Below, piece after piece: positions 1-64,000 of a stretch of 64,000 nucleotides of DNA. Location: IMG/VR virus record IMGVR_UViG_3300032280_000361; one strand, written 5' to 3'. Both the position numbers and the translations under genes were made by a program. Position 1 is the first letter of the stretch. Every line of letters begins with the position of its first letter. The notes under the pieces are model-generated. The model saw only the letters and a list, made by a program, of their open reading frames with translations. It was not told the origin of the DNA and did no database searches. This stretch comes from a virus (taxonomy: Duplodnaviria; Heunggongvirae; Uroviricota; Caudoviricetes).

Positions 1-60
1 TCCTCCGTCTCTAAAGTGAAATACATTTTACTTTTAGGAGTTTTTGGTTTTCTCGGCATC

Positions 61-309
61 TTATTCTATAATGTTTTTAAATTCTTCTATCTCATTTTTA
101 ATATCATCAAATGTAACACCAACTTCATCATCTTTTTCAAAGATTTCTTTGTAATCTATATCTCTGATTCTTTGTAAAAGAGATTCGTATGCCGCCTGTC
201 TATCTAATATAAAATTTTCATATGCATCAACTTTGTTTAATAGATTTAAAATACCTATCACACTTGCGATTGTTGTTAATATGAAAAATATCATTATTAT
301 TGTTATCAT
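61..309 (-). CDS. small membrane protein, hypothetical
   Basis: 82-aa ORF with hydrophobic N-terminal helix (IIMIFFILTTIASVIGILNLL) and acidic tail; co-directional with tightly spaced neighbours. Confidence 0.4.
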   Translation of the reverse strand: MITIIMIFFILTTIASVIGILNLLNKVDAYENFILDRQAAYESLLQRIRDIDYKEIFEKDDEVGVTFDDIKNEIEEFKNIIE

Positions 310-319
310 AAATTTTATT

Positions 320-583
320 TTAAGCTTCTCCTGGTTTACCGAAATGCATCATATATGAAGAATCATCTTTAGTATGAGTTTTTAACTCCGATGATATCCA
401 TTGTTCAACGATAGTTTTTTTACTTTCTATCATTTCCTCTAAATCTTCTTTTGAAACCAATTCTTTTTCTATAACTAAATCTACTAATGAATATAATAAG
501 ATTTGTATTGATATCAGCTGATTACTTTGTTCTACTATTTTATTAGTTAGAACATCGTTTAATTCTTTTTGATTCATTTTCAT
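320..583 (-). CDS. hypothetical protein
   Basis: 87-aa ORF, stop 1 nt before start of downstream ORF at 585-1136. Confidence 0.4.
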   Translation of the reverse strand: MKMNQKELNDVLTNKIVEQSNQLISIQILLYSLVDLVIEKELVSKEDLEEMIESKKTIVEQWISSELKTHTKDDSSYMMHFGKPGEA

Positions 584-584
584 A

Positions 585-1136
585 TTACATTAAAACGTAA
601 CCCTTTTCCATATACTTTGATATATGTTTATATTTTATTTGTTCAATATTACCATTAGGGTCTTTAGCCATAACTATTTGGTTTCTTTCATATTGAACGG
701 GTGCTTTAATAGGTTGATTTATATTTTTATCAGCAACAGTAATACCATCTAAAAGGTCAATCATTTGTTGAGCAAAAATACATTCATTCAATTCCTCTCT
801 TTCATTTTCCATATCACCTTTGAATACTACCAACCCTAAATTATCGGTCTGGACTTCAATTGAATATGCTCTAATTACAATTCTAAATTTACCATTAGTA
901 TCAAATTCAGAAGTTTCAGTAGATTGAAATGCTTCATTTGAGTATTTTGTAATAATTGGATTGATTAGGAGAAGTGGAGTTTCAGTATTAAGATAAAATG
1001 CTCTGAATGGTAAGTTTACACTTCTTGTACAAACTGCTGATAAATTATTTTGTTTAGCAAATCTCTTTAGTGTTTTTTCAATTAGTTCTTCATCTGATTT
1101 AGTGAATGGAACTGCTTCAATCTTAGTTAATTTCAT
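585..1136 (-). CDS. peptide deformylase-fold protein with degenerate (metal-ligand-less) motifs
   Basis: LLLINPIITKYSNE matches PDF LVLINPELLEKSGE; motif II EGC replaced by ETS; motif III QHEIDHLxG replaced by QQMIDLLDG (both His and the Glu lost). Confidence 0.5.
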   Translation of the reverse strand: MKLTKIEAVPFTKSDEELIEKTLKRFAKQNNLSAVCTRSVNLPFRAFYLNTETPLLLINPIITKYSNEAFQSTETSEFDTNGKFRIVIRAYSIEVQTDNLGLVVFKGDMENEREELNECIFAQQMIDLLDGITVADKNINQPIKAPVQYERNQIVMAKDPNGNIEQIKYKHISKYMEKGYVLM

Positions 1137-1457
1137 ATTTTTTATTTAATATTATACAAATATAATACAATTTTTTCAAATTTACAAATATTTCGTATAA
1201 AATTTAAATTTTTCTATGAGCAATCCAATAATTAACTGCATTTTGGTCATTAATCCATTTAGATTTATCATTCCAATCAAAATCTGGTTGTGCGTAGTAG
1301 GGAAGCCTACCTTCTTTTTGCAGTATAACACCCGAATAATTCCATCTATCAATTAATCCATCACCATCTAAATCATATCCATCTATCGAACCATCTCCAT
1401 CTAAATCAATACCCCTTTTGGATAAATCTCTAGTTAATAAGTTAAGTTCTTCATCTT

Positions 1458-2426
1458 CTACGACTTTTTTTTTAAATCTTCATCGGTTAGGATTGCCCCA
1501 TCTTCTTCCACATTTGTTGTAGTGGAATTAATTTCGTTTTTTTTTATATCCTCATTATATTGAGTAGCCGCATTAACTAATTGTTCGTTTGGTTCTGATG
1601 GATTCTCTATTTCGTTAAAAAATATTTCAGCATCTTTCTCTGATTTCAGTATTGGAGTTTCTCCGTAAACTTCATACATAGAAGGTACTTTTTCTTCCTC
1701 TCTTTTCATTACTAACCCGTTAAATGCGATAATAAGAGCAATTGCGAGTGGGTCAAAAACTATTACAATCAAAAATATGAAGAATTTTACTACATTTTTC
1801 AATTCTATACCAAATGCTTCAGCCACAAACCGAAATCCACCTATTTCTTTTTCTAAATCGATGTTAGCAATCTTAATTTTGTTGATTTCTTCAGTATTTT
1901 TAGCATTATCTTCCTGTAATTTACTGATTTTATCGTTTAATTTACCGATTTCTCTATCTCTGTTATCGACAGAACGAAGTAATCTACTATTTACCTTACC
2001 ACCATTCAAAATTTTACCTTGATTGGTGTTAGATTCAGTAATTTGAGTGGATAATTGGGTGATTTGAGTGGTATTTTGGTCTATTTTCGTTTGCCACACT
2101 GCAACTTCCCTATCCACTTGTTGTAATTGTAAGGATTGCTGTTGAAATGCATTAGAAAGGTAACCAAATATACCGGCAGAGGTTATTATCATCAGGATAC
2201 CCACCGAAAAGGTTAAATACCACTTATTAAACCCCTTAATCTCACCCCAACTCTGTTTAAGGTAGGTAGCAGCAACCAATTTAGCGAATTCCAAAGAACC
2301 CGCCATCACCATAACAGAAACGGATGCACCCGCAAAGAGTACACCTAATCCCGTTACAGAGAAATAAGCAGCACATCCGGCTATAATAACAGCGGATAAT
2401 CCAACTAATACCTTTAACCAATTCAT
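1458..2426 (-). CDS. membrane-anchored coiled-coil protein (possible frameshifted longer gene extending to 1205)
   Basis: N-terminal TM helix, Q/N-rich coiled-coil middle; ORF ends right after an A9 run (1467-1475); -1 frame continues 86 codons. Confidence 0.5.
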   Translation of the reverse strand: MNWLKVLVGLSAVIIAGCAAYFSVTGLGVLFAGASVSVMVMAGSLEFAKLVAATYLKQSWGEIKGFNKWYLTFSVGILMIITSAGIFGYLSNAFQQQSLQLQQVDREVAVWQTKIDQNTTQITQLSTQITESNTNQGKILNGGKVNSRLLRSVDNRDREIGKLNDKISKLQEDNAKNTEEINKIKIANIDLEKEIGGFRFVAEAFGIELKNVVKFFIFLIVIVFDPLAIALIIAFNGLVMKREEEKVPSMYEVYGETPILKSEKDAEIFFNEIENPSEPNEQLVNAATQYNEDIKKNEINSTTTNVEEDGAILTDEDLKKKS

Positions 2427-2642
2427 TTTATCCTAATGTAATTAAGTCGTTGTTTGTATCAATCATAAACTTAATTTCTTCTAATAATCTAATTGCCTCT
2501 ACATTATCAGCGGGTCTAGCCCCTTTCATCATATCTAATACAATACGAAGTCTTTGTTTAACTGCTTCGTTGTTATCTGTAATTCTTTGTTCAAATTTTG
2601 CCATAAAAGTTTTGTTTGTTATATTATAAATATATATTAAAT

Positions 2643-2675
2643 AAAAAAAGGAAGACTAGTATTTTAGTCTTCCTT
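2643..2675 (-). terminator. rho-independent terminator after Hsp20 gene
   Basis: minus-strand AGGAAGACTA-loop-TAGTCTTCCT hairpin followed by TTTTTTTAT. Confidence 0.6.
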
Positions 2676-2699
2676 ACAAAGATAAGTATAATTTTTCAA

Positions 2700-3107
2700 T
2701 TAACCAACTTTAATCGTAACCTTTTTTGGTTTTGCTTCTTCCTTCTTAGGAATCGTTAAATAAAGAATACCATTGGTGATTTTAGCTGAAGTTTTTTCTC
2801 CATCAAATTTATCTCCTACGGCAATTCTATCATTAATAGTATGAACTAATTCTTTTTCAACTTTCAACAATTCTCTTTCTACTGATTTTACAAATATCGC
2901 ATCCTCTTCTAATTCGATAGTAATATCATCCTTACTATGACCCAAAACTGATAAAGCAATAACTGCTTCCTCCTCTGTTACATCAATAGATAATCTTGAG
3001 TTTTGATATTTTACAGCTGGTGCAGGTGTAGGGAAAATTGCATCGTTGAAAAATGATTGAAACACTTCATCAAGTGTTGTGTAATTTTTTTTACTTGTGT
3101 TGTACAT
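2700..3107 (-). CDS. small heat shock protein (Hsp20/alpha-crystallin family)
   Basis: alpha-crystallin-like core (DVTEEEAVIALSVLG..DITIELEEDAIFV) and typical C-terminus ITNGILYLTIPKKEEAKPKKVTIKV. Confidence 0.75.
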   Translation of the reverse strand: MYNTSKKNYTTLDEVFQSFFNDAIFPTPAPAVKYQNSRLSIDVTEEEAVIALSVLGHSKDDITIELEEDAIFVKSVERELLKVEKELVHTINDRIAVGDKFDGEKTSAKITNGILYLTIPKKEEAKPKKVTIKVG

Positions 3108-3203
3108 AATTTTTTTTGTTTAGTTTATTATATAAAAACAATTTCCGTACCATTGATATAATACGGAAATTCTGTCAGTATAAAATGAATAATTGTCAGT
3201 TAA

Positions 3204-3863
3204 TTAAAACATATCTGAACCCAATGCTTCTTGTCTTTCAATAAATGAACTCATAGAATCTGCGAAATGTAGAATATGATACATAGGAGTCTTAATAGAA
3301 GCGCCAGATACATAAGTCTTTAAATACTTTTGATTATCTTCATCATACATACCATCTGTAAGTTTAATACCAAAGTATTCTTTTTCATTATACTGAATAC
3401 CATAAAGATTTAATAAAAAGAAAGTTCTATCAGTCAAAGTCATATAAGTATTTTCTTCATTTCTCTTAAAATACTCACCTCTGTTCTTAATGTGCCAATC
3501 TGAATCATTAGGAACGTAATGCATTATACCTTTCGTACCTAACTTACCTAAATCATGATGCAATGCTGCAAATAATAATTCATCATCTGTAAAATCTAGT
3601 TTAGTACCAGCTTCAACAAAAAGATTTTTCATCTTTAATGCATTTTTACACACATTAAAAATATGGTCAATGTAACCTCCCTCATAAGCATTGTGAAAGT
3701 TCTTATTACCACTTGCAGGTGATAACATAAGGTTAGGACCTAATTCATCCATAGAATACATTTTCAGCAACTTCTCTTGCCTTTCACCTGAGGTGTACTT
3801 TTGAATTACTGATAGAAACCTTTGGTAATTTTTTTCTAGTTCTTCGTTAGTGTAACTTTTCAT
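3204..3863 (-). CDS. HD-domain phosphohydrolase
   Basis: FAALHHDLGKLG HD motif plus upstream His (HIFNVCKNA). Confidence 0.65.
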   Translation of the reverse strand: MKSYTNEELEKNYQRFLSVIQKYTSGERQEKLLKMYSMDELGPNLMLSPASGNKNFHNAYEGGYIDHIFNVCKNALKMKNLFVEAGTKLDFTDDELLFAALHHDLGKLGTKGIMHYVPNDSDWHIKNRGEYFKRNEENTYMTLTDRTFFLLNLYGIQYNEKEYFGIKLTDGMYDEDNQKYLKTYVSGASIKTPMYHILHFADSMSSFIERQEALGSDMF

Positions 3864-4002
3864 TTCTTTTTTTTTCTTTGTTTTAAGTTTTATTTTTTTA
3901 AGCTTTCTTTTATTTGTCTATTCTAGTGATACTATAAAAAGATACCACAAATATACAAAAAATTTTCCAATTTTACAACATTTACCCAATTTATTTTTAA
4001 AA

Positions 4003-5217
4003 TTATTTTTCCCATATCCAAATTGGTTCTCCAAATGCTTGATTTTTAGCCTCTTCTACCTTATCCCTTAGTTCCTCTGAGAAATAATCCGATATGGCCC
4101 TCCCAGCTCCTCCGCTGTTGTGTCTTTTTGTCATTTCCATACCAATACACCCTTTATAAATTAACCCCTTAGAATGGAGGAAATCGTTCATAGAATTGGT
4201 TATATCTACATACCCCTTATCGGGAGCCGAAAATACATCCGCTATATTGATTGCCAGTATTCCACCCTTTTTAAGAGTAGGTATTACCTTTTCTAGGGTA
4301 TTTTGGAGAAATCCTTTGTTCCAATCATCAAACTTCTTATAACGTATCCAACTTTGGGTTTCATCGAAGCTATACCTCTCTGTGTTGAAATATGGAGGAG
4401 AAGTAAAGATAGTATCAAAGAAGTTTTCGTATTTGGAGTAATCTACATCTTCGGCTGCCATATCTAACATCTCAACTTCCTTATCACTCTCAAAGAAAGT
4501 CTTATGTTTGTTATAGAATTCAATCTGTTTTTGGTAGTTAAGATGGTTATTACTATTTGGGTCAATACCTAAATAAAATTTAGTAGTTTCACCCGCAAAG
4601 AATCCACACATCCTATCACCCCAACCTGCCGAAAAATCTAATACGTTTTCACTTTTAAACTTATCGTAAAATGCCTTTGCAATGACGGGTTTAAATTGAG
4701 ATGCTACATACTTTCGTAACGTAGTGGCAGTTCTAAGGGTTTCTTCTGTTACATCTAATAACATTTTATCCAAAGTAAAATATGCTCTTACAATCGTTTT
4801 AATACCATCTACCGTTTGCCATGTTTTCCAACCCGAAGGAGTTCGAACCCAATCCACCTTCCAACGATTTTCAATATGGAAAGGATTGGAGGCATTGTTA
4901 CCTACATTAGTACGTTTAAAATAGTAGTTACTACCATCATAAGTTAATGGGTAGGTAGATTGCCTTTCGTTACGAGGAAACCATTTACCCTCAACTAAGA
5001 TATCAGGCCACCAGGTACCTTTTAATTTCTTATAAGCATCAATTGTATCCTCTTCTGTAATTCTAGGTATCGGTGGTGGATACGAATGTAACACTTCGGA
5101 GAGTTCATCTACAATCTCTTCTTTTGTATATGTGTTTATGATATGTTTCCATTCATCTTTCTCTATTCGAAGATAGGGAGTCATTCCATAAAACTTTTTA
5201 AAATATTCTTTTATCAT
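4003..5217 (-). CDS. SAM-dependent methyltransferase, (S)PPY amino-MTase family (paralog of 12287-13867)
   Basis: motif I DFSAGWGDR ~75 aa before motif IV FTSPPYF; shared ERYSFDETQSW block with the 12287-13867 ORF. Confidence 0.55.
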   Translation of the reverse strand: MIKEYFKKFYGMTPYLRIEKDEWKHIINTYTKEEIVDELSEVLHSYPPPIPRITEEDTIDAYKKLKGTWWPDILVEGKWFPRNERQSTYPLTYDGSNYYFKRTNVGNNASNPFHIENRWKVDWVRTPSGWKTWQTVDGIKTIVRAYFTLDKMLLDVTEETLRTATTLRKYVASQFKPVIAKAFYDKFKSENVLDFSAGWGDRMCGFFAGETTKFYLGIDPNSNNHLNYQKQIEFYNKHKTFFESDKEVEMLDMAAEDVDYSKYENFFDTIFTSPPYFNTERYSFDETQSWIRYKKFDDWNKGFLQNTLEKVIPTLKKGGILAINIADVFSAPDKGYVDITNSMNDFLHSKGLIYKGCIGMEMTKRHNSGGAGRAISDYFSEELRDKVEEAKNQAFGEPIWIWEK

Positions 5218-5255
5218 AACAATAATAAAGGGAGGATTTCTCCTCCCTATTTAGT

Positions 5256-6944
5256 TTAAGCAATTGCCTCAGCATATTCTTCAACTTTAGATTTTCTAAT
5301 GTTGATACGTTCAATATCATCATCTGATAAACCTCTAATTTTCAATACAGCTAAAAACTCATCATGCGAAAAAGATGATTTCTCTCCATTACATTTCGTA
5401 CAGCATGCTGCTCCATTATGAATTGTAGTTTGACCTCCTTTTGAATGAGATACCGAACTATGGTCTCCCGCGATAGTATCATTGATACCATCAATATGAT
5501 TACCACAATATTCAAAGTACATACATTCAAAATCCTGAACTGATGCCATTATATCTTTTTCACTAAGATTGTAAACTCTTTTATCATCCTTCTTTTCTGA
5601 AAGAGTAAATCCAACTTCATTACCTTTTTCGGTAAATTGATTTATAAACTCTTCTGCAACCATTCCTCTCCATTCTCTAAATTCAGAAGGTTGGCCAGTT
5701 GCAATAGAAGAAACAGATTTTGCGAATGAAGTTGGATGACCGGATGAGTTTTTCCACATCCATTTTTTAATTGTAGGAGATTTTTTATCATCGCTTTTAA
5801 ATGCCTTAGCCATTTTTCTATATGTATCCAAAAATTGTTTGGAATTTGTAACTTTAAATTCATACGTTTGTTCTAATTCAAATTTAGTATGAAGTAACAT
5901 AAATAATTCATTAGGAGTTAAAGAACCCTTAACGGATGAATCTCCCATTAATAAATCATCTATCCATTTTAAAATAGGTAACACCTTTGATTTATAAGTT
6001 TCTAATTGTGTTTTTTGTCTCTTTACAACTCCCTTAGCATTATCAATTTCAATATCTCTTTCCATTTCATACATCTTAAGAAGAGCCTTATCGGATAGAG
6101 CTTCGGAATAATTTGATTTAATTAAGTAAAAAACTTTAGCCACAAACGCATCGAAACCTCTGTATATATAAGGTATTTTGTGATGTTTGGAATACCAATA
6201 TTTTTTTGTATCGGTATGTAAGTTTTTAATTTGAAAAACTTTAAGAGAATCTTTTGATTCGGTATTCGATTTTTCTCTGATAAACGCATTTAACATAGAA
6301 ATAATAGATGTTCTAAATTCCTGCGGATACATCTTATTACCATCATTCAATTTTTTAAATTGTCCCGCACATACTTCATCTTCTAAATTATCACCTTCCA
6401 TAAAGAATAATTTGTAATTAGTCTTCCAATATTCTGCGTAGTCTGGATAAGTATCTTGCAAAGATTTCCAATTGTGATTACTCAAATCTAATAATCTACC
6501 ATTAAAATTAAAATATGTATTTTTTGGTAAACGAATACAATTAGTAAACCATGCATTAATTGTTCTAGTTCGTTGTCCACCATCAATGATAGCACGCATA
6601 AGGGATGTTATATTTACCCAAATAAAAGGAAGTGCTTCAAATTTAATAATAGTTGCCATTAAATTTCTCTGCCATTTATCACCATTACCATCCTTCTCAT
6701 CGAAGAATCTATAAAGGCGTTGATACCAAACTTCTGCAGAGTAAATACCTAATGCATAATCAGTCCAATACTTAAAAATTGAAACTTGATTAGGTATCCA
6801 ATTGATAGAAACAATTTTTGAATCTTTTGGTGACGAGAGTGATTCAATGATTTCTCCCGTTTGCAAGTTCTTCATATCAGAACTCTGCAAAACTTTATTT
6901 GTTTTCATTAATTCAAATATACAACATATTTTCGGAACGACCAA
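5256..6944 (-). CDS. GmrSD-like DUF262 (ParB/NTP-pyrophosphatase-like) + C-terminal HNH nuclease protein
   Basis: DUF262 signature IIDGGQRTRTI near N-terminus; C-terminal HNH-type GDHSSVSHSKGG..HNGAACCTKCN. Confidence 0.6.
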   Translation of the reverse strand: MVVPKICCIFELMKTNKVLQSSDMKNLQTGEIIESLSSPKDSKIVSINWIPNQVSIFKYWTDYALGIYSAEVWYQRLYRFFDEKDGNGDKWQRNLMATIIKFEALPFIWVNITSLMRAIIDGGQRTRTINAWFTNCIRLPKNTYFNFNGRLLDLSNHNWKSLQDTYPDYAEYWKTNYKLFFMEGDNLEDEVCAGQFKKLNDGNKMYPQEFRTSIISMLNAFIREKSNTESKDSLKVFQIKNLHTDTKKYWYSKHHKIPYIYRGFDAFVAKVFYLIKSNYSEALSDKALLKMYEMERDIEIDNAKGVVKRQKTQLETYKSKVLPILKWIDDLLMGDSSVKGSLTPNELFMLLHTKFELEQTYEFKVTNSKQFLDTYRKMAKAFKSDDKKSPTIKKWMWKNSSGHPTSFAKSVSSIATGQPSEFREWRGMVAEEFINQFTEKGNEVGFTLSEKKDDKRVYNLSEKDIMASVQDFECMYFEYCGNHIDGINDTIAGDHSSVSHSKGGQTTIHNGAACCTKCNGEKSSFSHDEFLAVLKIRGLSDDDIERINIRKSKVEEYAEAIA

Positions 6945-6956
6945 AAAAATGTTTAA

Positions 6957-7280
6957 TTATTTTTCAGCGGGATATATAGTGAGTTTTGTAAGTACATAAT
7001 ACAACATATCTACCTCTTCTACTGATGTACAAAACCCTAGCCCACCACTATCGAATAATTCTACTATATATTCTCCCTCATCTAACCCAATCTCTTTCCA
7101 TTCATTATTATATGAAGAAATTAAGCACATACAATTTGGGTCTATCGAATTCTTTGGTAATCTAAGTAAATAATTGTAGAATCCACTACCATCATCTTCT
7201 AATACTTTTTCAAATCCTAATTCTTCTAATTTTGCCTCCGTAATAGGAGTTAAGTCTAATTCTATTTTAGATTGTTTCAT
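6957..7280 (-). CDS. hypothetical protein
   Basis: 107-aa ORF, 1-nt gap to downstream gene. Confidence 0.4.
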   Translation of the reverse strand: MKQSKIELDLTPITEAKLEELGFEKVLEDDGSGFYNYLLRLPKNSIDPNCMCLISSYNNEWKEIGLDEGEYIVELFDSGGLGFCTSVEEVDMLYYVLTKLTIYPAEK

Positions 7281-7823
7281 TTATTCTAATACAATTTTCT
7301 TTAATATAAATAACTTAGAGTTATAATTACTAGCTTTGATAATCATAGTATCTCCTTTCATATTATAAATAGGTGCAATCATAGTGTTTATCTCTCCATT
7401 AGTTCCACTATAAGAGGACGAATTTATTGTTGGTACTAATTCATCTTTGGAGGCAATTAAAGCCGGCAATCGAACGATTTGGTACTGACCTGTGAAGTAA
7501 TTGATATAACTCTTTGTGATTGTAGCAATGGTATCATTTCTTCTTAGTAACCAATATAAATTACTTTCCCATTCTATCTTTTCAGAAGGATAAGGTTCTT
7601 TGCCATTTACCAATATCCTTCCATTTACTCTATGTACGGTTTGGTTTTTAGTTCTATCTAACTTAAGATGATAATAACCATTGACATCTTTAGGAAGTGA
7701 ACCTATCCCATTTTGATTTACTACACCATTTATTTCCAACGTATATGTTTTCGTTGGTATAGGCATATCTATATCCTTTGTACATCCGAATAAAAATAAT
7801 ATCGGTATTAACTTTTTTATCAT
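7281..7823 (-). CDS. putative lipoprotein
   Basis: N-terminal signal peptide with lipobox (LFLFGC). Confidence 0.5.
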   Translation of the reverse strand: MIKKLIPILFLFGCTKDIDMPIPTKTYTLEINGVVNQNGIGSLPKDVNGYYHLKLDRTKNQTVHRVNGRILVNGKEPYPSEKIEWESNLYWLLRRNDTIATITKSYINYFTGQYQIVRLPALIASKDELVPTINSSSYSGTNGEINTMIAPIYNMKGDTMIIKASNYNSKLFILKKIVLE

Positions 7824-8203
7824 AAACCAACTTTAGCGAATCTTTCTGAACTAAACCCCTCATCTCTTTTAACATCAACTGCCAATGCTCTCGGTACTTC
7901 CGGAGTTCTTTTGGAGTTATTGTTGATTAAGATTCTCTCATCTCTTCCGATTCCCATTACCAACTGATGATAAAGAATACCCGCAGTTAACATTTGTTGT
8001 TTAGTAACCTCTCTCAACTCTTCTGGTCTCGCAGTAGTTAAAACAATGTAGTGTCCGGCGTTCATCCATTCGGTCATCTTCTCTTTAACACCCGGTAGAA
8101 CATTTACTACGTTGGGGTTTAAATCATCAAAGTTTATTTGTTCAATTAGTGTACCATCGATATCACTAAAAATTGTTTTAAATCCTTTTTCTCTTACACT
8201 CAT
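7820..8203 (-). CDS. HAD-superfamily phosphatase-like protein
   Basis: HAD motif I FSDIDGTL, motif II VLTTARPE. Confidence 0.5.
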   Translation of the reverse strand: MSVREKGFKTIFSDIDGTLIEQINFDDLNPNVVNVLPGVKEKMTEWMNAGHYIVLTTARPEELREVTKQQMLTAGILYHQLVMGIGRDERILINNNSKRTPEVPRALAVDVKRDEGFSSERFAKVGL

Positions 8204-8232
8204 CTTATCTTTGTTTATTTTATTATCTTATT

Positions 8233-8580
8233 TTATAAATATTGAGGTCCATATGCACTATAACGAGCAGTTCCATCCATAATGTTTCCCCTCGCATGCT
8301 TTGCTGGTGATTTCCAACTCGCTGGTTTTAACAAATCACCTTTCTTAATCGGTGCTCCTTTTAAATCACCATCAACTCTACTGATAAATCCCCAACACGA
8401 AGTTCCATCCCATAAACGAATGAACTTATTACCAATTTCAACAGTCAAATCGGTTTTACCCCACATATGACTCATATCTTTGTAACGTTCTTTACGAAGT
8501 TCATTTACCTTTGAAATGAAGTTTTTTACTATTGGATTTGTTTCCAAATAATTGATAGCCTTTTCGTTTGTTGTTCTCAT
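8233..8580 (-). CDS. hypothetical protein
   Basis: 115-aa ORF directly downstream of conserved promoter cassette. Confidence 0.4.
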   Translation of the reverse strand: MRTTNEKAINYLETNPIVKNFISKVNELRKERYKDMSHMWGKTDLTVEIGNKFIRLWDGTSCWGFISRVDGDLKGAPIKKGDLLKPASWKSPAKHARGNIMDGTARYSAYGPQYL

Positions 8581-8700
8581 AGTGTGTATCTCTTTAGTAC
8601 ATAGTAAAGGTACTAAATCGATACCATATATCCAAGCATTTAATCAATTATTTTTAGGAAAATTGAAATATTTTTCGTTGATTATCAATGAGTTATGTAA
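8581..8700 (-). promoter_or_regulatory. conserved terminator-operator-promoter cassette (type 1)
   Basis: Shares >100 bp with 35645-35769 and 54430-54560: palindrome TTGATTATCAATGAG, CCAATTATTTTT, ATCCAAGCATTT, GTACATAGTAAAGGTAC, AGAGATACAC just upstream of ATG. Confidence 0.55.
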
Positions 8701-8701
8701 T

Positions 8702-8733
8702 AAAAAACCCCTAATATGTAAAACATTAGAGGT
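8702..8733 (-). terminator. rho-independent terminator after metallophosphoesterase gene
   Basis: minus-strand CCUCUAAUG..CAUAUUAGGGG hairpin + UUUUUUAUU. Confidence 0.55.
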
Positions 8734-8740
8734 CAATTAG

Positions 8741-9520
8741 TTACATAAGGAACTCAATTTCCCTACTTACAAAATCATAGTTGAATTTGATAGGGTCTTG
8801 AATTGCCTCATACCTTAGATTACAGGTACTACCATTAAAGGTATAGATATCACCCCACTCATCTTTATATGGTATAGTTCCCCATCCATATCCTTCGTGA
8901 ATGTGTCCGGAAAAGTGTAAATGAGGTTTAACTTCGTGTAATCTATGATATAAATCAGCACATCCTACATTTTCGTTTGTATTAGATGTTCTATCATTAT
9001 ATCCGTAAATTGGAGAGTGAGTAATTACTATATCGGTATCCAATGGTATTTGATTCCATATTTGAGCCGCATCCCACCCTCTATCTACATTAAATCCCCA
9101 TCCATATCCGAATGTAGGTGAATAGGGTGAACCCCATATATTCAATCCTTCTATCTTAACTGAGGTATTTTCTAAATAGTAAACTCCGTTTGGTAGATTG
9201 TTTAGAGTATCCTCTAACCATTGAGGTTTACCTTCCGAACACGATGTATCATAATCGTTTCTATCCCTACCTTCGAAGTGTGCCAACTTATTCCTCAATA
9301 GTATTTCCCTATCAAATGACATGTCATGATTACCTGCTATGAATATTTTATGTGTATAATCTTGCTTACCAAACCATTTGATGAAATCAATTACCTCATG
9401 CTTCCTACCCAAAGATGTAATATCTCCACTATGAATAAGAATATGCCCACCTGGCAACTTACCATTAAGTTGATTGTGTTTATTATGGGTATCCGATATT
9501 GTAGTAATATTATATTTCAT
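8741..9520 (-). CDS. calcineurin-like metallophosphoesterase
   Basis: ISDTHNKH, HSGDIT, IAGNHDM, ITHSPIYG, FSGHIHEGYG motifs. Confidence 0.75.
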   Translation of the reverse strand: MKYNITTISDTHNKHNQLNGKLPGGHILIHSGDITSLGRKHEVIDFIKWFGKQDYTHKIFIAGNHDMSFDREILLRNKLAHFEGRDRNDYDTSCSEGKPQWLEDTLNNLPNGVYYLENTSVKIEGLNIWGSPYSPTFGYGWGFNVDRGWDAAQIWNQIPLDTDIVITHSPIYGYNDRTSNTNENVGCADLYHRLHEVKPHLHFSGHIHEGYGWGTIPYKDEWGDIYTFNGSTCNLRYEAIQDPIKFNYDFVSREIEFLM

Positions 9521-9556
9521 AACTCAAATATACGAAAAAAAGTTGGAATTACCAAA

Positions 9557-10213
9557 TTATTTATTATACTGAACATTGAAAAGTAATGCGAATCGATTAA
9601 CATCTTCTACCACTTCACTAACCATATGAAATGGGTCTGATTCTCCACTAAAATTAAGGAATACAATATCCGCAAAAGATGGTATCACTTTATCATCTTC
9701 AACAACGAATAATCCACCATATTCCTCTTTATAATCTTTATTGAGATAGATAAGTACATTAGAGGGTTTCTGTTGTCTGAATTCTTTATATCCATCAGGC
9801 TTACCATCTTTATGACCACCTAATTTACAACCTTTTGTATAAAGTGTTAGTAATGGTTTTCCTGCAAATAATGTATGTCTTTTTTGGCATTGCTCTTTGA
9901 ATAACTCAAATGATTTATCTATTATCCATTTATATGTGTTAGGGTAATCACTCCAATCTAATTCACCTCCATTTAAGCACAATTGACCTAATTTACGATT
10001 AGAATCATCCGAATACCATTCCGTAATCATATTCACATATGATTTAGCTTTTTGGTGTGATTCATGTATTTCCATTCCACCGAAATGACCAGCACCTCTA
10101 TGTATGGTTTTAGTATAGTTTTCTATCTGAGTTGATAAGTGGTATATCTCATCCAATTCTCCCTTTAAATGATTTATATCATATAAGTTCTCTTTATAGT
10201 ATGCACCTTCCAT
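9557..10213 (-). CDS. 2OG-Fe(II) oxygenase-like (cupin) protein
   Basis: HKDG (HxD) ..GGLFVV.. FHMVSEV..NRFALLF (distal His, Arg) pattern. Confidence 0.4.
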   Translation of the reverse strand: MEGAYYKENLYDINHLKGELDEIYHLSTQIENYTKTIHRGAGHFGGMEIHESHQKAKSYVNMITEWYSDDSNRKLGQLCLNGGELDWSDYPNTYKWIIDKSFELFKEQCQKRHTLFAGKPLLTLYTKGCKLGGHKDGKPDGYKEFRQQKPSNVLIYLNKDYKEEYGGLFVVEDDKVIPSFADIVFLNFSGESDPFHMVSEVVEDVNRFALLFNVQYNK

Positions 10214-10269
10214 AATTTTGTATTTACGTTATAATTATAGATATAATCGTTTTATTAAAATGTTTTGAT

Positions 10270-11232
10270 ATGAAAAAAACCTTTACTATAGATTTCGGCA
10301 AATTCGATGAGAATAGATTAGTTTCCGAATATTCATTAGATTTTGAAGTACAAGAAAATCCCATTGCGGAATTGTGGTATGATATGTTAAATGGTTTACT
10401 GAGAGATGAAACCTGGAAGTTAGAAACCCGTTGGGGAGCATTTAAACTACCAACTCGTCATCCTAAGATATTAGTAGATAAGTTAAAACGATGTGTTGAA
10501 ACAATTAACAACTCCGATTGGTTTGAATATCATATTATAGAATCTGATATGATTACAGAAGATTACCCAATGGAGGTTCATAATATAATCCACCATCATT
10601 TCGAAACCCTAATCGGACAAGTGTGGAGACCATCCGAATATTGGAATAGAATATGTGAAAGACAAGATTGGGCTCTTATAAATGCAGTTAGAGGATTAAA
10701 TGACCTATCACATGAAATCGAAGAGTGGAATATGAAGGGAGATGCTACAATTTATACCACCTTTATGAATGGGGTCTCTCCGATACAAAAAGTAGAACTA
10801 CCAAAAGAAGCGGATGATTGGTTTACATTAGATGGTGCGTTTGGCAGAGGATATCTTCACTACGCACAATTAGGAAAGACGTGGCAAGAAGTGTGTATTG
10901 ATGATGATGACCAAATAGAACCAGGTAATATTTCCGAACACCGATTACTTAGTGGAGAATTTGATTTACAATTCTCTTTATTCGATAGAACTCACGAAGG
11001 AATGATTGAGACATTTGGTATGAGAGATAAACTCGCTAAATTTGAAAAAACACCTGAAGATAAAAGTTTGAGATTAGGATATTGTCCTGTATTTGATGTA
11101 AAGGGACAAGATAAGTTTAGTACATTAGATAAAGAAAATATAATTGATGGGATTAGAAACCATCCACAAATTATACGAATGAAATTTAGTGATGTGGGTA
11201 GAGCATTTACTCCATACTACGACCCATACTAA
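10270..11232 (+). CDS. hypothetical protein (only large plus-strand gene in first 54 kb)
   Basis: 320-aa ORF in a gap between minus-strand genes, divergent AT-rich promoter region 10214-10269. Confidence 0.5.
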   Translation: MKKTFTIDFGKFDENRLVSEYSLDFEVQENPIAELWYDMLNGLLRDETWKLETRWGAFKLPTRHPKILVDKLKRCVETINNSDWFEYHIIESDMITEDYPMEVHNIIHHHFETLIGQVWRPSEYWNRICERQDWALINAVRGLNDLSHEIEEWNMKGDATIYTTFMNGVSPIQKVELPKEADDWFTLDGAFGRGYLHYAQLGKTWQEVCIDDDDQIEPGNISEHRLLSGEFDLQFSLFDRTHEGMIETFGMRDKLAKFEKTPEDKSLRLGYCPVFDVKGQDKFSTLDKENIIDGIRNHPQIIRMKFSDVGRAFTPYYDPY

Positions 11233-11896
11233 TTAACTTCTCTGCTAAAACTTTATTACCTTCCTCCGATAGATGTAAATCTTCTTTTGAGTAAGTTAAA
11301 TCGTTTTTCTTAGCCCAATTGAGACAAGATAGTTCATTTCCAAATCGGATAAAATTAATCTTATTGAACATAGGAGTTGATTTATACCAACTGTCAAAGT
11401 ATATGAATATAATTTTAGAACCTATCTTCTCAACACTACTCTGAATGTTATACAACGAATACAATAGTTTATTATATTCATAATCATCGTTATATAAATA
11501 TTTTTGATAATCTCTAAATAATTCTAACTTCTTTTCATAGAATTCAATTGATTCTCCATTACCATCTCCAAACATTGCCTGAAAATTAGAAACAATCTCA
11601 TCACCTTTATTGGGGTTAACCATATTTTGTAAAGATATTAAGCTTCTAAATTTAGAATCATAATAAGAATACCTAGTTAAGAATGTAGGCTGAAATAAAA
11701 TCAAAGAATCCTTTAATTCGTATTGGTGATATCGTTTATTGAATTCATTTATGATAGCCTCATTGGAATTTCCAGGTATAGAATGATTCTGATACTGAAC
11801 TCCATAATCATTAGCAACTAAATCAACAAATCCTTTGGTAAAATCCTGTCTCCAACAAGAGAAAGAACAACCAAAGGATATAATGCTATTTATCAT
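11207..11896 (-). CDS. SGNH/GDSL-like hydrolase family protein (paralog 1 of 4)
   Basis: N-terminal block SFGCSFS resembling GDS(L) motif; related N-termini in 25643-26521, 30637-31497, 57917-58555. Confidence 0.4.
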   Translation of the reverse strand: MINSIISFGCSFSCWRQDFTKGFVDLVANDYGVQYQNHSIPGNSNEAIINEFNKRYHQYELKDSLILFQPTFLTRYSYYDSKFRSLISLQNMVNPNKGDEIVSNFQAMFGDGNGESIEFYEKKLELFRDYQKYLYNDDYEYNKLLYSLYNIQSSVEKIGSKIIFIYFDSWYKSTPMFNKINFIRFGNELSCLNWAKKNDLTYSKEDLHLSEEGNKVLAEKLISMGRSME

Positions 11897-11906
11897 AAAT
11901 TAAATT

Positions 11907-12284
11907 GGTGGAGGTGGAGGGAGTCGAACCCTCGTCCAAATACGGATTTAATAAACCTCATTCACAAGCTTAGTTTGTTTTTCTTAACAAACAAAATATT
12001 CGGTTGGTTCTTCACCATCGGCAACCGATAAACAATAGGTGATTCGATTTCGGGTTCAATCACTTTTCCACCTTGGTACACATTCTATTTTATATCCCAC
12101 GATGTGTGCGGGAGAGATTAGGCTGCTACAGCGTAATCAGCACCAACGAATGCCATTGCATCTTCGAAGGTCATTGTAGATAATTCTACGTCGTTTATTG
12201 TTCGATAGGTATTTAAGGATTTCCATCTAACCCTGCTTGCATCAACGTACTAACTCATCGTACCTGTCAAAACCAGGCACCCCC
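11907..12284 (-). ncRNA. ssrA: tmRNA (ssrA)
   Basis: 5' GGGGGUG pairs 3' CACCUCC-ACCA; T-arm GAGGGUUCGACUCCCUC; internal tag frame ...AFVGADYAVAA-TAA; ~378 nt. Confidence 0.75.
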
Positions 12285-12286
12285 AA

Positions 12287-13867
12287 TTATTTTTTGTAGA
12301 ATATAAATATCGGTTCATATTTGTAGAACTGACCACCTATCTTCATACTATTTTTAACACCACTTAAATCAACTCCCGTCATTGGAGACATCGTCATTCG
12401 GATTTTACCTTGATACTCCATACCTAATTCGGTTAGTATATCAATTGAATCCTGTTCCAATGGATAGAAACTTTTTCCTATCTTAATATCAGCAATGTTC
12501 CATAATATATATCTATCATTTCTTAAATACTCAAATGCGGTTACTAAAGTAGGTCGTAAAAATCCATCTCTCCAACTCTCATAGTTTCCAAATTTCTTAA
12601 ATGATTGTGTTTCATCATCGGAATATCTTTCTCTATCAAAGTAAGGAGGTGAAGTAAAAATAAAATCTAAATTACCTTTATACTTTTGAAATCCTTCTTC
12701 CTCACTAATAATCTCTGAGCCTGTTCTATAAATCTCATATGTGTTTTTATGCCCCCAAAATGGATTACATGCTCCAGGTATTTTAGAGTTAAAGAATTCA
12801 GCTAAGTACTCATATCTACTCTTATCAATTTCAGGAATATAATTTTCTGTATTTGGGTCATTACCTATGTAGTGAATGTTTCTATCATCAACCGATAATG
12901 CACCTAATATTCTACCTCCCCAACCAGAAGATGGGTCATAGATATTAATTTGCTTTTGGTCTTTAATATGGTTTGTATATTTCTGATACAAATACTTTGC
13001 AGTTAGTGGAGGAAAGTTTACAGCTGCTTGTGTACCCATTCCAATTCTAAATGCCGCAGTTGCTTCAGGAAAAATAGTTTGACCTAAAGGATACCACTTT
13101 AATTGAATAGGTTGTTTTTCTAATTCAGTTAATGCATCAATATCTTCTCCCCAATTAGCAGTTTTAAGAGATGAAATATGTTTATACTCAATTACTCCTG
13201 CTTTATATAATTCCTTTACCTCTTCCGCAGTAATTGGTAAAGATTCAATTCTACTATCAGTTTGTGCTAAGCAAAAATCATGCCCTTCCCACACATTTCC
13301 ATTCATCCATTTTTCAATCCACTCTTTACCTGTAGTAAGATGTGAATTATGATGTTCTTTATTATCTTTAGCTAATGTTTTAGAGAAACGATACATAGCA
13401 TCTTGTCGTGTCAATCTTCTCATTTGTTTTGCAAATTCAGGAAGAAATTCATCGTTACAGAATATATCGTATATAGAGGGTTTTGGTTTATCATAAGAAG
13501 AACCACCAATCCCAGTCTTATACATCGCAGGAAAGAATTGGTTTACCGGAGTAGCAAATTTATTGAAGTTAAAAATAACATCATTTCCATCATCATCCTT
13601 CTCTTCAAATTTATCAACCTTATAGGTTTGTAATTTAGAAAATTGGTCAATAATTTCAGCCTCCGAAGAACCAATACGTGGAGGTGCTCCTGTTTTGTTC
13701 CACTCATCAACTACGGTCTTACGGAACATAGTAACCCACTCTTCGAATTCGGTAAGTGTCATTTTAAGTACATCTTCATATTTTAAGTTAATATGAGGTT
13801 CGTTAAAATAATCACACTTTTCGTAAAAATATTTCTTATCTGACATTATAATTTTATTAGTCTTCAA
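12287..13867 (-). CDS. SAM-dependent methyltransferase, (S)PPY family (paralog of 4003-5217)
   Basis: DPSSGWGGR motif I, FTSPPYFDRERYSDDETQSF motif IV block. Confidence 0.55.
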   Translation of the reverse strand: MKTNKIIMSDKKYFYEKCDYFNEPHINLKYEDVLKMTLTEFEEWVTMFRKTVVDEWNKTGAPPRIGSSEAEIIDQFSKLQTYKVDKFEEKDDDGNDVIFNFNKFATPVNQFFPAMYKTGIGGSSYDKPKPSIYDIFCNDEFLPEFAKQMRRLTRQDAMYRFSKTLAKDNKEHHNSHLTTGKEWIEKWMNGNVWEGHDFCLAQTDSRIESLPITAEEVKELYKAGVIEYKHISSLKTANWGEDIDALTELEKQPIQLKWYPLGQTIFPEATAAFRIGMGTQAAVNFPPLTAKYLYQKYTNHIKDQKQINIYDPSSGWGGRILGALSVDDRNIHYIGNDPNTENYIPEIDKSRYEYLAEFFNSKIPGACNPFWGHKNTYEIYRTGSEIISEEEGFQKYKGNLDFIFTSPPYFDRERYSDDETQSFKKFGNYESWRDGFLRPTLVTAFEYLRNDRYILWNIADIKIGKSFYPLEQDSIDILTELGMEYQGKIRMTMSPMTGVDLSGVKNSMKIGGQFYKYEPIFIFYKK

Positions 13868-13900
13868 AGATACGAAAAATAATCGATATATCCAAATAAA

Positions 13901-14929
13901 TTATTCTCTAATTGTATCTAAGGTTACACAATGAGGGCCACCACTAAACGTTCTAGCGTGCCTCATTTTAACGGGTATAGAATCTACCCCATACTTCTTT
14001 AATTCTTTCATAAGAGGGATTTGTCTTTCCTCTACTATCATTGTATTCTCATCGTAGGATAAGGTGTTCATTCCCAACCAGGGTGATGCTTCTGCCCAAT
14101 GTTCTAAACAATTTGTTTCCACCATCTCAGGAGAGTATATAACATCCCACGATTGAAAGATTTTAGGTAGGTTGGTACTATTTACCCTTTTAGGATTAAC
14201 TAAGACCAAACCCTCTCTAATGAGTACAAAAGTGGTATCAATATGAATGAACGCATACACATCTTCTATTGGATGTACATTATACGTTTCTTTCATATTA
14301 TCATCCAACCATTTTTGAAGATACTCTGCGCCGGCTCTATTACCGGTATTGGAAATTAGGAATAGTATATCGTTATTACACTTAAGGATATTAGCCGCAT
14401 CAAATACGGGTTCATCGTTCCTTAATGTTGGAGCAGGTAATAAACCCCTATCGTATATTGAATCTAATAATTTCGGTTTGGGAAAATCTACCCAATGTGT
14501 TTCATCGAATAGATGTTTAAATGCTCTCGTTTCATTTTGTCTTTGGCGGAGAGCCATAGGAGTAGCAATAACTTTATCTTCTATAACTAACATAGAATCT
14601 CTAGGGCAGTAACCATAGTATCCATCTACTTCCCAATTTTCAGTTGAATACTTCTCACTCCAATCTATCAGAGAAGGTCTATGTACTTTAACACCCAACC
14701 CTTCTAATGTAATCGATAGGTTATCTAAATCCTCTTTCGTTTCCTCAATCATCCAATTAGGATAAGTTCCATATGGTATCTTACGAAATTGGTCATCTGT
14801 ATAATTAGCATAATCAATTGTATGTAATGATTTATCTCTTATAGTAGGAATCTGAGCAAACTCCGGTCTACCAACTATTATCTCTTTTAGTTTCCCCCAC
14901 TCATTTCGTATGTAAGGTTTGATACTCAT
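13901..14929 (-). CDS. amidinotransferase / guanidino-group modifying enzyme superfamily protein
   Basis: C-terminal catalytic-Cys motif FSGGPHCVTLDTIRE, like GGxHC of amidinotransferases/deiminases. Confidence 0.55.
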   Translation of the reverse strand: MSIKPYIRNEWGKLKEIIVGRPEFAQIPTIRDKSLHTIDYANYTDDQFRKIPYGTYPNWMIEETKEDLDNLSITLEGLGVKVHRPSLIDWSEKYSTENWEVDGYYGYCPRDSMLVIEDKVIATPMALRQRQNETRAFKHLFDETHWVDFPKPKLLDSIYDRGLLPAPTLRNDEPVFDAANILKCNNDILFLISNTGNRAGAEYLQKWLDDNMKETYNVHPIEDVYAFIHIDTTFVLIREGLVLVNPKRVNSTNLPKIFQSWDVIYSPEMVETNCLEHWAEASPWLGMNTLSYDENTMIVEERQIPLMKELKKYGVDSIPVKMRHARTFSGGPHCVTLDTIRE

Positions 14930-14930
14930 A

Positions 14931-15500
14931 TTAATCTATAAATGCTGCATTAGCATCTCTTTTGGATAACGTAGGAGTTTTAGTAGGCCAATCTATCCCC
15001 AACTTAGGGTCATCCCATCTAGCCGTCTTTTGTTTCGTATCATCATTGTATTCACCTTCGTATGCCATTTTATATGTGAAAAGAGAATCATCTGTTAGAA
15101 CGTAATGTCCATTTGCAAACATCGGAGGGCAAAGTATCTGTATTTGAGTTTGAGGAGACATTATAAATGTTTCTGATTTTAGATATGTTTCTGATTCGGG
15201 TCTCATATCAACTAATACGGTGTACAATGAACCTAATGGACAACTTAATAATTTCCAAGTCTTATCATCATAATGTAATCCCCTTAATACGCCCTTATAT
15301 GATTGTGAATATCTATCGTGCTTAAATTGTAAATCAGGTGGTAATACCTTTGGGAAATAATCCGAATGAAATGTAGTCCATATAGAACCTCTAAATTCGT
15401 GATAAACTGAATTGGATATAATTTTTACATCCGTTAAAACCTTACCACTATTAACATGAAATTCATCCCAATTTTGGTTTTTGTAAAATAACTTTTCCAT
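14931..15500 (-). CDS. RmlC-like cupin (dTDP-sugar 3,5-epimerase family)
   Basis: HEFRGSIWTTF, GVLRGLHYD, KLLSCPLGSLYTVLVDMR, PPMFANGHYVLTDDSLFTYKMAYEGEY match RmlC blocks. Confidence 0.6.
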   Translation of the reverse strand: MEKLFYKNQNWDEFHVNSGKVLTDVKIISNSVYHEFRGSIWTTFHSDYFPKVLPPDLQFKHDRYSQSYKGVLRGLHYDDKTWKLLSCPLGSLYTVLVDMRPESETYLKSETFIMSPQTQIQILCPPMFANGHYVLTDDSLFTYKMAYEGEYNDDTKQKTARWDDPKLGIDWPTKTPTLSKRDANAAFID

Positions 15501-16159
15501 TATATTAAATTTTGTTTGTTTTTATCAATCCTAACTCTTCTATATGGCGATAATATCCATTCCATATAGTTAGATTCAACCATCTCCATATCTAGATATC
15601 TAAATAACTCTTCGATATGTTTTCTACTTTTTTCTAAAAATATATCTTCATAGTAGAATATAGGAAATTTTTGTTTAAATGATATAGTATGTAGAATTTC
15701 ACTTGATTTAGTATATCTATCAATCATTGTTTTGATATAAGATGGTTCTATTTTTTCAATATCATAAATCTTAGGTGTATGCCATCCAGTACCTTTTTCT
15801 CGCATAGATGTTTCATTTACTGCAAAACTTTCCGATTGAGCAAGTTTATCTTTTCTATCTAGTATAATTATTTTATCAAAATAAGAATAACACCAATTTA
15901 AGTATTCATATATGTCATTAAAAGATTTAATTGGATATTCTTCGTGCCCTAATAAAAATAAACTTTTAACCAATACATTATTATATTTGGTAACATATAA
16001 AATGGTATCTCTATCTTCATCATATTCTTTATTTGGATATAGGCTTTGATTAAATGGTTCTATAAACATTTGATAGTTTGATAATTTTATATGAGAATCA
16101 ATAAATTTTACTAATGAAGTTGAACCACTTCTAGGTGTACCTAATAATAATATTTTCAT
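15500..16159 (-). CDS. PAPS-dependent sulfotransferase
   Basis: 5'-PSB-like LLLGTPRSGSTSL; 3'-PB-like RKDKLAQSES. Confidence 0.55.
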   Translation of the reverse strand: MKILLLGTPRSGSTSLVKFIDSHIKLSNYQMFIEPFNQSLYPNKEYDEDRDTILYVTKYNNVLVKSLFLLGHEEYPIKSFNDIYEYLNWCYSYFDKIIILDRKDKLAQSESFAVNETSMREKGTGWHTPKIYDIEKIEPSYIKTMIDRYTKSSEILHTISFKQKFPIFYYEDIFLEKSRKHIEELFRYLDMEMVESNYMEWILSPYRRVRIDKNKQNLI

Positions 16160-16674
16160 AAAAGTGTAGAAGGATTCATTCTAAATTTATGTATGAACAT
16201 TGCTACCGCCCACCTCTCTCCCTTTGTTATCGGAGTAACTTGATGTGGTGTCTGAGATTGATATATACACACATTACCTATCTTTTTATCGATTACAATA
16301 GGTTCATCATTTTCATCGAATATTAAATAATCACCACCTTCAAAATCTTCGTTTAATATAATACCAACATTCCATTCCTTTATGGGAGTACCAGTATCGA
16401 TGTGTTTACCAAATTCATCACCCCCTGTATAATGATGTAAATTTAGTTTAGTAGGTTTTACAAAAATATTCAACCCTATTTGAGATTCAAAAAAATCACA
16501 CAATCTTTTAATCACCCAATCTATATCAGAGGCATACTCTAATGTATAAAATTTGTATCTAAAATCATCAAACTCTTCCCACCTACCATTTTCACCTAAT
16601 AGAGGATATTTGTTTTTTAACCCAATAATATAATCACACTCTTCTTTAGTGAATAAGATTGATTGAGATAACAT
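16156..16674 (-). CDS. 2OG-Fe(II) oxygenase, prolyl-4-hydroxylase-like
   Basis: KHIDTG (HxD) ... TPHQVTPITKGERWAVAMF (H..R.A..F). Confidence 0.65.
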   Translation of the reverse strand: MLSQSILFTKEECDYIIGLKNKYPLLGENGRWEEFDDFRYKFYTLEYASDIDWVIKRLCDFFESQIGLNIFVKPTKLNLHHYTGGDEFGKHIDTGTPIKEWNVGIILNEDFEGGDYLIFDENDEPIVIDKKIGNVCIYQSQTPHQVTPITKGERWAVAMFIHKFRMNPSTLL

Positions 16675-16829
16675 ATATTACGATAAGTGTTTAGCCTTAA
16701 TTCTGTTTACTACTTCTAAAACTGCTCCAGCAACTTTAGTTTTTACTTCAGTTGTTAGTGGAGCTATTAAGCTAGTAATTGTTTGATTAGGTCGTTCTAT
16801 TTTTATTTTTGTTGCCATATTTTTATAAT

Positions 16830-18320
16830 TTATCTTTTTGCTACTCTAAAATTATTACAGTTTGGACAATAATTTGAGTTACAATAGTATCCACAATATA
16901 TCCAAGGACACCAACAACTATTGTGCATTATACCAAAGAGCCCATCCCCCACATCAACTAAGAATAGGTCAGATGGTTCGAAATCTAATGCATATATTGT
17001 TTTGTGAGCGTACTCCATTTCTAATCCCGTAACTAATTCAGCAGTTAGTTCGTTAGTAGTAGGGTCAATTAAAACTAATTTATCACCTACCATCATTTTG
17101 TTTACTTTATCCCATCTAGTTGATATAGAACCCGATTCTTCAAAGTAATATGTACAAGATGGAGCATCTGACCAAGTTGTTCCGTTTTCTAATGTAATCC
17201 TAATATAAATTGTTTCAACCGATGCAGATAATATTGCATTTAAACTAGATGAAACATTCGTTAAACTTGCACTAGTGTGTTGAAGTGTACCATCCCAACC
17301 TAATAATGTTAGGTTTCTATCACCGGTTGGAGATGTTCCATTCAAATCGGTAAAATCAATTGATTTAATGTAATCGCCTAATTGAAGAGTATCAACATCT
17401 TTTAAAGAGCCGGTATAATCTAAAATCATAGAATCATCATCGGTGTGGTAATCTATAGATGTTTCCCTACCTACAGGTTTATTAATGTATTTAAATTTAG
17501 TTTTTACATTTAATTTTTTACTACCACTTACAAATTCATTTTCAAAAAAATCTAATGGAACTATACTAGAATTTTTATACCCACCCATATGAATAGTATC
17601 AAGTTCCGAACCGTAAATTATATCAACGCTTCTTATTACATTCCATCTACCATTTAATATATTTGCTTCATCATATACAAATTCTTGCATCAAATTATTA
17701 TCGGTTTCTAAAATTTCCGATTTTAATTGATTCAATTCTTCCTCATTTGATAGTGAATATAAAGCAGGTAATTCTTCCTGATTATATACTGGATATCTAT
17801 GTTTTACTAAAACATTTGGATGTAAACTATTACTGTAATCTACAGAACCCATTGTATCAAAATTTATTTCAGCAGTTTCAAAATATGTTTTTGGAATATA
17901 TTCTGAAGTATGCATTAAATTAAAAAATTCAAACTTATCCGCACAATATGATTCATCTACTAATGCAGTTGTATCATATGATTGTCTTAAAATAAATCGA
18001 GTTGGTCTATCTTCTATATATGGAACTGTAATTGAATTATTAGGTACTACATATTGAAAATATTCTATACCTATTGATTCACATCGTTCTTTTATAATAT
18101 CTTCAAATCTATATGATTCTCCTAATGGAACGTGCGTATCACCCTCAGTATAAATAAAGTGGAACTCTGTTATATTATTATCCACTAAAACATCAAATAA
18201 TACATCATAATCCAACATATCAGCGCCCGCGTTGTATATGGTGGTATTAGTGTTAATTTCTAAAATCTTAACTGAACCGCTTTGTTCTAGTAAATCAGTA
18301 CCTATAATCGTTCCTTTCAT
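16830..18320 (-). CDS. hypothetical protein with Cys/Trp/Tyr/Pro-rich C-terminal 35 aa
   Basis: 496 aa; C-terminus HNSCWCPWIYCGYYCNSNYCPNCNNFRVAKR (8 Cys, 2 Trp, 5 Tyr, 2 Pro). Confidence 0.5.
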   Translation of the reverse strand: MKGTIIGTDLLEQSGSVKILEINTNTTIYNAGADMLDYDVLFDVLVDNNITEFHFIYTEGDTHVPLGESYRFEDIIKERCESIGIEYFQYVVPNNSITVPYIEDRPTRFILRQSYDTTALVDESYCADKFEFFNLMHTSEYIPKTYFETAEINFDTMGSVDYSNSLHPNVLVKHRYPVYNQEELPALYSLSNEEELNQLKSEILETDNNLMQEFVYDEANILNGRWNVIRSVDIIYGSELDTIHMGGYKNSSIVPLDFFENEFVSGSKKLNVKTKFKYINKPVGRETSIDYHTDDDSMILDYTGSLKDVDTLQLGDYIKSIDFTDLNGTSPTGDRNLTLLGWDGTLQHTSASLTNVSSSLNAILSASVETIYIRITLENGTTWSDAPSCTYYFEESGSISTRWDKVNKMMVGDKLVLIDPTTNELTAELVTGLEMEYAHKTIYALDFEPSDLFLVDVGDGLFGIMHNSCWCPWIYCGYYCNSNYCPNCNNFRVAKR

Positions 18321-18347
18321 ACTTTGGTATTTATATATCTATATATA

Positions 18348-18653
18348 TTATAGAATGGTTTTTTTATGTTTAATTCCTATATAAGTATTGTATTTTTTAT
18401 CAATCTCGTCCCATTTTTCCAATGGACATGGGTTGATTTTTCCTGAGAATATCTTCTTATCTATTGGACAGCCACATCCATTACAATATGCAGACCATTT
18501 CTTTTTTTCAAATAGTTCAACATAATTTTCACATTTAGGTATATCACCATTCCCCCTACATACTAAAGCCCTGTCTTCAGATTGTTGCTTTTGTTCATAT
18601 GTAGGATTAGCCGATGTAACCCATGCATCAAATACTTCTCTAAAATTGAACAT
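18348..18653 (-). CDS. small Cys-rich protein
   Basis: 101 aa with CRGNGDIPKCENY...YCNGCGCPID...NPCPLEKW. Confidence 0.45.
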   Translation of the reverse strand: MFNFREVFDAWVTSANPTYEQKQQSEDRALVCRGNGDIPKCENYVELFEKKKWSAYCNGCGCPIDKKIFSGKINPCPLEKWDEIDKKYNTYIGIKHKKTIL

Positions 18654-18654
18654 C

Positions 18655-19380
18655 TTATAATAATGTTTTTATTGATTTTGGGAAATCATAGTAATCATAA
18701 ATAGAATCGTATAATTTTATAAAATCATCGTTTAACTCTAAATTACATTTAAAATGTTGACTACCATTTGTTCTTTCTAACTTAAAAGGTTTATTAATTT
18801 TATTAGATACCCAGTCTTCCATCTCATCCAATTTTTCAAAATCAAACCATATTATATCCGAATCATGCATATGCCAATATGATGTAGGTGTGTATAGTAT
18901 ATCAAAAATATTTAAACCATAAAAATGGTCAACCGGTAAATCTAATCTTTGTAAAAATTGTGATATCATTTTAAATCTTTTAGATTTAGATATTATATCA
19001 ACGGAATTAAAAAATAGTATTTCTTCTAATGTTAGGTTTATTAATTTGTTATAAATATCTATTTCACCTATCCTAAAAAACTCGTGAATAGTATGTTTAA
19101 ATAATGATATAAATCTTTCATGTCGATTTCTTTTTACGGATATCACATCATACCCATTTCCAAACTTTTTCTTTAATTTATGCAGTTCTTCATGTCCATG
19201 CATTATAACATCCATTAACCTATCATTTTCTACTTTACTTATATCAATATCTGCATTTAAAGTATTCCATTCAGATTCTCCATTTTCAACACCAATGCCA
19301 TTCTTTAAACAAGACCAATGAAATGAAGATGATGCACATCTTGGCAATGCAATGTATATGAATTTTTTATCAATTAGCAT
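18655..19380 (-). CDS. sulfotransferase-like protein
   Basis: YIALPRCASSSF (PKSGTT-like 5'-PSB), KRNRHERFISLF (3'-PB-like). Confidence 0.45.
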   Translation of the reverse strand: MLIDKKFIYIALPRCASSSFHWSCLKNGIGVENGESEWNTLNADIDISKVENDRLMDVIMHGHEELHKLKKKFGNGYDVISVKRNRHERFISLFKHTIHEFFRIGEIDIYNKLINLTLEEILFFNSVDIISKSKRFKMISQFLQRLDLPVDHFYGLNIFDILYTPTSYWHMHDSDIIWFDFEKLDEMEDWVSNKINKPFKLERTNGSQHFKCNLELNDDFIKLYDSIYDYYDFPKSIKTLL

Positions 19381-20021
19381 TATATTAAACTCTTTTCTTT
19401 TTTAATTAAATCAAACCCAACATTACCTGCAAATACGATTCTATCCTTAGTTGATTTGTAAGAGGAAGCGGGTACATGTGGTACTCCAGATTCCATAATT
19501 ATCACATCATTTTCTTGCGGAAGAATATGGTATATCTCTTTATTTCTTCCTTCTATATACAACACACCATCATTACCCTCTAAGTTATCAGGCATCTGTA
19601 TGTAATGAACGTATGTATATGTAGGAACGAACATTTTGTTTAATTCGTTTAAGTAAATGTGATTATGGAATTCTATCTCATTTGATTTTTTAAAATTATG
19701 CTGTTTTGGATTAATTGCCCTAACAACATTCACCCACGCATCTGTGTTGACCTTATTATATGGGATATCAGTAGTATCAAATAATTCAATACATCTATCT
19801 ACACCAAACTTAGCTATAAAATCTAATTTAGCCTTAGGTATAATTTCTCCAGTAAAATTTAAATCATTCCATTCTCTAAGGTATCCAAAATTATCACCTG
19901 GTACGTCTCCCAATGATTCCATTACCTGAAAGCATTCATCTAAGACACCATCTTTAAAGTCTGATATATCAAATTTAGTTCTCCATATATAAGTTTCATC
20001 ATCAAAGTATATCTTTTCCAT
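19380..20021 (-). CDS. cupin/2OG-oxygenase-like hypothetical protein
   Basis: FHNHIYLNE ... GVPHVPASS..DRIVFAGN; weak HxD/E...H...R pattern. Confidence 0.35.
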   Translation of the reverse strand: MEKIYFDDETYIWRTKFDISDFKDGVLDECFQVMESLGDVPGDNFGYLREWNDLNFTGEIIPKAKLDFIAKFGVDRCIELFDTTDIPYNKVNTDAWVNVVRAINPKQHNFKKSNEIEFHNHIYLNELNKMFVPTYTYVHYIQMPDNLEGNDGVLYIEGRNKEIYHILPQENDVIIMESGVPHVPASSYKSTKDRIVFAGNVGFDLIKKEKSLI

Positions 20022-20022
20022 A

Positions 20023-21267
20023 TTATATCAATTCTTTTTTTAATACCTTTTTATTTTTTCTAAAAATAGTAGAGTAGTTATTTACAAAAAATGTCAATTC
20101 ATTTGGGGAGACTTCTTCTAACTCCAATGCCTTAACTAATTCCACATTAGTTTTAGGTATTAGAAAATTATTCTCATCCAATATGTTTTTTAATTTAGTA
20201 GGAATCGGCATCTTTACACAATCTTTCCAAAATGGAGTATCATCTCTTTCGGCTAGATAGTGATATCGGATGAAACATAAATTTTGTTCATTTATCTCAT
20301 AACACCATTTATTATATCTTTCTTTCAACTCCTCATTAAATTCTAAATCAATTAATCTTTTTAACTGCATTATAGTTGACATCAAAGCAGTTGCTTCCAA
20401 TGGTTCAATAAATCCATATGATAAACCTATTGATATTGAATTACCTATCCAACTTCTCTTATGTGTTCCAGGTTTAAAATCAAACACCTTCTGTAGTGTT
20501 ATTTCTTTGCCTACATAATCCTCTATTTCCTTCTTAGCATCCTCTAGTGAAATATAATTATCGTTGAATGCATATCCACATCCCCATCTATGTTGAAGTG
20601 GTATTCTAAACATCCACCCACTATCCATCGATATAACTTCTGTGAAGGTTTTATCACCAAACTCAATCTCATCTTCCTGTGGCAGAAAATACCCAAATGC
20701 TTTATTTAATAAAAGATATTTTGAATAATCAACCCACTCTTCATTATGAACTTTATCTATTATAATTCTAGCAAAACCACTACAATCAAATACAAAATCC
20801 AAATCAATAATACCACCATCTTTTAATTCTAAATTAACTATAGTTTCACCATTATTATTAATATGGATAACTTCATCATCTATACATTTAACTCCTCTAT
20901 CTGTAGCAATTTCTTTGAAGTATTTAGCAACCAATCTCGCATCGAAATGATATGCGTATTGATTGGTAAACTGATTTGGTTCATCACCGGTAAATAGGTG
21001 TCGCATCAACTCATTTTTACCCGTCCAATTATATAAATCTAATCCACCTTTTAAAGTAGAACCTGTGTTCTCAAAGAATTCCTTTTGATTAATTCCCAAT
21101 AGAGCTAACATTCTACCGAAGTTAGGAGTACCACCTTCACCCGCCCCCAATATCCCTATTTTAGAACTTTCTATTAGGGTAACCTCTGTATCTTCCCAAA
21201 ATTTATTAACTACTAAAGCAGTTAACCACGCAGAAGCACCACCCCCAATTATAACAATTTTTTTCAT
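20023..21267 (-). CDS. flavin-dependent halogenase (tryptophan halogenase family)
   Basis: IIGGGASAW FAD motif, IESSKIGILGAGEGGTPNF, signature GWMFRIPLQHRWGCGYAF (GWxWxIP). Confidence 0.8.
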   Translation of the reverse strand: MKKIVIIGGGASAWLTALVVNKFWEDTEVTLIESSKIGILGAGEGGTPNFGRMLALLGINQKEFFENTGSTLKGGLDLYNWTGKNELMRHLFTGDEPNQFTNQYAYHFDARLVAKYFKEIATDRGVKCIDDEVIHINNNGETIVNLELKDGGIIDLDFVFDCSGFARIIIDKVHNEEWVDYSKYLLLNKAFGYFLPQEDEIEFGDKTFTEVISMDSGWMFRIPLQHRWGCGYAFNDNYISLEDAKKEIEDYVGKEITLQKVFDFKPGTHKRSWIGNSISIGLSYGFIEPLEATALMSTIMQLKRLIDLEFNEELKERYNKWCYEINEQNLCFIRYHYLAERDDTPFWKDCVKMPIPTKLKNILDENNFLIPKTNVELVKALELEEVSPNELTFFVNNYSTIFRKNKKVLKKELI

Positions 21268-21836
21268 AGTAATCCTTTTTTAATTTTAGAAGACGGCCAT
21301 GCATTCATAGAATATCTAATACCGGATTCTACTACGTTAACATTATGTTCTATATTAGAATCAAATATAAAAATACTACCTGCTTTTTTAGGAACGTTAT
21401 ATTCTATATCACTTACTTTGTACATAACTTCCCCACCTTCATAATTATTGTTTAGTTGAATTATTATAGTAGCAGTTGCACCATTCATTATTTCATGTGT
21501 ATCTGGATGCCAATTTAAAAAATCTCCCTCACTATATTGATTAAATGTATATTTTGGTATAGAGATATATTCTATACCATTAAAAATTTTAATAGAATTA
21601 ACCAATGATATTAATTTATGAGTTAGATTTACAAACATATTCTCTTTCATTTCATCTTCAAAGAAATAACTACCCCTTCGTTTATTATCATCTAATTTTA
21701 ATATATTATCATCTAGAATTTTACCATTAACTATTTTGCTAGAGTACATAACCTGTAAGTCGCTCTGTAATCCCCTTTGAATTAAAAGTTCACATTCATC
21801 TTTACTTAATACATCTTCTATTAATAGTGTAAACAT
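21264..21836 (-). CDS. 2OG-Fe(II) oxygenase
   Basis: WHPDTHE (HxD), HNVNVVESGIRYSMNAW (H...R.S). Confidence 0.6.
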   Translation of the reverse strand: MFTLLIEDVLSKDECELLIQRGLQSDLQVMYSSKIVNGKILDDNILKLDDNKRRGSYFFEDEMKENMFVNLTHKLISLVNSIKIFNGIEYISIPKYTFNQYSEGDFLNWHPDTHEIMNGATATIIIQLNNNYEGGEVMYKVSDIEYNVPKKAGSIFIFDSNIEHNVNVVESGIRYSMNAWPSSKIKKGLL

Positions 21837-21837
21837 A

Positions 21838-22305
21838 TTATATTAATGTTTTTTTAAAATCTTCTTCTTTAATAATATTAACACTACTTGCTATAGTGTA
21901 TTTCATTCCGTTTTCAACCGGTGTAGTTCTATTTTTTATGTTTGAAAAATATACAACTAAGTTACCTGCACCATGAGGTAATTGAAAATATTTATCACCA
22001 TCATCTATTAGAAATTGAAATCTACCTCTGAAATAATCTTCATTTAATTGTATTAAAAATGAAATATATGTTTCTTCATCTGACACCCATTCCGGATTAC
22101 TATTTTCACTAGTGTGTACGTTAAACTTAAAAGGAGATATATTTGATAGCCTATATCCTTTAAGAGTTATAAAATCGGTTACATATTTAGTTAACCTATC
22201 ATATACAATGCCACTATCTAAGACATCTCCTTTTATAATAAGAGGTAGAGTATCTTCACATTCTTTCTTTGTTAAAAAATTTTCTATAACTACGATTCTA
22301 TCCAT
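21838..22305 (-). CDS. hypothetical protein (possible cupin)
   Basis: 155-aa ORF, stop/start overlap TAATATG with next gene. Confidence 0.4.
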   Translation of the reverse strand: MDRIVVIENFLTKKECEDTLPLIIKGDVLDSGIVYDRLTKYVTDFITLKGYRLSNISPFKFNVHTSENSNPEWVSDEETYISFLIQLNEDYFRGRFQFLIDDGDKYFQLPHGAGNLVVYFSNIKNRTTPVENGMKYTIASSVNIIKEEDFKKTLI

Positions 22306-22515
22306 TTATTTCTTTAATCCGTATTTAATCCATTTATACCAAACTCTTTCGTGAATATAGTATTGTATGGGTTTGTAAATCAATTCTGCTACTCCAAATG
22401 CGGCTCCAACTTTAATTGAACCACTTATCAACCACATTAATAAGAATCCAATTACGGTACTTAAAATACGATATGAGATAGTTTTTGCAATGTGTCTCTT
22501 CCTTTCTACTATCAT
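22306..22515 (-). CDS. small membrane protein
   Basis: 69 aa, two hydrophobic helices. Confidence 0.4.
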   Translation of the reverse strand: MIVERKRHIAKTISYRILSTVIGFLLMWLISGSIKVGAAFGVAELIYKPIQYYIHERVWYKWIKYGLKK

Positions 22516-23120
22516 ATTAATGATTTTTTAATATTATCTTTTTGGAAATCAGTTCCATTGAATATTGTGTATTTTAATTCATATTCATTTCTCCATTTTC
22601 TGGTATTCGCGTATGGTAATATTTTCTTTTCTTCATCTGTTATAAGGTGTCGATAACCACTTATTCTCACATCTACTACATGTAAGGCAAACAACCCAAT
22701 AATAGTACCAACCTTAGAATTTGGTTTTGCTAACTCTAATAGTTTAGGTATATTATCATCCCAATGAGTATCATGCAATATCCCATCAAATTTTTGGTCT
22801 AATGTAGGTAATATATCAACCCAATCTCCTAATATTATCTTAGTGTTGGGTTTATTTTTAGCCCATAATAAAGCAATACGGTATATCTCAGGATGAACTT
22901 CTATGATTGTGTGAGATGTAACATTAGGATTAGATTGAATTGCATCCGCAGATATATGCATACCAAACCCTAATTCTAAAATATCTCCTCCATTTTTAGT
23001 AACTATTTCAGCTAGTTTATTCATTAAGGATGTCTCACCTCTGTGCATAACAGCCTCACCTTCTCTTCCTACTATTCTGATTTCATCCGATGAAAATATT
23101 AGTTTTTCTGTTCCATTCAT
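22512..23120 (-). CDS. class I SAM-methyltransferase-like protein
   Basis: GGDILELGFGMHIS (motif I-like), acidic residue after beta2 (TIIEVHPE). Confidence 0.45.
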   Translation of the reverse strand: MNGTEKLIFSSDEIRIVGREGEAVMHRGETSLMNKLAEIVTKNGGDILELGFGMHISADAIQSNPNVTSHTIIEVHPEIYRIALLWAKNKPNTKIILGDWVDILPTLDQKFDGILHDTHWDDNIPKLLELAKPNSKVGTIIGLFALHVVDVRISGYRHLITDEEKKILPYANTRKWRNEYELKYTIFNGTDFQKDNIKKSLI

Positions 23121-23497
23121 TATCCTTTAGTTTTATCATAAGTAATCGTTCCATCCGGTGTCATATGACCTGTTCTGATAGCAGTTCCGCTAATTACTGC
23201 TACATCGGTTGGTGGTTCGTGATAGATTACATCGTACCCTACTCCTCTACCATAGTTTACACTTTCAATATCTGGTATAATTGATAATAGAATCTTATCA
23301 AACTTATCTGTAAAGAATGGTTCGTTTGATAATTCTTTTAAAACTTGTTGTGCGGGTTTAGGATTGTTCTCATCTAATGGAACATCTCTAATTGCCACCC
23401 AAACATTTTTACCTTTTTCTAATTGTTGGTTTATTAACCATTCATGTCCTTTGTGCCAATTCTGCCATCTTCCGATGTACATTGCATACTTTTTCAT
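23120..23497 (-). CDS. cytidylyltransferase-family nucleotidyltransferase (minimal, 125 aa)
   Basis: YIGRWQNWHKGHEWLI (HxGH) and ISGTAIRTG (ISxTxxR) motifs. Confidence 0.65.
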   Translation of the reverse strand: MKKYAMYIGRWQNWHKGHEWLINQQLEKGKNVWVAIRDVPLDENNPKPAQQVLKELSNEPFFTDKFDKILLSIIPDIESVNYGRGVGYDVIYHEPPTDVAVISGTAIRTGHMTPDGTITYDKTKG

Positions 23498-24082
23498 TTA
23501 TAACAAATTTTTATTTTCTATAATAGCCTGTTTTGGTAAGGGTAATACAATCGACCACCTATCACCATTATGTATTTCTCTAATTTCATGTTCAATCTTA
23601 CAATTATATGCCAATGCAGTACCAATCTCCTTTGATATAATTATCTCCTTTCCCATATAATCCCAACACACATATTCACCACCTTCATAATTATCGTTTA
23701 ATTGTATCCCTAAATTATATCTTCTATCAGGATGTAGTGGTGATAAATCTATATGTTTATTAAATTTATCTCCCTTTATATAATGATGTAAACCCGTATC
23801 TATCATTTTTACATCTGTATTAATCTGAACTCCACTTTTAGATTCAAACCAATTTATTAATTTATCAAACATCCATTCAGTATCATCATTATTTGGTATG
23901 CTGTAAAAATTATAAGAAAAAGAAGTACGGTGTGTTAATCTATTTCCATCTATAGTTATATCACCGTTTTTAATGAACTTACCATCTCTGTTAAATTTAT
24001 CTTCTATTATAGGATATAAGTTTGAATATTCTATAATTTTATTACACTCATCTTTTGAGAAAATTCTTTCTTGCCAAATCAT
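23498..24082 (-). CDS. 2OG-Fe(II) oxygenase, P4H-like
   Basis: KHIDLSP (HxD), KIEHEIREIHNGDRWSIVLPL (H...R.S). Confidence 0.65.
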   Translation of the reverse strand: MIWQERIFSKDECNKIIEYSNLYPIIEDKFNRDGKFIKNGDITIDGNRLTHRTSFSYNFYSIPNNDDTEWMFDKLINWFESKSGVQINTDVKMIDTGLHHYIKGDKFNKHIDLSPLHPDRRYNLGIQLNDNYEGGEYVCWDYMGKEIIISKEIGTALAYNCKIEHEIREIHNGDRWSIVLPLPKQAIIENKNLL

Positions 24083-24522
24083 AAATCTAATTTTTGTAAT
24101 AATTTTCTATACGATTGAAATTCGTTATCAATTGTCGTATCACAATCTATAAAATTTTCAATCGGTGGTTGATATCCTTCTACAAAGAACTGCTCTCTTC
24201 CTCTCTCTTTGGTTGTATGAACGTATATTTCTTTTATATTATCATTACCTATCAATTCCTTAAATGAATCCCTTTGGTCTTTATATGGGGAAACTAATGA
24301 TACTAATGCAAACCCTCCTTTATTATGTATGAAGTGTGAAAGATGTTGAGCCAATTCTACATTCTTTCTACGACCCACCTCTGAGTAATCTTTGTTATTG
24401 AAGATTTGTCTTATATCATCTCCATCTACAATCATAGGATGTAAAGAATGAAGATGAGTATATAACATTTTTACTAAGGTTGTTTTACCTGCTCCTGGCT
24501 GACCCGTTAACCAATAAATCAT
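24079..24522 (-). CDS. cysC: adenylyl-sulfate (APS) kinase
   Basis: IYWLTGQPGAGKTTL P-loop, IVDGDDIRQIF, LVSLVSPYKDQRD match APS kinase blocks. Confidence 0.85.
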   Translation of the reverse strand: MIYWLTGQPGAGKTTLVKMLYTHLHSLHPMIVDGDDIRQIFNNKDYSEVGRRKNVELAQHLSHFIHNKGGFALVSLVSPYKDQRDSFKELIGNDNIKEIYVHTTKERGREQFFVEGYQPPIENFIDCDTTIDNEFQSYRKLLQKLDL

Positions 24523-25646
24523 TTGTATATGTATTTTACTATTTTCTTACTTTGATTATGCTGTACATTACTATATTCCATAACATTATGTATATACTCT
24601 TTCAAATACTTTCGTTGTACATCATTATACCATTCCATATCGTTATTCAGTATAGTTTCTAAATGGTTCATAAATTCCTCCCCTTCTCCAAAAAAATATA
24701 TAGGGGAATTAAATGTAAATCCCATTTTTTCTAATGCATATTTAACTTCTTTTTTTCCATAATATACAAAAGGATTTCCAGATTTTAGAGCCTTACATAT
24801 TTTCTCTGATGTGTATGCACCATTCATTTTTAATAAGTGTTGAGTCTCTGTTATTATTTCAAAAAAGGATTCAAAATATATTCTATAATTCATAGGAACT
24901 GTACCAATATGATTAATACCTAATATTTTCTTTTTCTGTTGTTCTACTTCACTAATCTTAGATAATCCCGGATAGGTATCATAGTACATAGGATATTTAA
25001 TACCACACTCTTCACATTGTTTTAAAAAAGATTCTTCTGATTCTATACCGAAATGTATATCATTAAAATCTATTAAATTAAAAGATATGTTACCTTCCGA
25101 TTGTTTATTATTCTTATGAATTAATTTAAGTATTTCAAATCTAATAGGAGAGAAGTGATTATTAAGAAACATAAATTTTTTCTTTATTGTCCCTAAATCT
25201 GCACGCTTAATTATATCCAATGCATGTACGAATTCCACTTCACAATTTTCGGTTACCCATTGATTAGGATTGTAAAAAATAAAACCATCTTTACCTAAAT
25301 AATTTATATCATTGGTTAAAAAAATTAAAGGTTTGTTATGAAGAAGGGTTTTGTAAAAATTTATAATACCATTTGTATTTTTGCTTTCTTCTATCGCAAA
25401 GTTTATTATAAATCGTATATCAGAATTAAAATCATATATAGATTCTATCTTATCTCTTAGCCTATTAACTAATATTTGATTATTATAATCAAACGAATCC
25501 ATAGATTTACTGATTTCTATTAATTTTACATTTTTATCAAATGGAGTATTCGTACTAAATCCTCTTGGTAAATAAAATACCAATCCACCATCTCTGATTT
25601 CAGTTTCACCATTATTGAATATGTATAAAGCTGTTAAACCAATCAT
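24519..25646 (-). CDS. hypothetical protein
   Basis: 375-aa ORF overlapping both neighbours by 4 nt (operon). Confidence 0.45.
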   Translation of the reverse strand: MIGLTALYIFNNGETEIRDGGLVFYLPRGFSTNTPFDKNVKLIEISKSMDSFDYNNQILVNRLRDKIESIYDFNSDIRFIINFAIEESKNTNGIINFYKTLLHNKPLIFLTNDINYLGKDGFIFYNPNQWVTENCEVEFVHALDIIKRADLGTIKKKFMFLNNHFSPIRFEILKLIHKNNKQSEGNISFNLIDFNDIHFGIESEESFLKQCEECGIKYPMYYDTYPGLSKISEVEQQKKKILGINHIGTVPMNYRIYFESFFEIITETQHLLKMNGAYTSEKICKALKSGNPFVYYGKKEVKYALEKMGFTFNSPIYFFGEGEEFMNHLETILNNDMEWYNDVQRKYLKEYIHNVMEYSNVQHNQSKKIVKYIYK

Positions 25647-26521
25647 ATTATATCTTTTTGTACCATATTAAAAATCGATTCACCAAAATATTCATGTCCC
25701 TCTAAACTATAATGTAAATTTTCTATACCAACATCTTTTAATGTGTAAGTGTTCTCTTCTATACGTTTGGTATCATTCATAGGTAATACATTATTAAGTA
25801 TCTTATCATATCCAAACTCCATTCCACTTGCCATTCTATGTGCAATTGAGTAAGATTCAAACCCATTCATTTGCATTAATTGATTGTATGCCATTAAGTT
25901 ATTTAAGTTCTCATATTGAACTAAATAATCAGTCATTACAAAATTAGTAAAGTATGAAAAGAATGTATGGAATTTTTCCGAATCAATTGGTATATCATTG
26001 TGTTTAAGCCAATCCTCTACTATGTTAACTTGATTCATACCAGGATTAAGAGAATGTACCAAACTCTTATAAGTCATATCTGCTCTAAACGAACCACTCC
26101 ATTGAGTTATACACAAAGGATTTTTATAATTTTTTAAAAGAGATTTATCATACTTCTTATAAATTCTTTTATTGGGTTCTAAAAATACCCAATTATCTTC
26201 TCCAACTTTATAATCATATATGAAATATGGATTAACTTTAGGCTCTATACCAGAAATATAATACCATCTACGCAGAATAGATTTATTAGATGAACCACTC
26301 TTAGATATGTTTAAAAGTGGAACACCCAATAATTCTGCTATTTTTAATCCCCAACTAAAAGACCTATCTAAAAATACTTCGTTATTGGAATGCTTTTTTA
26401 ATTCCAACCAATAATCGTAGTACTTACATTCTTCTTTGTATGTATCAAATTGTCTATATAACCCATTACCTTCGGAAAATGAATCTCCGTTGATAATTAC
26501 TAAATCATATTTCATGTTCAA
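25643..26521 (-). CDS. SGNH/GDSL-like hydrolase (paralog 2 of 4)
   Basis: N-terminal VIINGDSFSEGNG block. Confidence 0.45.
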   Translation of the reverse strand: MNMKYDLVIINGDSFSEGNGLYRQFDTYKEECKYYDYWLELKKHSNNEVFLDRSFSWGLKIAELLGVPLLNISKSGSSNKSILRRWYYISGIEPKVNPYFIYDYKVGEDNWVFLEPNKRIYKKYDKSLLKNYKNPLCITQWSGSFRADMTYKSLVHSLNPGMNQVNIVEDWLKHNDIPIDSEKFHTFFSYFTNFVMTDYLVQYENLNNLMAYNQLMQMNGFESYSIAHRMASGMEFGYDKILNNVLPMNDTKRIEENTYTLKDVGIENLHYSLEGHEYFGESIFNMVQKDII

Positions 26522-26933
26522 AATTTATCTTAACCCACTTCTCTCTACTATCTAATTCAAAAGAAGCTATATATTTTTGTTTCCAAGCATTTGGTGGAAT
26601 GAGAGAAAGAAAAACCGATTCATCATCTCTCATATAAAGATGATATGTTTCTCCCATTACAGGTTGAAAATTAAACTGGGCAGTATATACTAACTCATTC
26701 CAATTATATTCATCTATTAGTTTTTGTGCTTCCGCTTTTATCTCATCATAGCGTGATTTAAAGTGATGGTTAACTCTAACAACGCCTCTTAACTTCCAAC
26801 CGGAAACATCTTCTAATTTAATCGCGGGAGCTCCGTGATTACTACCATAAGTTAATTCCCTTTGATAGTAACCACGTTCTTCATCCCATACTACTAAATC
26901 TGGTTTATCCTTTTGTTTTCGTTTCTGTGTCAT
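26505..26933 (-). CDS. hypothetical protein
   Basis: 142-aa ORF. Confidence 0.4.
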   Translation of the reverse strand: MTQKRKQKDKPDLVVWDEERGYYQRELTYGSNHGAPAIKLEDVSGWKLRGVVRVNHHFKSRYDEIKAEAQKLIDEYNWNELVYTAQFNFQPVMGETYHLYMRDDESVFLSLIPPNAWKQKYIASFELDSREKWVKINFEHEI

Positions 26934-27342
26934 TTTTCAAAAGGCATGATAGGTGGTCTACTCCTACTAAATAATCAGATTCAACCTCAAAAGTATTTTC
27001 ACCACAATAAGAACAATTCCATCCATCAGTTTTTTTAACTTCAACTTCATAACTTCCACCCAAATCATGACGAGTTTCAGTTTTAAATTGTTTCTTAGTG
27101 ATTACTTCTCTTTGTTTTTCACCTATCTTTCTTCTGTATATCGTAGTGCCATTATCAGGTGATTCGTATATAAAAGTTTCCTTACCATCTAATAATAATT
27201 GTTTCTCTATAAAAGAAGCAACATCATCTTCCTTAGTAATCTTTCCAATTGCATCTATAATATCAAATAAAGATTTATCTGTTTTTAAATGTAATACAGA
27301 GAGTTCACCACTTTTTTCAATTGTAATCTTAATTTCTTCCAT
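26905..27342 (-). CDS. hypothetical protein with CxxC pair
   Basis: 145 aa, WNCSYCGEN. Confidence 0.4.
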   Translation of the reverse strand: MEEIKITIEKSGELSVLHLKTDKSLFDIIDAIGKITKEDDVASFIEKQLLLDGKETFIYESPDNGTTIYRRKIGEKQREVITKKQFKTETRHDLGGSYEVEVKKTDGWNCSYCGENTFEVESDYLVGVDHLSCLLKNDTETKTKG

Positions 27343-27346
27343 TTTT

Positions 27347-28198
27347 TTATTCGGTTTCTACAAAGGTATAAAAACTTTTTGAATTTTCCAAATCTGGTTG
27401 TGTTTTACTTTCACCTAATCTTATTTCCTCTTCCAAATCATATCTTTCTAACAATCTCTTTACGATACCACTTCTTACACAATCCTCCTTTGAGAACTCT
27501 ACTTGATATACACCCTCTACCCCCATAAAGCGATTCCATATATCATAGAACCCACTCTTTTGATATGCAGGTACTCCATTTGCTCTAAACTTATCACATT
27601 GAGAAAGGTCTCCGCATATTACCAACTTACTATCATCTGATATACGCGTTACGAGTGTTTTTAGCTGAGCAGGAGAGGCGTTCTGCGACTCATCCATAAA
27701 GATGTATGTATTATTAAAGTTCATCCCTCTAAGGAAGTTTAAAACCTTAAATTCTATCTTACCCGCTTCAATCAAACGGATGGTTTCTTTTTCTCCTATA
27801 ATTTTGTGAAGTATTCCTATTGAGGATTCATTGTGATAAGCTATCTTCTCCATCAAATCACCAGGAAGGTGACCTAACTTATCTTCGTTACCAACATCAA
27901 CCGTTGGGTTTATAATAACCATTTTATATATTCCACTATTCCTTTGGTATAACAACTCTATACCTTTTTGTATTCCGATGAATGTCTTACCTGCCCCTGC
28001 CAATGCATGAGCCATAACTATATTATTTTTTTGTGATTCGATTGCCTTATACAATCTCTTTTGATTTCTTGTTTTAAATTCTATTGGTGTTATTAATTTA
28101 GGTATCCCTCCTACTTTGTTTTCTACAATTTCTCCAATTGTGTTTGTAACTGTTTGCTCTGTAGCACTCTTTGTAATCCTTTTAGATACTTTACCCAT
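27347..28198 (-). CDS. phoH: PhoH-like ATPase
   Basis: AHALAGAGKTFIG Walker A, FMDESQNASP Walker B, VICGDLSQCD. Confidence 0.8.
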   Translation of the reverse strand: MGKVSKRITKSATEQTVTNTIGEIVENKVGGIPKLITPIEFKTRNQKRLYKAIESQKNNIVMAHALAGAGKTFIGIQKGIELLYQRNSGIYKMVIINPTVDVGNEDKLGHLPGDLMEKIAYHNESSIGILHKIIGEKETIRLIEAGKIEFKVLNFLRGMNFNNTYIFMDESQNASPAQLKTLVTRISDDSKLVICGDLSQCDKFRANGVPAYQKSGFYDIWNRFMGVEGVYQVEFSKEDCVRSGIVKRLLERYDLEEEIRLGESKTQPDLENSKSFYTFVETE

Positions 28199-28231
28199 AA
28201 ATTTAATGTTAGGTTATTCTTCTATCATAAC

Positions 28232-28603
28232 TTAACCAATCTTCATAAGAATCAATTTTTCTTTCTTACTAACTCTAGAAGATGGTTTTTTGGTTTTTAT
28301 CTTCTGTATTAGATTTCTAATTTCAACGCATTGTTCATATTCTTCTTTATTTTGAAAATACAACATACACATAGATAGAACTTCTGCATATTCATCTCTA
28401 GTAATTACAATCATAGTACGAGAGTAATCATCTATAGTGATACATAGTTCTTTTAAATTCCTGGCGGAAGCAGTCTTAATTTGTTTGAAAAAAGTTTGAT
28501 AAATAATATCGCCCTTATTTTTTAGATGGCCTGAGAATCCACCTTCACCCTCAACATCACTTAAATAGTTTTTCCAATTTAAACGATAATATATTCTCTT
28601 CAT
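28232..28603 (-). CDS. hypothetical protein
   Basis: 123-aa ORF. Confidence 0.4.
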   Translation of the reverse strand: MKRIYYRLNWKNYLSDVEGEGGFSGHLKNKGDIIYQTFFKQIKTASARNLKELCITIDDYSRTMIVITRDEYAEVLSMCMLYFQNKEEYEQCVEIRNLIQKIKTKKPSSRVSKKEKLILMKIG

Positions 28604-28653
28604 ATCGATTGGGTTTATATCAATAAGTATTAAAAACTTTTTTTAGATATCTA

Positions 28654-30594
28654 TTATCCTGCTTTTGTATCGGAAATTTGTAACCAACCTTCGGTAACCC
28701 TTCCGTTATATGTAAATCGTAAGAATCCGAAATTATTTTCAACTTTAGTAAATGTTCCTCCTTGCCCCTTAACAATATATGCAGTTCTTTTAGAAAGAGT
28801 ATTTGGGGTGGAATGAAAATATGCTCTATCGGTTGTAACGGTAATTAACCCTCCCGCATTAATAGGTGCAGGAGTTGCATTTCTAGAGATTGTTTGAACA
28901 ACCGTTGGTCTTGCAGGTAACGGAACTGATAATGGTATAGTTTTTAAATAGTTTTGTAAATCCGCCTTTGCCGTTGTTTGTAATTGTGATATTATTGCAT
29001 CTGATTTTGCTTGATTAATTGCACTTAGTTCTGCCTGTTTCTGAGAATTTGTTTTTAAATCTAAATCTAATACTCTTTCTCCCAAACTATTAATTCCGTT
29101 AATACCCGCAGTAATACCATCAATTGCAGCTAATGGGTCTGACCAATTTATATTACTAAAATTAGGTACAAAATTTTTAAGATTTACATTACTTAAATTA
29201 GGTAATCCAACTGATACTAATGAACCAATATCAAGTTTACCACCTCCGGCTAATTTTTGTGCAAGATTTAATGCAGCAGGTGGTATTTTTGGTATTTTAC
29301 TTACAACTTTATCTATTTTAGATGTTACTTTACTTAATTTACCCTCAACCTTATCTAATGCTCCTGTTACCGTTTTTAATCCAAACTTAGCTCTATTCTT
29401 TTTATCCTTTGGTACTCTTTTAATATCTACATTTTCAGGTTTAACTTCCGGCCCCAATACTGCTTCTTTTCGTTTAAAGAATGATTTAATAGAAGGTATC
29501 TTAGGAAGTTTTGTATTAACCAAATTCTTAAGGCCCTGAATCTTACCATTAATCATATCTTTACTTAATTCAAGTGCTTTAAAGTTTTTAAATTTCTCAT
29601 TTAAATCACTAGCAGTTTTAGATAAATTCTTTATAGCTCCAGTTGCATTATCTAATCTACTTTTTATACCCCCAACCGCTGCTATAGCTAAATTTGCATA
29701 AGCAACCCCAGCTCCGATACTACTAAGTATATTTGCTATTCTATCTCTTCTCTTCGGGTCTACGGGCACCGTCGCTTCAGTTCTAGGTGCGGTAGTTGCT
29801 TCTTTACTGTCTCCTTTTAAATCAAATACCGTTTTAACACCTGCAGGAATCTTATATGAGTATTCTAAAGGAAATGTTGAAGATAATCCTCCATCTAACC
29901 ATTGTAACATAAAAGATGGGGTTATAGACCAATATAATATACCACCATCATCACTCAGCCCCTTATTCTGAGAAAGATATTTATTTACAAAATCTTGCCA
30001 ATCGAAATTAATATAAACAAAGTTTCCATTATTTTTATCCAAATCATGTATTACTTTATCTAAATTATTTTGATGTGCAATAGAAAGAGTATTATATGTA
30101 AATTCTGAAATATATCTTTTATTATCCGAAGGAAGATGATTATCAATTACAGCAACATATGGAAAAAATGTTTCAGGTACAATTATTACATTTGTTAAAT
30201 CAGTATCAATTGGTATGGATATTCTGTTTATATCATAATAATAACCCGTTAGTGTTACCGTCTCTTTTTTACCTGTCGTCGCACCTACCCCAATAAAAGG
30301 TTCAATAGCTTCCAATGATGCAATAGAAGGAACAATAGGTGGAGGAGTTTTTACCGGAAACGTTTTTATAACAGGGTCAGGCTTTGAATTTTCCTCTTTT
30401 AATTTTTTTATAATTTCTTCCTCTTTGGATTGTCCAGGTCCTTTACTTTTACCCAAAATAAGGGGTAATGCTAACAAACTAAGTCCACCGGTAAAAGGAG
30501 CTGCGATAACCGAACCAATTCCAATTATTAGTTTACCTACGGTTGATTTTACAACCTTCTTAAACGCATTACCTATACTTTTGAAAAATCCCAT
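28654..30594 (-). CDS. large hypothetical protein, candidate virion-associated
   Basis: 646 aa, hydrophobic N-terminus, K-rich coiled regions, C-terminal SH3b-like stretch (YIVKGQGGTFTKVENNFGFLRFTYNGRVTEGW). Confidence 0.45.
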   Translation of the reverse strand: MGFFKSIGNAFKKVVKSTVGKLIIGIGSVIAAPFTGGLSLLALPLILGKSKGPGQSKEEEIIKKLKEENSKPDPVIKTFPVKTPPPIVPSIASLEAIEPFIGVGATTGKKETVTLTGYYYDINRISIPIDTDLTNVIIVPETFFPYVAVIDNHLPSDNKRYISEFTYNTLSIAHQNNLDKVIHDLDKNNGNFVYINFDWQDFVNKYLSQNKGLSDDGGILYWSITPSFMLQWLDGGLSSTFPLEYSYKIPAGVKTVFDLKGDSKEATTAPRTEATVPVDPKRRDRIANILSSIGAGVAYANLAIAAVGGIKSRLDNATGAIKNLSKTASDLNEKFKNFKALELSKDMINGKIQGLKNLVNTKLPKIPSIKSFFKRKEAVLGPEVKPENVDIKRVPKDKKNRAKFGLKTVTGALDKVEGKLSKVTSKIDKVVSKIPKIPPAALNLAQKLAGGGKLDIGSLVSVGLPNLSNVNLKNFVPNFSNINWSDPLAAIDGITAGINGINSLGERVLDLDLKTNSQKQAELSAINQAKSDAIISQLQTTAKADLQNYLKTIPLSVPLPARPTVVQTISRNATPAPINAGGLITVTTDRAYFHSTPNTLSKRTAYIVKGQGGTFTKVENNFGFLRFTYNGRVTEGWLQISDTKAG

Positions 30595-30636
30595 ACTGAA
30601 TAAACTATATTACGATAATAAATATCGAAAATAAGA

Positions 30637-31497
30637 TTATATGGGCTGTACGATGTGGGAGTAGCTTAAATCCACTTCTAAAAATTGAACAATCTCCTTT
30701 GCATACTTTTGGTGACCGAATACTCCAGGATGTACATCATCAATATCAATTTCATCCTTAATGCACCCATTAACCTTTTGAGCATATTCATAGGGTGCTC
30801 CAAAGGGAACTAAGTGTTCTGTAAACATCGGTTGAGGGAATTGAATCAAATTGTAATCCAAATCTCGTGTGATATAGAATCTAACCCCATTTAGCTTCAA
30901 AAAGGAGAGGAAATTAAGGAGTTTAAGGTTAAGTGATTGGATTATACTCTTAGGTTCTAAAATCGAATCTTTGATACCTTGAAACGAATTGCGGAAATAG
31001 TTATTATCATCATTATGTGTACGGAACGCATAATCCCTACATACGAACCAATCTTCTATATCATTATCATTACCTATAGTGTAGTTAAATAACAAATAAT
31101 CCTTATATTTCTTTGAGTAAAATTCTAAGCGAGAGTAATCGGGTACCTCTAAGAATACTATCATATCCTTTCGGTTATCCCAATTATCGGTAACGAATCT
31201 AAATGTCTTACGAATCAATCTCTCTATCCCACCACCACTCTTTGAATCGTTTACCGCCTTAATCCCTGTCATTTCGGAGAAGACCGCGGGGTAAGCCATA
31301 TCTAATCTTGTCTTCCAATAAGGAATCCCATACTTCTCTTTATACTTTTTAAGAACATCTCTCCTACCATCTGTGAGAGGAGGCTCAACTCCATTAGAAT
31401 CTCTTTCATTCCAATCTACATCATTTTCAGTTTCTAATCCACCACCTTGCGTAAACGAGCATCCATTGAAGTATGCTAACTTTATATCTCTTAACAT
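30637..31497 (-). CDS. SGNH/GDSL-like hydrolase (paralog 3 of 4)
   Basis: AYFNGCSFTQGGGLE block. Confidence 0.45.
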   Translation of the reverse strand: MLRDIKLAYFNGCSFTQGGGLETENDVDWNERDSNGVEPPLTDGRRDVLKKYKEKYGIPYWKTRLDMAYPAVFSEMTGIKAVNDSKSGGGIERLIRKTFRFVTDNWDNRKDMIVFLEVPDYSRLEFYSKKYKDYLLFNYTIGNDNDIEDWFVCRDYAFRTHNDDNNYFRNSFQGIKDSILEPKSIIQSLNLKLLNFLSFLKLNGVRFYITRDLDYNLIQFPQPMFTEHLVPFGAPYEYAQKVNGCIKDEIDIDDVHPGVFGHQKYAKEIVQFLEVDLSYSHIVQPI

Positions 31498-31499
31498 TA

Positions 31500-31904
31500 T
31501 TATTTTTTTGTTCTTCTACTTTTTTGCTTAGTGTTTCCGCCTATGTTAGTGAATAAACTAATTAATTCCATCTCTTTATGGTTTAATCCCTTTGTAATTC
31601 CATCGGATAAGGTATATACTAATTCACCTTTAGGATTAACTGCCATTCTTAGTAAATTTTTCTCACACATCTCATTAATGGTTTCCGCAATACCATCAGA
31701 TGATACTACCCTAACAAGTATAATAAATTCTTCTGAACTTAGATTCATATCATCTGTCTGTTCCCATTTTCTTTGCATTGCCACCTGTAATCTATATTTG
31801 AAAACATCTGCATCTACAAATGGGTAATCTCCAAAAAAATTAGTTTGATTTAGGATATCAACTATCTCATCGGATTTTTCTATAATCTCTGTTAGTATAT
31901 TCAT
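31500..31904 (-). CDS. hypothetical protein
   Basis: 134-aa ORF. Confidence 0.4.
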   Translation of the reverse strand: MNILTEIIEKSDEIVDILNQTNFFGDYPFVDADVFKYRLQVAMQRKWEQTDDMNLSSEEFIILVRVVSSDGIAETINEMCEKNLLRMAVNPKGELVYTLSDGITKGLNHKEMELISLFTNIGGNTKQKSRRTKK

Positions 31905-32101
31905 AAATTGATGTTTAGGTTCTCCATAGATTTCTCTAATTGGATAACATACGCTTCGAATTCAGGTGAGCGATAGTAACCTTCTACCATCTCCTCTACC
32001 TCTTTTAATTCTTGTTCTAGTGTTTCTATATCTTTTTCCATACCTATAAATATAAAAATAAAAATAGTGGTGATATTTCTACCACCACTACAAATATACA
32101 A
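31901..32101 (-). CDS. hypothetical small protein
   Basis: 66 aa, overlaps next start by 4 nt. Confidence 0.3.
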   Translation of the reverse strand: MYICSGGRNITTIFIFIFIGMEKDIETLEQELKEVEEMVEGYYRSPEFEAYVIQLEKSMENLNINL

Positions 32102-32124
32102 ATAATATTTTACTTTTACAAATC

Positions 32125-33036
32125 CTATTGGATATTCTTAAACATCTGAGGTACTGTACCATAAACCGGTAACTTACCATCCCATTTGTTAATGTATTCT
32201 AATTGTAATAACAATGGTGTTAGGGTTTGTTGTTTCATTCGGTTCGATTCAGCTTCAGCCTTTGCAGAGGTTAACATAGCCTGTGCATTACCTTCAGCAG
32301 TTGCCACCTTAATCTTTGCTTGTGCTTCGGCAGTTTTAACTTCGTTCTCTGCTCTCAATGCCGCCTGAACTGCATTGTTCTTAGCTTCGATTGAACGTTT
32401 GAATGTTTCGGGATAAATTAAATTAGAAGTAAATTGGTTGATTGTAAATCCTTCTTTCAATAACTGCCCATCCAATAATCTACGAACTTCAATTTCAAAC
32501 ACTGCTCTATTACTAATCAATTCATCGGCAGTATATTTGTTAGTTGCCAATCTGAATGCATCATATACAGCTGTCTTTAGGAATCCTTCTTCGATATCTT
32601 CCAAAGGTCTACGATACTTAGAAAATATTGCCGGAACTTTATCTCTCTGTACTGAATAGTTCATAATAGGTGATACATTAAATTCTGAACCATCCTTGCT
32701 ATTTACAATGAATGAATTCTCACCTTTGTATTCTTTATGTTGAATGTATGTAGGGAACTCATAAATGCGAGTTGTAATAGGATTGTAGAATACCATACCG
32801 GTAACTGCTACTACATCATCCACTCCTTTATTATCACCATAAAGATTTACTTTAACACCAACATGCCCTGCATCTACTCTTTCACATGAATTGAATAATA
32901 CTACTAATAGGATAAATCCTATGATACTTGCTCCGATTGTTTTAATCATTTTTTTAATTTTTAATTGTTGTTTTAATTTTTGTTCATCACGCTCCTTTTG
33001 TCTTAGAGCCTGATAATCCGTATCATACAATGCCAT
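32125..33036 (-). CDS. SPFH/band-7 (prohibitin/HflK-like) membrane protein
   Basis: N-terminal TM, VDAGHVGVKVNLYG SPFH start, C-terminal Ala/Glu-rich coiled coil. Confidence 0.7.
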   Translation of the reverse strand: MALYDTDYQALRQKERDEQKLKQQLKIKKMIKTIGASIIGFILLVVLFNSCERVDAGHVGVKVNLYGDNKGVDDVVAVTGMVFYNPITTRIYEFPTYIQHKEYKGENSFIVNSKDGSEFNVSPIMNYSVQRDKVPAIFSKYRRPLEDIEEGFLKTAVYDAFRLATNKYTADELISNRAVFEIEVRRLLDGQLLKEGFTINQFTSNLIYPETFKRSIEAKNNAVQAALRAENEVKTAEAQAKIKVATAEGNAQAMLTSAKAEAESNRMKQQTLTPLLLQLEYINKWDGKLPVYGTVPQMFKNIQ

Positions 33037-33037
33037 A

Positions 33038-33298
33038 TTACTTTGTTTTAGGTTTACGTTTTGGTTTTACATTGGTAGGTTCAATTGGTTTAACTTCTTC
33101 TACCGATTCATCCGAACTTCTAGCATATTCATATAATGCTAATCCACCCCAAACAATTAGTAACAATAATCCGATGCCAGCTAAGATGTTTAACAACGTA
33201 TTAGCGGTTGTTAGACCTGGGTAGATTACGAATGTTACAATTAAAAAAATTGTAATTGCATTGAAGATTTGAGTTTTGTACTTTTTTAATTTATCCAT
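33038..33298 (-). CDS. small membrane protein
   Basis: 86 aa, two TM helices, basic C-terminus. Confidence 0.4.
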   Translation of the reverse strand: MDKLKKYKTQIFNAITIFLIVTFVIYPGLTTANTLLNILAGIGLLLLIVWGGLALYEYARSSDESVEEVKPIEPTNVKPKRKPKTK

Positions 33299-33319
33299 TT
33301 TATTTTTATTTTGTTTTAT

Positions 33320-33772
33320 TTACCAAGATGAAGAATAATAATAAGAAGAATCACTTTCATCTGCTAATGCTTCTTTAAGAATTTCAATTGTATTATCGAT
33401 ATCTTTGAAATACCATTCATCGTATTCAGTACCTCCAAAGAAGAATCCACTCGCTGAAGGTAATAAAGAATCTGCTAACGAATGGTCAGCCTTTACCTTT
33501 TCACACGCGTCTAATAATTTTTCTAAATCATCAGTATCTACATAGTAATCACTACAATTATCTACACCCTTCTGTACATTCTCTACGAACCAATTGTGAA
33601 TCTGATTAGCCTTACGCCAATAACCTGCTTCCTCAATGATGTACTTAACCTTTTTAGGGTTAATGTTTGTAGGTTTTCCTGCTTTGGTTACCTTTACTTC
33701 ATAGTTGTTATCACCATTATGTTCCCAATGTTGAACATAAGTGTGCTTGTTTAGATACATGTCTAATCCCAT
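33320..33772 (-). CDS. hypothetical protein
   Basis: 150-aa ORF. Confidence 0.4.
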   Translation of the reverse strand: MGLDMYLNKHTYVQHWEHNGDNNYEVKVTKAGKPTNINPKKVKYIIEEAGYWRKANQIHNWFVENVQKGVDNCSDYYVDTDDLEKLLDACEKVKADHSLADSLLPSASGFFFGGTEYDEWYFKDIDNTIEILKEALADESDSSYYYSSSW

Positions 33773-33790
33773 AGTTTTATATTTTAAAGT

Positions 33791-34165
33791 TTAATAAATA
33801 ATATGAATTGGTTCTTTAATCTTTACACGCCCACCATTCTTTTTACCCCAACCTTGATTCGGGTCACTCTCACTTCGAGTCGTTGGAATAGTACCGGTGA
33901 AGTATTGTTCTAAGATAACGGCAATCCCATCACCTTCATTCTTAGTAAACATCAAATCACATACTTTACCCCACTCCAATGACCACTCAAACGAATCATC
34001 GTATGTTGAATCTTTAAACACTCTACCATAAGAATCATAATGCCCACGCATCTCTTCAATTACTTTACCATCTTTCAATAGGTACATTCTACACGCATCT
34101 CCATTGAACGAAGATGAAGCAACCGGTAAACCACTCTCTTTACAAATGAAACTGAAACATCCCAT
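33791..34165 (-). CDS. hypothetical protein
   Basis: 124-aa ORF. Confidence 0.4.
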   Translation of the reverse strand: MGCFSFICKESGLPVASSSFNGDACRMYLLKDGKVIEEMRGHYDSYGRVFKDSTYDDSFEWSLEWGKVCDLMFTKNEGDGIAVILEQYFTGTIPTTRSESDPNQGWGKKNGGRVKIKEPIHIIY

Positions 34166-34256
34166 AATTTTAAATTTTAAGTTTTATATTTAATTTTTAT
34201 TACATAGTAAATATACGAAATAATGACGAGACCACCAAATATTATTTCGTTTATTT

Positions 34257-34649
34257 TTAATCATATTCTTGTATATCATAGTAGTGAATCGTTGGATAAA
34301 CTTCTACAATCTGAGCCTTTCTATCCTTAAGTTGTTTAAGTTGGATATAGTACTCCTCTTCCGATTTAATAGGGTAATCGTGCCATCCACCATCTTTATT
34401 GGCAACTTTAATTCGAACTATCTTAAACTCATCGATATAACCGGTTCGTTCTGCCTTTTCATAATCATTAACGGTCTTAAAGGTAAAATCAAACACCTCT
34501 GTAGCCTTTGCAGCTTTTACATAACGATACATCTTATTAAACTCTTTCCACGCTTCATCTTCTGATTCAGCTGAAATAGTAACCCACTCCTGGTCGAAAT
34601 CACCATAGGAAGGGATAAACCCATAGAACTCAAACTCAAACTTTTTCAT
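34257..34649 (-). CDS. hypothetical protein
   Basis: 130-aa ORF; partial promoter motif TACATAGTAAATATACGAAA upstream. Confidence 0.4.
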   Translation of the reverse strand: MKKFEFEFYGFIPSYGDFDQEWVTISAESEDEAWKEFNKMYRYVKAAKATEVFDFTFKTVNDYEKAERTGYIDEFKIVRIKVANKDGGWHDYPIKSEEEYYIQLKQLKDRKAQIVEVYPTIHYYDIQEYD

Positions 34650-34671
34650 AACTTTATATTTTAAATTTTAA

Positions 34672-34884
34672 TTAATCAATTTCTCCAAATGCTCGAATCC
34701 ACTCCTCATTTGTAATACCTGTCATAAGGAACTCTCTATCTGCCATAGATAAATGAGGAACGATGTTCTGAATTAATTCATTTGATTGTGAACGATTTTG
34801 AATCCGTATCAGTTGATATTGGTCAACATCGATTTCCATCGTATGTTCCTTTCCTGTTAATTGACTAGTTTTTGTAACTTTCAT
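34672..34884 (-). CDS. hypothetical small protein
   Basis: 70 aa. Confidence 0.35.
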   Translation of the reverse strand: MKVTKTSQLTGKEHTMEIDVDQYQLIRIQNRSQSNELIQNIVPHLSMADREFLMTGITNEEWIRAFGEID

Positions 34885-34894
34885 ATTTTATATT

Positions 34895-35260
34895 TTAAGA
34901 TAAATCACTAAATAATACACCCCTAAATCCACCCTTCTCAGCCTCCTCAATACCTTCCCACTTAAAGAAAGATTCACGAGGTTTCTCATAAAGATACACA
35001 TTGAAGTTTCTACAAAACCCCAACAGCTTTTGTGTTTCCCACTCATAACTCATACTCCATGCTTCTTTGCCGAATGTGAAGTAAATCCAATCCATTACAT
35101 CACAAATATTCAACATCGGAAATTCATTTTCCAATTCAGCAATCGTTCGGTTTCTACCTTCTAATAACATATCCATATTGTTTGATTCTTTTATAAGTTC
35201 TTCGAGTTCTTCGATTTTCTCCGCCATCACTTCACAATCATAATAATCATAGTAGTTCAT
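34895..35260 (-). CDS. hypothetical protein
   Basis: 121 aa. Confidence 0.4.
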   Translation of the reverse strand: MNYYDYYDCEVMAEKIEELEELIKESNNMDMLLEGRNRTIAELENEFPMLNICDVMDWIYFTFGKEAWSMSYEWETQKLLGFCRNFNVYLYEKPRESFFKWEGIEEAEKGGFRGVLFSDLS

Positions 35261-35284
35261 ATACTTAATTTTTATAGGTTAGAA

Positions 35285-35644
35285 TTAAAGTCCCTGCTCT
35301 CTTCGTAAATCATATTCTTCTTTTTCAAACTCCGAATACTCCACCACCTTTAAATAAGGTTTGAAAGCAGTTTCGTAGTACCCTCTAAGGTTACCATAAT
35401 TAATCATCGAATCGATGAAGTTCTTACGAACGAAAGTCATATCTGAACTACCAAACCCCTGGTCTTCAGGCCAATCCGAATAATCAGAAGCAACATCTTC
35501 TAAGGAGTTAAATACTGCATCGGAATAGGTGATAACCCTTCCGGTAAATGTACCCACAACGGGGAAAGCGTTTCGAACAACTTCATACCCTTCTATTAGG
35601 GAAGAATGTTCGTGAACCTTAGATAGATTAAATGGTAAACTCAT
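35285..35644 (-). CDS. hypothetical protein
   Basis: 119 aa, immediately downstream of promoter cassette. Confidence 0.4.
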   Translation of the reverse strand: MSLPFNLSKVHEHSSLIEGYEVVRNAFPVVGTFTGRVITYSDAVFNSLEDVASDYSDWPEDQGFGSSDMTFVRKNFIDSMINYGNLRGYYETAFKPYLKVVEYSEFEKEEYDLRREQGL

Positions 35645-35769
35645 AGTGTATCTCTTTTAGTACATAGTAAAGGTACTAAATGAGTATGACATATCCAAGC
35701 AATTTACCAATTATTTTTGGAAATATTGAAAAATTTTTGATTGAGTATCAATGAGTTATAACTAATTGA
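35645..35769 (-). promoter_or_regulatory. conserved terminator-operator-promoter cassette (type 1)
   Basis: near-identical to 8581-8700 and 54430-54560 (TTGATTGAGTATCAATGAG ... CCAATTATTTTT ... ATCCAAGCA ... GTACATAGTAAAGGTAC ... AGAGATACAC-ATG). Confidence 0.55.
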
Positions 35770-36222
35770 TTATGAACGATTTACTTTACTCTTAATATCG
35801 TTCCAGCATTTAGAATTGTAGATTTTTTCTGATGCATAAGCCTCCACTTCAAACGGATGCTTCTTATATGAACCCTTAAACTTATTATATTTAGTACGAC
35901 AGGGTTGCAATTGATGAGTCCATTCGTGTATCATTGTATCTACTAACTCCCTAACATCTATTAGGTTTTTATAATATATACAAATTTCATTATCTATCTC
36001 ATCATAATCGCCACAAATTTGTCCATCATCTATCATAGCGGACAAATAGAACATAGGTTTATATCCTTTTCTATTGTTAACCCCCATATTTTGCTTACAC
36101 CATGTGAATACCATAGAAGCAATTCTACCCGTCTCCCTTCTACCAATATCCTTTATTAGTGTCTTAAGATAGATTTTCATCTTAGGTGATTTTGTATAAA
36201 TAGTCTGTATATCCGCTTCCAT
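35770..36222 (-). CDS. putative zinc metallopeptidase-like protein (HExxH)
   Basis: MIHEWTHQLQ motif in 150-aa protein. Confidence 0.35.
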   Translation of the reverse strand: MEADIQTIYTKSPKMKIYLKTLIKDIGRRETGRIASMVFTWCKQNMGVNNRKGYKPMFYLSAMIDDGQICGDYDEIDNEICIYYKNLIDVRELVDTMIHEWTHQLQPCRTKYNKFKGSYKKHPFEVEAYASEKIYNSKCWNDIKSKVNRS

Positions 36223-36235
36223 AAACGATTTCTTT

Positions 36236-36273
36236 AGAAAATAAAAAAGGATGGCCTCCTCGTTGCCATCCTT
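36236..36273 (-). terminator. rho-independent terminator
   Basis: minus-strand AAGGAUGGC-loop-GCCAUCCUU + UUUUUUAUUUU. Confidence 0.6.
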
Positions 36274-36360
36274 ACTATGTAGGGTACTTTTAGTTGTAAT
36301 AAAAGAGTAAAAGAGAGATTGAGGATGTAACCCTACTCGTAACCTTTATTATATAATGAT

Positions 36361-36522
36361 TACTTAGTTGCAGTAGTATCAGCTGCTACTGATGTAGAAT
36401 CAGTTGTAGTTGCAGTTGAATCTACAGCTACTGCAGTTGAATCTGTAGTTGCTTCTGTTGATGTACCTTTACCACCACATGCAGTCAAAGCTGCGATTGC
36501 GAAAATTGCGATTACTTTTTTC
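36361..36522 (-). CDS. small secreted lipoprotein (not in ORF track, <60 aa)
   Basis: MKKVIAIFAIAALTACGGKG lipobox signal then T/A/D/S-rich low-complexity tail. Confidence 0.45.
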
Positions 36523-36642
36523 ATTTGTTTTTGTTTTTTGTTTTAATTAAATTTATTATTTTTGATTGTAAATTTTGTAGTAAAAGAAGGGGAAACCAAA
36601 GGTAACCCCTTCTTAGTAATAAAGTAAGAACCCTTAATGGAT

Positions 36643-36821
36643 TAAGCCATTAATTCAGCTCTCACAGCTTTAGCCTTCTTTAAAGAACTAGCATACTGAG
36701 ATAATACTTCACCATTAGAACCTACTCTTACTCTGTAGTTTACAGTTCCAGATGGAGTTGTAATCTTTTGGATGTTAGAAGATACTGTCTCGTACATTGT
36801 TGCTTTTGACTTCTTAGCCAT
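36643..36821 (-). CDS. small basic protein (not in ORF track)
   Basis: MAKKSKATMYETVSSNIQKITTPSGTVNYRVRVGSNGEVLSQYASSLKKAKAVRAELMA, 59 aa. Confidence 0.4.
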
Positions 36822-36960
36822 AATAATTGTTTCAGTTTGATTATTCCTACTGATGGAGGTTTTTGTTTAAGAGAACTTTATAATAGGGGTCTCTCTGATT
36901 TAATCCCTTTCTTTTTACTTCGTAAAGATACGAAAATTATTTCAATCTACCAAGTCTTTT

Positions 36961-37275
36961 TTAATATATTTTCGAAAATCCTAATTTTTTTCGGAAAGAG
37001 TTTATCTCCTTCTGATAGGATGTGTTTTCTATTAATCGTTGACCCATATTACTACCATTAAATGCTCCTAAATAAGAGGATACTGAATTACGATTTGCTT
37101 TACCGAATATATCTTTCATTCGTTTAGTAAGATAATCTATATCATTCTTTAAGAATTTCTCACCTTTAGTTAAAGATGCATTGGATAGTGAGGCAGCTAA
37201 TGTCCATAATACTTTAGTTTTAGGTGTATATAACCCCTCTGCTGACCATTCTGCGTTTTCAATTGATGTTCTCAT
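36961..37275 (-). CDS. hypothetical protein
   Basis: 104 aa. Confidence 0.4.
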   Translation of the reverse strand: MRTSIENAEWSAEGLYTPKTKVLWTLAASLSNASLTKGEKFLKNDIDYLTKRMKDIFGKANRNSVSSYLGAFNGSNMGQRLIENTSYQKEINSFRKKLGFSKIY

Positions 37276-37296
37276 TTTGTTTTGTTTTATATTTTA

Positions 37297-37884
37297 TTAA
37301 ATTAATTCTAATGCTTTAGTAATATTACTTTCTGAATAACCATAACTCTTAGCTTTCTCAATTGATTTCTCAATTGAAAGAGGTCCGAATACATACTCAC
37401 CGGCAATCAAACCTTTCAAACACTTAACCGCTGAAGGCCAACTACCATGTGGAGCAGAGTTGTTACAATGTACATACTTAGCCCAACTCTCAATTTTCGT
37501 ACCATTTTCCGTTACGAATCCATCACCATATTCATAAATCTCTTCCCAACCATTGTACTTACCACCTGAAAGGGAATGAACAAATCCTGCAATCTCTTTC
37601 CACTCTTTAGATTCAATATCCAAATCTGAACCATTTGAGTTACAAACGTAAACCGAAACCGAGTTACCATTTGCGAAAGTCTCAGATGAACCCCATACCA
37701 AAAGGTTAGGATAGTTCTTTTTAACGAATGCCTTACTCATAGAGGCAACTTCCTTTCTACCGATGTTGATGTAAGGAGTTTCCAAAGGTTTACCCCAATA
37801 ATCAGTAGTTCTCAAACACTCAGCAGGAACTTCAAAGGTCATCCCCGCATAATTAAATTTCATTTTGTTTTTCATATCTCTCAT
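37297..37884 (-). CDS. hypothetical protein
   Basis: 195 aa; partial promoter motif TACATAGTAAAGATAGG..CCAATTATTTTTT upstream. Confidence 0.4.
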   Translation of the reverse strand: MRDMKNKMKFNYAGMTFEVPAECLRTTDYWGKPLETPYINIGRKEVASMSKAFVKKNYPNLLVWGSSETFANGNSVSVYVCNSNGSDLDIESKEWKEIAGFVHSLSGGKYNGWEEIYEYGDGFVTENGTKIESWAKYVHCNNSAPHGSWPSAVKCLKGLIAGEYVFGPLSIEKSIEKAKSYGYSESNITKALELI

Positions 37885-37941
37885 TTTTTATTACATAGTA
37901 AAGATAGGTAATTCCGTCCAAATGACAAAGTCTTTTCCCAA

Positions 37942-38049
37942 TTATTTTTTAAAATAATGTTCATAAACTGTCTTTCCGAAAACATATCCGATTAAGGATA
38001 CCCCACCAATGATGATGGCTTCTAAAACTGAAATTGATTCGTTGTACAT
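37942..38049 (-). CDS. very small TM protein (not in ORF track)
   Basis: MYNESISVLEAIIIGGVSLIGYVFGKTVYEHYFKK; start preceded by same TTGTTACATAGTAAAGATACGAAAAAG context as gene at 48518-48718. Confidence 0.35.
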   Translation of the reverse strand: MYNESISVLEAIIIGGVSLIGYVFGKTVYEHYFKK

Positions 38050-38160
38050 ATCTTATCTTTTGTTACATAGTAAAGATACGAAAAAGGCTGGAACTAGCAA
38101 GCTTTTATCCAATTATTTTTAAAAATTCTTGATTGAGTATCAACGAGTTACGCAAAACAA
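38050..38160 (-). promoter_or_regulatory. conserved operator-promoter cassette (type 2)
   Basis: near-identical to 48719-48835: TTGATTGAGTATCAACGAGTTA ... CCAATTATTTTTAAAAA ... GCAAGC ... GGAACT ... CTTTTTCGTATCTTTACTATGTAACAAAAGATA-ATG. Confidence 0.55.
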
Positions 38161-38161
38161 A

Positions 38162-38194
38162 AAACCCATTGAAAATCAATGGGTTATGTATTAT
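38162..38194 (-). terminator. rho-independent terminator after 541-aa repeat protein gene
   Basis: minus-strand AACCCAUUGA-UUUUC-AAUGGGUU + UUUUGUUUUG. Confidence 0.6.
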
Positions 38195-38220
38195 AATATT
38201 TTATATGTATTAATCCTCTA

Positions 38221-39846
38221 TTATTTTTTCTTTTTTAAATATTTTTCGAACTCTTTTTTCAAATCATTAAGAGCTTCTTTTTCATCTTTTCCAAAACCTT
38301 TTACTTGAGTATCATCATCAAAAGTAGGATTTGGTGATGGTATTTCTATATTAGCATAAACTCCCCTTGCAGTTTTAAAATAATCTACATCATATCCATT
38401 AATTGTTTTACCGTTTCCACCTACTTTAATTGTCACTTCTTTTATTGAAATTAAATTTTCTATCTTTAACTCAGCATCTCTATATAATCCACTAACCGCA
38501 CTCTCTAACTCCGCTTCCAATTTCTTTTTAATAGGATGTAGTTTTTTAAGATTATCTACGTGTTTCTTTTCTTGTGGTGTACCCTTTGTTTTTTTGTAGT
38601 GTAACAATTCGGTTTCTATTGCAGCTACGGTTTTATTAAAATCAGATTGGATAGCTTTAACTTCTCTACCTTCGTTTACTGATTCTTTAACACCATCTTT
38701 ACCATCCATTGCATCGTGTACTGAATTTAATTGGTCTACTGCTAATGTAATTTGAGAATACATCCAAGAACTCAATTCTTGTCCTTCTTTCATTCTATCG
38801 GAAATCATTTCAGCGTAATCTTCGATTCTTTCCAAATCGCCCATTGCCATTTCCTTCAAACCTCTTAGGATTTCTTCTGGTGATTTATTATCTTCTTCGT
38901 TTATTGATTCTTTTAATCCTGTTTTTGTAAAATCCGCACTAATAATACCTTTTCTTACATCAACATCTTTAACACCTGCTTTTTTCATTTCAGCCCCCAC
39001 CTTATCTATAATATCTTGTGTTACTCCATAAAAACCAAGAAAATAATTACCCTCATATCTATATCCTCCTCTTTGAATATTATGGAATCCTCTTACGGAA
39101 GTAGATGTAGTTTTCATTGGTACTATACCATGTTTTTTCAAAATAGCATTTACAACCTTTCTTACAGGTGGCAGTGTAGCTTCGTTTACCGATTCTCTTA
39201 CAAATTTTCCATCTTTATCGGCTACATAATAAGCAATTTGATTATACGAACCACCTCTTTGCTTTTCAATTTTCTCTACTTCTTTTTTAGCATCCTTATA
39301 TGTTGAAAAGACATCTTTAAATACTCCTGTCCCTTGCCCTCTTCCTTTGTTATACCCAATATAGTATTTATCTTCGTTCACCGATTCGTACTTAATCATA
39401 TCCGGACTAAACTTATCAAAATTCTGTCTTGCCCACTTTACAGCATCTTCGTAGGAATTGAATTTAATCCTATCCTGTTTGAATCCCTTTGCCTTATTTA
39501 GATAATCAATATAAACTTTTTCTTCGTTTACTGATTCACTAACTACTTTCTTACTTGCAAATGATACAGATGGTATGTTTCCAAATGTTTTATCTATTTT
39601 AGCATCAATTCCAAATTGTGATTTTAACATTTTTACAACACCACTACCAAATTTTATATCGGTAAGTTTAAGATAAATGTAATTTTTATTAGGTGCGTTT
39701 TTAATTTCACCACTTACAAACTTTGAACCTATTGATTTAACAATATCATCTACTACATCCGCTGCAAGATATCCTTTTAAATCAGATTCGTTTAATATAT
39801 TCTTTAATCTCATAGGTATAAATATTATTCTATTTTGGTTTCCCAT
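38221..39846 (-). CDS. leader-family protein 1 with internal ESVNE repeats (true start probably Met12, ~39813)
   Basis: MRLKNILNE leader at residue 12; five ESVNE/ESINE-containing repeats. Confidence 0.5.
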   Translation of the reverse strand: MGNQNRIIFIPMRLKNILNESDLKGYLAADVVDDIVKSIGSKFVSGEIKNAPNKNYIYLKLTDIKFGSGVVKMLKSQFGIDAKIDKTFGNIPSVSFASKKVVSESVNEEKVYIDYLNKAKGFKQDRIKFNSYEDAVKWARQNFDKFSPDMIKYESVNEDKYYIGYNKGRGQGTGVFKDVFSTYKDAKKEVEKIEKQRGGSYNQIAYYVADKDGKFVRESVNEATLPPVRKVVNAILKKHGIVPMKTTSTSVRGFHNIQRGGYRYEGNYFLGFYGVTQDIIDKVGAEMKKAGVKDVDVRKGIISADFTKTGLKESINEEDNKSPEEILRGLKEMAMGDLERIEDYAEMISDRMKEGQELSSWMYSQITLAVDQLNSVHDAMDGKDGVKESVNEGREVKAIQSDFNKTVAAIETELLHYKKTKGTPQEKKHVDNLKKLHPIKKKLEAELESAVSGLYRDAELKIENLISIKEVTIKVGGNGKTINGYDVDYFKTARGVYANIEIPSPNPTFDDDTQVKGFGKDEKEALNDLKKEFEKYLKKKK

Positions 39847-40378
39847 ATATCCTCTTTACAATTCTCTTATTAACCTTAGATAGTTTACGAGTATAATACC
39901 CATCTCCTATGAATTCGGGATTCTTATCACTTCCCAATATATCTATTATCTTCTTTTCATCCCTAACAACAGGTGCTCCTGATGATTTCATAATATCCTC
40001 CATCTTCAAACTAGCCTCAATGAACCACCCATTTGTATTACACAATTGGATAACCTTTTTAACTACATCTGATTTAGCGCTCTTCTTATTGTTAGTACCT
40101 AATAGGGCAATCTTATTACCGAATCTAGTTGGTTTGTATATGATGAAAGCATCTGGCTTCTTATCACTATCCACATCTTTCAATGCAGTTGCTTTGTATT
40201 TTGATTGAAGTTCGGAAGCAGAATTGGCTGATAAATCCATACCTGCATTTAAGTAGGTAGTTTTATACATATCCCATATCTCTTCTATACCTTCATCATC
40301 TATGGATTTTAAATCTAAGGTTACCCACTTATTAGGTGGTATCTCTAACTCATTTAATATTTCAGTTAATCTTATCAT
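39830..40378 (-). CDS. leader-family protein 2 (paralog of 40375-40923)
   Basis: MIRLTEILNE leader; shared EIPPNKW and C-terminal GYYTRKL..IYGKPK. Confidence 0.5.
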   Translation of the reverse strand: MIRLTEILNELEIPPNKWVTLDLKSIDDEGIEEIWDMYKTTYLNAGMDLSANSASELQSKYKATALKDVDSDKKPDAFIIYKPTRFGNKIALLGTNNKKSAKSDVVKKVIQLCNTNGWFIEASLKMEDIMKSSGAPVVRDEKKIIDILGSDKNPEFIGDGYYTRKLSKVNKRIVKRIYGKPK

Positions 40379-40923
40379 CGTGGTTTCCCAAACATCATTT
40401 TAGTGTGAATAGTTCCTGCAATTTTTCTATCATATGAACCATCACCATTCCATTTAAGTTCTTTACCCTTTAATGCTCTACGAACTGCATCCTCATCGTT
40501 AACAGGTACTAAACCCTTAGCCATAAATATATCTCTCATCTTACCGGAAACCTCTACATAATATCCACCCTTCTTTAACTTATCCACTTGATGATTCACC
40601 GCTGCCGATTTACCTGCCGAAGAACCATCATGCCCTAATGCAACAAACTTCTTACCAGCTGTTTTGTATTTAGCTATCGTAACCGCATCTATCTCATCAT
40701 CACCATCTACATCTATCACATCGAAGAAATCACCCTCATCAGGAAGGTCTTCTTTATCTTTCACATTAGAATGACCACCAATTGGAGCATAAGCAGTTGA
40801 AATCAAATCAAATATTATTCTCTTAAAACGAGATAGTTCGGAACGTAGAATTGGAGTCCACTTATTTTGTGGTATCTCAAATCGTTTGTCTGTTTCCTTA
40901 AGTAAATCTCTTAATCGTATCAC
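40375..40923 (-). CDS. leader-family protein 3
   Basis: MIRLRDLLKE leader; paralog of preceding gene (EIPQNKW ... FGKPR). Confidence 0.5.
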   Translation of the reverse strand: MIRLRDLLKETDKRFEIPQNKWTPILRSELSRFKRIIFDLISTAYAPIGGHSNVKDKEDLPDEGDFFDVIDVDGDDEIDAVTIAKYKTAGKKFVALGHDGSSAGKSAAVNHQVDKLKKGGYYVEVSGKMRDIFMAKGLVPVNDEDAVRRALKGKELKWNGDGSYDRKIAGTIHTKMMFGKPR

Positions 40924-41507
40924 AATGTAATTTTTTTATCTATATCGTATTTTTCATAAAAGTTATTAAGAATGTTTACTAAATCATCTATCATTCTTTT
41001 ATGTTTCTTTTGAGAATCAATATCTCCATCTGCGAAATCCGTCTTTGTTAATATAGTAGATATTATCTCTCTAGCACGCATACCTTGTACTGAAAACTTT
41101 TCATTCATTTCTTTATTTTCTTTCCATAATAAATTAGAAAATTTTGAATACATATATTTTTCAACCAATTTGTTTTCTAATTTTTTAAACTTAGCAGATT
41201 GGTCTCTTTTACCTATATAAGCATCCTTTTCAGTTTCTAATTTTATCTGATGTGTTATCTCATGTATAACGGCATATTCCGGGTCTTCCATTCTGTTTAC
41301 ATTAAATGAAATGTAAAGAGCTTTCATTGTTTTAGGATTGAACGTTATTGCAGCACCACCCTTACCAATATTATTAAATTTTACAGGCAGAGGTGTTATT
41401 TTTAAATCCTTGCACAATGCTTCATAATACGCTTTTATACTAGCAGGATTACGAACACCTTCCGTTAATATATCGTTTAACTTAATCATATTATTAAATA
41501 TTATCAA
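40920..41507 (-). CDS. leader-family protein 4 with HExxH motif (start likely Met7, ~41489)
   Basis: MIKLNDILTE leader; AVIHEITHQ zincin-like motif. Confidence 0.5.
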   Translation of the reverse strand: MIIFNNMIKLNDILTEGVRNPASIKAYYEALCKDLKITPLPVKFNNIGKGGAAITFNPKTMKALYISFNVNRMEDPEYAVIHEITHQIKLETEKDAYIGKRDQSAKFKKLENKLVEKYMYSKFSNLLWKENKEMNEKFSVQGMRAREIISTILTKTDFADGDIDSQKKHKRMIDDLVNILNNFYEKYDIDKKITL

Positions 41508-42120
41508 TTATATAATCTAACGTATCATCCTTACCTTTTAAATCCTTCCAATGTTTGGAGTTAATAAACATAGGATATAAACCTGTCATATTAGTATCAG
41601 CTTCCATTTCCCACGGTAGGTTTCTATATGCGGAAATATCTGATTTCATTAATTTACCATACTCCTTTGCATCGATATACTCCTTACCTTTCCATAGGAT
41701 AGAAGTATAATCTTTGTTTGGTAATAACTCACCTTTGGATACCTGCTTAACGTGAGTTAATTCGTGTATCATAGATTGGATAATTCTTTTATATGATTGG
41801 TTAGGATTAAAATGTAAATAGAATTTATTATTATCTACAGAGTTTGAGTTTAATGATATGTCTCCAATCATACCTGCTTTATCTTTTTTCTTTACTATAA
41901 TCTTAGCTTTAAACTTATACTTATCCATCATAAAAGAAACAACCGATTTAACCATTAAGGCTTCATATGGTTTCAATTTTAATGATGTCCCAAATAGGTC
42001 TTCCGATAGTATATCTCTTAACTTAATCATATTACCATTTTTTGCAACTCCAATATCTAGCTTTTGTTCTAGGTCCTGGTTCATCACAATTGTGTCTAGC
42101 TCTAAATGATTTCCTCGCAT
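41494..42120 (-). CDS. leader-family protein 5 with HExxH motif (start likely Met31, ~42030)
   Basis: MIKLRDILSE leader; SMIHELTHVKQ and downstream EMEAD. Confidence 0.5.
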   Translation of the reverse strand: MRGNHLELDTIVMNQDLEQKLDIGVAKNGNMIKLRDILSEDLFGTSLKLKPYEALMVKSVVSFMMDKYKFKAKIIVKKKDKAGMIGDISLNSNSVDNNKFYLHFNPNQSYKRIIQSMIHELTHVKQVSKGELLPNKDYTSILWKGKEYIDAKEYGKLMKSDISAYRNLPWEMEADTNMTGLYPMFINSKHWKDLKGKDDTLDYIIDNI

Positions 42121-42601
42121 CCGGATTCGATTTTCTTATTCTCATTGTTTCCTCACCTGCCGAAGCCGCTGAAGTGCCACCGTGTCCAAAGTTTACCTTA
42201 ACAACATTGCCGGCAGGATTCTTTACATATACTTTAAACTTCTTAACATCACCTTGCATTGGTTTACCCAACTTAACATCTCTACCCTGATATTCTGCTT
42301 CGTTTATCTCCGTAGTATATCCTTTTAAGAAATTAATAAAATCTTCTTCATCTTCATCCTCTACATCTAATTCATCGTAATCATCTGTATTATCATGTCC
42401 ACATTTATGACAAAGATATGGGTCTTTTCCACCATCGGATAAATCCCATTCCCATCCACACTCTGAACATTCTACTGATTGAGTTTCATTTTCATTAACT
42501 GGTACACAATTAGGAACTTGTCTATCTCCTTTCTTTTTCATACCAACTTGCTTATATCCCACCCAACAATCTTCGGATAATATATCTTTTAACTTAATCA
42601 T
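42032..42601 (-). CDS. leader-family protein 6 with zinc-ribbon-like Cys cluster
   Basis: MIKLKDILSE leader; CSECGWEWD..CHKCGHD; acidic DEDEEDF stretch. Confidence 0.5.
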   Translation of the reverse strand: MIKLKDILSEDCWVGYKQVGMKKKGDRQVPNCVPVNENETQSVECSECGWEWDLSDGGKDPYLCHKCGHDNTDDYDELDVEDEDEEDFINFLKGYTTEINEAEYQGRDVKLGKPMQGDVKKFKVYVKNPAGNVVKVNFGHGGTSAASAGEETMRIRKSNPDARKSFRARHNCDEPGPRTKARYWSCKKW

Positions 42602-42602
42602 A

Positions 42603-42935
42603 TTACAACTTTGCTATTAATGATTCATAGTCTAACTCAATTGTAAACTGATATGAACCCTGCTTATGTTTCGCATAGAAATCTAACCCTGTCTTCTTCT
42701 TAACGTATTTGATAATTTCATTATATACCTCATTCACACTATACTTTTCTACCTTAGCCAAATCACCTATAGTAGCGGGTAATAATAGTATTGTATCTGG
42801 TTTAGGCGAGGTTACTATAAAGTTCGCTTTGAAGAACTCTAATTTCTTAGCTTCCGTAATTGGAGCAACCTTAGATGGTTGTTTATTGATAACTGGTATA
42901 GAAACCACATTTGATACAATATCTTTTAATCTCAT
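42603..42935 (-). CDS. leader-family protein 7 (divergent leader)
   Basis: MRLKDIVSN N-terminus, 110 aa. Confidence 0.45.
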   Translation of the reverse strand: MRLKDIVSNVVSIPVINKQPSKVAPITEAKKLEFFKANFIVTSPKPDTILLLPATIGDLAKVEKYSVNEVYNEIIKYVKKKTGLDFYAKHKQGSYQFTIELDYESLIAKL

Positions 42936-42970
42936 AATATTTTTCTTATATACATAAATATTAAGTTTTA

Positions 42971-42999
42971 AATAAAAAAGGGAGTAATTAAACTCCCTC
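42971..42999 (-). terminator. rho-independent terminator
   Basis: minus-strand AGGGAGU-UUAAUU-ACUCCCU + UUUUUUAUUU. Confidence 0.6.
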
Positions 43000-43001
43000 T
43001 A

Positions 43002-43430
43002 TTATACAATCTTTTGTATTGTTTCTAAAAATTGCGGATTACCTATGGTATATAATTTACTATCAACCTCATATATTATATTCTTTCCATTACCCAAAGC
43101 CCATCTCAATACCCAATTTAATACAACCGAATCCATTTTTTTACTATGTTCCATTACATCATAATAGGAAAGTGTATCATCGGTTGGGTGCTTCTTATGT
43201 GAAATGACAACATTTGATAGAGTTGGTTTCATCCAATCTGGTATATCTTTATTCGTTAACCATTCACAATTGTAGGAACGACAAGGATGCTCTGGTCTAT
43301 CTTCATATATAGTACATCCACATTTAGTATCATAGTATGTACATTTGATACCATTACCCATTGGAACTCCTAAGATATCCGCTTTGAATCTACCATCGCA
43401 ACATTTGCCACATTCACCACACTCTCTCAT
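43002..43430 (-). CDS. YkgJ-family Cys-cluster (putative Zn/Fe-chelating) protein
   Basis: MRECGECGKCCDG (CxxCxxCC) and further Cys pairs. Confidence 0.45.
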   Translation of the reverse strand: MRECGECGKCCDGRFKADILGVPMGNGIKCTYYDTKCGCTIYEDRPEHPCRSYNCEWLTNKDIPDWMKPTLSNVVISHKKHPTDDTLSYYDVMEHSKKMDSVVLNWVLRWALGNGKNIIYEVDSKLYTIGNPQFLETIQKIV

Positions 43431-44716
43431 TATCTAAATCCTATTGTTGATTTGCCCTTCTCCTCACTCTTATACTCAGCCTCATTCACATTATAAATCT
43501 CTGTAAGTGTCATTGGTTTGGTTGCATCGTATGGAATCTTTAAGTGTTTCAATACGGCATTAGAATCCTCAATTGATAACTTACCAAACTCATGCTCCGC
43601 AATCAATCTACCCTTTCTCAATAACGCCTCATCAATCTTTCTCTTATCCATATTGAATGTTGCCACAATCTGAATGTTTAGGATATCGGAAAGGATACCA
43701 TCTGTTAAGTTAAGAATGTTTGATACACCAACTGAACCTCCTGTATTTCTATCTGTTATTACTCTCTCCGCATCTTCGATGAAAAGAATAGAGTTAGCAT
43801 TTTGAATTAAGAAAGGTGTCATCTCTGGTGAAGTAATGAAATCAGCTAAGTGAGGTGGAATGAATAACACTCTCTTACCTTTAATCTTAGAAGCCAAATA
43901 CTTTAGGTAGTGGGTCTTTCCTGTTCCAGGAGTTCCATGCAATAGAACCAATCCCTTTCCTTTCTTTTTGTTTAGTGTAGTTAGAATCTTTTCATGCACT
44001 TTAGTAAAATCTTTACCGTAGTTTAATTCAATATTCATTTGTTGTCTAGGTAATTCAAACGATTGAGTATCATAACCATTTCTACTCGCAATAACTAATG
44101 AAACATTATTAGATTCCTCTCTTTGTTTTCTTGCGATACTTTTTACCCTTTCAACAATTGTATTATAAATTGTTTCTACAACGTTTGAATAAATTCTAAT
44201 AGTTGCTATATCTCTAGCGTTACGAATTAGTTTCCCATTAAGTGGCATATATGTAACGTTCATTAACAATACACCACCATTATCTTTCATCTCATACCAT
44301 CTTGATGCACTATGTGAGCCGTTAACGTAATATTCACGCGAATGAATTTGTTTTAAGTTACAATCATCTATAAACGAAATGATATCTGAATTAGTAAATC
44401 TGTATTGGTCGGAAAGATTAAAGAAGTGAGTATAGTGTTTACCTGTTACTTCTAATCCATATGAACCAATTGGGAAATCGTCTGCATCAGTAGGTCTATA
44501 TGGTATCAACGATGGTATGGAATCCCCTCTATGAGAAGAATCTGCCATCATCTCTTTAATCATAGCAACTTCAGGCTCGGTCATATCCTGAACCTTCAAT
44601 ACTTTATCTCTTAATTGATTCTTAAATTTCCTAATGTTATCGCTCATATTATTTTGCTTTAGTTTTCTTTCTGTTTGCAATATCCCTTCTATGTTGTATA
44701 TGCTTTCGTTGGACAA
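43430..44716 (-). CDS. AAA+ ATPase
   Basis: LVLLHGTPGTGKTHYL Walker A, ILFIEDAERV Walker B. Confidence 0.75.
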   Translation of the reverse strand: MSNESIYNIEGILQTERKLKQNNMSDNIRKFKNQLRDKVLKVQDMTEPEVAMIKEMMADSSHRGDSIPSLIPYRPTDADDFPIGSYGLEVTGKHYTHFFNLSDQYRFTNSDIISFIDDCNLKQIHSREYYVNGSHSASRWYEMKDNGGVLLMNVTYMPLNGKLIRNARDIATIRIYSNVVETIYNTIVERVKSIARKQREESNNVSLVIASRNGYDTQSFELPRQQMNIELNYGKDFTKVHEKILTTLNKKKGKGLVLLHGTPGTGKTHYLKYLASKIKGKRVLFIPPHLADFITSPEMTPFLIQNANSILFIEDAERVITDRNTGGSVGVSNILNLTDGILSDILNIQIVATFNMDKRKIDEALLRKGRLIAEHEFGKLSIEDSNAVLKHLKIPYDATKPMTLTEIYNVNEAEYKSEEKGKSTIGFR

Positions 44717-44791
44717 AAATCATATAGTATAAATTTAATAATGTTAATATACCTGATATAATTCCAACTAAGTAAAACGGATGTGCCATAA

Positions 44792-45517
44792 TTAGATAAG
44801 AGTTTTCTGTTTATGTTTTAATATATGTTCTAATTTATATTTCTCATTTGGACCAGATAAATGTTCTAATGATACTAATTTATAATAAGAAGTAGAAGTT
44901 ATATTATTTATCATAGAATACATTGTAAAAAAATAAGTACATACACTCATCTCTACACATTCATCAACTCTATTAAAATAAACACCTTCTATATTTTCTT
45001 TATAGAACTGCTTTAGTTTATTATATTCGGAATAGAAATCTTTTACAAATCTATTATCGTTTATTGTTATTAATCCTAAGTTATAATATCCAAATTTAGA
45101 TTGCCAATATGGTATTATCTTTTCAACACCATTACTCTCCAATACTTTATTATACTTGTCGTAGAATATACCTCTATGATGTTTGGAAAATAATTCTACT
45201 CCTATATCCGTTTTAATCGTTGGTAAAGCCTGATATAAAAACAAATCTCCATCTATTAAAGTAAATGGTTCGGTTTCATTAATCATCACAAAGAACTTTA
45301 TATCATCTAAAAAATAATATTCAAAATTATCAGGCAATACTACAACCTCATCCACTAATCCTTCAAAGAAATCTTTAGAACTCTTATCTGTGTACGCACG
45401 AGTAAAATGATATTGTTTACCTAACTCTATTGAAGTTTTATATAAAGATAGGATATCCTCATCTTTAATTTGTTTACTCCTATTTAATTTAGAAGAGTAT
45501 GTCCAAATCAGTTTCAT
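44792..45517 (-). CDS. hypothetical protein
   Basis: 241 aa ending KQKTLI. Confidence 0.4.
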   Translation of the reverse strand: MKLIWTYSSKLNRSKQIKDEDILSLYKTSIELGKQYHFTRAYTDKSSKDFFEGLVDEVVVLPDNFEYYFLDDIKFFVMINETEPFTLIDGDLFLYQALPTIKTDIGVELFSKHHRGIFYDKYNKVLESNGVEKIIPYWQSKFGYYNLGLITINDNRFVKDFYSEYNKLKQFYKENIEGVYFNRVDECVEMSVCTYFFTMYSMINNITSTSYYKLVSLEHLSGPNEKYKLEHILKHKQKTLI

Positions 45518-45774
45518 TTTTGTTTAGGAGTTTCTTTGATTACATTTACAGTATCTCTACCTAATGTTGTAGTACCTAATCTATGTTCTATTATTCTTGT
45601 CTGGACTTCAACTCCTATATCCCTTACCCTACGATACTTATCCCACTCATATACGATACCCATAAAGAATATAATTGTAGTATATCCTAATATAAATAAT
45701 ATCAATACTATACCACTAATGATATCTGATTTTTTCATTTTAGTATCTGTTTCTCTTTCAGTAAATAATCCCAT
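45514..45774 (-). CDS. small membrane protein
   Basis: 86 aa, one TM (IISGIVLILFILGYTTIIFFMGIV). Confidence 0.4.
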   Translation of the reverse strand: MGLFTERETDTKMKKSDIISGIVLILFILGYTTIIFFMGIVYEWDKYRRVRDIGVEVQTRIIEHRLGTTTLGRDTVNVIKETPKQK

Positions 45775-45779
45775 ATCGT

Positions 45780-46019
45780 TTATTTTTTTGTTATTCGTAT
45801 TGTTATTCCTGCCTTTCCCGCTGATACATCGTAAGTGTTTCTCCTATTATCATTTATGAATCCATAATCTTTGAATCTAAAAATGATTACTTGTCTATCT
45901 TCAAATATTGCATAGATTGCATTATCCGCATAATCAATAGATGGTTGTGTTATAAATCCCATCTTCCAACTTTCTATAAACTCCGATTCTAATTCATCAG
46001 GTAAAATGTTTATTATCAT
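45780..46019 (-). CDS. hypothetical protein
   Basis: 79 aa. Confidence 0.35.
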   Translation of the reverse strand: MIINILPDELESEFIESWKMGFITQPSIDYADNAIYAIFEDRQVIIFRFKDYGFINDNRRNTYDVSAGKAGITIRITKK

Positions 46020-46020
46020 A

Positions 46021-46206
46021 TTAGTTTTCGATTTCAGCTTCAGGAATATGTCTACAAAACCATAACCACTCTTGTTGTTTTAATGTAATATCACATTGCC
46101 AAAATTCTTTTAAGATAGTTGGTTCTTTAACTTGGTCTGCTTTTATCTTACGATACACCCAATAAAGTTCTCCATTAAATTCAACTAATTGTTTATTTAG
46201 TACCAT
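46021..46206 (-). CDS. hypothetical small protein
   Basis: 61 aa. Confidence 0.3.
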   Translation of the reverse strand: MVLNKQLVEFNGELYWVYRKIKADQVKEPTILKEFWQCDITLKQQEWLWFCRHIPEAEIEN

Positions 46207-46723
46207 TTTGTTGTGATTTTAAATCTTCAATTTGTTGTTGTAGTGTTTTTATTGTATCTACTAAATCAAATGATGTTCCGGTTGATGAATCATATACAAC
46301 TATTGTTCCAGCGGTATTTACAATAGTTACAATACCAGGTGTTCCACCGTTTCCTTTTATTGTAGGTGTCACATTAGTGAATAAACTATTCTTTCTTCTC
46401 ACATCTAATACCTCATCAACTAAAACTTCAAATATTTGTCGGAAAGAAGATACAGATGAAATCATATCTTTACTAACTTCTTTACGGGCACTAAACTTAT
46501 CATCATCCCATAATAGTATATGAAAGTTAGTATCCGTAACTGCTTTCCATTTATGACCAGGTCCTAATACATTCAATTCCCACTTTGGTTTATGTGATTG
46601 GTTTAAATCTAATACATCTGCCATATATTTTGTTTCATATGAATTGTGTATTGGGTTAACAATTGAAAATCCTTTATAGGTAACCCCACTTATCTTTTCC
46701 CAACCTTTTATTTTGATATCCAT
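46193..46723 (-). CDS. hypothetical protein
   Basis: 176 aa. Confidence 0.4.
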   Translation of the reverse strand: MDIKIKGWEKISGVTYKGFSIVNPIHNSYETKYMADVLDLNQSHKPKWELNVLGPGHKWKAVTDTNFHILLWDDDKFSARKEVSKDMISSVSSFRQIFEVLVDEVLDVRRKNSLFTNVTPTIKGNGGTPGIVTIVNTAGTIVVYDSSTGTSFDLVDTIKTLQQQIEDLKSQQNGTK

Positions 46724-46850
46724 TTTCTTAATTTATTATTGAAATACCAAAATGGAAATCTTACACCAAAATAAATTCCCACACCTAATGTCGCGAGTAA
46801 CAAAATTGGGAGAAGAATTATAGATATCAGTATATCACCAATCCGTTTCA

Positions 46851-47117
46851 TTAGATAGAATTATATATTCCTATTGCTCCTACTATTAACCAAAATGTAT
46901 TCATTATGATGTATGGTTTGTTATCTCTTTCCCATGCACAATAAGTAAGTATAACCGCATCAATAGTATTCCATACCCACATCCAAAAGAATGGAGTATC
47001 CTTTCCCAATACGGATAACATACCAAATGCAGCAATTCTCATTACCACACCTACGCCTTCCATTAATTCTAATACTTTGTCTGATTTAATTAACTTACCC
47101 TTTGTTTGTTGTTTCAT
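46851..47117 (-). CDS. small membrane protein (holin-like candidate)
   Basis: 88 aa with 2-3 TM helices. Confidence 0.35.
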   Translation of the reverse strand: MKQQTKGKLIKSDKVLELMEGVGVVMRIAAFGMLSVLGKDTPFFWMWVWNTIDAVILTYCAWERDNKPYIIMNTFWLIVGAIGIYNSI

Positions 47118-47237
47118 TACTTATTCTTTTTCCATTTTTATAAACCCACAATTCATCTACCCCATCTTTGGTTACGATGATTGTAATTATTTCGTCTTTA
47201 ACAAAACGGGAACGTATCCATCCCCATATCTTTTTTA

Positions 47238-47576
47238 TTATTTCCATAAAATTTGAATTCCTAATATTGTTGCCGCTAATAATAAACAGATTAATGTTTT
47301 AGTAGTTAGTGGTTCTTTAAACATTAACATACTCAATGTTACAAATACAACTATACCAATCCCAAACCCAATCAATCGTGAAGGCCATAGTTGTCCATCG
47401 AAGTGATTAACAAACCCTTCAACCGATTTAATATAAAACCATCCGGCAGGAATAGAACTTAACAGAATTATAATTGGATATTTTTCATACCAACCAAATT
47501 TTACACTGCCCTGCAATTGTAGGAAAGAAAATATCTGACCTAACACTCCGAAGAAAAACCCTTTTAATAAATCCAT
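47238..47576 (-). CDS. membrane protein (3-4 TM)
   Basis: 112 aa, mostly hydrophobic. Confidence 0.4.
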   Translation of the reverse strand: MDLLKGFFFGVLGQIFSFLQLQGSVKFGWYEKYPIIILLSSIPAGWFYIKSVEGFVNHFDGQLWPSRLIGFGIGIVVFVTLSMLMFKEPLTTKTLICLLLAATILGIQILWK

Positions 47577-47615
47577 AGTTTGTAAAGATACGAAAAAAAA
47601 TTGATATTAACAAAT

Positions 47616-47870
47616 CTAATTCAAGCAGATTTCTCCGAACTTAGATTCAAATCCAATCTTTGTTACCATCGCAGTTGTCTGTTCCCATAGTGGTTCAACA
47701 TCATCGAACTCACCCATATCATGTCGTTGCATAGAATAGAATAGTGCAACTTTAAATGCATCATATTGGTTTAATCCTTTACTCATACACATCTTTACAA
47801 CCTCATCTAATTCTTCCTGCAATTGTTCTTTATCCATACCAATAAATATTAATATTCTTTTACCACCCAA
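47616..47870 (-). CDS. hypothetical protein
   Basis: 84 aa. Confidence 0.35.
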   Translation of the reverse strand: MGGKRILIFIGMDKEQLQEELDEVVKMCMSKGLNQYDAFKVALFYSMQRHDMGEFDDVEPLWEQTTAMVTKIGFESKFGEICLN

Positions 47871-48262
47871 TTAGATGGATTAGCCAATCTAACTTCGTAC
47901 TTACCATTATCATTCTTAATTAAATACCTTTTAGTATTACGATTCTTATAAGGTATCAATAAGTTTTTCAAACAATAAGCGAAAGTATTAGAACCATTAA
48001 GTGATTTATAATATTCTTGCATATCTTTGTGAGTTACTGAACCTCTACTTCCTACATAATCTAAAACTGATTGAGCAGTACCTTCACCTCTAAAGTTATT
48101 TTTATTGTGTGTTTCAATCATACTCAATAGGTACTGAGCCCTATCGGCTATCTTATCTATCTCAACCTCTGTACGGTTGGCAATCCATCTATCACTATTA
48201 AACAATTCATTCAATCCGATTTCAACGGTCTTAAGTTGTTCTGGTGTTAAATCTAATTTCAT
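47849..48262 (-). CDS. hypothetical protein
   Basis: 137 aa. Confidence 0.4.
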   Translation of the reverse strand: MKLDLTPEQLKTVEIGLNELFNSDRWIANRTEVEIDKIADRAQYLLSMIETHNKNNFRGEGTAQSVLDYVGSRGSVTHKDMQEYYKSLNGSNTFAYCLKNLLIPYKNRNTKRYLIKNDNGKYEVRLANPSNWVVKEY

Positions 48263-48272
48263 ATTTTATATT

Positions 48273-48506
48273 TTATTTATTAACAATTTCAATTTCTTCA
48301 ACAAACGAACCATCTTCAAATCGATACATTCTACTTAACTCAATGATTTCGATTACACATCTACCTTCATCGGAATCTAAAATGTTATCACACTCATCCC
48401 AAACCCAAGGGATATCTTTACCATCTAACATACCACAAAATTCACTTGCGGTTAAAGAATGGGCTTCATACTCTAAAAATTCTAATAACTCTTTTACCTT
48501 ACTCAT
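48273..48506 (-). CDS. hypothetical small acidic protein
   Basis: 77 aa. Confidence 0.35.
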   Translation of the reverse strand: MSKVKELLEFLEYEAHSLTASEFCGMLDGKDIPWVWDECDNILDSDEGRCVIEIIELSRMYRFEDGSFVEEIEIVNK

Positions 48507-48517
48507 AATTTTATATT

Positions 48518-48718
48518 TTATTCGTTTATAAATTTACCATCCACAAAACATATATTGGTATCATCTTCCAATAGGATGTTGTAGTACCCATCATTGAAAT
48601 CAGTTAGGGTAACATCCAACCATTCATAGTTGATGTTGTTCTCATCCAACCACTTATCAAATTTAACAGCATCCATTTCGATACTATTAGCTTTCTTAAG
48701 AATTTCTGAAGTTTTCAT
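48518..48718 (-). CDS. hypothetical small protein
   Basis: 66 aa; start preceded by type-2 promoter cassette. Confidence 0.4.
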   Translation of the reverse strand: MKTSEILKKANSIEMDAVKFDKWLDENNINYEWLDVTLTDFNDGYYNILLEDDTNICFVDGKFINE

Positions 48719-48835
48719 ATTGTTTATCTTTTGTTACATAGTAAAGATACGAAAAAGCGTGGAACTGGCAAGCATTTAACCAATTATTTTAAAAAGTTTT
48801 TCATTGAGAATCAATGAGTTATAAGTAGTTGATAA
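48719..48835 (-). promoter_or_regulatory. conserved operator-promoter cassette (type 2)
   Basis: near-identical to 38050-38160; palindrome TCATTGAGAATCAATGA. Confidence 0.55.
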
Positions 48836-48839
48836 CTAA

Positions 48840-49148
48840 CTACTTAAGAGTTAACATATCCTCAATCATTTGTACTATGTGGGATGGGCCTTTTTTCAAC
48901 TCCCAAATACCCAATAACCTTCTAATTGGTATTCCACCTCCTAAGTCATCACTCCAAAACCATAATTCATAAAGGGCAGTATCACCTTCACCGATTGGAG
49001 TTCGTTCTATATTAACCTGAATAGTTTTTCTTCTATTATATTTGTATAATTGTATTAAGTAAGCGGTATTCAATGTTTCCACTTTACCAACTCTCCACTC
49101 TCCCGCATCCATTTTGTAAAGTTTGGATATGTTCTTTATGGTTAACAT
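48840..49148 (-). CDS. MLTIKN-family paralog 1
   Basis: N-terminus MLTIKNISKL; TAATG stop/start overlap with next paralog. Confidence 0.5.
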   Translation of the reverse strand: MLTIKNISKLYKMDAGEWRVGKVETLNTAYLIQLYKYNRRKTIQVNIERTPIGEGDTALYELWFWSDDLGGGIPIRRLLGIWELKKGPSHIVQMIEDMLTLK

Positions 49149-49441
49149 TAGTATATTAGATTTTCAATGGCGGAACAAAATGAATCCATATCGGAAATTT
49201 GTGCTTTGTTTAATAGAACGTATGAAGAACCGTATTCCAATTTATACATCCCTACTTTGACACGATTAGGATAACGGTGCAACTTTACATCTCTTTTATG
49301 AGAACCCAACATATCATTTATAAAGATACGATAGACGGCACGGTCGGTAACCATATTGGCGATAATGAAATCCAACCCGATTGTACGGCCGGAAAGCTTA
49401 TCCATATTTTCTATTGTTAATAATCCATGCGTTCTATTCAT
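49148..49441 (-). CDS. MLTIKN-family paralog 2 (degenerate N-terminus)
   Basis: LLTIENMDKL after short extension. Confidence 0.45.
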   Translation of the reverse strand: MNRTHGLLTIENMDKLSGRTIGLDFIIANMVTDRAVYRIFINDMLGSHKRDVKLHRYPNRVKVGMYKLEYGSSYVLLNKAQISDMDSFCSAIENLIY

Positions 49442-49521
49442 ATATTCAGTTTTCTTTTATTATACTCTCCATCAGTCCCCCCCCACCGTCCGAAAATTTT
49501 TAGAGAGGGAATATTGATAGT

Positions 49522-49854
49522 TTAGATATCCCATACTTGCCTCCCATAGATACACACTAACTCACCAAATATCCTCATCAATTCCATTTCGGAAAACAAA
49601 ATCTGCAAAGGTTGATGACCTCCATGTGGATTATGAACGGGCTCTAACCTATACCACCGCCCATCTATACTATCCCTATGAGTTTCCTTCCACAACATAA
49701 GAGCAAGAAAATCCTTTGTCTCACCACTCTCCTTCAACTCCATCATAAAGTGGTAACCGTCTTCCCTCTCCGTTACATCATTGATATGGATATGAAACCC
49801 TCCGCTTTGAAGAGCAAACCCAACAAGCTTTTTATAGTTTTGAATCCTTAACAT
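49522..49854 (-). CDS. MLTIKN-family paralog 3
   Basis: MLRIQNYKKLVGF. Confidence 0.5.
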   Translation of the reverse strand: MLRIQNYKKLVGFALQSGGFHIHINDVTEREDGYHFMMELKESGETKDFLALMLWKETHRDSIDGRWYRLEPVHNPHGGHQPLQILFSEMELMRIFGELVCIYGRQVWDI

Positions 49855-50186
49855 TACGCTATACTATCTTTATGGTTTTCCAATGTACTCTCAACTAATT
49901 CGTAAAGTTGAACGGAATGGAGGATATCCTTCGGTTGTAACATATAAGTACACTTCCAACTCGCACCCACTTGAAACACTTCACATTTATAACCGGATGT
50001 GTATCCCCTATTTTGAGAAACGATACTCTCTTCCCTCTCTATTCGGCAAGTTACGGGTTGCCTATCTCCAATACGTTGCTCAAAGACGAATACATAATAA
50101 TCCGCACCTTCGAACGCCTTTGCCAAATCCCATCCCCATATAACGCCGGAAAGGAGGTCTTTATCGTATCGTTTAATTGTTAACAT
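49854..50186 (-). CDS. MLTIKN-family paralog 4
   Basis: MLTIKRYDKDLL. Confidence 0.5.
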   Translation of the reverse strand: MLTIKRYDKDLLSGVIWGWDLAKAFEGADYYVFVFEQRIGDRQPVTCRIEREESIVSQNRGYTSGYKCEVFQVGASWKCTYMLQPKDILHSVQLYELVESTLENHKDSIA

Positions 50187-50550
50187 ATACTTTGTCTAAT
50201 TGGCGGATAAGTGAATAAATGAATACGTTAGGCGAAACAAAATCATTGTAGTGAAAATAAAAAGAGTTCTCCTTCATAGATGGGCCATAGAGATTCATCC
50301 TATAATGGTCGTGTTCGTTATACATAGGTAGAGTATGTAGATAAGTAGAGTATTCAGTTCTCCCATAGTTAAACCCTATACGATACTGAGGTTCTGATAC
50401 ACTATCCTCTAAGTAAGTATCTACCCATAGGAACTCAATAGAAGAAGGGTACTGAGAGGAACGAACACCTAAGTCGTGTATCCCCATTAGTTTATCCTTT
50501 ATATTCTTTATCTGTAGTAACTTACCACTCTGTATATACTTTATACTCAT
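50173..50550 (-). CDS. MLTIKN-family paralog 5 (extended N-terminus)
   Basis: LLQIKNIKDKL at residue 11; C-terminal VYVNN shared with paralog 8. Confidence 0.45.
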   Translation of the reverse strand: MSIKYIQSGKLLQIKNIKDKLMGIHDLGVRSSQYPSSIEFLWVDTYLEDSVSEPQYRIGFNYGRTEYSTYLHTLPMYNEHDHYRMNLYGPSMKENSFYFHYNDFVSPNVFIYSLIRQLDKVYVNN

Positions 50551-50562
50551 AACATTGTTGAT

Positions 50563-50895
50563 TTACCCGCAACTATTTTCTATTACCTTTAACATCTCCC
50601 TTTCTATAAACCACTTATCCTTTATCTCATCCTTAGTAAGATGGCTATGAGAGAATCCACCACCCTCATTAGGAGATTTTAATTGTTGAGATTGTATTCG
50701 GTAGAGTATCGGTTCTTCGCTCCGCCTATCTCTACTTATGGCAACATCGAACATAGGATAGTTCCACCCGCTTATACTCTCAAATCGGAATGTGTACCAA
50801 TCTTCTAACTCCTCCGTATGTTTGCATTGATATAACTTCCCCTTAATAGAGAAAACAAAATCAATCCAAATGTTATGGTTCTTAATCGTTATCAT
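50563..50895 (-). CDS. MLTIKN-family paralog 6
   Basis: MITIKNHNIWIDF. Confidence 0.5.
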   Translation of the reverse strand: MITIKNHNIWIDFVFSIKGKLYQCKHTEELEDWYTFRFESISGWNYPMFDVAISRDRRSEEPILYRIQSQQLKSPNEGGGFSHSHLTKDEIKDKWFIEREMLKVIENSCG

Positions 50896-51200
50896 TTATA
50901 TGGCTTATATTGATTCATTACCCTAATACTCTTATCTAACCACTCCCAATGTAATTCTAATACGGAACGATTCACCACTCCACTCCAAAGAGGTTGTGTA
51001 CCTGGTGTAGTAGTGAACATCATCATCGGTAACTCCCCTTTAGCGTTCTCAAACCTCCTTCCTAAAAAGATTTGGTATTGGTGGCCAGTTCTACCCGTCC
51101 AAAGAAAAACATAACTATCATTCGTCTCCGTTACGGAATTCAACCTCCATGCTAAGAAAACCTTACCCTCCCCTAATGTATAGTTCTTAATTGTTAACAT
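50892..51200 (-). CDS. MLTIKN-family paralog 7
   Basis: MLTIKNYTLGEG. Confidence 0.5.
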   Translation of the reverse strand: MLTIKNYTLGEGKVFLAWRLNSVTETNDSYVFLWTGRTGHQYQIFLGRRFENAKGELPMMMFTTTPGTQPLWSGVVNRSVLELHWEWLDKSIRVMNQYKPYK

Positions 51201-51510
51201 ATATCATTTTGTGTTTACATACTATCGCTACCAATTCATTCCAATTAGGTATATCCTTTGTATCAATGTATGTATGGTAACCGCTCGTTGTCCATAATCT
51301 ATAACCTAATACCTCACTACCTATACGTTTTTTCTTCCTATCTAAAATGACCAACTGCATCTTTTGTGTATCATATCTACCCGCTTCCATTGGTATAAAC
51401 ATAAATCGGTATTCTATATTGGTTGCATACGCTCCGTACAATATCCATTCATCTCCACCAAAATTAAAATTTGCATTATTTAGATTCTTTATGTTCTTTA
51501 TTGTTAGCAT
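51187..51510 (-). CDS. MLTIKN-family paralog 8
   Basis: MLTIKNIKNLNN; ends MIYVNN. Confidence 0.5.
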   Translation of the reverse strand: MLTIKNIKNLNNANFNFGGDEWILYGAYATNIEYRFMFIPMEAGRYDTQKMQLVILDRKKKRIGSEVLGYRLWTTSGYHTYIDTKDIPNWNELVAIVCKHKMIYVNN

Positions 51511-51803
51511 GGGTAATCACTTAATATACCTTCCATTTGAATTAACATATTATCTTTATCCGCAATCCAATCCATAGTTACCTCATTACTTATATCCCTA
51601 CCATTATATAGTATCTCATAAGTCCGCTTTCCCTCATAAGAAGATAGTGAATCCCTACGAAGACCTATTATACATGTCTTAGCCGTTACATTGTTTGATA
51701 CGATGAAATCATAGAACCTATCATCTTCACTAACGTGTAATACGGAATAGTTAGGATGTAGTACCTTACCTACTAGCTTTTGGTATCCTTTAATCCTTAT
51801 CAT
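51504..51803 (-). CDS. MLTIKN-family paralog 9
   Basis: MIRIKGYQKLVGKVL. Confidence 0.5.
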   Translation of the reverse strand: MIRIKGYQKLVGKVLHPNYSVLHVSEDDRFYDFIVSNNVTAKTCIIGLRRDSLSSYEGKRTYEILYNGRDISNEVTMDWIADKDNMLIQMEGILSDYPC

Positions 51804-51943
51804 ACTCTATGTAGTTTAATCCATTCTAAAGAGAAAGATAATAAAGACCAGGGTGCAGGGTATCCTCTATACTCTTTGCCTTTGGCTATTATTGTTATCG
51901 ATGTGGGTTGCCACCTACCTAACTGATTTATTTCTTTTTCCAT
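51800..51943 (-). CDS. small ORF (47 aa, not in ORF track)
   Basis: MEKEINQLGRWQ...; ATG preceded by conserved GATAAACGATAAACTATG context; ATGA overlap with next gene. Confidence 0.3.
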   Translation of the reverse strand: MEKEINQLGRWQPTSITIIAKGKEYRGYPAPWSLLSFSLEWIKLHRV

Positions 51944-51946
51944 AGT

Positions 51947-52222
51947 TTATCGTTTATCATCGGTATAAGTTTCGTTATAGTATGCCTCAATATCTTCCCT
52001 ACCTACATTGTGTGTACATCCATAGGCAAAATCTATTGTCTGATTCTTTTCCATCTCTAAGTAGTTCCTCTTAAACATCTCCCAATGAATTGAATCGGTT
52101 TGTAAATCCTTCATCAACTCTATTCGTTGGAGGGCTAGGGTAAGTGCTGTTTTCATATTATAAATTAAATTTTTTAAATCTCCAATCTCCTGCCTCCCCA
52201 TCAAAACCACCTCTATCCGCAA
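51947..52222 (-). CDS. hypothetical protein (true start may be internal Met at ~52156)
   Basis: 91-aa ORF overlapping upstream gene by 65 nt unless internal start used. Confidence 0.35.
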   Translation of the reverse strand: MRIEVVLMGRQEIGDLKNLIYNMKTALTLALQRIELMKDLQTDSIHWEMFKRNYLEMEKNQTIDFAYGCTHNVGREDIEAYYNETYTDDKR

Positions 52223-52520
52223 TATCTAATATGTTCTCTAAGAATTGGGTAAAGTTATCCAATGAAATCAAATCTCTCGTAGTTACTCCCATAGGATATG
52301 ATTTTTTGTTAGTCCAATCGTATAACCACATCTGATATCTATAACCTATATCCCTATGTTCGGTAGCCTCTCTTATGATATCCATTCGGTATTGGTTAGT
52401 GGATGTATTTAACTTTATCACATATAGTTTGGTTAAGGTATCCATACCATCAATTCTGAATCTATCTGATACCACTTTGGTAGCCATTGAATAAAATCCC
52501 TTTATCTCTAATCGTTTCAT
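52158..52520 (-). CDS. hypothetical protein
   Basis: 120 aa; start preceded by GATAAACGATAAACTATATG context. Confidence 0.4.
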   Translation of the reverse strand: MKRLEIKGFYSMATKVVSDRFRIDGMDTLTKLYVIKLNTSTNQYRMDIIREATEHRDIGYRYQMWLYDWTNKKSYPMGVTTRDLISLDNFTQFLENILDIADRGGFDGEAGDWRFKKFNL

Positions 52521-52525
52521 ATAGT

Positions 52526-52849
52526 TTATCGTTTATCTTCGAAGTATCTTTTAATTACTGAGTATAATTGGTATCGGAACTCTTCAGCTCCTCTCTTTAA
52601 GTTACTATAACTGAGGTTATGTTGTACATATACTCCATCTACCTTTATCTGTAGTGAACCATTTTGATTAGGTTCTTTGATTAAGTGAACCTTTATAACC
52701 TCACTCCAACCTCCAATCACATATTCGAATTCGTAAGCCCCTTCCCAATTGATGGATGTTACACAATGTCCCAATACCTGTCCATTGGATTTAACTATAT
52801 CTCCCTTAATCTTATCGTGTCCGTCTATGTTAATTAGTTTCATGCTCAA
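52526..52849 (-). CDS. hypothetical protein
   Basis: 107 aa. Confidence 0.4.
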   Translation of the reverse strand: MSMKLINIDGHDKIKGDIVKSNGQVLGHCVTSINWEGAYEFEYVIGGWSEVIKVHLIKEPNQNGSLQIKVDGVYVQHNLSYSNLKRGAEEFRYQLYSVIKRYFEDKR

Positions 52850-53078
52850 AGATACAAAATTAGCCCCATATAACCAAATTTTTTTTAGTGAAATTTTACC
52901 CTTTGGGTATTAATATATATTTTTTCTCACGAGGGTAAAAACTAATCAAAATATGCTAGTGTACCCCTGCCCCCCTTTTAAAAAAAAAGTTATTCACATC
53001 TCCATAGAACCTAAGCCCTATGGATGTGGATAACTCGCCTATAGTGTGTGGCTACCCTATGGTGTTACATATTGTTAC

Positions 53079-53288
53079 TTACTTACCTATACCCCATTGC
53101 AGGATTTGTTCCATTGCTCTGTTTGTTGGGAGTGTGGGTACATAGGATGAAGATACTCCTAACTGAGCTGCCCATTCGTTAAAGGGTAGTTGTTCTGTTG
53201 GTACTACACTCTTACTTACTACTGCTCCATTGGGTAACCTATGCCCTACTTCATATACTATCTCTGTTATACTCATTTCTATACTCAT
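53079..53288 (-). CDS. hypothetical small protein
   Basis: 69 aa. Confidence 0.35.
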   Translation of the reverse strand: MSIEMSITEIVYEVGHRLPNGAVVSKSVVPTEQLPFNEWAAQLGVSSSYVPTLPTNRAMEQILQWGIGK

Positions 53289-53314
53289 ATACTATAGTGT
53301 TATTTGTTACTGAA

Positions 53315-53518
53315 TTATTTTTTGTTTCCGCCAACCACTTCCTTTATCCATAGGTAGTAGTAACGGGGTATTGCAAATGTTAAGGTTAGGTAAAGGAATA
53401 CTGTCTCCAAAAAGTTTAACCTCTTCCCCATCTTATTCAATTCCCTATTGGCGGACCGAAGTGGGAAAAAAAGTAAAATCCACCATACCCATATACAGAT
53501 TATTATCGTTGTACTCAT
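53315..53518 (-). CDS. small membrane protein
   Basis: 67 aa, Trp-rich TM (IIICIWVWWILLFF). Confidence 0.35.
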   Translation of the reverse strand: MSTTIIICIWVWWILLFFPLRSANRELNKMGKRLNFLETVFLYLTLTFAIPRYYYLWIKEVVGGNKK

Positions 53519-53521
53519 ATC

Positions 53522-53962
53522 TTATTTGTTATTAATGAAAGCTTTACAACTATGGAACTTAGTGTTCATCCTCTTCCATATGTTCCAATCAATCATCTTA
53601 GGGAACGCCCCATGCATATCTCCTACTGTCAAGCTCTCTAATAGGTTCTTATCTATACTACACCACTTACCACCTTTAGTAGTTAGGATGTGAAACCAAT
53701 AAGGCTTTCCATCAATCATCTTTTCCATCTCTACTACAGTGGTGTTCTTACTCATATAGTAACGTAAGTCTTCAATCTTACACTCTGCATCACCAATCAC
53801 TGGGAAACCTGCTCTAGCCTTAGTAGTATATCGGAATCTGTGTTCTTTCCCCAACTCCGTTAAGTTACTTACGTTGATAGTAGTACCATTTATAGCGATA
53901 GTACCATAGAATACGTTGCCGGCTAATGTGTTTTGATTTAAGACAATTAAAGGATTGTTCAT
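53522..53962 (-). CDS. hypothetical protein
   Basis: 146 aa. Confidence 0.4.
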   Translation of the reverse strand: MNNPLIVLNQNTLAGNVFYGTIAINGTTINVSNLTELGKEHRFRYTTKARAGFPVIGDAECKIEDLRYYMSKNTTVVEMEKMIDGKPYWFHILTTKGGKWCSIDKNLLESLTVGDMHGAFPKMIDWNIWKRMNTKFHSCKAFINNK

Positions 53963-54162
53963 ATTATGAAGGTTTATTTACGATTTCAGTACGAGGTAGG
54001 GGTTCGATTTCAATAGGGGATACCCTCATTCTACACTCGTGACCGGTGTACATAAGGAAGGTAATAAGGGAAACCAATTGTATCTTTCTCAATCTCATAT
54101 AGTAAAGGTAGGGCTTTCAGCTCATATATCCAAGCATTTCCCCAACTATTTTTAAACTATTT

Positions 54163-54429
54163 TTAGTGTTCAATCATCGAAAGCGGAACGTTATAAGAAC
54201 CGAATCCACCTACTATACCCAATGTGGCCTTAGTTCGGTTTATCTTATTTACTACTAACTCCTTACCAGCCAACTTAGGGTGGTTTACTTTAACTACCAT
54301 ACCTACTGATAGAGCCCTCTTCATATAGGAAGCCTCAGTAGCTCTTTTAAACTTAATCATATTAACTACAGCATCGTTTAGGGAACGTAGTTCTGAAATG
54401 GAAAGGGAGGATAATTGTGAAATGTTCAT
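54163..54429 (-). CDS. hypothetical small protein
   Basis: 88 aa, downstream of type-1 cassette. Confidence 0.4.
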   Translation of the reverse strand: MNISQLSSLSISELRSLNDAVVNMIKFKRATEASYMKRALSVGMVVKVNHPKLAGKELVVNKINRTKATLGIVGGFGSYNVPLSMIEH

Positions 54430-54735
54430 AGTGTATCTCTTTTAGTACATAGTAAAGGTACGGTGTAGACCTCATATATCCAAGCATTTACTGAATTATT
54501 TTCTGTTTCCGACAAAATAATCTGTCTGAGTATCAACGACTTATAACTTATTGATTGTCAGAGGGTTACGACCGGCTGTTACTCTCTCTATTCCCGCCCT
54601 ACCACCCTATAAAGGTACGACTTTCCGTCCACAAATCCAAGGGATGTGGATAAATAAAGTTAAAAAAAAAGATGGGAAAAGACTTTGTCATATGGTAGAA
54701 AGTCGTATCTTTACTATATAACAAAACAACAAACA
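54430..54735. promoter_or_regulatory. divergent promoter region (type-1 cassette for minus genes; inverted CGTATCTTTACTATATAACAAAA element for plus genes) containing a DnaA box
   Basis: cassette copy 54430-54560; TGTGGATAA at 54645-54653; plus-strand GTCGTATCTTTACTATATAACAAAACAACAAACA-ATG. Confidence 0.5.
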
Positions 54736-54909
54736 ATGAAATCAGTTAATGAAACCAAATCGAATCTAGACTACTTAAAGGGGTTAAACGGAGAGGAGTT
54801 CTTCTTTAGAGGGCAACATCCTGATAAGAGAACCGATATGGAGTGGGTTAAGTATATGAATACGAAGTACCCTCACCTTAAGTGGACCGGCAAAGATGAT
54901 AAAAAATAA
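54736..54909 (+). CDS. hypothetical small protein (start refined from track ORF 54685)
   Basis: MKSVNETKSNLDYLKG...; ATG 54736 lies 18 nt after the promoter-like element. Confidence 0.4.
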   Translation: MKSVNETKSNLDYLKGLNGEEFFFRGQHPDKRTDMEWVKYMNTKYPHLKWTGKDDKK

Positions 54910-54970
54910 TCATCAAATTGCTTGGATATACGGTATCTATACTGTACCTTTAATATATAAACGATAAACT

Positions 54971-55216
54971 ATGAATAGAAGTGATAGTAAGTTAATAGAA
55001 CTAAACGATGTGATAGGTGTGGAAGTATCAGAAAACTTCTCTCCTACCCTCAGAGCTAAACTTATCCATATAGATGAGTATCACGGAACGTGTCTTATGG
55101 AGGTAGTACCCTCTCCCTATGTATCTATGATGCAAGGTGGTTCACTAAACAATGATAGAGTTGGTGAAAGGTATCACGCTCCTATCTATCGTATCCACAA
55201 CGCTTATTTCTTTTAA
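54971..55216 (+). CDS. hypothetical protein
   Basis: 81 aa; start context ATAAACGATAAACTATG. Confidence 0.4.
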   Translation: MNRSDSKLIELNDVIGVEVSENFSPTLRAKLIHIDEYHGTCLMEVVPSPYVSMMQGGSLNNDRVGERYHAPIYRIHNAYFF

Positions 55217-55226
55217 AAAACAAAAA

Positions 55227-55457
55227 ATGAAAAAATACAGAAACTACAAAGTAGAACCTGCCCCTACACCTACCTATACAGAGATGGTCTCAGTTACCCT
55301 TAAGAATGGAGGAGTTAAAAAATTCGTAACACCTCAGAAAGCTGAGTTGTGGATAGAAGAACAAATAGCCCTCAGAGCAATCAATGGTGGTGCTAAAGAG
55401 GCTAAGGCACAATTAATGGATATGGGTTTGGTCCCATTTGAATTTAAAACTGCATAG
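55227..55457 (+). CDS. hypothetical protein (start refined to Met26 of track ORF 55152)
   Basis: MKKYRNYKVEPAP...; begins 10 nt after previous stop. Confidence 0.4.
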   Translation: MKKYRNYKVEPAPTPTYTEMVSVTLKNGGVKKFVTPQKAELWIEEQIALRAINGGAKEAKAQLMDMGLVPFEFKTA

Positions 55458-55460
55458 AGT

Positions 55461-55799
55461 ATGGACGGAAACAAAAAAGAATTTATAGAGTTATCCGAAG
55501 AGGAACTATTCCAACTGCCAGAGAATGAGTTTATGGAGTACTTAGACCGTAAGGCAGCATATCTAAAAGGATTCACTCGCCCATTAGGTACATACCACAC
55601 AAAACAATTTATGGCTCAGACAGTAGGTGGTGAGTTATCCACAGAACAATTAAAGAAAGCAAAAGAGATTGGAGCAGTAGGGGATGAAGCATGGACAGAA
55701 GGAATCCGTAAGGCGGCAGAGAAGATGGGAGGAGACCCTAAGTTATCAGACCCTGGCATTAAGAACATCAAAACCAATAGGAAACAATGGTTTGATTAA
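55461..55799 (+). CDS. hypothetical protein
   Basis: 112 aa. Confidence 0.4.
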   Translation: MDGNKKEFIELSEEELFQLPENEFMEYLDRKAAYLKGFTRPLGTYHTKQFMAQTVGGELSTEQLKKAKEIGAVGDEAWTEGIRKAAEKMGGDPKLSDPGIKNIKTNRKQWFD

Positions 55800-56660
55800 A
55801 AAAATAAAAAATAATTTATTAAAAGCTTGTTTATATGGGGTATTCTTCGTATCTTTATAACGGTGCCCTGTAGTTTCCTCTCCCTATACTATACAGAATA
55901 AGAACCCGCCCTCCACAACCCTAAAGTTACAAAATAATTCCCATAAAGTCAAGCATTGTGGATAACTTTTTCCTTTCCCTATATAGTACAATTCTGTCTT
56001 CGTTTCCTCTTTTCTATTTAACATAAGGCGCATTATATAACAGATGGTTTGTATTTCTCCTATACCCCATTGTACTCCTACGACATTGTTTAGGGTTGTC
56101 TAAAAAGTTTAGGTCTATCTAAATCACATATGTAAACCCTTATACAATTGTAAACAGAATTTTATTCCTCTCAGCCCGACGGGTCGCAGTATATTTTCCT
56201 CTCTATACCCCATTATGTAGAATAAAATTCTGTGTCTAAGGCTTTGTCATATGGATTTTTATTCGTACCTTTGTACACTCCTAACACGTAAAAAAAATTT
56301 GGTCGTTAGACATATACATCTATATCCACTTTTCCCCACTTCCTCCCACTTTTCACCTTCGTTATAGAGATAAGAAATAACTACTTAAGTGTATAATTCA
56401 GAATATTACACGCTTTACTCGCTTTGACACTCCACTTTTAGATATGGTGTAAATACTATCGATTCCATCTCCATCCCTTACTCTTACCCCTTAATAGAAG
56501 GTAGATAGACCCTAAAGTGAATACTCCTAAAAATAGTGGTACATTGTGTAATACCATAGCGAGTGTACATAACGATATCACCACTATAAAACTTAATCCT
56601 TGCTCCATATCCGTTGTTTGTTTTAACCTCCGTATATATATCGATTTAGGTTAAAAAAAG
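55800..56660. repeat. ORF-free convergent intergenic region with degenerate direct repeats and a DnaA box
   Basis: copies of TTTCCTCTC(C)CTATA(CCCC)ATTGTAC at ~55874, 55975, 56052, 56192; TGTGGATAA at 55957-55965; CCACTT x3 at ~56330. Confidence 0.45.
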
Positions 56661-56663
56661 AAT

Positions 56664-56867
56664 TTAGGGAGCTGTGGGTTGTAGTGGTGGATTGGTTGTC
56701 GGACCCTCACCACTCCCTATACTATCCCCCCTATTATCTATACTATCTATCTTATCTATACTATCAGTACTATCTATACCTATACTATTAAATCTATCTA
56801 TACTCTGAATATATGTAGTACCATCCTTATAAGGGAATCTTTTATTTAGTTCTTCTTCTCTATTCAC
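56664..56867 (-). CDS. low-complexity ORF over (CTATACTAT)n microsatellite-like tract
   Basis: IDKIDSID peptide repeats from degenerate TATCTATAC nucleotide repeats; may not be coding. Confidence 0.25.
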   Translation of the reverse strand: MNREEELNKRFPYKDGTTYIQSIDRFNSIGIDSTDSIDKIDSIDNRGDSIGSGEGPTTNPPLQPTAP

Positions 56868-56945
56868 TATACTGTCTATACTATACTCAGCTTTAACTGA
56901 ATTATTTTTAGTGTCCGTCGATGTGGTGTTTTGGGTTATCCCCTC

Positions 56946-57290
56946 TTATATCCATCCCCTTTCGGTTAGTACGTTCATAAACCTATCCAACAGCTCTGCG
57001 GGGTTTTGGAGTGTTTGAGACCCTACCCACACCTTACCATTCTCACTCTTATCCCCCTCATTGTTACTTACCTCCACTATAACACACTCTTCATCATCAA
57101 TCTCTCTATGTACTATAACTGCTCCTAAACTCCCAATACGGATGGCATAGAAACTCTCTCCCTCCATAGTGTTAGCTCTATCTACCCCCACCGCTATCTT
57201 ATCCCAATTCGCTATGGTTAACCTCCTACGGCTACCAATAGAGCCGCTAGGGTTATTAGTACCCATAGTGCTAAGTTTCGTTTTTCCCAT
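56946..57290 (-). CDS. hypothetical protein
   Basis: 114 aa. Confidence 0.4.
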   Translation of the reverse strand: MGKTKLSTMGTNNPSGSIGSRRRLTIANWDKIAVGVDRANTMEGESFYAIRIGSLGAVIVHREIDDEECVIVEVSNNEGDKSENGKVWVGSQTLQNPAELLDRFMNVLTERGWI

Positions 57291-57436
57291 TTGCTCATAT
57301 CTTTAATTATTATACTACTCAATGAAGGCAGCTATCAATAAATCTTATCTTCAAAATTTTTTCCGGCCGAAAGGACAAAGGGAAACGATATACCCCCAAC
57401 CCCCGCCCCTTCGATTTCTCTATATAGGGTTAGTTA

Positions 57437-57625
57437 TCATATACCCTCTATATTAAGGAACTCTTTTAGTTGATTATCATTCAATACTATCAATTCCTTA
57501 ATCACCTTTTTCTTCCACCCCTTTTGAGGAGGCCATTGTACACCTATTACTTTTAATTGAGATGCTTTCCAACCTCCCTTATTTGTTTTAGCCGCTTCTA
57601 TTAATTCCTTTGTTACTAATGGCAT
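57437..57625 (-). CDS. hypothetical small protein
   Basis: 62 aa. Confidence 0.3.
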   Translation of the reverse strand: MPLVTKELIEAAKTNKGGWKASQLKVIGVQWPPQKGWKKKVIKELIVLNDNQLKEFLNIEGI

Positions 57626-57639
57626 ATTCTATTATTTTA

Positions 57640-57909
57640 TTATATACCCTCATCCGGATACCAACCATACTCATCCTTATCTATACTCTTAGGTTTGGTT
57701 TTTCTTTTATGCTTAATGAACCAATAGGTATGAATACATAGTACACACGCATTTACTAATATCGTTGGATTAGCTCCTATCCCTATACCATACACTATCC
57801 ATACTATACTACCTATAGAGTTTACTACCCTTAGTTTGAACATATCCTCTATGGTGAACGATATGAGTATTAATGCTGTCCCAATGTATCCTACTATGTC
57901 TATTATCAT
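57640..57909 (-). CDS. small 3-TM membrane protein (SemiSWEET/PQ-loop-like size and topology, no PQ motif)
   Basis: 89 aa, three hydrophobic helices. Confidence 0.35.
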   Translation of the reverse strand: MIIDIVGYIGTALILISFTIEDMFKLRVVNSIGSIVWIVYGIGIGANPTILVNACVLCIHTYWFIKHKRKTKPKSIDKDEYGWYPDEGI

Positions 57910-57916
57910 TATAAAT

Positions 57917-58555
57917 TTATATTATATCACTACCTACTATCTCTTTATATAACCTCTCCGCTACTATACTATTGTTTCGTTCGGTTAGGTGATTAGAGTA
58001 ATGACCTTCTAACCCTTTCTCATTGTTATTATGGATATCAATATAGGATTGTATATTCTTTCTCTTAAAATACCATCTCTTATCCCCATATACCTCTCTA
58101 TCCTTATCTACGTTAAACATATAGATTTTAGTACCGAATTTCTCAAAGTGTGTCAGCAGATGTTTTATTACCCCACTTCTACTCTCCATTATCTGCTTAT
58201 CATATTTCAATCGGAATTCAATTACCTCCCGCATTATATCCGTCATCCCACTCTCTATCATATTAGGATACCACATTATACCATCTGATATAGAGAACCT
58301 CTCATTGTATGTTATACTCAGTATAAGATACTCAGGTGGGTTCGTAGGATACATTGGTAGAATTTCTTTTATCAGTTGTTCCTCTATTAGGTTATCTATA
58401 CTCGTCGCACCCTCACCGAAATTATGGTACTTAGAATGATACTCATCACCGTATAGTTTTCTAGCTAATATCCTATGCCATTGATTTCTTAATGGAATCG
58501 ATGTATTGAGTATCTTATGGTCTTCTATGTATGAATCTCCGCAAAAACAAATCAT
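57917..58555 (-). CDS. SGNH/GDSL-like hydrolase (paralog 4 of 4)
   Basis: MICFCGDSYIEDH N-terminal block. Confidence 0.4.
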   Translation of the reverse strand: MICFCGDSYIEDHKILNTSIPLRNQWHRILARKLYGDEYHSKYHNFGEGATSIDNLIEEQLIKEILPMYPTNPPEYLILSITYNERFSISDGIMWYPNMIESGMTDIMREVIEFRLKYDKQIMESRSGVIKHLLTHFEKFGTKIYMFNVDKDREVYGDKRWYFKRKNIQSYIDIHNNNEKGLEGHYSNHLTERNNSIVAERLYKEIVGSDII

Positions 58556-58556
58556 A

Positions 58557-59264
58557 CTATATCAATTCTTTGTTAGTATATCCAAAGGTATCCATATCTT
58601 CCTTTGTTATATCTCTTAGTTTTCCGATTATATCCCTACGCCCCTCTTTATGTAAAATGTTTAACATTCTATGTGATTCGTTATGGTGATGCCCTTCGTT
58701 TAACTTATTAAGAATGAATCCATATAGTGTAACCGCATACAATCTATCATTAATTTCCATTGGTATCCCTACCTCATCTAATATACCAAAATCCTCTATA
58801 TACTCTTCCACATTGAAAAAAGGCTTTGTAGTACTCAAGGATATGTTAGATGAAGGTCTGTACCGGTCTACTAACTTATCCCACCCTTCTCTTATATCCT
58901 CTATCTTATATATGGTTTCATTACCCCTTCTATCCAAATCCCAACTCTGCGGTTGTAGATGTGAATCGTTTGATTTAGCACACTTATCCTTATACCCATC
59001 TAAGAATTTATCTAATGCCCTTATCTTATCCGCAAATGGTATCTCCATCCCCTTTACTATCCCTAAGTGGTAGAATATACTAACCAATCTCTCCATTGGA
59101 TTTCTTACGAATAAAAGGGTTTCACCTTCGTGTCTATCTCCCGCAATCCGCATTCCCTTCCAATCTAATATACTCTTAAAGAATCCTGCCATTAGGGAGC
59201 TCCCTGACTTCTCAAAAAATATTAAATTCTTTCTTAACTCAGGTATGTATATTACTTTACTCAT
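58557..59264 (-). CDS. sulfotransferase-like protein
   Basis: IFFEKSGSSL (5'-PSB-like), LFVRNPMERLVSIFYH (3'-PB RNPxDRxVS). Confidence 0.55.
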   Translation of the reverse strand: MSKVIYIPELRKNLIFFEKSGSSLMAGFFKSILDWKGMRIAGDRHEGETLLFVRNPMERLVSIFYHLGIVKGMEIPFADKIRALDKFLDGYKDKCAKSNDSHLQPQSWDLDRRGNETIYKIEDIREGWDKLVDRYRPSSNISLSTTKPFFNVEEYIEDFGILDEVGIPMEINDRLYAVTLYGFILNKLNEGHHHNESHRMLNILHKEGRRDIIGKLRDITKEDMDTFGYTNKELI

Positions 59265-59349
59265 GCATTAAATTTTTATCCAACGATTGAATATAAGTAG
59301 TTCCATCTTCCAATGGAAAGGTTTTGATTAAATATTGCTCTCTGTTCAC

Positions 59350-59745
59350 TCAATCTTCGTTGTGTGACTTACCATCGGTATAACTAATTGTACTACCACT
59401 AGGATATCCATACGCAGTTGATGTTACTCCAAATCCAAATGGTGGATTAGCAATTGTAATTGAACCACCCACATTAGGTGTTGTTGCAATTGTTGTTCCG
59501 TTTGTATCAGGTGTACACGTTATCTTATATGGATTATAGGGGTCTACATAGTGTGGATGTTGCCACGTTGGAAATGGATGTGTATTTGGTGTAGTATTCG
59601 GAACTCCAACCGGAAATCCTATTGGTTCATCACTAACCTCCGCCAATTTATCTTTTAGTATATCCCATTGTTTGGGTGATATATTATACTCGTGTACTCC
59701 GTCTGTAAATCCTTTTAACCAAAGGACAAATTCTTTTGATGTCAT
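59350..59745 (-). CDS. Pro/Thr/Gly-rich low-complexity protein
   Basis: PNTTPNTHPFPTW...TTPNVGGSITIANPPFGFG. Confidence 0.4.
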   Translation of the reverse strand: MTSKEFVLWLKGFTDGVHEYNISPKQWDILKDKLAEVSDEPIGFPVGVPNTTPNTHPFPTWQHPHYVDPYNPYKITCTPDTNGTTIATTPNVGGSITIANPPFGFGVTSTAYGYPSGSTISYTDGKSHNED

Positions 59746-59751
59746 ATTGTT

Positions 59752-60111
59752 TTATTTAATTATTCCGTGTTGTATCGGTTTTCCATTTTCATCAACCGCT
59801 ACGAATACTATTTTATCTATTCTGATAATGGTTTTCTTTGTATCCTTATTTCTTACTTCACAGGCTATCGTTACTGATGTATTACCAAATTGGATTAATT
59901 CACACCCTATCTCTACCACATCTCCTAACTTAGCCGATGATACAAAATTTACCTCACTCATTGCTTTGGTAACTATACTTCGGGTGTTCAATTGACATAT
60001 ACAAAATATAGATGCTTCCTCATCAATCCATTTCAATACCTGTCCGCCAAATAGAGTTCCTCTCGCATTAAGGTCTTCGTATTTGATTAGTTTGCGTGTT
60101 TTGTAATTCAT
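59752..60111 (-). CDS. hotdog-fold acyl-CoA thioesterase-like protein
   Basis: GTLFGGQVLKWIDEEASIFC matches YciA/4HBT block. Confidence 0.55.
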   Translation of the reverse strand: MNYKTRKLIKYEDLNARGTLFGGQVLKWIDEEASIFCICQLNTRSIVTKAMSEVNFVSSAKLGDVVEIGCELIQFGNTSVTIACEVRNKDTKKTIIRIDKIVFVAVDENGKPIQHGIIK

Positions 60112-60112
60112 A

Positions 60113-60364
60113 CTATACTACTGAATACTCTTTTACCTTTGTGATATTAAAGCTCCTCCATCCACCTTTCTCCAAATCGAATACGGTGATGTTATCAGAT
60201 GTGTTACCACCTGCTGATTCTGTCTTAGGATGATTCTCTTCAGGAATTAAATCCATCCACTTAGTACATTTCATTACTCTATCTGTGCCATCCGCTTTTG
60301 TGAATGTTACACTTACAGGTCCGGCTACTAACAATTCAATTAGCTCTGTTTTATTGATTTCCAT
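60113..60364 (-). CDS. hypothetical protein
   Basis: 83 aa. Confidence 0.4.
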   Translation of the reverse strand: MEINKTELIELLVAGPVSVTFTKADGTDRVMKCTKWMDLIPEENHPKTESAGGNTSDNITVFDLEKGGWRSFNITKVKEYSVV

Positions 60365-60366
60365 AA

Positions 60367-60642
60367 TTATTTATTTTCTTTTTTATTAGTTACATTATTT
60401 TGTTCTCTCATTATATCCATCATTACTTCAAAAACTGGAATTTGGTAATGTTCCGCTGCCTTATCTATTTCCTCTTTCGGAAATGATTTAGCAAATATAT
60501 CTTCATCATTGTAGTCCACCAACCAATAATCATCAGCTTCCTCAGGATGTACATCTATATATGCCTCTATCTCTCTGATAACGCCTTCTGCATCTTCAGG
60601 TGATAATTCATGTGGTATAAACCATTTTTGTTGCTCTGCCAT
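60367..60642 (-). CDS. hypothetical acidic protein
   Basis: 91 aa. Confidence 0.4.
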   Translation of the reverse strand: MAEQQKWFIPHELSPEDAEGVIREIEAYIDVHPEEADDYWLVDYNDEDIFAKSFPKEEIDKAAEHYQIPVFEVMMDIMREQNNVTNKKENK

Positions 60643-60658
60643 ATTATTGTTTTTTATT

Positions 60659-60928
60659 TTATACTACTTCAACGGTCAGGTCATTATCTATTAACCTCTC
60701 CGCCATTTTAATCATTTCATCTAATCCACCACTCTTCACTTTACACTTACCACTATTATGTACTATCATAGCACATTGTTCTGCCTGATGTGATGAGTGT
60801 CCACATATTCCAACTAAACATGCTATCACATGCTCAAATGAATTAACATCATCATTGTATAATACTAATATAGAGATATCGATTTCTTTCTCTTTACTTT
60901 CTACCTTATCTTTTAAATCAGTCTGCAT
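60659..60928 (-). CDS. clpS: ClpS-like ATP-dependent Clp protease adaptor
   Basis: ISILVLYNDDVNSFEHVIACL ... QAEQCAMIVHNSGKCKV fits ClpS core. Confidence 0.55.
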   Translation of the reverse strand: MQTDLKDKVESKEKEIDISILVLYNDDVNSFEHVIACLVGICGHSSHQAEQCAMIVHNSGKCKVKSGGLDEMIKMAERLIDNDLTVEVV

Positions 60929-61130
60929 TTGTTCTGTTTATATGTTTTATATGCTCATCAGCCGCTTCACACTTTGCTCTATACATCTTTCGGATTATAC
61001 TACCTAATTGAGAATCTGTTATATTCGTATCTATTATAATCTCTTTACGAACTGTCAATGTTTCCTTTGATTCAGAAGCCATCTCTAACATTTGTTTCTG
61101 ATAGATTTTAGCGTAATCGATTTTAGTCAT
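60918..61130 (-). CDS. hypothetical small protein
   Basis: 70 aa. Confidence 0.35.
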   Translation of the reverse strand: MTKIDYAKIYQKQMLEMASESKETLTVRKEIIIDTNITDSQLGSIIRKMYRAKCEAADEHIKHINRTNAD

Positions 61131-61298
61131 TTACTATCCTTTAGTTGGTGATGAAAAATAATATTCTCTTGCAACCGTCAACCTTTCAATAAAATTTCTA
61201 TTTTCAATCTTAGTATCATCCCACATAGTAGATACTTTTAATTCTTTAGCCCATTCGTTAAATGTAATTCGACTTTTAGTTTTTTCCTTTTTCATATT

Positions 61299-62192
61299 CT
61301 ATTTGTTTATAAACGGTAATATTGCTAACTCCTTTCCTTTTGCTTCAACCATAATGTCCAAATCCAAGTCGTATGTATTGGGGAGGGCATTAATAAGATA
61401 GGAATGTGCTTGTGGTTTTTCTTTTGGGTTGTTTTCATGTAATGCTTTTGATTCAGAATAATGAACTTCTTGCTTTATCCCTTCAGGCCATGTTGTAGCT
61501 GCTAACTTAAGTGCTTGCTCCTCTGATAAATCACCTGTACAAAATTGATGGTGATGGTAATCAAACACAATAGGTATGTCTGTATTCTGATGGATATACA
61601 TAAGGTCTTTAACTGAATACATAGATGCTTTATCATCATTCTCTACCGTCAATCGTTTACTTACCGATGGCGATAGCCTTTTAAAGTTTTTGATAAATCT
61701 ATCCATAGCAGATTGCTTATCTCCATACACACCATTACAATGAATATTGATATTGTTAAATCGTGTCTTAGATAACCCCATCATATCGAATATCTTACCA
61801 TGCAGTTCTAAATCAGCAATTGCGTTTTTAACTACTTCCTCATTCGGAGAAGTTAATACAACAAATGGACCAGGATGTGAGTTGAGTCGCATATTCCAAA
61901 ACTTAGCGTAATCACCTGCTTTCTTTAACTCCGATTTAATCTCTTTATAATCTTTCAGTTGAGTTAAATCAATATGGTCTCCCCACGGAACAATAGTAGA
62001 TGATAATCTAAAAAGGGATATACCATTCATTCTATTCCACTCTAATATCTTTATAATATCTTTAGCGTTCAATAGAGCAAGTTCTGATACATAATCTAAA
62101 CCCTTTGATTCGAAAGTACGCTTAACCATTGCTCGGTTAGTAGTTACTTTCTTACCCATACTCATATTGATACAAGCGTAGCCTAAATTCAT
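61299..62192 (-). CDS. uvdE: UV damage endonuclease UvdE
   Basis: LGYACINMS, FRLSSTIVPW, HPGPFVVLTSPNEEVVKNAIADL, INIHCNGVYGDK, TVENDDKASMYS, IMVEAKGKELAIL align block-by-block with UvdE. Confidence 0.85.
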   Translation of the reverse strand: MNLGYACINMSMGKKVTTNRAMVKRTFESKGLDYVSELALLNAKDIIKILEWNRMNGISLFRLSSTIVPWGDHIDLTQLKDYKEIKSELKKAGDYAKFWNMRLNSHPGPFVVLTSPNEEVVKNAIADLELHGKIFDMMGLSKTRFNNINIHCNGVYGDKQSAMDRFIKNFKRLSPSVSKRLTVENDDKASMYSVKDLMYIHQNTDIPIVFDYHHHQFCTGDLSEEQALKLAATTWPEGIKQEVHYSESKALHENNPKEKPQAHSYLINALPNTYDLDLDIMVEAKGKELAILPFINK

Positions 62193-62554
62193 ATTAATTC
62201 TTTTACGTTTACTAATATACCCAATGAGGTATTGTTATCTCCACCCTTAACTCCCATTCTGGCCTTACCACTTCTAACTAATTCTTTTAGCTTCCGCTTA
62301 AGTTCCTCTTTCGCTATGATAATTGCTCTATGTTCGCTTACCTTATACACCCAATAATCTGCTTCCGATGTTCGGATGCCTGATTTCTTACCTCTACTCT
62401 CATACTCAATATAGACATTACCTGTCTGTTCGGTTAATCTATCTGTTTTAACCTCAACCTTAGAATTAGTAACTATATTGTGAAACCAGCTTTCGCCTTC
62501 CACAACACCAAACTCTAAATCATATCTGAAATCTGAATTGAATTCCATATACAA
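62189..62554 (-). CDS. hypothetical protein
   Basis: 121 aa, 4-nt overlap with uvdE start. Confidence 0.4.
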   Translation of the reverse strand: MYMEFNSDFRYDLEFGVVEGESWFHNIVTNSKVEVKTDRLTEQTGNVYIEYESRGKKSGIRTSEADYWVYKVSEHRAIIIAKEELKRKLKELVRSGKARMGVKGGDNNTSLGILVNVKELI

Positions 62555-62580
62555 ATATACGAAAATATACCCACATTTCC

Positions 62581-62613
62581 AAATAAAAAACCCTCAATTT
62601 TTAGGTTGAGGGT
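62581..62613 (-). terminator. rho-independent terminator after groEL
   Basis: minus-strand CCCUCAA-CCUAAAAAU-UGAGGG + UUUUUUAUUU. Confidence 0.6.
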
Positions 62614-62622
62614 CTTAATTTA

Positions 62623-64000
62623 TTACATTCCAAATCCACCTCCAGGAGGCATCATTGGTGTTTCTTTCTCTTCTTTCTTCACACCGATAACACATTCAGT
62701 TGTTAACAATAGGGAAGCAATACTTGCTGCATTCTCTAAAGCCAAACGAGTTACCTTTGTAGGGTCAATGATACCAGCTGCTACTAAATCCTCAAACTTC
62801 TCAGTTCTCGCATTATAACCATAGTTGCCTACACTACCTTTAACCTCATTGATTACTACTTCAGCAGAACCTCCACCATTTTGAACAATAGTTCTTAAAG
62901 GTGCTTCTAATGCTTTCTTAATAATCTGAACACCGGTGATATAATCAGTATCTTGTCCAACTAAGTTAATTTTAGTTGAATCTTCTAATGCAGTTAGTGC
63001 TCTGATTAAAGCAACTCCACCACCAGGAACAATACCTTCAGCTACCGCTGCTCTTGTTGCGTGTAATGCATCATCTACTCTATCTTTCTTTTCTTTCATC
63101 TCAACCTCTGTAGTTGCACCGATGTATAAGATAGCTACACCTCCACTTAATTTAGCTAATCTTTCCTGCAACTTCTCTCTATCATAATCAGATGTTGCCT
63201 TTTCGATTTGAGATTTAATTAAAGAAATTCTATTCTTAATTTCATCAGCATCTCCACCACCATTTATGATTGTAGTTGTATCCTTATCAATTGTAAGCTT
63301 TTCAGCAGTTCCTAACATATCGATAGTTGCCTTCTCTAATGTATAACCTTTCTCTTCTGAAATTACAGTACCACCTGTTAAGATTGCAATGTCTTCCAAC
63401 ATTTCTTTTCTTCTATCACCAAATGCAGGTGCTTTAACAGCTGCAACTTTCAATGAACCTCTTAACTTATTAACTACTAATGCAGCTAATGCTTCTCCAT
63501 CAACATCTTCAGCAATAATCACTAATGGTTTGTTAGTTTGTGCTGATGATTCTAATAATGGTAGGATTTCTTTTAATGTAGAAATCTTCTTATCATATAA
63601 TAAGATGTATGGTTTCTCCATTTCCGCTTCCATTGATTCTTGATTAGTTACAAAGAATGGAGATGAATAACCCTTATCAAATTGCATACCTTCTACAGTC
63701 TTTACTTCTGTTTCTGTACCCTTTGCTTCTTCAACGGTGATAACACCATCTTTACCAACCTTCTCCATAGCAGTTGCAATCATCGCACCAATCTCAGTAT
63801 CGTTGTTTGCAGATACAGTTGCTACTTGCTCAATCTCTTTTGAAGTTTGAATCTTCTTTGAGATATTAGATAATTCCGCTACTACAACACTAACCGCTTT
63901 GTCGATACCTCTCTTTAAATCCATAGGATTCGCTCCTGCTACTACGTTTTTGTAACCTAATGCGAAAATCTCTTGTGCCAATACGGTTGCAGTTGTTGTA
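62623..64000 (-). CDS. groEL: chaperonin GroEL (N-terminus truncated by window edge)
   Basis: [11 protein letters not shown] at window edge; Ile/Val-rich apical and equatorial blocks; C-terminus [11 protein letters not shown]. Confidence 0.95.

Follow-up and report, generated by a model that had tools for sequence, protein, structure and literature searches.

Phages that encode transfer-messenger RNA (tmRNA) have been catalogued for years, including the mycobacteriophage Bxz1 group and Bacillus phage G (PMC4131195) as well as huge phages (PMC7162821), and tmRNA is present in 402 of 18,146 phage genomes (PMC9004378). Deposited phages of Bacteroidota with annotated tmRNAs include Cellulophaga phage Calle_1, Chryseobacterium phage MA9V-3 and the crAss-like phage cr50_1. 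The tags read from deposited phage tmRNAs include odd ones (AQIEANMEAVNAILNLEVAVGV, GNVIDINKYVAKLEVAA and GNNFVTDYTAIGA), and that of Calle_1 has 22 residues. The searchable literature holds almost nothing on phage tmRNA tags, and queries with strings from the tag described here or with YAVAA endings returned nothing relevant. Two further systems bear on the present locus: the long tags of certain bacteria, and a reduced phage molecule. Reportedly (Gur and Sauer 2008), the long tmRNA tags of Mycoplasma and Mesoplasma are recognised by Lon instead of ClpXP. The mycobacteriophage DS6A, on the other side, carries a tmRNA reduced to the tRNA-like domain (TLD), which has been proposed to titrate SmpB (PMC4131195).

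Here we describe a tmRNA gene in a 64-kb stretch of DNA (the window, meaning the whole stretch analysed). Comparative evidence makes it likely that this is a functional tmRNA gene of a large (>200 kb) uncultured phage, which probably infects a member of the Bacteroidota. The gene as such is of a known kind, a phage-encoded tmRNA, and is ordinary for a jumbo phage; what is new is a widespread, apparently virus-only family of tags that is conserved at the peptide level and has a host-like end.

The tmRNA gene and its neighbourhood

ARAGORN found one tmRNA in the window (minus strand, 11906-12284), whose tag DVELSTMTFEDAMAFVGADYAVAA is followed by a stop codon. Rfam model RF00023 matched the same interval and strand with 101.2 bits (E 2.2e-38) over model positions 1-374 of 374, where the gathering score is 47, and it is the sole Rfam family above threshold within the window. 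Both programs give a standard gene, and no permuted (two-piece) arrangement was found at 11906-12284. The RNA starts with GGGGGUG and ends in CACCUCC-A-CCA, the CCA being encoded (Table 1). A complete tmRNA with acceptor, T arm and CCA, as the first-pass annotation had it, is thereby confirmed. Its account of the placement holds for the 2-nt spacer between the TAA stop of the upstream open reading frame (ORF) and the first G of the tmRNA, and for the orientation shared by the upstream ORF, the tmRNA and the downstream ORF; the start is at 11906 and not at 11907, and the ATG of the downstream ORF follows the CCA after 9 nt and not 10. The strand on which all three lie, the minus strand, is absent from that description.

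Table 1 Features of the tmRNA locus (window coordinates)
Feature	Coordinates	Strand	Basis or remark
One-piece tmRNA (ssrA), complete, 379 nt, encoded 3' CCA	11906..12284	-	ARAGORN; RF00023; position kept in ~18 viral contigs
Acceptor stem, 5' strand GGGGGUG (RNA 1-7, including G3)	12278..12284	-	pairs with 11910-11916
T arm GAGGG-UUCGACU-CCCUC, acceptor 3' strand CACCUCC, discriminator A, CCA	11906..11933	-	covariation
PK1 (RNA 51-81), S1 AGGGUU/AAUCCU, S2 GAUGG/CUAUC	12204..12234	-	covarying stems; Rfam aligns S2
Frame-setting element UAAAC, U at -5, A at -4	12193..12197	-	adjoins resume codon
Tag frame, resume codon GAC, 24 codons DVELSTMTFEDAMAFVGADYAVAA, stop TAA at 12118-12120	12118..12192	-	ARAGORN; conservation; pN/pS
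PK2 (RNA 172-207), S1 UCCCGC/GUGGGA, S2 ACACAU/AUGUGU	12078..12113	-	covariation in window-like subset
Upstream ORF, weakly DNA-methylase-like, 526 aa from TTG	12287..13867	-	PHROG 12517/498; tblastn
Downstream ORF, 229 aa, no family match	11207..11896	-	no Pfam/PHROG; syntenic in close relatives
Bacteroidota-type promoter motif TTTG-N20-TATCTTTG	13865..13896	-	likely promoter of methylase-like gene, tmRNA and 229-aa ORF

The upstream gene had been labelled a methyltransferase, a call that is weakly supported and that we soften to methylase-like: the ORF has no Pfam match, PHROG 498 ('DNA methyltransferase') matches its residues 398-486 with E 1e-9, and by tblastn its C-terminal half is ~30% identical to annotated phage DNA methylases. 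An independent gene call gives it 519 aa (L209) and leaves the same ~390-nt gap at the tmRNA. The protein is encoded, with 74-99% identity, on 28 IMG/VR viral contigs, of which one measures 251 kb. Where identity is at least 91% (~18 contigs), the tmRNA directly follows the gene and the order ADI-like gene, methylase-like gene, tmRNA, 229-aa ORF, 320-aa ORF (on the plus strand) and oxygenase gene is kept. The downstream ORF is absent in L009, and its protein is on record on a contig of the 0.2-1 Mb size class. A clean loss of the tmRNA in relatives with an upstream protein of 82% identity or less was considered and rejected; these have only the methylase-like gene in common, in a different neighbourhood. 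An exact-protein look-up of the 526-aa ORF and a 342-aa ORF found neither on record, the called start codons probably being different.

The window has a G+C content of 27-37%, and nearly all its ORFs lie on the minus strand. Families recognised among the 84 ORFs include GroEL, Hsp20, PhoH, UvdE, four 2OG-Fe(II) oxygenases, tryptophan halogenase, APS kinase, a sulfotransferase, a dTDP-sugar epimerase and methylase-like genes, besides many orphan proteins or proteins with PHROG matches only. Ribosomal, SmpB and integrase families are absent from the listed matches of the Pfam survey of these ORFs (to E 3e-5), and tblastn detected no smpB in the window or in the loci of the long-tag tmRNA family described below. 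There is also a weak match to peptide deformylase, beside GroEL and Hsp20. The flanks of the gene are thus phage DNA in the window and in its relatives, not host chromosome.

Known phage tmRNAs are likewise complete, belong to large, lytic-looking phages, often lie near tRNA genes and carry non-canonical tags. The window gene differs from them in its tight position between two protein genes, and from the permuted tmRNAs of cr50_1, MA9V-3, Melnitz and Mosig in being in one piece. No near-identical match of the locus or of the tmRNA exists among 50,697 deposited phages, and in a distant DNA search of the same set only the ~50-nt 3' end of the tmRNA matched other tmRNAs. By contrast with bacterial ssrA, which lies beside smpB on the chromosome, this tmRNA gene sits in a phage operon. 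A complete tmRNA flanked by conserved phage genes supports its reading as a phage-encoded ssrA; we class it with the known kind since the full-length model match, the tRNA-like domain, the alanine identity set, PK1 and the tag frame are present, and neither an att remnant nor a permuted gene was found.

Fold, alanine identity and resume site

Structural conservation was assessed on 55 unique sequences of the tmRNA family, reduced to 45 representatives and the window sequence (46 in all). Helices were extracted by anchors; a full-length MAFFT alignment misplaced the 5' ends, and column-based pair counts were dropped. In the acceptor stem and T arm, not one of 552 cells is a non-pair across the 46 representatives, and G3:U70 and the discriminator A73, which make up the alanine (AlaRS) identity set, are invariant in all of them. 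The same two helices, in 25 distinct sequences, are paired in every cell (80.8% in shuffles), with both-sided changes in 7 of 12 pairs and a covariation score of 0.504, as against 0.104 in shuffles and 0.04-0.10 with the partner strand slid.

The internal structures behave similarly where they can be compared. An H-type knot is possible at PK1 in 46 of 46 representatives, with ~20 different stem sequences. For PK2, the window-like subset has compensatory variants of both stems (S1 UCUCGC/GUGAGA and CCUCGU/AUGAGG; S2 UCACU/AGUGA and CUCAU/AUGAG), and the size of the best knot is 11.0 bp as against 8.1 bp in shuffles. The covariance-model scan that the first-pass annotation had proposed for the pseudoknots and the resume codon matched the model over its full length and aligned the S2 helix of PK1, but aligned the PK3/PK4 region with low posterior probability; this region, poorly alignable to the bacterial RF00023 model 3' of PK2, is not alignable across the family either. 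By eye, the segment 3' of PK2 holds a candidate knot (UCACC/GGUGA with CGGUUG/CAACCG) and a terminal hairpin.

At the resume site the family consensus is AAUAAAY|G-NN, and the first tag codon always begins with G (GAC, GCA, GCU or GGC). In E. coli, where the corresponding sequence is UAGUC|GCA, A86 at -4 is essential for the choice of frame (PMC2481249); the phage site matches the E. coli rule of U at -5 and A at -4. The molecule has in common with bacterial one-piece tmRNA the acceptor with G3:U70, A73 and CCA, the T arm, PK1, U and A at -5 and -4, a G-initial resume codon and, as far as covariation in the window-like subset supports it, PK2. Taken together, pairing and covariation show a complete, structurally maintained tmRNA with a predicted alanine identity inside a phage operon.

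A conserved, apparently two-part tag

The RNA as a whole diverges fast, and the tag is its best-conserved part. A first alignment of 12 sequences had 68% invariant columns in the tag and 30% elsewhere, and between sub-clades identity is 77-100% in the tag and 48-64% in the remaining RNA; there are also mosaic tmRNAs, with identical tags on backbones that are 64% identical. A first wider sampling picked loci by the tag motif, so that the invariance of the core DAMAFVGAD was inflated there. Since such a choice is circular, loci were sampled again blind to the tag, with a signature from the 3' tRNA-like domain alone. This search yielded at least 82 phage tmRNAs, most of them with short tags of the ANDN...ALAA type, and at least ~16 further long-tag members that are varied in sequence (for example DEMSTMTFEDLMSFVGADYALAA, ANVELSTMTFEDAMAWMNSFDYAVAA and DEKSTFTFEDAMSFVGADYAVSA). 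That the conservation of the tag is an artefact of tag-based locus choice is rejected by this sampling.

Among 25 tag-blind family members, 22 comparable sequences gave a pN/pS of 0.33 for the tag, and the variable sites fall on the three codon positions as 9/7/18. The two alternative frames across the tag contain stops in 21 of 22 and 18 of 22 of these sequences. Replacements are conservative (T/S, M/W/F, V/I, A/S and V/L/I), and where the tag varies in length, at 23-26 codons, the frame is kept. The low pN/pS, the third-position bias and the closure of the other frames show, on comparative grounds, that the tag frame is translated and under purifying selection as a peptide. Constraint on the RNA itself or recombinational spread of a tag cassette may be part of the conservation, since pS, at 0.36, is below the divergence of the remaining RNA and some molecules are mosaics; the tag also has a very uniform codon usage.

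The tag end GADYAVAA-TAA was already noted in the first pass, which gave the tail only; the whole frame has 24 codons. Its emphasis on AVAA as an unusual C terminus does not survive comparison, because AVAA, ALAA and AIAA interchange in close relatives and because the Caulobacter ssrA tag AANDNFAEEFAVAA, which serves as a destabilising tag, has the same AVAA end (PMC1233412): the V is unremarkable. The distinctive feature is instead the conserved stretch of 15-16 residues that precedes the degron-like end. The native SsrA tag of Bacteroides is GETNYALAA (bioRxiv 10.1101/2025.03.18.644028), which the last 8-9 residues of the phage tag resemble (GADYAVAA here, GADEYALAA in some relatives). An A-(aliphatic)-A-A end is common to the phage tag, the Bacteroides tag and E. 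coli ANDENYALAA, whereas the acidic/aromatic stretch has no counterpart in the two bacterial tags. The phage tag looks two-part, with an extra module joined to a host-like degron end. Analysed as an amphipathic helix, the tag showed no clear signal (net charge -5, modest hydrophobic moment).

The Mycoplasma and Mesoplasma tags introduced above are similarly long (~25 residues) and also depend on upstream determinants, and they offer a precedent for the co-evolution of tag and protease. They differ in being chromosomal, in bacteria without ClpXP, whereas the phage tag is viral and keeps a ClpX-type A-x-A-A end.

Distribution of the long tag

A search with the back-translated core DAMAFVGAD retrieved 60 viral contigs. 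These loci often lie beside arrays of 15-26 tRNAs, on contigs of 180-289 kb, which makes their genomic position quite different from that in the window. A relaxed tag pattern applied to metagenome contigs found at least 116 members of the same tag family and 4 chance coding matches among the 120 loci listed; among the matches listed, the long-tag loci have a median G+C content of 34% and no smpB nearby. More than 100 viral and metagenome contigs of low G+C content thus carry the long tag, in differing genomic positions, and by comparison with the tags of known phage tmRNAs the family is unusually widespread and conserved.

Cellular genomes and deposited phages present a different picture. As an exact motif, a search that misses one-residue variants, DAMAFVGAD occurs in no tmRNA of 185,579 species-representative bacterial and archaeal genomes; it has 4 chance matches there, all inside coding genes of genomes with 68-71% G+C. 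A tblastn search of deposited phages with the tag peptide returned nothing, the 24-aa query having little power. As far as an exact-motif search can tell, the long tag appears to be confined to viral sequence.

Alternative explanations

Two readings would deny the gene a role in the phage. One is that it is host ssrA DNA left at attB/attP by a temperate phage, an integration-site remnant without phage function. Phages and islands do often integrate into the 3' end of ssrA (PMC9004378), and ~33-nt 3'-end matches to the tmRNA of the window were seen in several temperate-looking phages, such as those of Moorella and Streptococcus. Such att remnants are, however, 3' fragments, whereas the tmRNA here spans the entire model; it has its own tag, which was not found in the cellular genomes searched, conserved phage genes lie on both of its flanks, and no integrase family reaches E <3e-5 among the 84 ORFs. 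Compensatory evolution in the stems and purifying selection on the tag show, moreover, that function has been maintained. The preference for a phage-carried ssrA over an attB remnant, voiced in the first pass, is upheld by all of these points, and the remnant reading, already largely refuted, is left with next to no probability. Scarcely more credible is that the window is cellular DNA of a low-G+C bacterium, or an integrated element, and the tmRNA the cell's own ssrA. The GroEL is ~60% identical to bacterial GroEL, and PhoH and the sugar-nucleotide enzymes are also common in cells, but no ribosomal, smpB or other housekeeping family occurs among the 84 ORFs, most of which have no family or a PHROG only and nearly all of which share one strand. 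Related loci lie on viral contigs of IMG/VR, where the same tmRNA in some cases adjoins an array of 15-26 tRNAs, and the tag is missing, as an exact motif, from the species genomes searched.

With a phage-encoded tmRNA as the preferred reading, the question becomes what the tag contributes. It could be that the molecule serves in ribosome rescue only, or as a decoy for SmpB, and that the tag has no specific role and is conserved through RNA constraint and the recent spread of a cassette. In assays of phage growth in E. coli, ribosome release was critical and the tag sequence was not (PMC2481249); the uniform codon usage and low pS of the tag, and its identity on divergent mosaic backbones, point the same way, and DS6A offers a phage-borne example that could interact with SmpB. 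DS6A has little beyond the tRNA-like domain, however, whereas the gene here is complete with a selected tag frame, and a decoy would need neither an intact resume context nor an open frame. The codon-position bias and pN/pS obtained in tag-blind samples, the conservative replacements and the in-frame length variants likewise argue against a tag without a role, and we regard this explanation as unlikely. That the module ELS-x-x-TFEDAM-A-F-V is a virus-specific recognition module, one that an adaptor or protease of the phage or the host reads to re-route stalled-ribosome products in a way that the host tag does not, is a possibility that we advance tentatively and consider rather doubtful in this specific form.

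Proposed role

A polycistronic transcript from the Bacteroidota-type promoter would cover the methylase-like gene, the tmRNA and the 229-aa ORF. Host RNase P would then cut the 5' end of the tmRNA and 3' trimming would finish the other end, an excision that would also separate the methylase-like cistron from the 229-aa cistron. The phage tmRNA would be charged with alanine by host AlaRS and would bind host SmpB, which we infer from the finding that no phage smpB was seen in the window or at the loci of the tmRNA family. During infection, the charged molecule would enter stalled ribosomes, free them and append an alanine and 24 further residues. The C-terminal GADYA(V/L/I)AA would most likely deliver the tagged products to host proteases of the ClpXP type, and the acidic/aromatic module before it would most likely bind an added factor, such as an adaptor or a further protease from either host or phage, on which the fate of tagged proteins or the rate of their degradation would depend. 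That the N-terminal module engages such a further factor is probable, but it is the least supported step of the scheme and one that we infer. The tmRNA fits a theme with GroEL and Hsp20, namely that translation and protein quality control are maintained during infection.

If the tagged products are indeed re-routed, the outcome could be faster recycling, protection from host degradation or the sensing of translational stress, and the molecules would constitute a viral tmRNA family with a functionally new two-part tag, beyond a borrowed host gene. If the extra module is neutral, this is just one more phage tmRNA. The long-tag family, found in hundreds of aquatic viral contigs and joining a host-like degron to an extra module, gives a clean handle on what phage tmRNAs do, and its motif is a specific marker for a group of uncultured jumbo phages.

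Promoter signals and probable host

A tblastn search with two large window proteins (646 and 541 aa) gave no match in cultured phages, and the host was approached through expression signals. In flavobacteria, TAnnTTTG serves as the sigma-A -7 box (PMC9723704), and the motif TTTG-N17-21-TAnnTTTG occurs 15 times in the window as against 2.8 expected, a count that none of 100 shuffles reached; most copies are on the coding strand, a short way ahead of an ORF start. Only 4 of 72 gene starts have a Shine-Dalgarno core, which is less than the random rate, and the leaders are rich in A; members of the Bacteroidota are reported to lack Shine-Dalgarno sequences (PMC6847099). The enrichment of the promoter motif and the scarcity of Shine-Dalgarno sites suggest that the host is probably a member of the Bacteroidota.

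A scan for sigma-70 promoters and terminators around the tmRNA found no enrichment, one weak site (12327-12300) and no terminator. Between the Bacteroidota-type motif upstream of the methylase-like gene and the tmRNA, the same strand holds neither another copy of the motif nor a terminator-like site. Among 51 distinct upstream regions from relatives, 11 carry the motif at a fixed distance of 13 or 19-20 nt ahead of the tmRNA, as against 0.1 expected.

Mosaic phage tmRNAs and their tags

Mosaic structure was judged from the tmRNA of viral locus L074, from a comparison of the tmRNAs of L008 and L028, and from an alignment of 41 unique tmRNAs. The L074 tmRNA joins a 5' domain like that of the window to a tag of the AEELSSF type, and L008 and L028 share identical tag frames, with the remainder of the two molecules only 64% identical. 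Because the tmRNAs are mosaics in this sense, their sequences suggest that phage tmRNAs recombine with one another.

The tags of phage tmRNAs look diverse and little studied overall. Among the matches listed in the tag-blind viral scan (L100-L208), further recurring phage tag families were ANNNxHFEQRLAA, ANDNVEFDYALAA, GNTNFWSLVN...EELLAA, GDYQPTYAYAA and very short AEYAVAA tags in contigs of about 31% G+C. Non-host tags are encoded by the tmRNAs of three deposited Bacteroidota phages, cr50_1 (L213), Chryseobacterium phage MA9V-3 (L214) and Cellulophaga phage Calle_1 (L215). Two of these three tmRNAs are circularly permuted, with the tags GNNFVTDYTAIGA and GNVIDINKYVAKLEVAA; the tag of Calle_1 has 22 residues, AQIEANMEAVNAILNLEVAVGV.

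Sequence 5' of the tmRNA in relatives

In many family members, the motif GTTCTTTAA(C/A)ATAT lies just 5' of the mature tmRNA end. The genomic contexts of the members that carry it are unrelated to one another, and the window lacks the motif, which could serve as a processing leader or as a phage-specific promoter element. Separately, in three close relatives (L002, L003 and L004) the tmRNA is separated from the methylase-like gene by an inserted 68-aa ORF (MNEKLILMLKTSAEADKAK...), with 8 nt from the stop of this ORF to the tmRNA start.

Host signal and genome setting

The window contains 15 copies of TTTG-N17-21-TAnnTTTG, a promoter motif of the Bacteroidota type, where 2.8 would be expected; most of them lie just 5' of ORF starts. 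Only 4 of 72 gene starts carry a Shine-Dalgarno core. Taken together, the excess of the motif and the scarcity of Shine-Dalgarno cores point to Bacteroidota as the probable host of this uncultured phage.

Table. Features of the window and of related loci.
Feature	Position	Strand	Remarks
Bacteroidota-type promoter motif, 7 of the 15 copies	1157-1188, 6914-6945, 9525-9556, 13865-13896, 27361-27392, 52847-52878, 62552-62583	minus	
Methylase-like paralogues	4003-5217, 12287-13867	minus	both match PHROGs 12517 and 498
Auxiliary genes	9557-10213, 20023-21267 and others		four 2OG-Fe(II) oxygenases, tryptophan halogenase, APS kinase and sulfotransferase, SPFH/Band 7 protein, arginine-deiminase-like protein
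Two short gene islands	10270-11232, about 54000-56000	plus	genome otherwise minus-strand
Tight tandem run of six successive ORFs	49522-51510	minus	similar size, 102-125 aa
Phage GroEL gene	62623-63981	minus	
Inserted 68-aa ORF	about 7594-7800 in L002, L003, L004		
GTTCTTTAA(C/A)ATAT motif	14-16 nt before tmRNA 5' end		e.g. L037, L041, L043, L046-L048, L055, L057, L064, L072, L083, L142, L167, L170

The GroEL gene is incomplete, being cut at the window end, as its match to PHROG 5725 begins at profile position 97. An Hsp20 and a weak peptide-deformylase match are also found among the window ORFs; GroEL, Hsp20 and the putative peptide deformylase would form a protein-quality-control gene set beside the tmRNA.

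In more distant relatives (L018-L025), two or three methylase-like paralogues lie close together. The methylase-like gene upstream of the tmRNA adjoins a gene for an arginine-deiminase-like protein. On the other side, the first plus-strand island adjoins the ORF downstream of the tmRNA, with a 26-nt overlap with the 3' end of that ORF, and the sign of the GC skew flips at both islands. The auxiliary chemistry of the window, including a tryptophan halogenase match with an E value of 9e-87, is unusual for a phage, and the tandem run of small ORFs may be a paralogous small-protein array.

Follow-up and report, generated by a model that had tools for sequence, protein, structure and literature searches.

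In the window, the 64,000-nt stretch of tailed-phage DNA analysed here (IMG/VR record IMGVR_UViG_3300032280_000361), positions 13901–26521 hold 20 co-directional, overlapping genes: 19 minus-strand ORFs of at least 69 aa and a conserved 46-aa ORF, most of them joined by start/stop overlaps of 1–4 nt, which confirms the dense packing described in a sequence-only reading of the same DNA (Table 1). Because gene order is kept in more than 50 IMG/VR contigs, the clustering of the block genes is not due to chance. Profile-HMM, PDB and fold comparisons support a Trp-halogenase-family enzyme, five 2OG-Fe(II) oxygenases, two sulfotransferases, an APS kinase, a small HxGH nucleotidyltransferase, a StrB1/AGAT-type amidinotransferase, an RmlC-like cupin and a GAMT-family methyltransferase. 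These searches largely uphold the earlier enzyme calls, which did not cover the 496-aa, 101-aa, 46-aa and DUF2061 proteins.

Table 1. Features of the block and one related gene outside it (all on the minus strand)
Position	Feature	C-terminus	Basis
13901–14929	StrB1/AGAT-type amidinotransferase, accessory gene	untagged	PDB 1bwd, 1.3e-82
14931–15500	RmlC-like cupin, accessory gene	untagged	PF00908, 5.7e-38
15500–16159	Sulfotransferase-like protein, 219 aa	tagged, …KQNLI	family-level match
16156–16674	2OG-Fe(II) oxygenase	tagged, …PSTLL	PF13640, 4.3e-11
16678–16818	46-aa protein, universal partner of the ATP-grasp gene	untagged, …IKAKHLS	
16830–18320	Core gene, 496 aa: ATP-grasp-like ligase, Hint domain, Cys-rich tail		
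16833–16919	29-aa tail SCWCPWIYCGYYCNSNYCPNCNNFRVAKR, candidate core peptide		conservation, composition, covariation with enzymes
16920–17432	Hint (intein-like) domain, residues 297–467		
17433–18320	ATP-grasp-like amidoligase domain, residues 1–296, probably circularly permuted		
18348–18653	101-aa Cys-motif protein (CxxC…CxxCxCP…C), zinc-type	tagged, …KKTIL	alignment, 26 homologues
18655–19380	Sulfotransferase, 241 aa	tagged, …IKTLL	
19380–20021	Divergent 2OG oxygenase, HxH…H…R motif	tagged, …EKSLI	family-level PF13640
20023–21267	Short flavin-dependent halogenase, 414 aa	tagged, …KKELI	PF04820, 9e-87
21264–21836	P4H-type 2OG-Fe(II) oxygenase	tagged, …KKGLL	PF13640, 1.2e-11
21838–22305	2OG-oxygenase-like protein (weak)	tagged, …KKTLI	PF13640, E 0.047
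22306–22515	DUF2061 small membrane protein	untagged	PF09834, 1.1e-16
22512–23120	GAMT-family (guanidino-group) methyltransferase	tagged, …KKSLI	PDB guanidinoacetate N-methyltransferase, 7e-16
23120–23497	Minimal HxGH nucleotidyltransferase	untagged	TIGR00125, 1.6e-4
23498–24082	2OG-Fe(II) oxygenase	tagged, …NKNLL	PF13640, 6.8e-9
24079–24522	Short APS kinase, 147 aa	untagged	PF01583, 9.8e-18; 65 bits vs cut-off 21
24519–25646	375-aa protein	untagged	no matches in HMM or PDB searches
25643–26521	292-aa protein, GDS motif, putative SGNH hydrolase	…QKDII	
58557–59264	Third sulfotransferase, outside the block	tagged, …NKELI	PF03567 (Sulfotransfer_2), 2e-7, above cut-off

The halogenase assignment stands, with matches to PrnA (4e-55) and VirX1 (4e-48); the protein retains the catalytic Lys and the EPLE Glu, has WMFRIP in place of WxWxIP and is ~120 aa shorter than characterised enzymes. 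Its start is overlapped by the gene for the P4H-type oxygenase at 21264–21836. Loci that have the halogenase also have an orthologue of this oxygenase, loci that lack one lack the other, and HTVC008M carries the same pair. Four or more oxygenases with an HxD…H…R motif had been proposed. For three of them (16156–16674, 21264–21836 and 23498–24082) the 2OG-FeII_Oxy_3 matches exceed the curated cut-off; the family of 19380–20021 matches PF13640 in 24 of 27 homologues and has H119, H121, H182 and R194 invariant, its metal motif being HxH instead of HxD, and the call at 21838–22305 is weak. Of two sulfotransferases and a third at a distance, the distant one exceeds its profile cut-off; the 219-aa protein is a putative sulfotransferase at family level only, with Sulfotransfer_1/3 matches in 4 of 14 homologues (best 3.6e-5) and an invariant R-S-G-S loop. 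In structure comparison the sulfotransferase most resembles carbohydrate sulfotransferases, which counts against a peptide substrate. What had been called a SAM methyltransferase-like protein can be refined to the guanidinoacetate N-methyltransferase family.

The proposed PAPS supply is half shown: the APS kinase, though short, clears its curated cut-off, and no ATP sulfurylase was identified. The HxGH protein can be placed in the cytidylyl/adenylyltransferase superfamily only; it aligns with a PHROG "kinase" family over that family's C-terminal half (6e-8) and is extremely conserved (3201 homologue clusters, 83–90% identity), and the DUF2061 protein is 78–93% identical across most loci. Both the cupin and the amidinotransferase were correctly named, the latter aligning with StrB1 over its full length, catalytic-Cys motif included, and matching SxtG (2.5e-50) and AGAT (~1e-43). 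An RmlC-like gene also lies near the conserved gene triad described below in the distant loci L066 and L067. The SGNH hydrolase call is putative, as the GDS motif alone is visible and neither HMM nor PDB searches gave a match; homologues of this gene and of its 375-aa neighbour are confined to close relatives.

At the centre of the block lies a triad formed by the 101-aa Cys-motif protein, the 496-aa core protein and the 46-aa protein, a set shared by more than 50 viral contigs. Its synteny with the enzymes extends over more than 50 loci and to relatives below 50% identity, and the triad is always embedded among enzymes, deeply divergent relatives included. The gene for the 101-aa protein always lies directly upstream of the core gene; 51 loci have it, as do the distant relatives L065 and L066. 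The 46-aa protein is conserved in 54 loci and is under amino-acid constraint; its gene also follows the ATP-grasp gene in distant relatives and a stand-alone ATP-grasp gene in L068.

A second feature, also missed in the sequence-only reading, unites the block. Among 222 members of 11 tailoring families, 218 end in the C-terminal tag K-x-[L/I]-[I/L]-COOH, against none of 107 members of seven other (supply or core) families from the same operons; a family carries it in ~100% of its members or in 0%. The tag is coded with synonymous and non-adjacent codons inside families. It is retained in the distant locus L065, is absent from cyanophage and HTVC008M homologues, and is restricted to the lineage with the ATP-grasp–Hint protein. 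Tagged families in relatives include radical SAM enzymes, some with a SPASM domain, a domain that typifies peptide maturases.

The Hint domain of the core protein has the fold of mini-inteins. Pfam profiles miss it, and in sequence-profile comparison with inteins block A alone registers (E 0.09). On sequence grounds it is a fixed feature of the core-protein family; among 326 clusters at 50% identity there is no Hint-less form that joins ATP-grasp to tail. The terminal H466-N467 is invariant, residue 297 is Ser or Thr throughout, the +1 residue after Asn467 varies (S/T/A/G/Q/P/N/D), and no block-B His is invariant; for these reasons the predicted junction chemistry fits cleavage. In distant relatives the region past His-Asn is hypervariable: it spans 5 to ~170 aa and can contain 12 or more Cys. 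Four relatives have a further Hint domain that brackets the Cys peptide and that Pfam detects in P0361 and P0367 (PT-HINT 1e-12, Intein_splicing 1e-15) and weakly in P0362. In other relatives the tail is nearly lost (RCAYK) or absent, and a stand-alone ATP-grasp gene with a 40-aa gene, lacking Hint and tail, also exists, so the ATP-grasp domain has a function of its own, apart from Hint and tail; these forms count against a precursor role.

The tail itself has eight invariant positions (six Cys, one Trp and one Gly) and is 22% Cys; compared with the remainder of the core protein, Trp is enriched 14-fold and Pro 3-fold, and Tyr is also abundant. Its AF2 model is of low confidence (pLDDT <50). 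In halogenase-positive loci the tail reads CWC-P-W (18 of 18), and in halogenase-negative loci CWC-[S/T/G]-[W/Y] (9 of 9), with two independent losses on the tree. Likewise, R-[F/V]-A-K occurs in three of four methyltransferase-positive loci vs none of 19 negative loci. Tail Pro thus appears to co-vary with the halogenase and tail Arg with the methyltransferase, each on the strength of about two independent events. The six invariant Cys could instead constitute a structural zinc-binding module that remains attached, which counts against a peptide product.

What is the substrate of this enzyme set? We propose, at about even odds (~0.5) and from wholly computational evidence, that the block encodes a RiPP-like pathway of the phage with a self-cleaving precursor. 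Folds and families, synteny, the distribution of the tag and the conservation of junction and tail were computed directly; from these we infer the tail as substrate, its release, a binding partner for the tag, roles for the ATP-grasp domain and the 46-aa protein, and a purpose for the product.

It is improbable, in our estimation, that the block instead makes a small-molecule secondary metabolite, its enzymes tailoring a free aminocyclitol, sugar, guanidino compound or organohalogen. Although the amidinotransferase has StrB1, an enzyme acting on inosamine phosphate, as its nearest match, also resembles SxtG and is accompanied by GAMT-family and RmlC-like enzymes (amidinotransferase plus GAMT being the logic of the creatine pathway), the amidinotransferase occurs in 2, the RmlC-like gene in ~5 and the methyltransferase in ~7 of ~60 related loci, while the remaining block is conserved. 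The parallel with guanidino alkaloids (saxitoxin and cylindrospermopsin) drawn in the sequence-only reading is weak because amidinotransferase and cupin are rare accessory genes without the tag that unites the other enzymes. Secondary metabolites or an organohalogen have been suggested for phage clusters (Iyer et al. 2010, PMC2938197), and VirX1, the only characterised viral halogenase, acts on free small aromatic molecules in vitro (PMC8407142), whereas the substrate proposed here is a peptide tail. Profile and PDB searches found no PKS, NRPS, terpene or sugar-nucleotide synthase in the block that could build a scaffold, and a small-molecule product leaves both the triad and the tail–enzyme covariation unexplained. 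Modification of a glycan, for instance host envelope polysaccharide, or of structural proteins such as those of the virion, with the ATP-grasp–Hint protein unrelated, we regard as quite unlikely: no structural genes, glycosyltransferases or collagen-like ORFs lie within or adjoining the block, the triad stays among the enzymes even at deep divergence, tail residues follow enzyme content, and the tag is confined to the ATP-grasp–Hint lineage.

Could the Hint domain be an ordinary splicing intein whose excision leaves an ATP-grasp enzyme ending in a zinc knuckle, set in a loose auxiliary island whose enzymes share no substrate? The mini-intein fold, Ser/Thr at position 1 and the terminal His-Asn are intein hallmarks, the Cys pattern ending CPxC resembles a zinc knuckle, and marine phages are known for amassing 2OG oxygenase genes in variable regions. 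Yet +1 is a non-nucleophile (A/G/Q/P/N/D) in many members, no intein-free allele exists in the 326 clusters, there is neither a homing endonuclease nor an invariant block-B His, and the supposed extein behind the Hint domain varies extremely in both length and sequence; the common tag and the conservation of gene order likewise oppose a random island, and we hold this reading to be highly improbable. Alternatively, the tag might simply reflect the overlap of start and stop signals, or it might direct degradation or localisation independently of the ATP-grasp–Hint protein. Basic-then-hydrophobic C-termini are known ClpX recognition signals, as in MuA, and could serve as a protease degron, and ATA encodes the final residue in 77% of tagged endings with Ile vs 47% internally, as fits ATGA/TAATG overlaps. 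However, untagged genes of the same operon are coupled equally tightly, Ser at position −3 is coded by both TCN and AGY within one gene family, and the 101-aa family retains the tag with the next ATG 27–54 nt away. Judged by codon usage and spacing, an overlap by-product is unlikely, as is this alternative as a whole.

Finally, the RiPP-like reading has precedents. The enzyme combination is not unprecedented: halogenase homologues are present in 87 GenBank phage records, cyanophage arrays that combine 2OG dioxygenases and Trp halogenases have been described, and so have bacterial operons in which dioxygenase, sulfotransferase and PAPS synthetase genes accompany candidate protein substrates; the same study predicted peptide or protein substrates for operons of dioxygenase, halogenase, sulfotransferase and PAPS synthetase (Iyer et al. 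2010, PMC2938197). In borosin precursors the modifying enzyme is fused to its own core peptide (PMC7878506). The conotoxin-like modified peptide of the sequence-only reading is partly borne out, in that a Cys/Trp/Tyr/Pro-rich tail with two positions co-varying with enzymes lies behind a Hint domain in mid-operon. We propose that this 29-aa tail would be decorated by a changeable set of P4H-type 2OG oxygenases, short flavin halogenase, sulfotransferases and guanidino-methyltransferase, joined in relatives by radical-SAM/SPASM enzymes, with the C-terminal tag docking the tailoring enzymes onto a common partner. PAPS would come from the APS kinase, possibly aided by the adjacent small nucleotidyltransferase and the DUF2061 protein. 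The Hint domain would then free the phage peptide through cyclisation of the terminal Asn467, a C-terminal cleavage rather than protein splicing that would resemble the action of pretoxin-HINT/BIL domains.

What might the enzyme-rich block of this window make? It holds 19 ORFs and a 46-aa ORF, all co-directional and most joined by stop/start overlap. Most of the enzymes named in the sequence-only reading are confirmed: the Trp-halogenase family member (PF04820, 9e-87), the RmlC-like cupin (6e-38), the APS kinase (PF01583, 1e-17), the amidinotransferase (StrB1, 1e-82 over the full length; SxtG, 2.5e-50; AGAT, ~1e-43) and, away from the block, a third sulfotransferase. At least four 2OG oxygenases had been claimed, and we find three of P4H type that pass the curated cut-off, another with weak similarity, and a divergent family that is identified through its homologues only. 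The "SAM MTase-like" protein can be refined to the guanidinoacetate-N-methyltransferase family (7e-16). Other assignments hold at a general level: the 219-aa protein is a sulfotransferase at family level only, and the 125-aa HxGH protein belongs to the adenylyl/cytidylyltransferase superfamily, with nothing more specific. PDB searches returned nothing for the 375-aa protein or for the 292-aa protein that had been taken for an SGNH hydrolase. The view of this enzyme combination as atypical for phages was overstated, since phage 2OG dioxygenase/halogenase arrays and bacterial dioxygenase/sulfotransferase operons are known (Iyer et al. 2010, PMC2938197). Among the products suggested earlier, a modified peptide gains support and a guanidino alkaloid does not. 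We propose, with a probability of about 0.5, that the block encodes a RiPP-like pathway in which the substrate is the Cys-rich tail of a 496-aa protein, the tailoring enzymes bear a shared C-terminal tag, and a Hint domain releases the product.

The 496-aa protein consists of an ATP-grasp-like domain (residues 1-296), a Hint domain (297-467) and a 29-aa Cys-rich tail; both folds were recognised. Residue numbers are those of the full protein, and are one lower in alignment A1 of its relatives and in the model, which omit Met1. Within the ATP-grasp domain E21-x-N23 and many charged residues are invariant and may include the nucleotide- and Mg-binding residues. The location of this E-x-N at 21-23, together with a weak match between the N-terminus of one relative and the late part of the RimK model, suggests that the domain may be circularly permuted. 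The Hint domain opens at residue 297 with a Ser or Thr in 61 of 61 aligned members, where an intein block-A-like pattern begins, and closes with an invariant His466-Asn467. The +1 residue after Asn467 is free to vary (S, T, A, G, Q, P, N or D) and is not confined to the Cys, Ser or Thr of canonical inteins. Likewise, the block B Thr-x-x-His was not found at the inferred equivalent position, H466 being the sole invariant His in 297-467. Both the variable +1 residue and the missing block-B His count against splicing of the canonical kind. C-terminal cleavage, in which the Asn cyclises, is compatible with the retained His-Asn. From +2 the tail follows the fixed pattern C-W-C-x-x-x-x-C-G-x-x-C-x-x-x-x-C-x-x-C. 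It is 22% Cys, is enriched 14-fold in Trp and 3-fold in Pro over the remainder of the protein, and is almost devoid of acidic residues.

Pfam has no match, PT-HINT included, to the 496-aa protein or to the first Hint domain of its relatives, the window's own being too divergent for any Pfam Hint model. A local hhalign comparison of the Hint region with mini-inteins aligned block A only (E 0.09) and served only to set the register. A BFVD viral fold search gave matches through the Hint domain only, with the whole architecture in no viral protein, and tblastn of the 496-aa protein and a 646-aa protein found no match among GenBank phages.

An exhaustive profile search collected the relatives into 326 clusters at 50% identity, in which nearly all full-length members span ATP-grasp and Hint. 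In distant relatives residues 1-467 align and the part after His-Asn is hypervariable in both length (5 to ~170 aa) and sequence; some of these tails have 65-66 residues, and one contains twelve Cys. Four relatives carry a second Hint domain beyond a Cys-rich peptide of ~27-35 residues, leaving this peptide between two predicted self-processing domains. Pfam recognises this second domain in P0361 and P0367 (PT-HINT, 1e-12; Intein_splicing, 1e-15) and weakly in P0362; PT-HINT membership was found only in P0361, P0367 and P0490, each time for the second Hint domain. The relatives P0478, P0490 and P0496 carry two or three BIL/PT-HINT-type domains in tandem after the first Hint domain, with linkers of 2-6 residues (e.g., YE, RPMIGV, AP, RS), an odd arrangement that leaves almost no "extein" between self-processing domains.

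Is the Hint domain a mobile element? Across the 326 clusters we found neither a direct joint between ATP-grasp and Cys tail nor an intein-free allele, all full-length members carrying Hint. The sole Hint-less form is a two-gene unit of ATP-grasp and a 40-aa protein, present on two contigs, where the tail is absent too. Since the direct joint is missing and the only Hint-less form is this two-gene unit, the Hint domain is, on the evidence of these alignments, a fixed and functional part of the 496-aa family and not a mobile intein. At loci L068 and L069 a stand-alone 291-aa ATP-grasp protein ending ...SSKLI precedes a 40-aa protein ending ...RIKIRHLS, a minimal form that lacks Hint domain, tail and Zn protein. 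ATP-grasp domain plus small protein looks like the ancestral pair. The 46-aa ORF was considered as a precursor peptide and rejected: it is conserved instead of variable, contains no Cys, and also occurs beside the Hint-less ATP-grasp gene. Its product is more likely a partner of the ATP-grasp ligase.

The same gene order recurs in 53 IMG/VR loci and in distant relatives. It begins with the 46-aa gene, the ATP-grasp-Hint gene and the 101-aa Cys-motif gene (the triad) and one or two sulfotransferases, and continues with the HxH oxygenase, a variable enzyme set, DUF2061, the nucleotidyltransferase and the APS kinase. An encoded candidate precursor with a variable core is clustered with tailoring enzymes, as in RiPP loci. 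A halogenase with an overlapping 2OG partner occurs in about half of the related loci; only the closest relatives have the genes for the amidinotransferase, RmlC, the methyltransferase and the 375-aa and 292-aa proteins. The amidinotransferase matches 1bwd (1.3e-82, residues 7-341), aligning GGPHCVTLD with GGFHCATLD at the catalytic-Cys motif. Together with RmlC it appears to form an accessory module of its own that was acquired recently. RmlC-like genes lie near the triad again in loci L066 and L067, including a relative without halogenase or 2OG genes nearby; the cupin may not be an accessory by mere chance.

The tailoring enzymes share a C-terminal tag, K-x-[L/I]-[I/L]-COOH. It ends 12 of the 19 ORFs in 15500-26515, compared with ~8 of 101 elsewhere in the window (Fisher p = 4e-7). 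Among related loci the tag is present in 218 of the 222 members of eleven families (two sulfotransferase, five oxygenase, halogenase, methyltransferase, 101-aa and 292-aa) and in none of 107 members of the ATP-grasp-Hint, DUF2061, nucleotidyltransferase, APS kinase, RmlC, amidinotransferase and 375-aa families. Further families of these loci are each wholly tagged or wholly untagged; among the tagged ones are two families of radical-SAM enzymes, of which one has a SPASM domain, more 2OG oxygenases and a cupin. The tag is kept in the distant two-Hint locus L065, and the HTVC008M and P-SSM2 halogenases and oxygenases do not have it. Three observations make it unlikely that the tag is a by-product of gene overlap or of a ribosome-binding site: Ser at tag position −3 is encoded by both TCN and AGY codons within families, the 101-aa family keeps the tag though the next start is 27-54 nt off, and untagged genes in equally tight coupling have no such ending. 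These observations indicate that the tag is a feature of the proteins themselves. Four proteins outside the block that end in tag-like residues have no Pfam match and may also belong to the tagged group. The window also encodes a 142-aa protein with nine Cys that begins MRECGECGKCCDG, ends ...QKIV and has no Pfam match.

Does the tail vary with the enzymes? The tail reads C-W-C-P-W in 18 of 18 halogenase-positive loci and C-W-C-[S/T/G]-[W/Y] in nine of nine demonstrably without halogenase, which was lost in two independent events on a tree of the 496-aa protein minus its tail. Similarly, R-[F/V]-A-K near the tail end is found in three of four loci with a GAMT-family methyltransferase and likewise in the window, but in none of 19 loci without the enzyme; the methyltransferase-positive loci fall in two clades. 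With roughly two independent events in each case, the covariation is suggestive only.

Positions of the features discussed, in the window unless a related locus is named
Feature	Position	Strand	Observation
2OG-Fe(II) oxygenase outside the block	9557-10213	-	PF13640, 2e-6
tmRNA gene	11906-12284	-	RF00023 (Rfam), 101 bits, cut-off 47
526-aa protein	12287-13867	-	PF01555, E 0.0012
Block	13901-26521	-	
RmlC-like cupin	14931-15500		
46-aa protein	16678-16818		
496-aa protein	16830-18320	-	
101-aa Cys-motif protein	18348-18653		
Sulfotransferase next to the 101-aa gene	18655-19380		
HxH oxygenase	19380-20021	-	alignment A3
DUF2061 protein	22306-22515	-	
Nucleotidyltransferase	23120-23497	-	
Tag-like protein	37297-37884	-	ends ...ALELI
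Small ORFs with repeated start region	40375-42935	-	
142-aa protein	43002-43430	-	
Tag-like protein	44792-45517	-	ends ...QKTLI
Small ORFs with repeated start region	50892-51943	-	
Tag-like protein	57917-58555	-	ends ...GSDII
Third sulfotransferase	58557-59264		PF03567, 2e-7
Tag-like protein	62189-62548	-	ends ...VKELI
GroEL-like gene	62623-63924	-	
RmlC-like cupin, L066	12688-13230		
RmlC-like cupin, L067	3405-3947		
ATP-grasp and 40-aa protein, L068	1036-2050		
ATP-grasp and 40-aa protein, L069	99-1113		

The halogenase matches PrnA (4e-55), RebH and VirX1 (4e-48) among solved structures; its tlKgg aligns with afKaa at the catalytic Lys (PrnA K79), and its EPLEAT with EPLEST at the Glu (PrnA E346). 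The WxWxIP motif and C-terminal substrate-binding module of Trp halogenases were not found in it. Its motif is GWMFRIP, with Phe for the second Trp; it has 414 aa against ~530, alignments end at about residue 350-370, and ~65 aa after residue 86 are missing. The motif, short length and missing substrate module together indicate a family member that is not a typical free-Trp halogenase. The three P4H-type genes contain HxD...H...R and score 37-46 bits against a PF13640 cut-off of 27; the fourth 2OG family is recognised at family level but has HxH, and the fifth is weak (E 0.047). In the HxH oxygenase family an invariant His-x-His replaces the usual His-x-Asp/Glu and is accompanied by a distal His and an Arg, suggesting a three-His metal site and possibly different chemistry. 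The further 2OG-Fe(II) oxygenase outside the block is untagged.

The sulfotransferase next to the 101-aa gene has the expected fold, with P13, R14, S17, T18 and the R84...S92 pair (R-x7-S spacing) invariant in 58 homologues. These residues would form the 5'-phosphosulfate loop and the 3'-phosphate Arg...Ser pair, as these PAPS-binding motifs are defined in SULT structures. When the alignments of the 241-aa and 213-aa families were run as profiles against the PDB, the only matches were spurious (designed repeat proteins and a marginal zeta-toxin). The APS kinase scores 65 bits against a PF01583 cut-off of 21 and has the P-loop GQPGAGKTT; its match covers model positions 4-116 of 152, the C-terminal lid region being shortened. 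The gene cysC is on a list of genes from large freshwater phages. Of the claimed PAPS supply, then, the kinase was found, and no ATP sulfurylase (Sat or CysDN homologue) was recognised in the block. The 125-aa nucleotidyltransferase was weighed as a minimal ATP sulfurylase and set aside, the only support for it being its position beside the APS kinase and one PHROG family that fuses a kinase with this domain. A scan of genome contigs with the nucleotidyltransferase found no relative. The DUF2061 and nucleotidyltransferase genes are mostly 71-93% identical between loci, against only 45-60% for neighbouring genes, and the nucleotidyltransferase family spans >3200 metagenome clusters on contigs up to 351 kb.

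What genome carries the block? The window has a G+C content of ~30-36% and ~120 ORFs, nearly all on the minus strand, and also encodes a PhoH-like protein, a phage endonuclease and a phage-type GroEL (PHROG 5725, 9e-130). The GroEL-like gene is 61% identical to metagenomic phage genes, including one from the 735-kb "megaphage" record LR756501, a similarity that fits a very large phage genome. Within the 64 kb we found neither cellular housekeeping genes nor virion genes; megablast of the block against GenBank phages gave no match, with no close GenBank phage, and related IMG/VR contigs reach 334 kb. An identical copy of the halogenase protein is recorded from a contig of 0.2-1 Mb. We infer that the genome is most likely that of a large uncultured phage. 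A full-length tmRNA gene, with the tag peptide ...GADYAVAA predicted by ARAGORN, lies just downstream of the block. Between the two is a gene for a 526-aa protein, conserved in the closest relatives only, with a weak C-terminal DNA-methylase match. Elsewhere, two regions hold small ORFs, each followed by a near-identical start region (...ATGATTAAG..., encoding MIK...), which suggests a tandem paralogue family or a repeated start cassette. A promoter and terminator scan gave counts below shuffled expectation and was hence uninformative.

Cyanophages such as Syn9, P-SSM2 and S-PM2 carry 2OG dioxygenase arrays with Trp halogenases (Iyer et al. 2010, PMC2938197). The window is like them in placing a phage-borne flavin halogenase beside P4H-type or phytanoyl-CoA-type 2OG oxygenases; identity between its halogenase and the homologues in 87 phage records is 29-35%, and it has the 2OG-halogenase gene pair in common with HTVC008M. 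The cyanophage genes, however, lack the tag, and the ATP-grasp-Hint protein is in no GenBank phage. VirX1 of cyanophage Syn10 (PDB 6QGM) is the sole viral halogenase to have been characterised, with natural substrate unknown (PMC8407142); it has 531 aa and WxWxIP, whereas the 414-aa window enzyme has WxFxIP and has lost most of the C-terminal substrate module. Bacterial operons combine dioxygenases, sulfotransferases, PAPS synthetase and methyltransferases with candidate protein substrates, with a predicted logic of hydroxylation followed by sulfation (Iyer et al. 2010, PMC2938197). The block has similar ingredients, with hydroxylases, sulfotransferases, methyltransferases and PAPS supply encoded alongside a candidate substrate. 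Tail-collar or collagen-like proteins are the substrates proposed for those operons, whose PAPS synthetase is complete; here the candidate is a Cys-rich tail behind Hint, and APS kinase only is recognisable.

As in pretoxin-HINT and BIL proteins, Hint directly precedes a hypervariable C-terminal module thought to be released. The differences are that a peptide of 25-35 aa takes the place of a toxin domain as the predicted released part, that an enzyme-like ATP-grasp domain stands at the N-terminus where those proteins have a secretion or trafficking module, and that the downstream 46-aa gene is conserved and does not co-vary as an immunity gene would. In borosins (omphalotin/OphMA) the core peptide is the C-terminal tail of the modifying-enzyme protein (PMC7878506). 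The candidate core peptide is similarly fused behind an enzyme domain here, but that domain is an ATP-grasp ligase and not an N-methyltransferase, the tailoring enzymes are many and separate, and release would be by the built-in Hint and not by a separate peptidase. Some ATP-grasp enzymes work with a small partner protein (RimK with S6, LysX/ArgX with LysW); in comparison with these, the best fold matches of the ATP-grasp domain here are GshA/YgiC/GspS-type ligases, and the small protein ends ...KHLS instead of in an acidic tail. Finally, a ~30-residue Cys-rich peptide with Trp, Tyr and Pro, encoded with a halogenase, sulfotransferases and prolyl-hydroxylase-type enzymes, recalls the conotoxins and their bromo-Trp, sulfo-Tyr and hydroxy-Pro; this is a chemical analogy only, between a phage and an animal secretory pathway, and the modifications here are hypothetical.

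Other explanations bear on different parts of the locus. The product could be a free small molecule, as the guanidino-alkaloid parallel would have had it, or the target could be a glycan or virion protein. The Hint fold could also belong to an ordinary splicing intein inside an island of unrelated genes, and the shared C-terminus could be a degron. Each of these four fits the conservation of the triad, the tag and the pattern at the junctions less well than tailoring of the tail does. We favour the tail as substrate: its hydroxylation, halogenation, sulfation and methylation would fall to the tagged enzymes, the APS kinase would back sulfation, and the Hint domain would set the product free.

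The locus is a variation on known systems, and two of its features may be new in kind. A bolder proposal, which we put forward tentatively and consider rather doubtful, is of a new organisation: the peptide would be built as the tail of an ATP-grasp and Hint carrier that is self-cut later, and the enzymes, not the substrate, would bear the recognition element, a five-residue tag. The tag would recruit interchangeable oxygenases, halogenase, sulfotransferases, methyltransferase and radical-SAM enzymes to the carrier. The literature searched contained no description of the ATP-grasp-Hint-tail architecture, the triad or the enzyme tag, which is not proof of novelty because subscription journals lay outside its scope. 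If the proposal were true, the leader-peptide logic of known RiPP systems would be inverted in a widespread lineage of large aquatic phages.

Ever since the earliest cyanophage genomes, it has been puzzling that phages of marine and fresh waters carry so many genes for 2OG oxygenases and halogenases. The locus offers a testable candidate substrate in the same operon, with a built-in means of release and a tag that picks out participating enzymes genome-wide. If confirmed, it would mean that large phages make heavily modified Cys-rich peptides, and Hint self-cleavage would join the known release routes of ribosomal natural products. A portable tag-and-carrier system of this kind would also be of interest for peptide engineering.

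Follow-up and report, generated by a model that had tools for sequence, protein, structure and literature searches.

The analysed window, a 64-kb stretch of a 293-kb uncultured marine phage, carries at 38221-42935 on the minus strand seven tightly packed genes with a common N-terminal leader of about 10 residues. All seven genes and leaders were found where the original prediction had placed them, and the leaders gave the consensus M(I)(K/R)L-x-(D/E/N)-(I/L)-(L/V)-x-E. Every feature described here lies on the minus strand. The first gene, g1 (38221-39813), encodes 530 aa with the leader MRLKNILNE; g2 (39830-40378) encodes 182 aa with MIRLTEILNE, and g3 (40375-40923), which has a GTG start, likewise 182 aa with (M)IRLRDLLKE. 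They are followed by g4 (40920-41489, 189 aa, MIKLNDILTE), g5 (41494-42030, 178 aa, MIKLRDILSE), g6 (42032-42601, 189 aa, MIKLKDILSE) and g7 (42603-42935, 110 aa, MRLKDIVSN). Two terminator-like hairpins flank the cluster as a discrete unit: the one at 42977-43000, just upstream of g7, ends the preceding transcription unit, and the one at 38163-38185, 36 nt downstream of the g1 stop codon, ends the seven-gene unit. When the leader starts were used for all seven genes the intergenic gaps were -4 to +16 nt. In the longest ORFs of g1, g4 and g5 the leader Met is an internal residue, as anticipated for three of the genes, and the leader starts of g1 and g4 were also used by an independent gene call on a public contig. 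The motif (I/L)-L-x-E had been placed at residues 7-10 in six of the seven genes; six leaders do end in L-x-E, and the motif of g1 turned out to lie at residues 6-9. The exception, g7, has no Glu at the leader end, and its next φ-x-E is I-T-E at residues 26-28.

Behind the leader only the bodies of g2 and g3 were detectably related (30% identity, range 30-31%, over 170 aa, E = 8e-17), which makes them paralogs, and all other body pairs gave E ≥ 0.04, in agreement with the divergence claimed earlier. No curated function was obtained for the seven bodies from Pfam or PHROGs. The body features that had been described were all present: HExxH in g4 (HEITH) and in g5, where the fold is a putative small zincin-type metallopeptidase, a zinc ribbon in g6, confirmed by zinc-ribbon matches of its body, and five ES[VI]NE repeats in g1. 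In addition g6 contains a CWxGYKQVGMKKKG motif and a C-terminal domain that is common among marine phages. The mature proteins are basic (pI ~9) for six of the seven genes.

In the AlphaFold models of g3 and g5 a detached, low-confidence leader segment preceded a confident, well-folded body. The g3 model (pLDDT 85.6) had a helix at residues 4-11 and values below 50 at residues 10-12, and its top PDB matches were all GNAT acetyltransferases with a TM of ~0.5. For the g5 model (pLDDT 89.7, residues 1-12 below 50) weak fold matches to minigluzincins, BlaR1 and IrrE were obtained. The modelling suggests that g2/g3 are GNAT-like, and the fold hints point to g4/g5 being zincin-like. It is from these fold hints that the proteins may be regarded as candidate anti-defence proteins or peptidases.

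The g1 protein is built of six modules linked by its five ES[VI]NE junctions (39523-39537, 39373-39387, 39181-39195, 38896-38910 and 38671-38685), which may be further cleavage sites. Its orthologs in the related loci L003 and L045 contain other module sets, joined at ESVNE/ESLNE. In P0020 the body of g3 sits behind an internal junction, ...KEFVNE, and the predicted mature N-termini are equivalent, AEKRFDIP when P0020 is cut after the junction and TDKRFEIP when the cut follows the leader. When the bodies of leader proteins were searched by k-mers for enrichment of further cleavage-type motifs, only family-specific words were returned. Near-identical relatives show cassette gain, cassette loss and module shuffling in the cluster; g7 has an ortholog in L003 with 96% identity.

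The recurrence of the leader within the cluster is not due to chance. A regular expression for the motif, applied to six frames of the window, detected six sites, every one at the start of a cluster gene, and missed g3 because of its GTG start. Within the proteins of related phage loci, the matrix derived from the seven leaders reached a score of ≥12 at 8 of 230,092 internal positions. Among 181 distinct leaders L4 (98%), I/L7 (98%), L8 (83%, with I in another 13%), E10 (97%) and K3 (93%) were conserved, and positions 5, 6 and 9 were variable. An amphipathic helix was considered for the leader and rejected, as the hydrophobic moment was not above that of shuffled sequences.

Conservation of this kind could also arise at the level of the nucleic acid, the start regions serving as a regulatory element, as a signal for translation initiation or as a short block of homology that mediates cassette shuffling, and the peptide functionless. 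In favour of this, the region around the start is rich in A/T, the visible shuffling of modules and cassettes takes place at the boundaries of leaders and of ESVNE, and codon usage within the leader was skewed against the background at I7 (ATA 91% vs 41%), K5 (AAA 95% vs 76%) and D6 (GAC 47% vs 20%), which implies some nucleotide-level constraint or recent spread. However, synonymous codons at L4, L8, S9, E10 and K3 were used roughly as in the background, and the window leaders themselves use TTA/CTA/CTT, TCG/TCC and GAA/GAG. Leader substitutions were conservative (I/L, K/R, D/E/N), the DNA upstream of the seven genes was not conserved, and φφxE is retained in all of four leader classes whose nucleotide sequences are unrelated. 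We therefore regard a functionless peptide as highly improbable.

Degenerate DNA patterns for the leader matched 66 viral contigs in a first scan and at least 120 in a second, giving at least 180 overall; the 68 matches checked from the first scan were all at ORF starts. In 596 Gb of cellular genomes a single match was found, and the contig carrying it, binned into a Pelagibacter MAG, is phage-like. The first 66 loci contained 149 leader proteins, which fell into 54 unrelated body families. Hundreds of unrelated genes in related phages are headed by the leader, and most of them adjoin the head-protease gene. One body can also carry different leaders: the g3 body was found in different phages behind four leader types, MIKLxDLLNE, MKSLYELYLE, MKITKSQLREIIRDIIKE and MENNFDLRKFLTE. 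All four contain φ-φ-x-E, which is terminal in the first three and followed by a linker in the last. The same pattern of lineage-specific leaders on one body was observed for the g5 family. The MKITKSQLREIIRDIIKE and MENNFDLRKFLTE types occur as well in the cultured phage immuto and in a 484-kb phage, where they cluster around its gp21.

No cultured phage with the leader was found by tblastn using one leader protein as query. A concatenated query of 16 families retrieved from cultured phages only body homologs without the leader, bar a degenerate MIRLQEIVGL in immuto. The T4-like pelagiphage HTVC008M (Kyanoviridae) had zero leader-like N-termini, thus the tag is not general to marine T4-likes. 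No description of the leader turned up in the literature that was searchable.

Leader genes were strongly enriched directly downstream of Peptidase_S77 genes. We used a test set of 80 loci picked solely by their T4-type prohead protease (gp21 homology, Peptidase_S77), and a scoring matrix built from the seven window leaders only. At a threshold of ≥10 the matrix detected 64 of the 347 genes that separate gp21 from the capsid gene, vs 6 of 692 genes elsewhere (Fisher p = 8e-26). The genes neighbouring leader genes included bona fide Peptidase_S77 (99-111 bits, cutoff 27), Gp23 and Portal_T4. In L125, L134 and L135 there were no leader genes near gp21 despite closely related proteases. Known protease substrates of related leader phages carry the same motif themselves: the capsid proteins have Q-L-(I/L)-x-E some 39 residues ahead of VQPM, at the place that corresponds to the gp23 maturation site, M-x-D-L-L-K-E-A opens the scaffold proteins, and Q-I-N-E is found near the N-terminus of the proteases. 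No late-promoter motif could be derived upstream of the capsid genes, because the capsid gene abuts the scaffold gene.

Head genes do not adjoin the cluster in the window. T4 core head genes, including the phage's own protease and capsid genes, were not found in the window, in its 10-kb flanks or within ±10 kb of gp6-like genes. On a near-identical 164-kb contig the ~51 kb to the left contained baseplate, fibre, primase, thymidylate synthase, SbcCD-like and glycosyltransferase/radical-SAM-like genes and no protease or head module. The prohead protease gene that the original prediction had proposed to look for outside the window was not found in these regions; in dozens of related contigs Peptidase_S77 does adjoin the leader genes.

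The position of the cluster away from head genes would suit a leader that binds another shared partner, such as a chaperonin, a protease adaptor (ClpS or a different one), a membrane or a replication compartment, with the capsid uninvolved, and the window does encode GroEL and a ClpS-like protein, with GroES just past its end. Such a partner would leave unexplained the 20-fold enrichment beside Peptidase_S77 genes, the invariance of the Glu and the recurrence of φφxE in the capsid and scaffold proteins, and the equivalence of leader ends to internal ...φNE junctions. The leader also lacks hydrophobic signal-peptide character, and we consider binding to a partner of this kind improbable.

A connection with the head could take another form, in which the leader is a prohead-core assembly tag and the proteins are scaffold or core accessories, degraded or expelled at maturation, as gp67, gp68 and gp22 are in T4, and not retained and ejected as effectors. 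Most leader genes in relatives are located between the protease and scaffold genes, the site of the core genes in T4, the scaffold N-termini resemble the leader end, and the multiple φ-N-E junctions of g1 are as expected for a protein cut into small pieces. The prohead core proteins gp67, gp68 and gp22 of T4 are encoded beside gp21 and cut at several (L/I)-x-E sites, which resembles both the ES[VI]NE junctions of g1 and the leader genes adjoining gp21; but no sequence similarity to them was found, and the window cluster lies outside the head module. Moreover, the folds predicted with confidence for g2/g3 and g5 are compact and enzyme-like, few φ-x-E sites lie within these proteins, and the window cluster, a variable cassette at a distance from head genes, resembles the internal-protein loci of T4. 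An accessory role in the core is therefore unlikely in our view.

The structural genes of the window phage are closest to the Far-T4 clade (Roux et al. 2015), with the relatives RM378, immuto and Mel-JY01. The gp6-like baseplate wedge protein encoded beside the window matched Mel-JY01 at 41.7%, LR756508 at 39.6% and immuto at 38.7%, and no cultured phage closer than these was found for it. The same three were the best annotated relatives of the capsid protein of the leader phages, and each has a T4-type protease gene next to its capsid gene. The gene order fibre, NAD-synthetase-like gene, primase also matches immuto.

In T4 the capsid-targeting sequence (CTS) of IPI/IPII/IPIII and Alt is MKTYQEFIAE (Mullaney & Black 1996); mapping in IPIII assigned targeting to residues 4 and 7 and processing to residues 8 and 10 (PMC9026906). 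Internal-protein loci of T-even phages are hypervariable and only the leader is conserved. The leader described here likewise consists of ~10 N-terminal residues common to otherwise unrelated, mostly basic proteins, with hydrophobic residues at positions 4, 7 and 8 (L/I8 in 96%) and Glu at 10, and it is found with hypervariable cassettes in a phage clade that has a gp21-type protease. The two differ in sequence (MIKLKDILSE vs MKTYQEFIAE) and are similar in pattern only, and homology cannot be established because the leaders are only ten residues long; the MKSLYELYLE / MKSMYQLFLE variant class is closer to the T4 CTS. In contrast to the T4 CTS, the leader occurs in the distant Far-T4 clade, not in T-even phages, and is known here from sequence alone. 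It heads a much wider range of cargo (at least 54 families in 66 loci), sits in most cases within the head-gene module immediately behind the protease gene, and exists alongside other leader classes in the clade.

Conserved N-termini of paralogous head proteins, among them ejection and inner-head proteins, in the giant phages φKZ, 201φ2-1 and SPN3US are removed after Glu by a gp21-related protease (PMC5694885). These propeptides resemble the leader in being shared N-termini cut after Glu by such a protease, but they are mostly >100 residues long with A/S/G-x-E, compared to ~10 residues with (I/L)(L/I)-x-E here. Encapsulin cargo-loading peptides, short and portable terminal peptides, bring diverse enzymes into an HK97-fold shell. 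Unlike the leader they are usually C-terminal and uncleaved, and operate without a protease or DNA packaging.

The analysis showed that the leader is a portable module under selection as a protein, confined to phages, associated with the protease gene and T4-like at the functional positions. The proposed analogy to a T4-style CTS was strengthened by the >50 bodies, the Peptidase_S77 linkage, positions 4/7/8/10, φφxE in the capsid proteins and the AlphaFold models. We consider it likely that the leader is a T4-CTS-like capsid-targeting propeptide of the Far-T4 clade that is removed by the prohead protease, and infer targeting, cleavage, retention and ejection as follows. Late in infection the leader would recruit each protein into the scaffolding core of the assembling prohead. 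After shell closure the T4 gp21-type serine protease (Peptidase_S77) would cut after the Glu of φ-φ-x-E, freeing the leader, and the mature protein would stay inside the head with the DNA and probably be delivered into the next host cell. With this mechanism the seven-gene cluster would be a variable cassette of head-internal cargo, with a GNAT-like pair, a pair of HExxH zincin-like proteins, one zinc-ribbon and one small protein, and the modular (ES[VI]NE) protein. More tentatively, and with somewhat less than even expectation, the leader and its sister classes could form a clade-wide, exchangeable virion-loading tag with a cargo of dozens to hundreds of families, including polyproteins that are cut at ES(V/I/L)NE junctions into several cargos.

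The first weapons that a phage brings to bear on a newly entered cell are its injected internal proteins: in T4, a restriction enzyme is blocked by IPI, and host RNA polymerase is ADP-ribosylated by Alt. To our knowledge, beyond a few model phages such proteins could be found by proteomics only. If the leader is such a clade-wide tag, the full set of proteins packaged in the head and injected by the abundant, almost uncultured marine and freshwater Far-T4 phages would be readable from sequence, and would include enzymes such as the GNAT-like and zincin-like proteins. A recognisable loading tag would also show how injected cargo is swapped as cassettes, and the leader would be a ready-made packaging tag for engineering Far-T4 capsids. 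For phages without cultured hosts, candidates for injected effectors and anti-defence proteins would then be catalogued from metagenomes.

The genes g1-g7 lie side by side at window positions 38221-42935 on the minus strand, which carries nearly all genes of the window (G+C ~32%). Their products start with MRLKNILNE (g1), MIRLTEILNE (g2), (GTG)IRLRDLLKE (g3), MIKLNDILTE (g4), MIKLRDILSE (g5), MIKLKDILSE (g6) and MRLKDIVSN (g7). In g1, g4 and g5 the longest ORF begins upstream and the leader Met is internal, as the original prediction had stated for three of the start codons; the leader starts of g1 and g4 were also chosen by an independent gene call on a public contig. Counted from the leader starts, the intergenic gaps are -4 to +16 nt. 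Two terminator-like hairpins, both on the minus strand (43000-42977 and 38185-38163), bracket the cluster as a single transcription unit. Past residue 12 the sole pair with related sequences is g2/g3 (30% over 170 aa, E = 8e-17); the remaining pairs give E values of at least 0.04. The mature pI is ~9 in six of the seven proteins. Conservation does not extend into the DNA upstream of the starts, and codon choice varies synonymously among the leaders. The observation of seven adjacent genes with a common leader, whose bodies diverge apart from one paralogous pair, was thus confirmed. Among near-identical contigs the cassette turns over: L045 lacks g5, L003 has a longer g6, and g1 has been remodelled. 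Another cluster with a common N-terminus is a minus-strand tandem family of ~10-12 genes of 97-125 aa (48840-52849), starting MLTIKN, MLRIQN, MITIKN or MIRIKG, in which similarity past the N-terminus was detectable in few pairs only (E ~3e-4).

A degenerate DNA pattern encoding MIKL(K/R)DI(L/F)xE was searched in IMG/VR and matched on 66 contigs (G+C 0.25-0.38, 4-369 kb), all 68 matches being positioned at ORF starts; a second pattern, in which position 7 was L, matched at least 120 contigs. When bacterial and archaeal genomes (596 Gb) were scanned, the first pattern matched one contig (L361; NHHP01000001.1, 71.9 kb), from the MAG Candidatus Pelagibacter sp. TMED166. It encodes a primase, gp46-like genes and several leader genes and is plainly phage DNA, either mis-binned or a hint of the host. 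As the original prediction had proposed, leader conservation was compared with body turnover in relatives: over 181 distinct leaders K3 was conserved in 93%, L4 in 98%, I/L7 in 98%, L8 in 83% (I in a further 13%) and E10 in 97%, with positions 5, 6 and 9 variable, whereas the 149 leader proteins of the first 66 loci comprised 54 unrelated body families. Synonymous codon use in the leader was close to background at most positions and skewed at I7, K5 and D6. We concluded that the leader is a widespread, phage-specific and portable module. None of the cultured phages in which it was sought carries it, no leader-like N-termini were found in HTVC008M, and some sister lineages are without leader genes. 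The leader showed no measurable amphipathicity, and the sequence MIKLKDIL did not occur in the literature searched. A 10-kb stretch of L317 (IMGVR_UViG_3300023179_004209, 295,831 bp) holds nine paralogs that all start MIKLKDLLLEGKPxxIFVPRRxEDRxER; in these the leader and a conserved extension are followed by divergent C-termini.

The window is part of a 292,950-bp ENA scaffold (ERZ28594979, KRAE22-1_SAMEA4981781_METAG-scaffold_2). One flank has baseplate genes of the gp25-like and gp6-like kinds, the other GroES/GroEL, a T4-type RNA ligase, a DNA ligase and Kyano_Gp96. Microcystis phage Mel-JY01, LR756508 and immuto are the best annotated relatives of the gp6-like protein and likewise the best matches of the leader-phage capsid protein. 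In all three a T4-type protease adjoins the capsid gene, and the gene order fibre, NAD-synthetase-like, primase is as in immuto. On these grounds the window phage, a jumbo phage, was placed in the Far-T4 clade. This clade was described from viromes, with neither prohead nor internal proteins mentioned (Roux et al. 2015). The window also encodes a ClpS-like protein (60659-60928), a UvdE endonuclease (61299-62192) and GroEL (62623-63981), with GroES just past the window end, as well as a PhoH homolog (27347-28198); in Far-T4 relatives PhoH lies at the capsid gene or within a few kb after it. A tryptophan-halogenase-like gene (20023-21267) is 35% identical to the one that HTVC008M carries between its terminase genes. 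The close relative IMGVR_UViG_3300032293_000813 (L530:10855-20079, L442:13428-19265) encodes a 1945-aa fibre, after which glycosyltransferase-like and radical-SAM/SPASM-like genes recur over ~10 kb, between the SbcCD-like gene and the head module, wherever that is located.

Homologs of T4 gp21, gp20, gp23 and TerL were present in about 20 of the 66 first-pattern loci, where runs of 2-5 leader genes directly follow gp21. By Pfam the neighbours are Peptidase_S77, Gp23 and Portal_T4, far over the cutoffs, and the catalytic-region residues of the protease are invariant. For an unbiased test, 80 loci were picked by gp21 homology alone and the N-terminus of every gene was scored with a matrix derived only from the seven window leaders. 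Among the genes lying between gp21 and the capsid gene, 64 of 347 reached a score of at least 10; elsewhere the count was 6 of 692 (Fisher p = 8e-26). With the threshold set at 12, the match rate at positions inside proteins was 3.5e-5. In the search for a prohead protease outside the window, also suggested earlier, Peptidase_S77 was found beside leader genes in related loci, and the window phage's own gp21 and capsid gene were not found along a walk of ~51 kb.

The internal proteins of T-even phages are varied and have only the capsid-targeting sequence (CTS) in common. The T4 CTS is MKTYQEFIAE, with the cleavage adjoining it. All inner-head proteins of T4 enter the core via a CTS, and gp21 then cuts after Glu (PMC5694885). 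Mutagenesis assigned residues 4 and 7 to targeting and residues 8 and 10 to processing, and Asp at position 10 blocked processing while targeting was kept (PMC9026906). Exactly these four positions (4, 7, 8 and 10) are the conserved ones in the present leader. In leader-phage capsid proteins Q-L-(I/L)-x-E occurs ~39 residues ahead of a VQPM motif. HTVC008M has FLGE 38 residues ahead of VQPM, the position at which T4 gp23 is cleaved (after LTE-65). Scaffold proteins start M-x-D-L-L-K-E-A, and the proteases have Q-I-N-E near residue 20. We concluded that the leader is probably a T4-like CTS and propeptide; to the limit of sequence analysis, the matching positions and the enrichment next to gp21 support the capsid-targeting leader with an LxE motif that the original prediction had suggested.

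Among 120 database homologs the g3 body follows MIKLxDLLNE, MKSLYELYLE/MKSMYQLFLE, MKITKSQLREIIRDIIKE or MENNFDLRKFLTE, and the g5 family likewise has several leader classes, all classes containing φ-φ-x-E. The MKITKSQLREIIRDIIKE and MENNFDLRKFLTE types recur on several genes of the cultured Flavobacterium phage immuto. The MKITKSQL-like type also heads at least 10 genes around gp21 of the uncultured 484-kb phage LR756508, in which MRLKEILLE-type genes are also present after the capsid gene. An intein bearing a LAGLIDADG domain splits the LR756508.1 Peptidase_S77 gene (L360:6481-8205, about 156.5-158.2 kb), and ten or more genes around this protease gene start MK(I/L)xExKLRxIIREEIKE.

In the AlphaFold models of g3 and g5 the bodies were confident (pLDDT 85.6 and 89.7) and the leader was detached. 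In g3 residues 4-11 formed a short helix and pLDDT was <50 at residues 10-12; in g5 it was <50 at residues 1-12. The g3 model matched GNAT acetyltransferases only (best 9mto_B, E = 1e-4, TM 0.49/0.59). The g5 model gave weak matches to minimal zincins, BlaR1 and IrrE, in agreement with its HExxH motif and faint Pfam hits. Any GNAT-like or zincin-like function of these proteins is putative. In P0179, a g5 homolog, a g5-type HExxH body is fused to a canonical GNAT domain. An HExxH protein at 35770-36222 (minus strand), whose homologs in L030 and L033 bear leaders, lacks the canonical leader; its internal MKIYLKTLIKD could be a degenerate one ending in Asp. The motif CWxGYKQVGMKKKGxxxVPNCVP in the N-terminal region of g6 (42499-42593; L001:3723-4736) is ~80% conserved at the DNA level and matches an internal segment of cyanophage protein T4-GC_119, whose gene adjoins the small terminase in Synechococcus T4-like phages.

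Similar motifs were also found inside proteins. In the g3 homolog P0020 the g3 body is placed after ...KEFVNE, where a cut would leave a mature N-terminus identical to the one expected from removal of the leader. The g5 homolog P0216 has no N-terminal leader and carries an internal MKKSEIREIIKEELQSLNE between two modules. The six modules of g1 are joined by ES[VI]NE, and in its orthologs on near-identical contigs modules are shuffled at ESVNE/ESLNE junctions. Judged by their sequence, all of these junctions look like internal protease sites, in which case the proteins concerned would be polyproteins. The leader is notable for its breadth, the diversity of its cargo, its multiple classes and this possible polyprotein processing.
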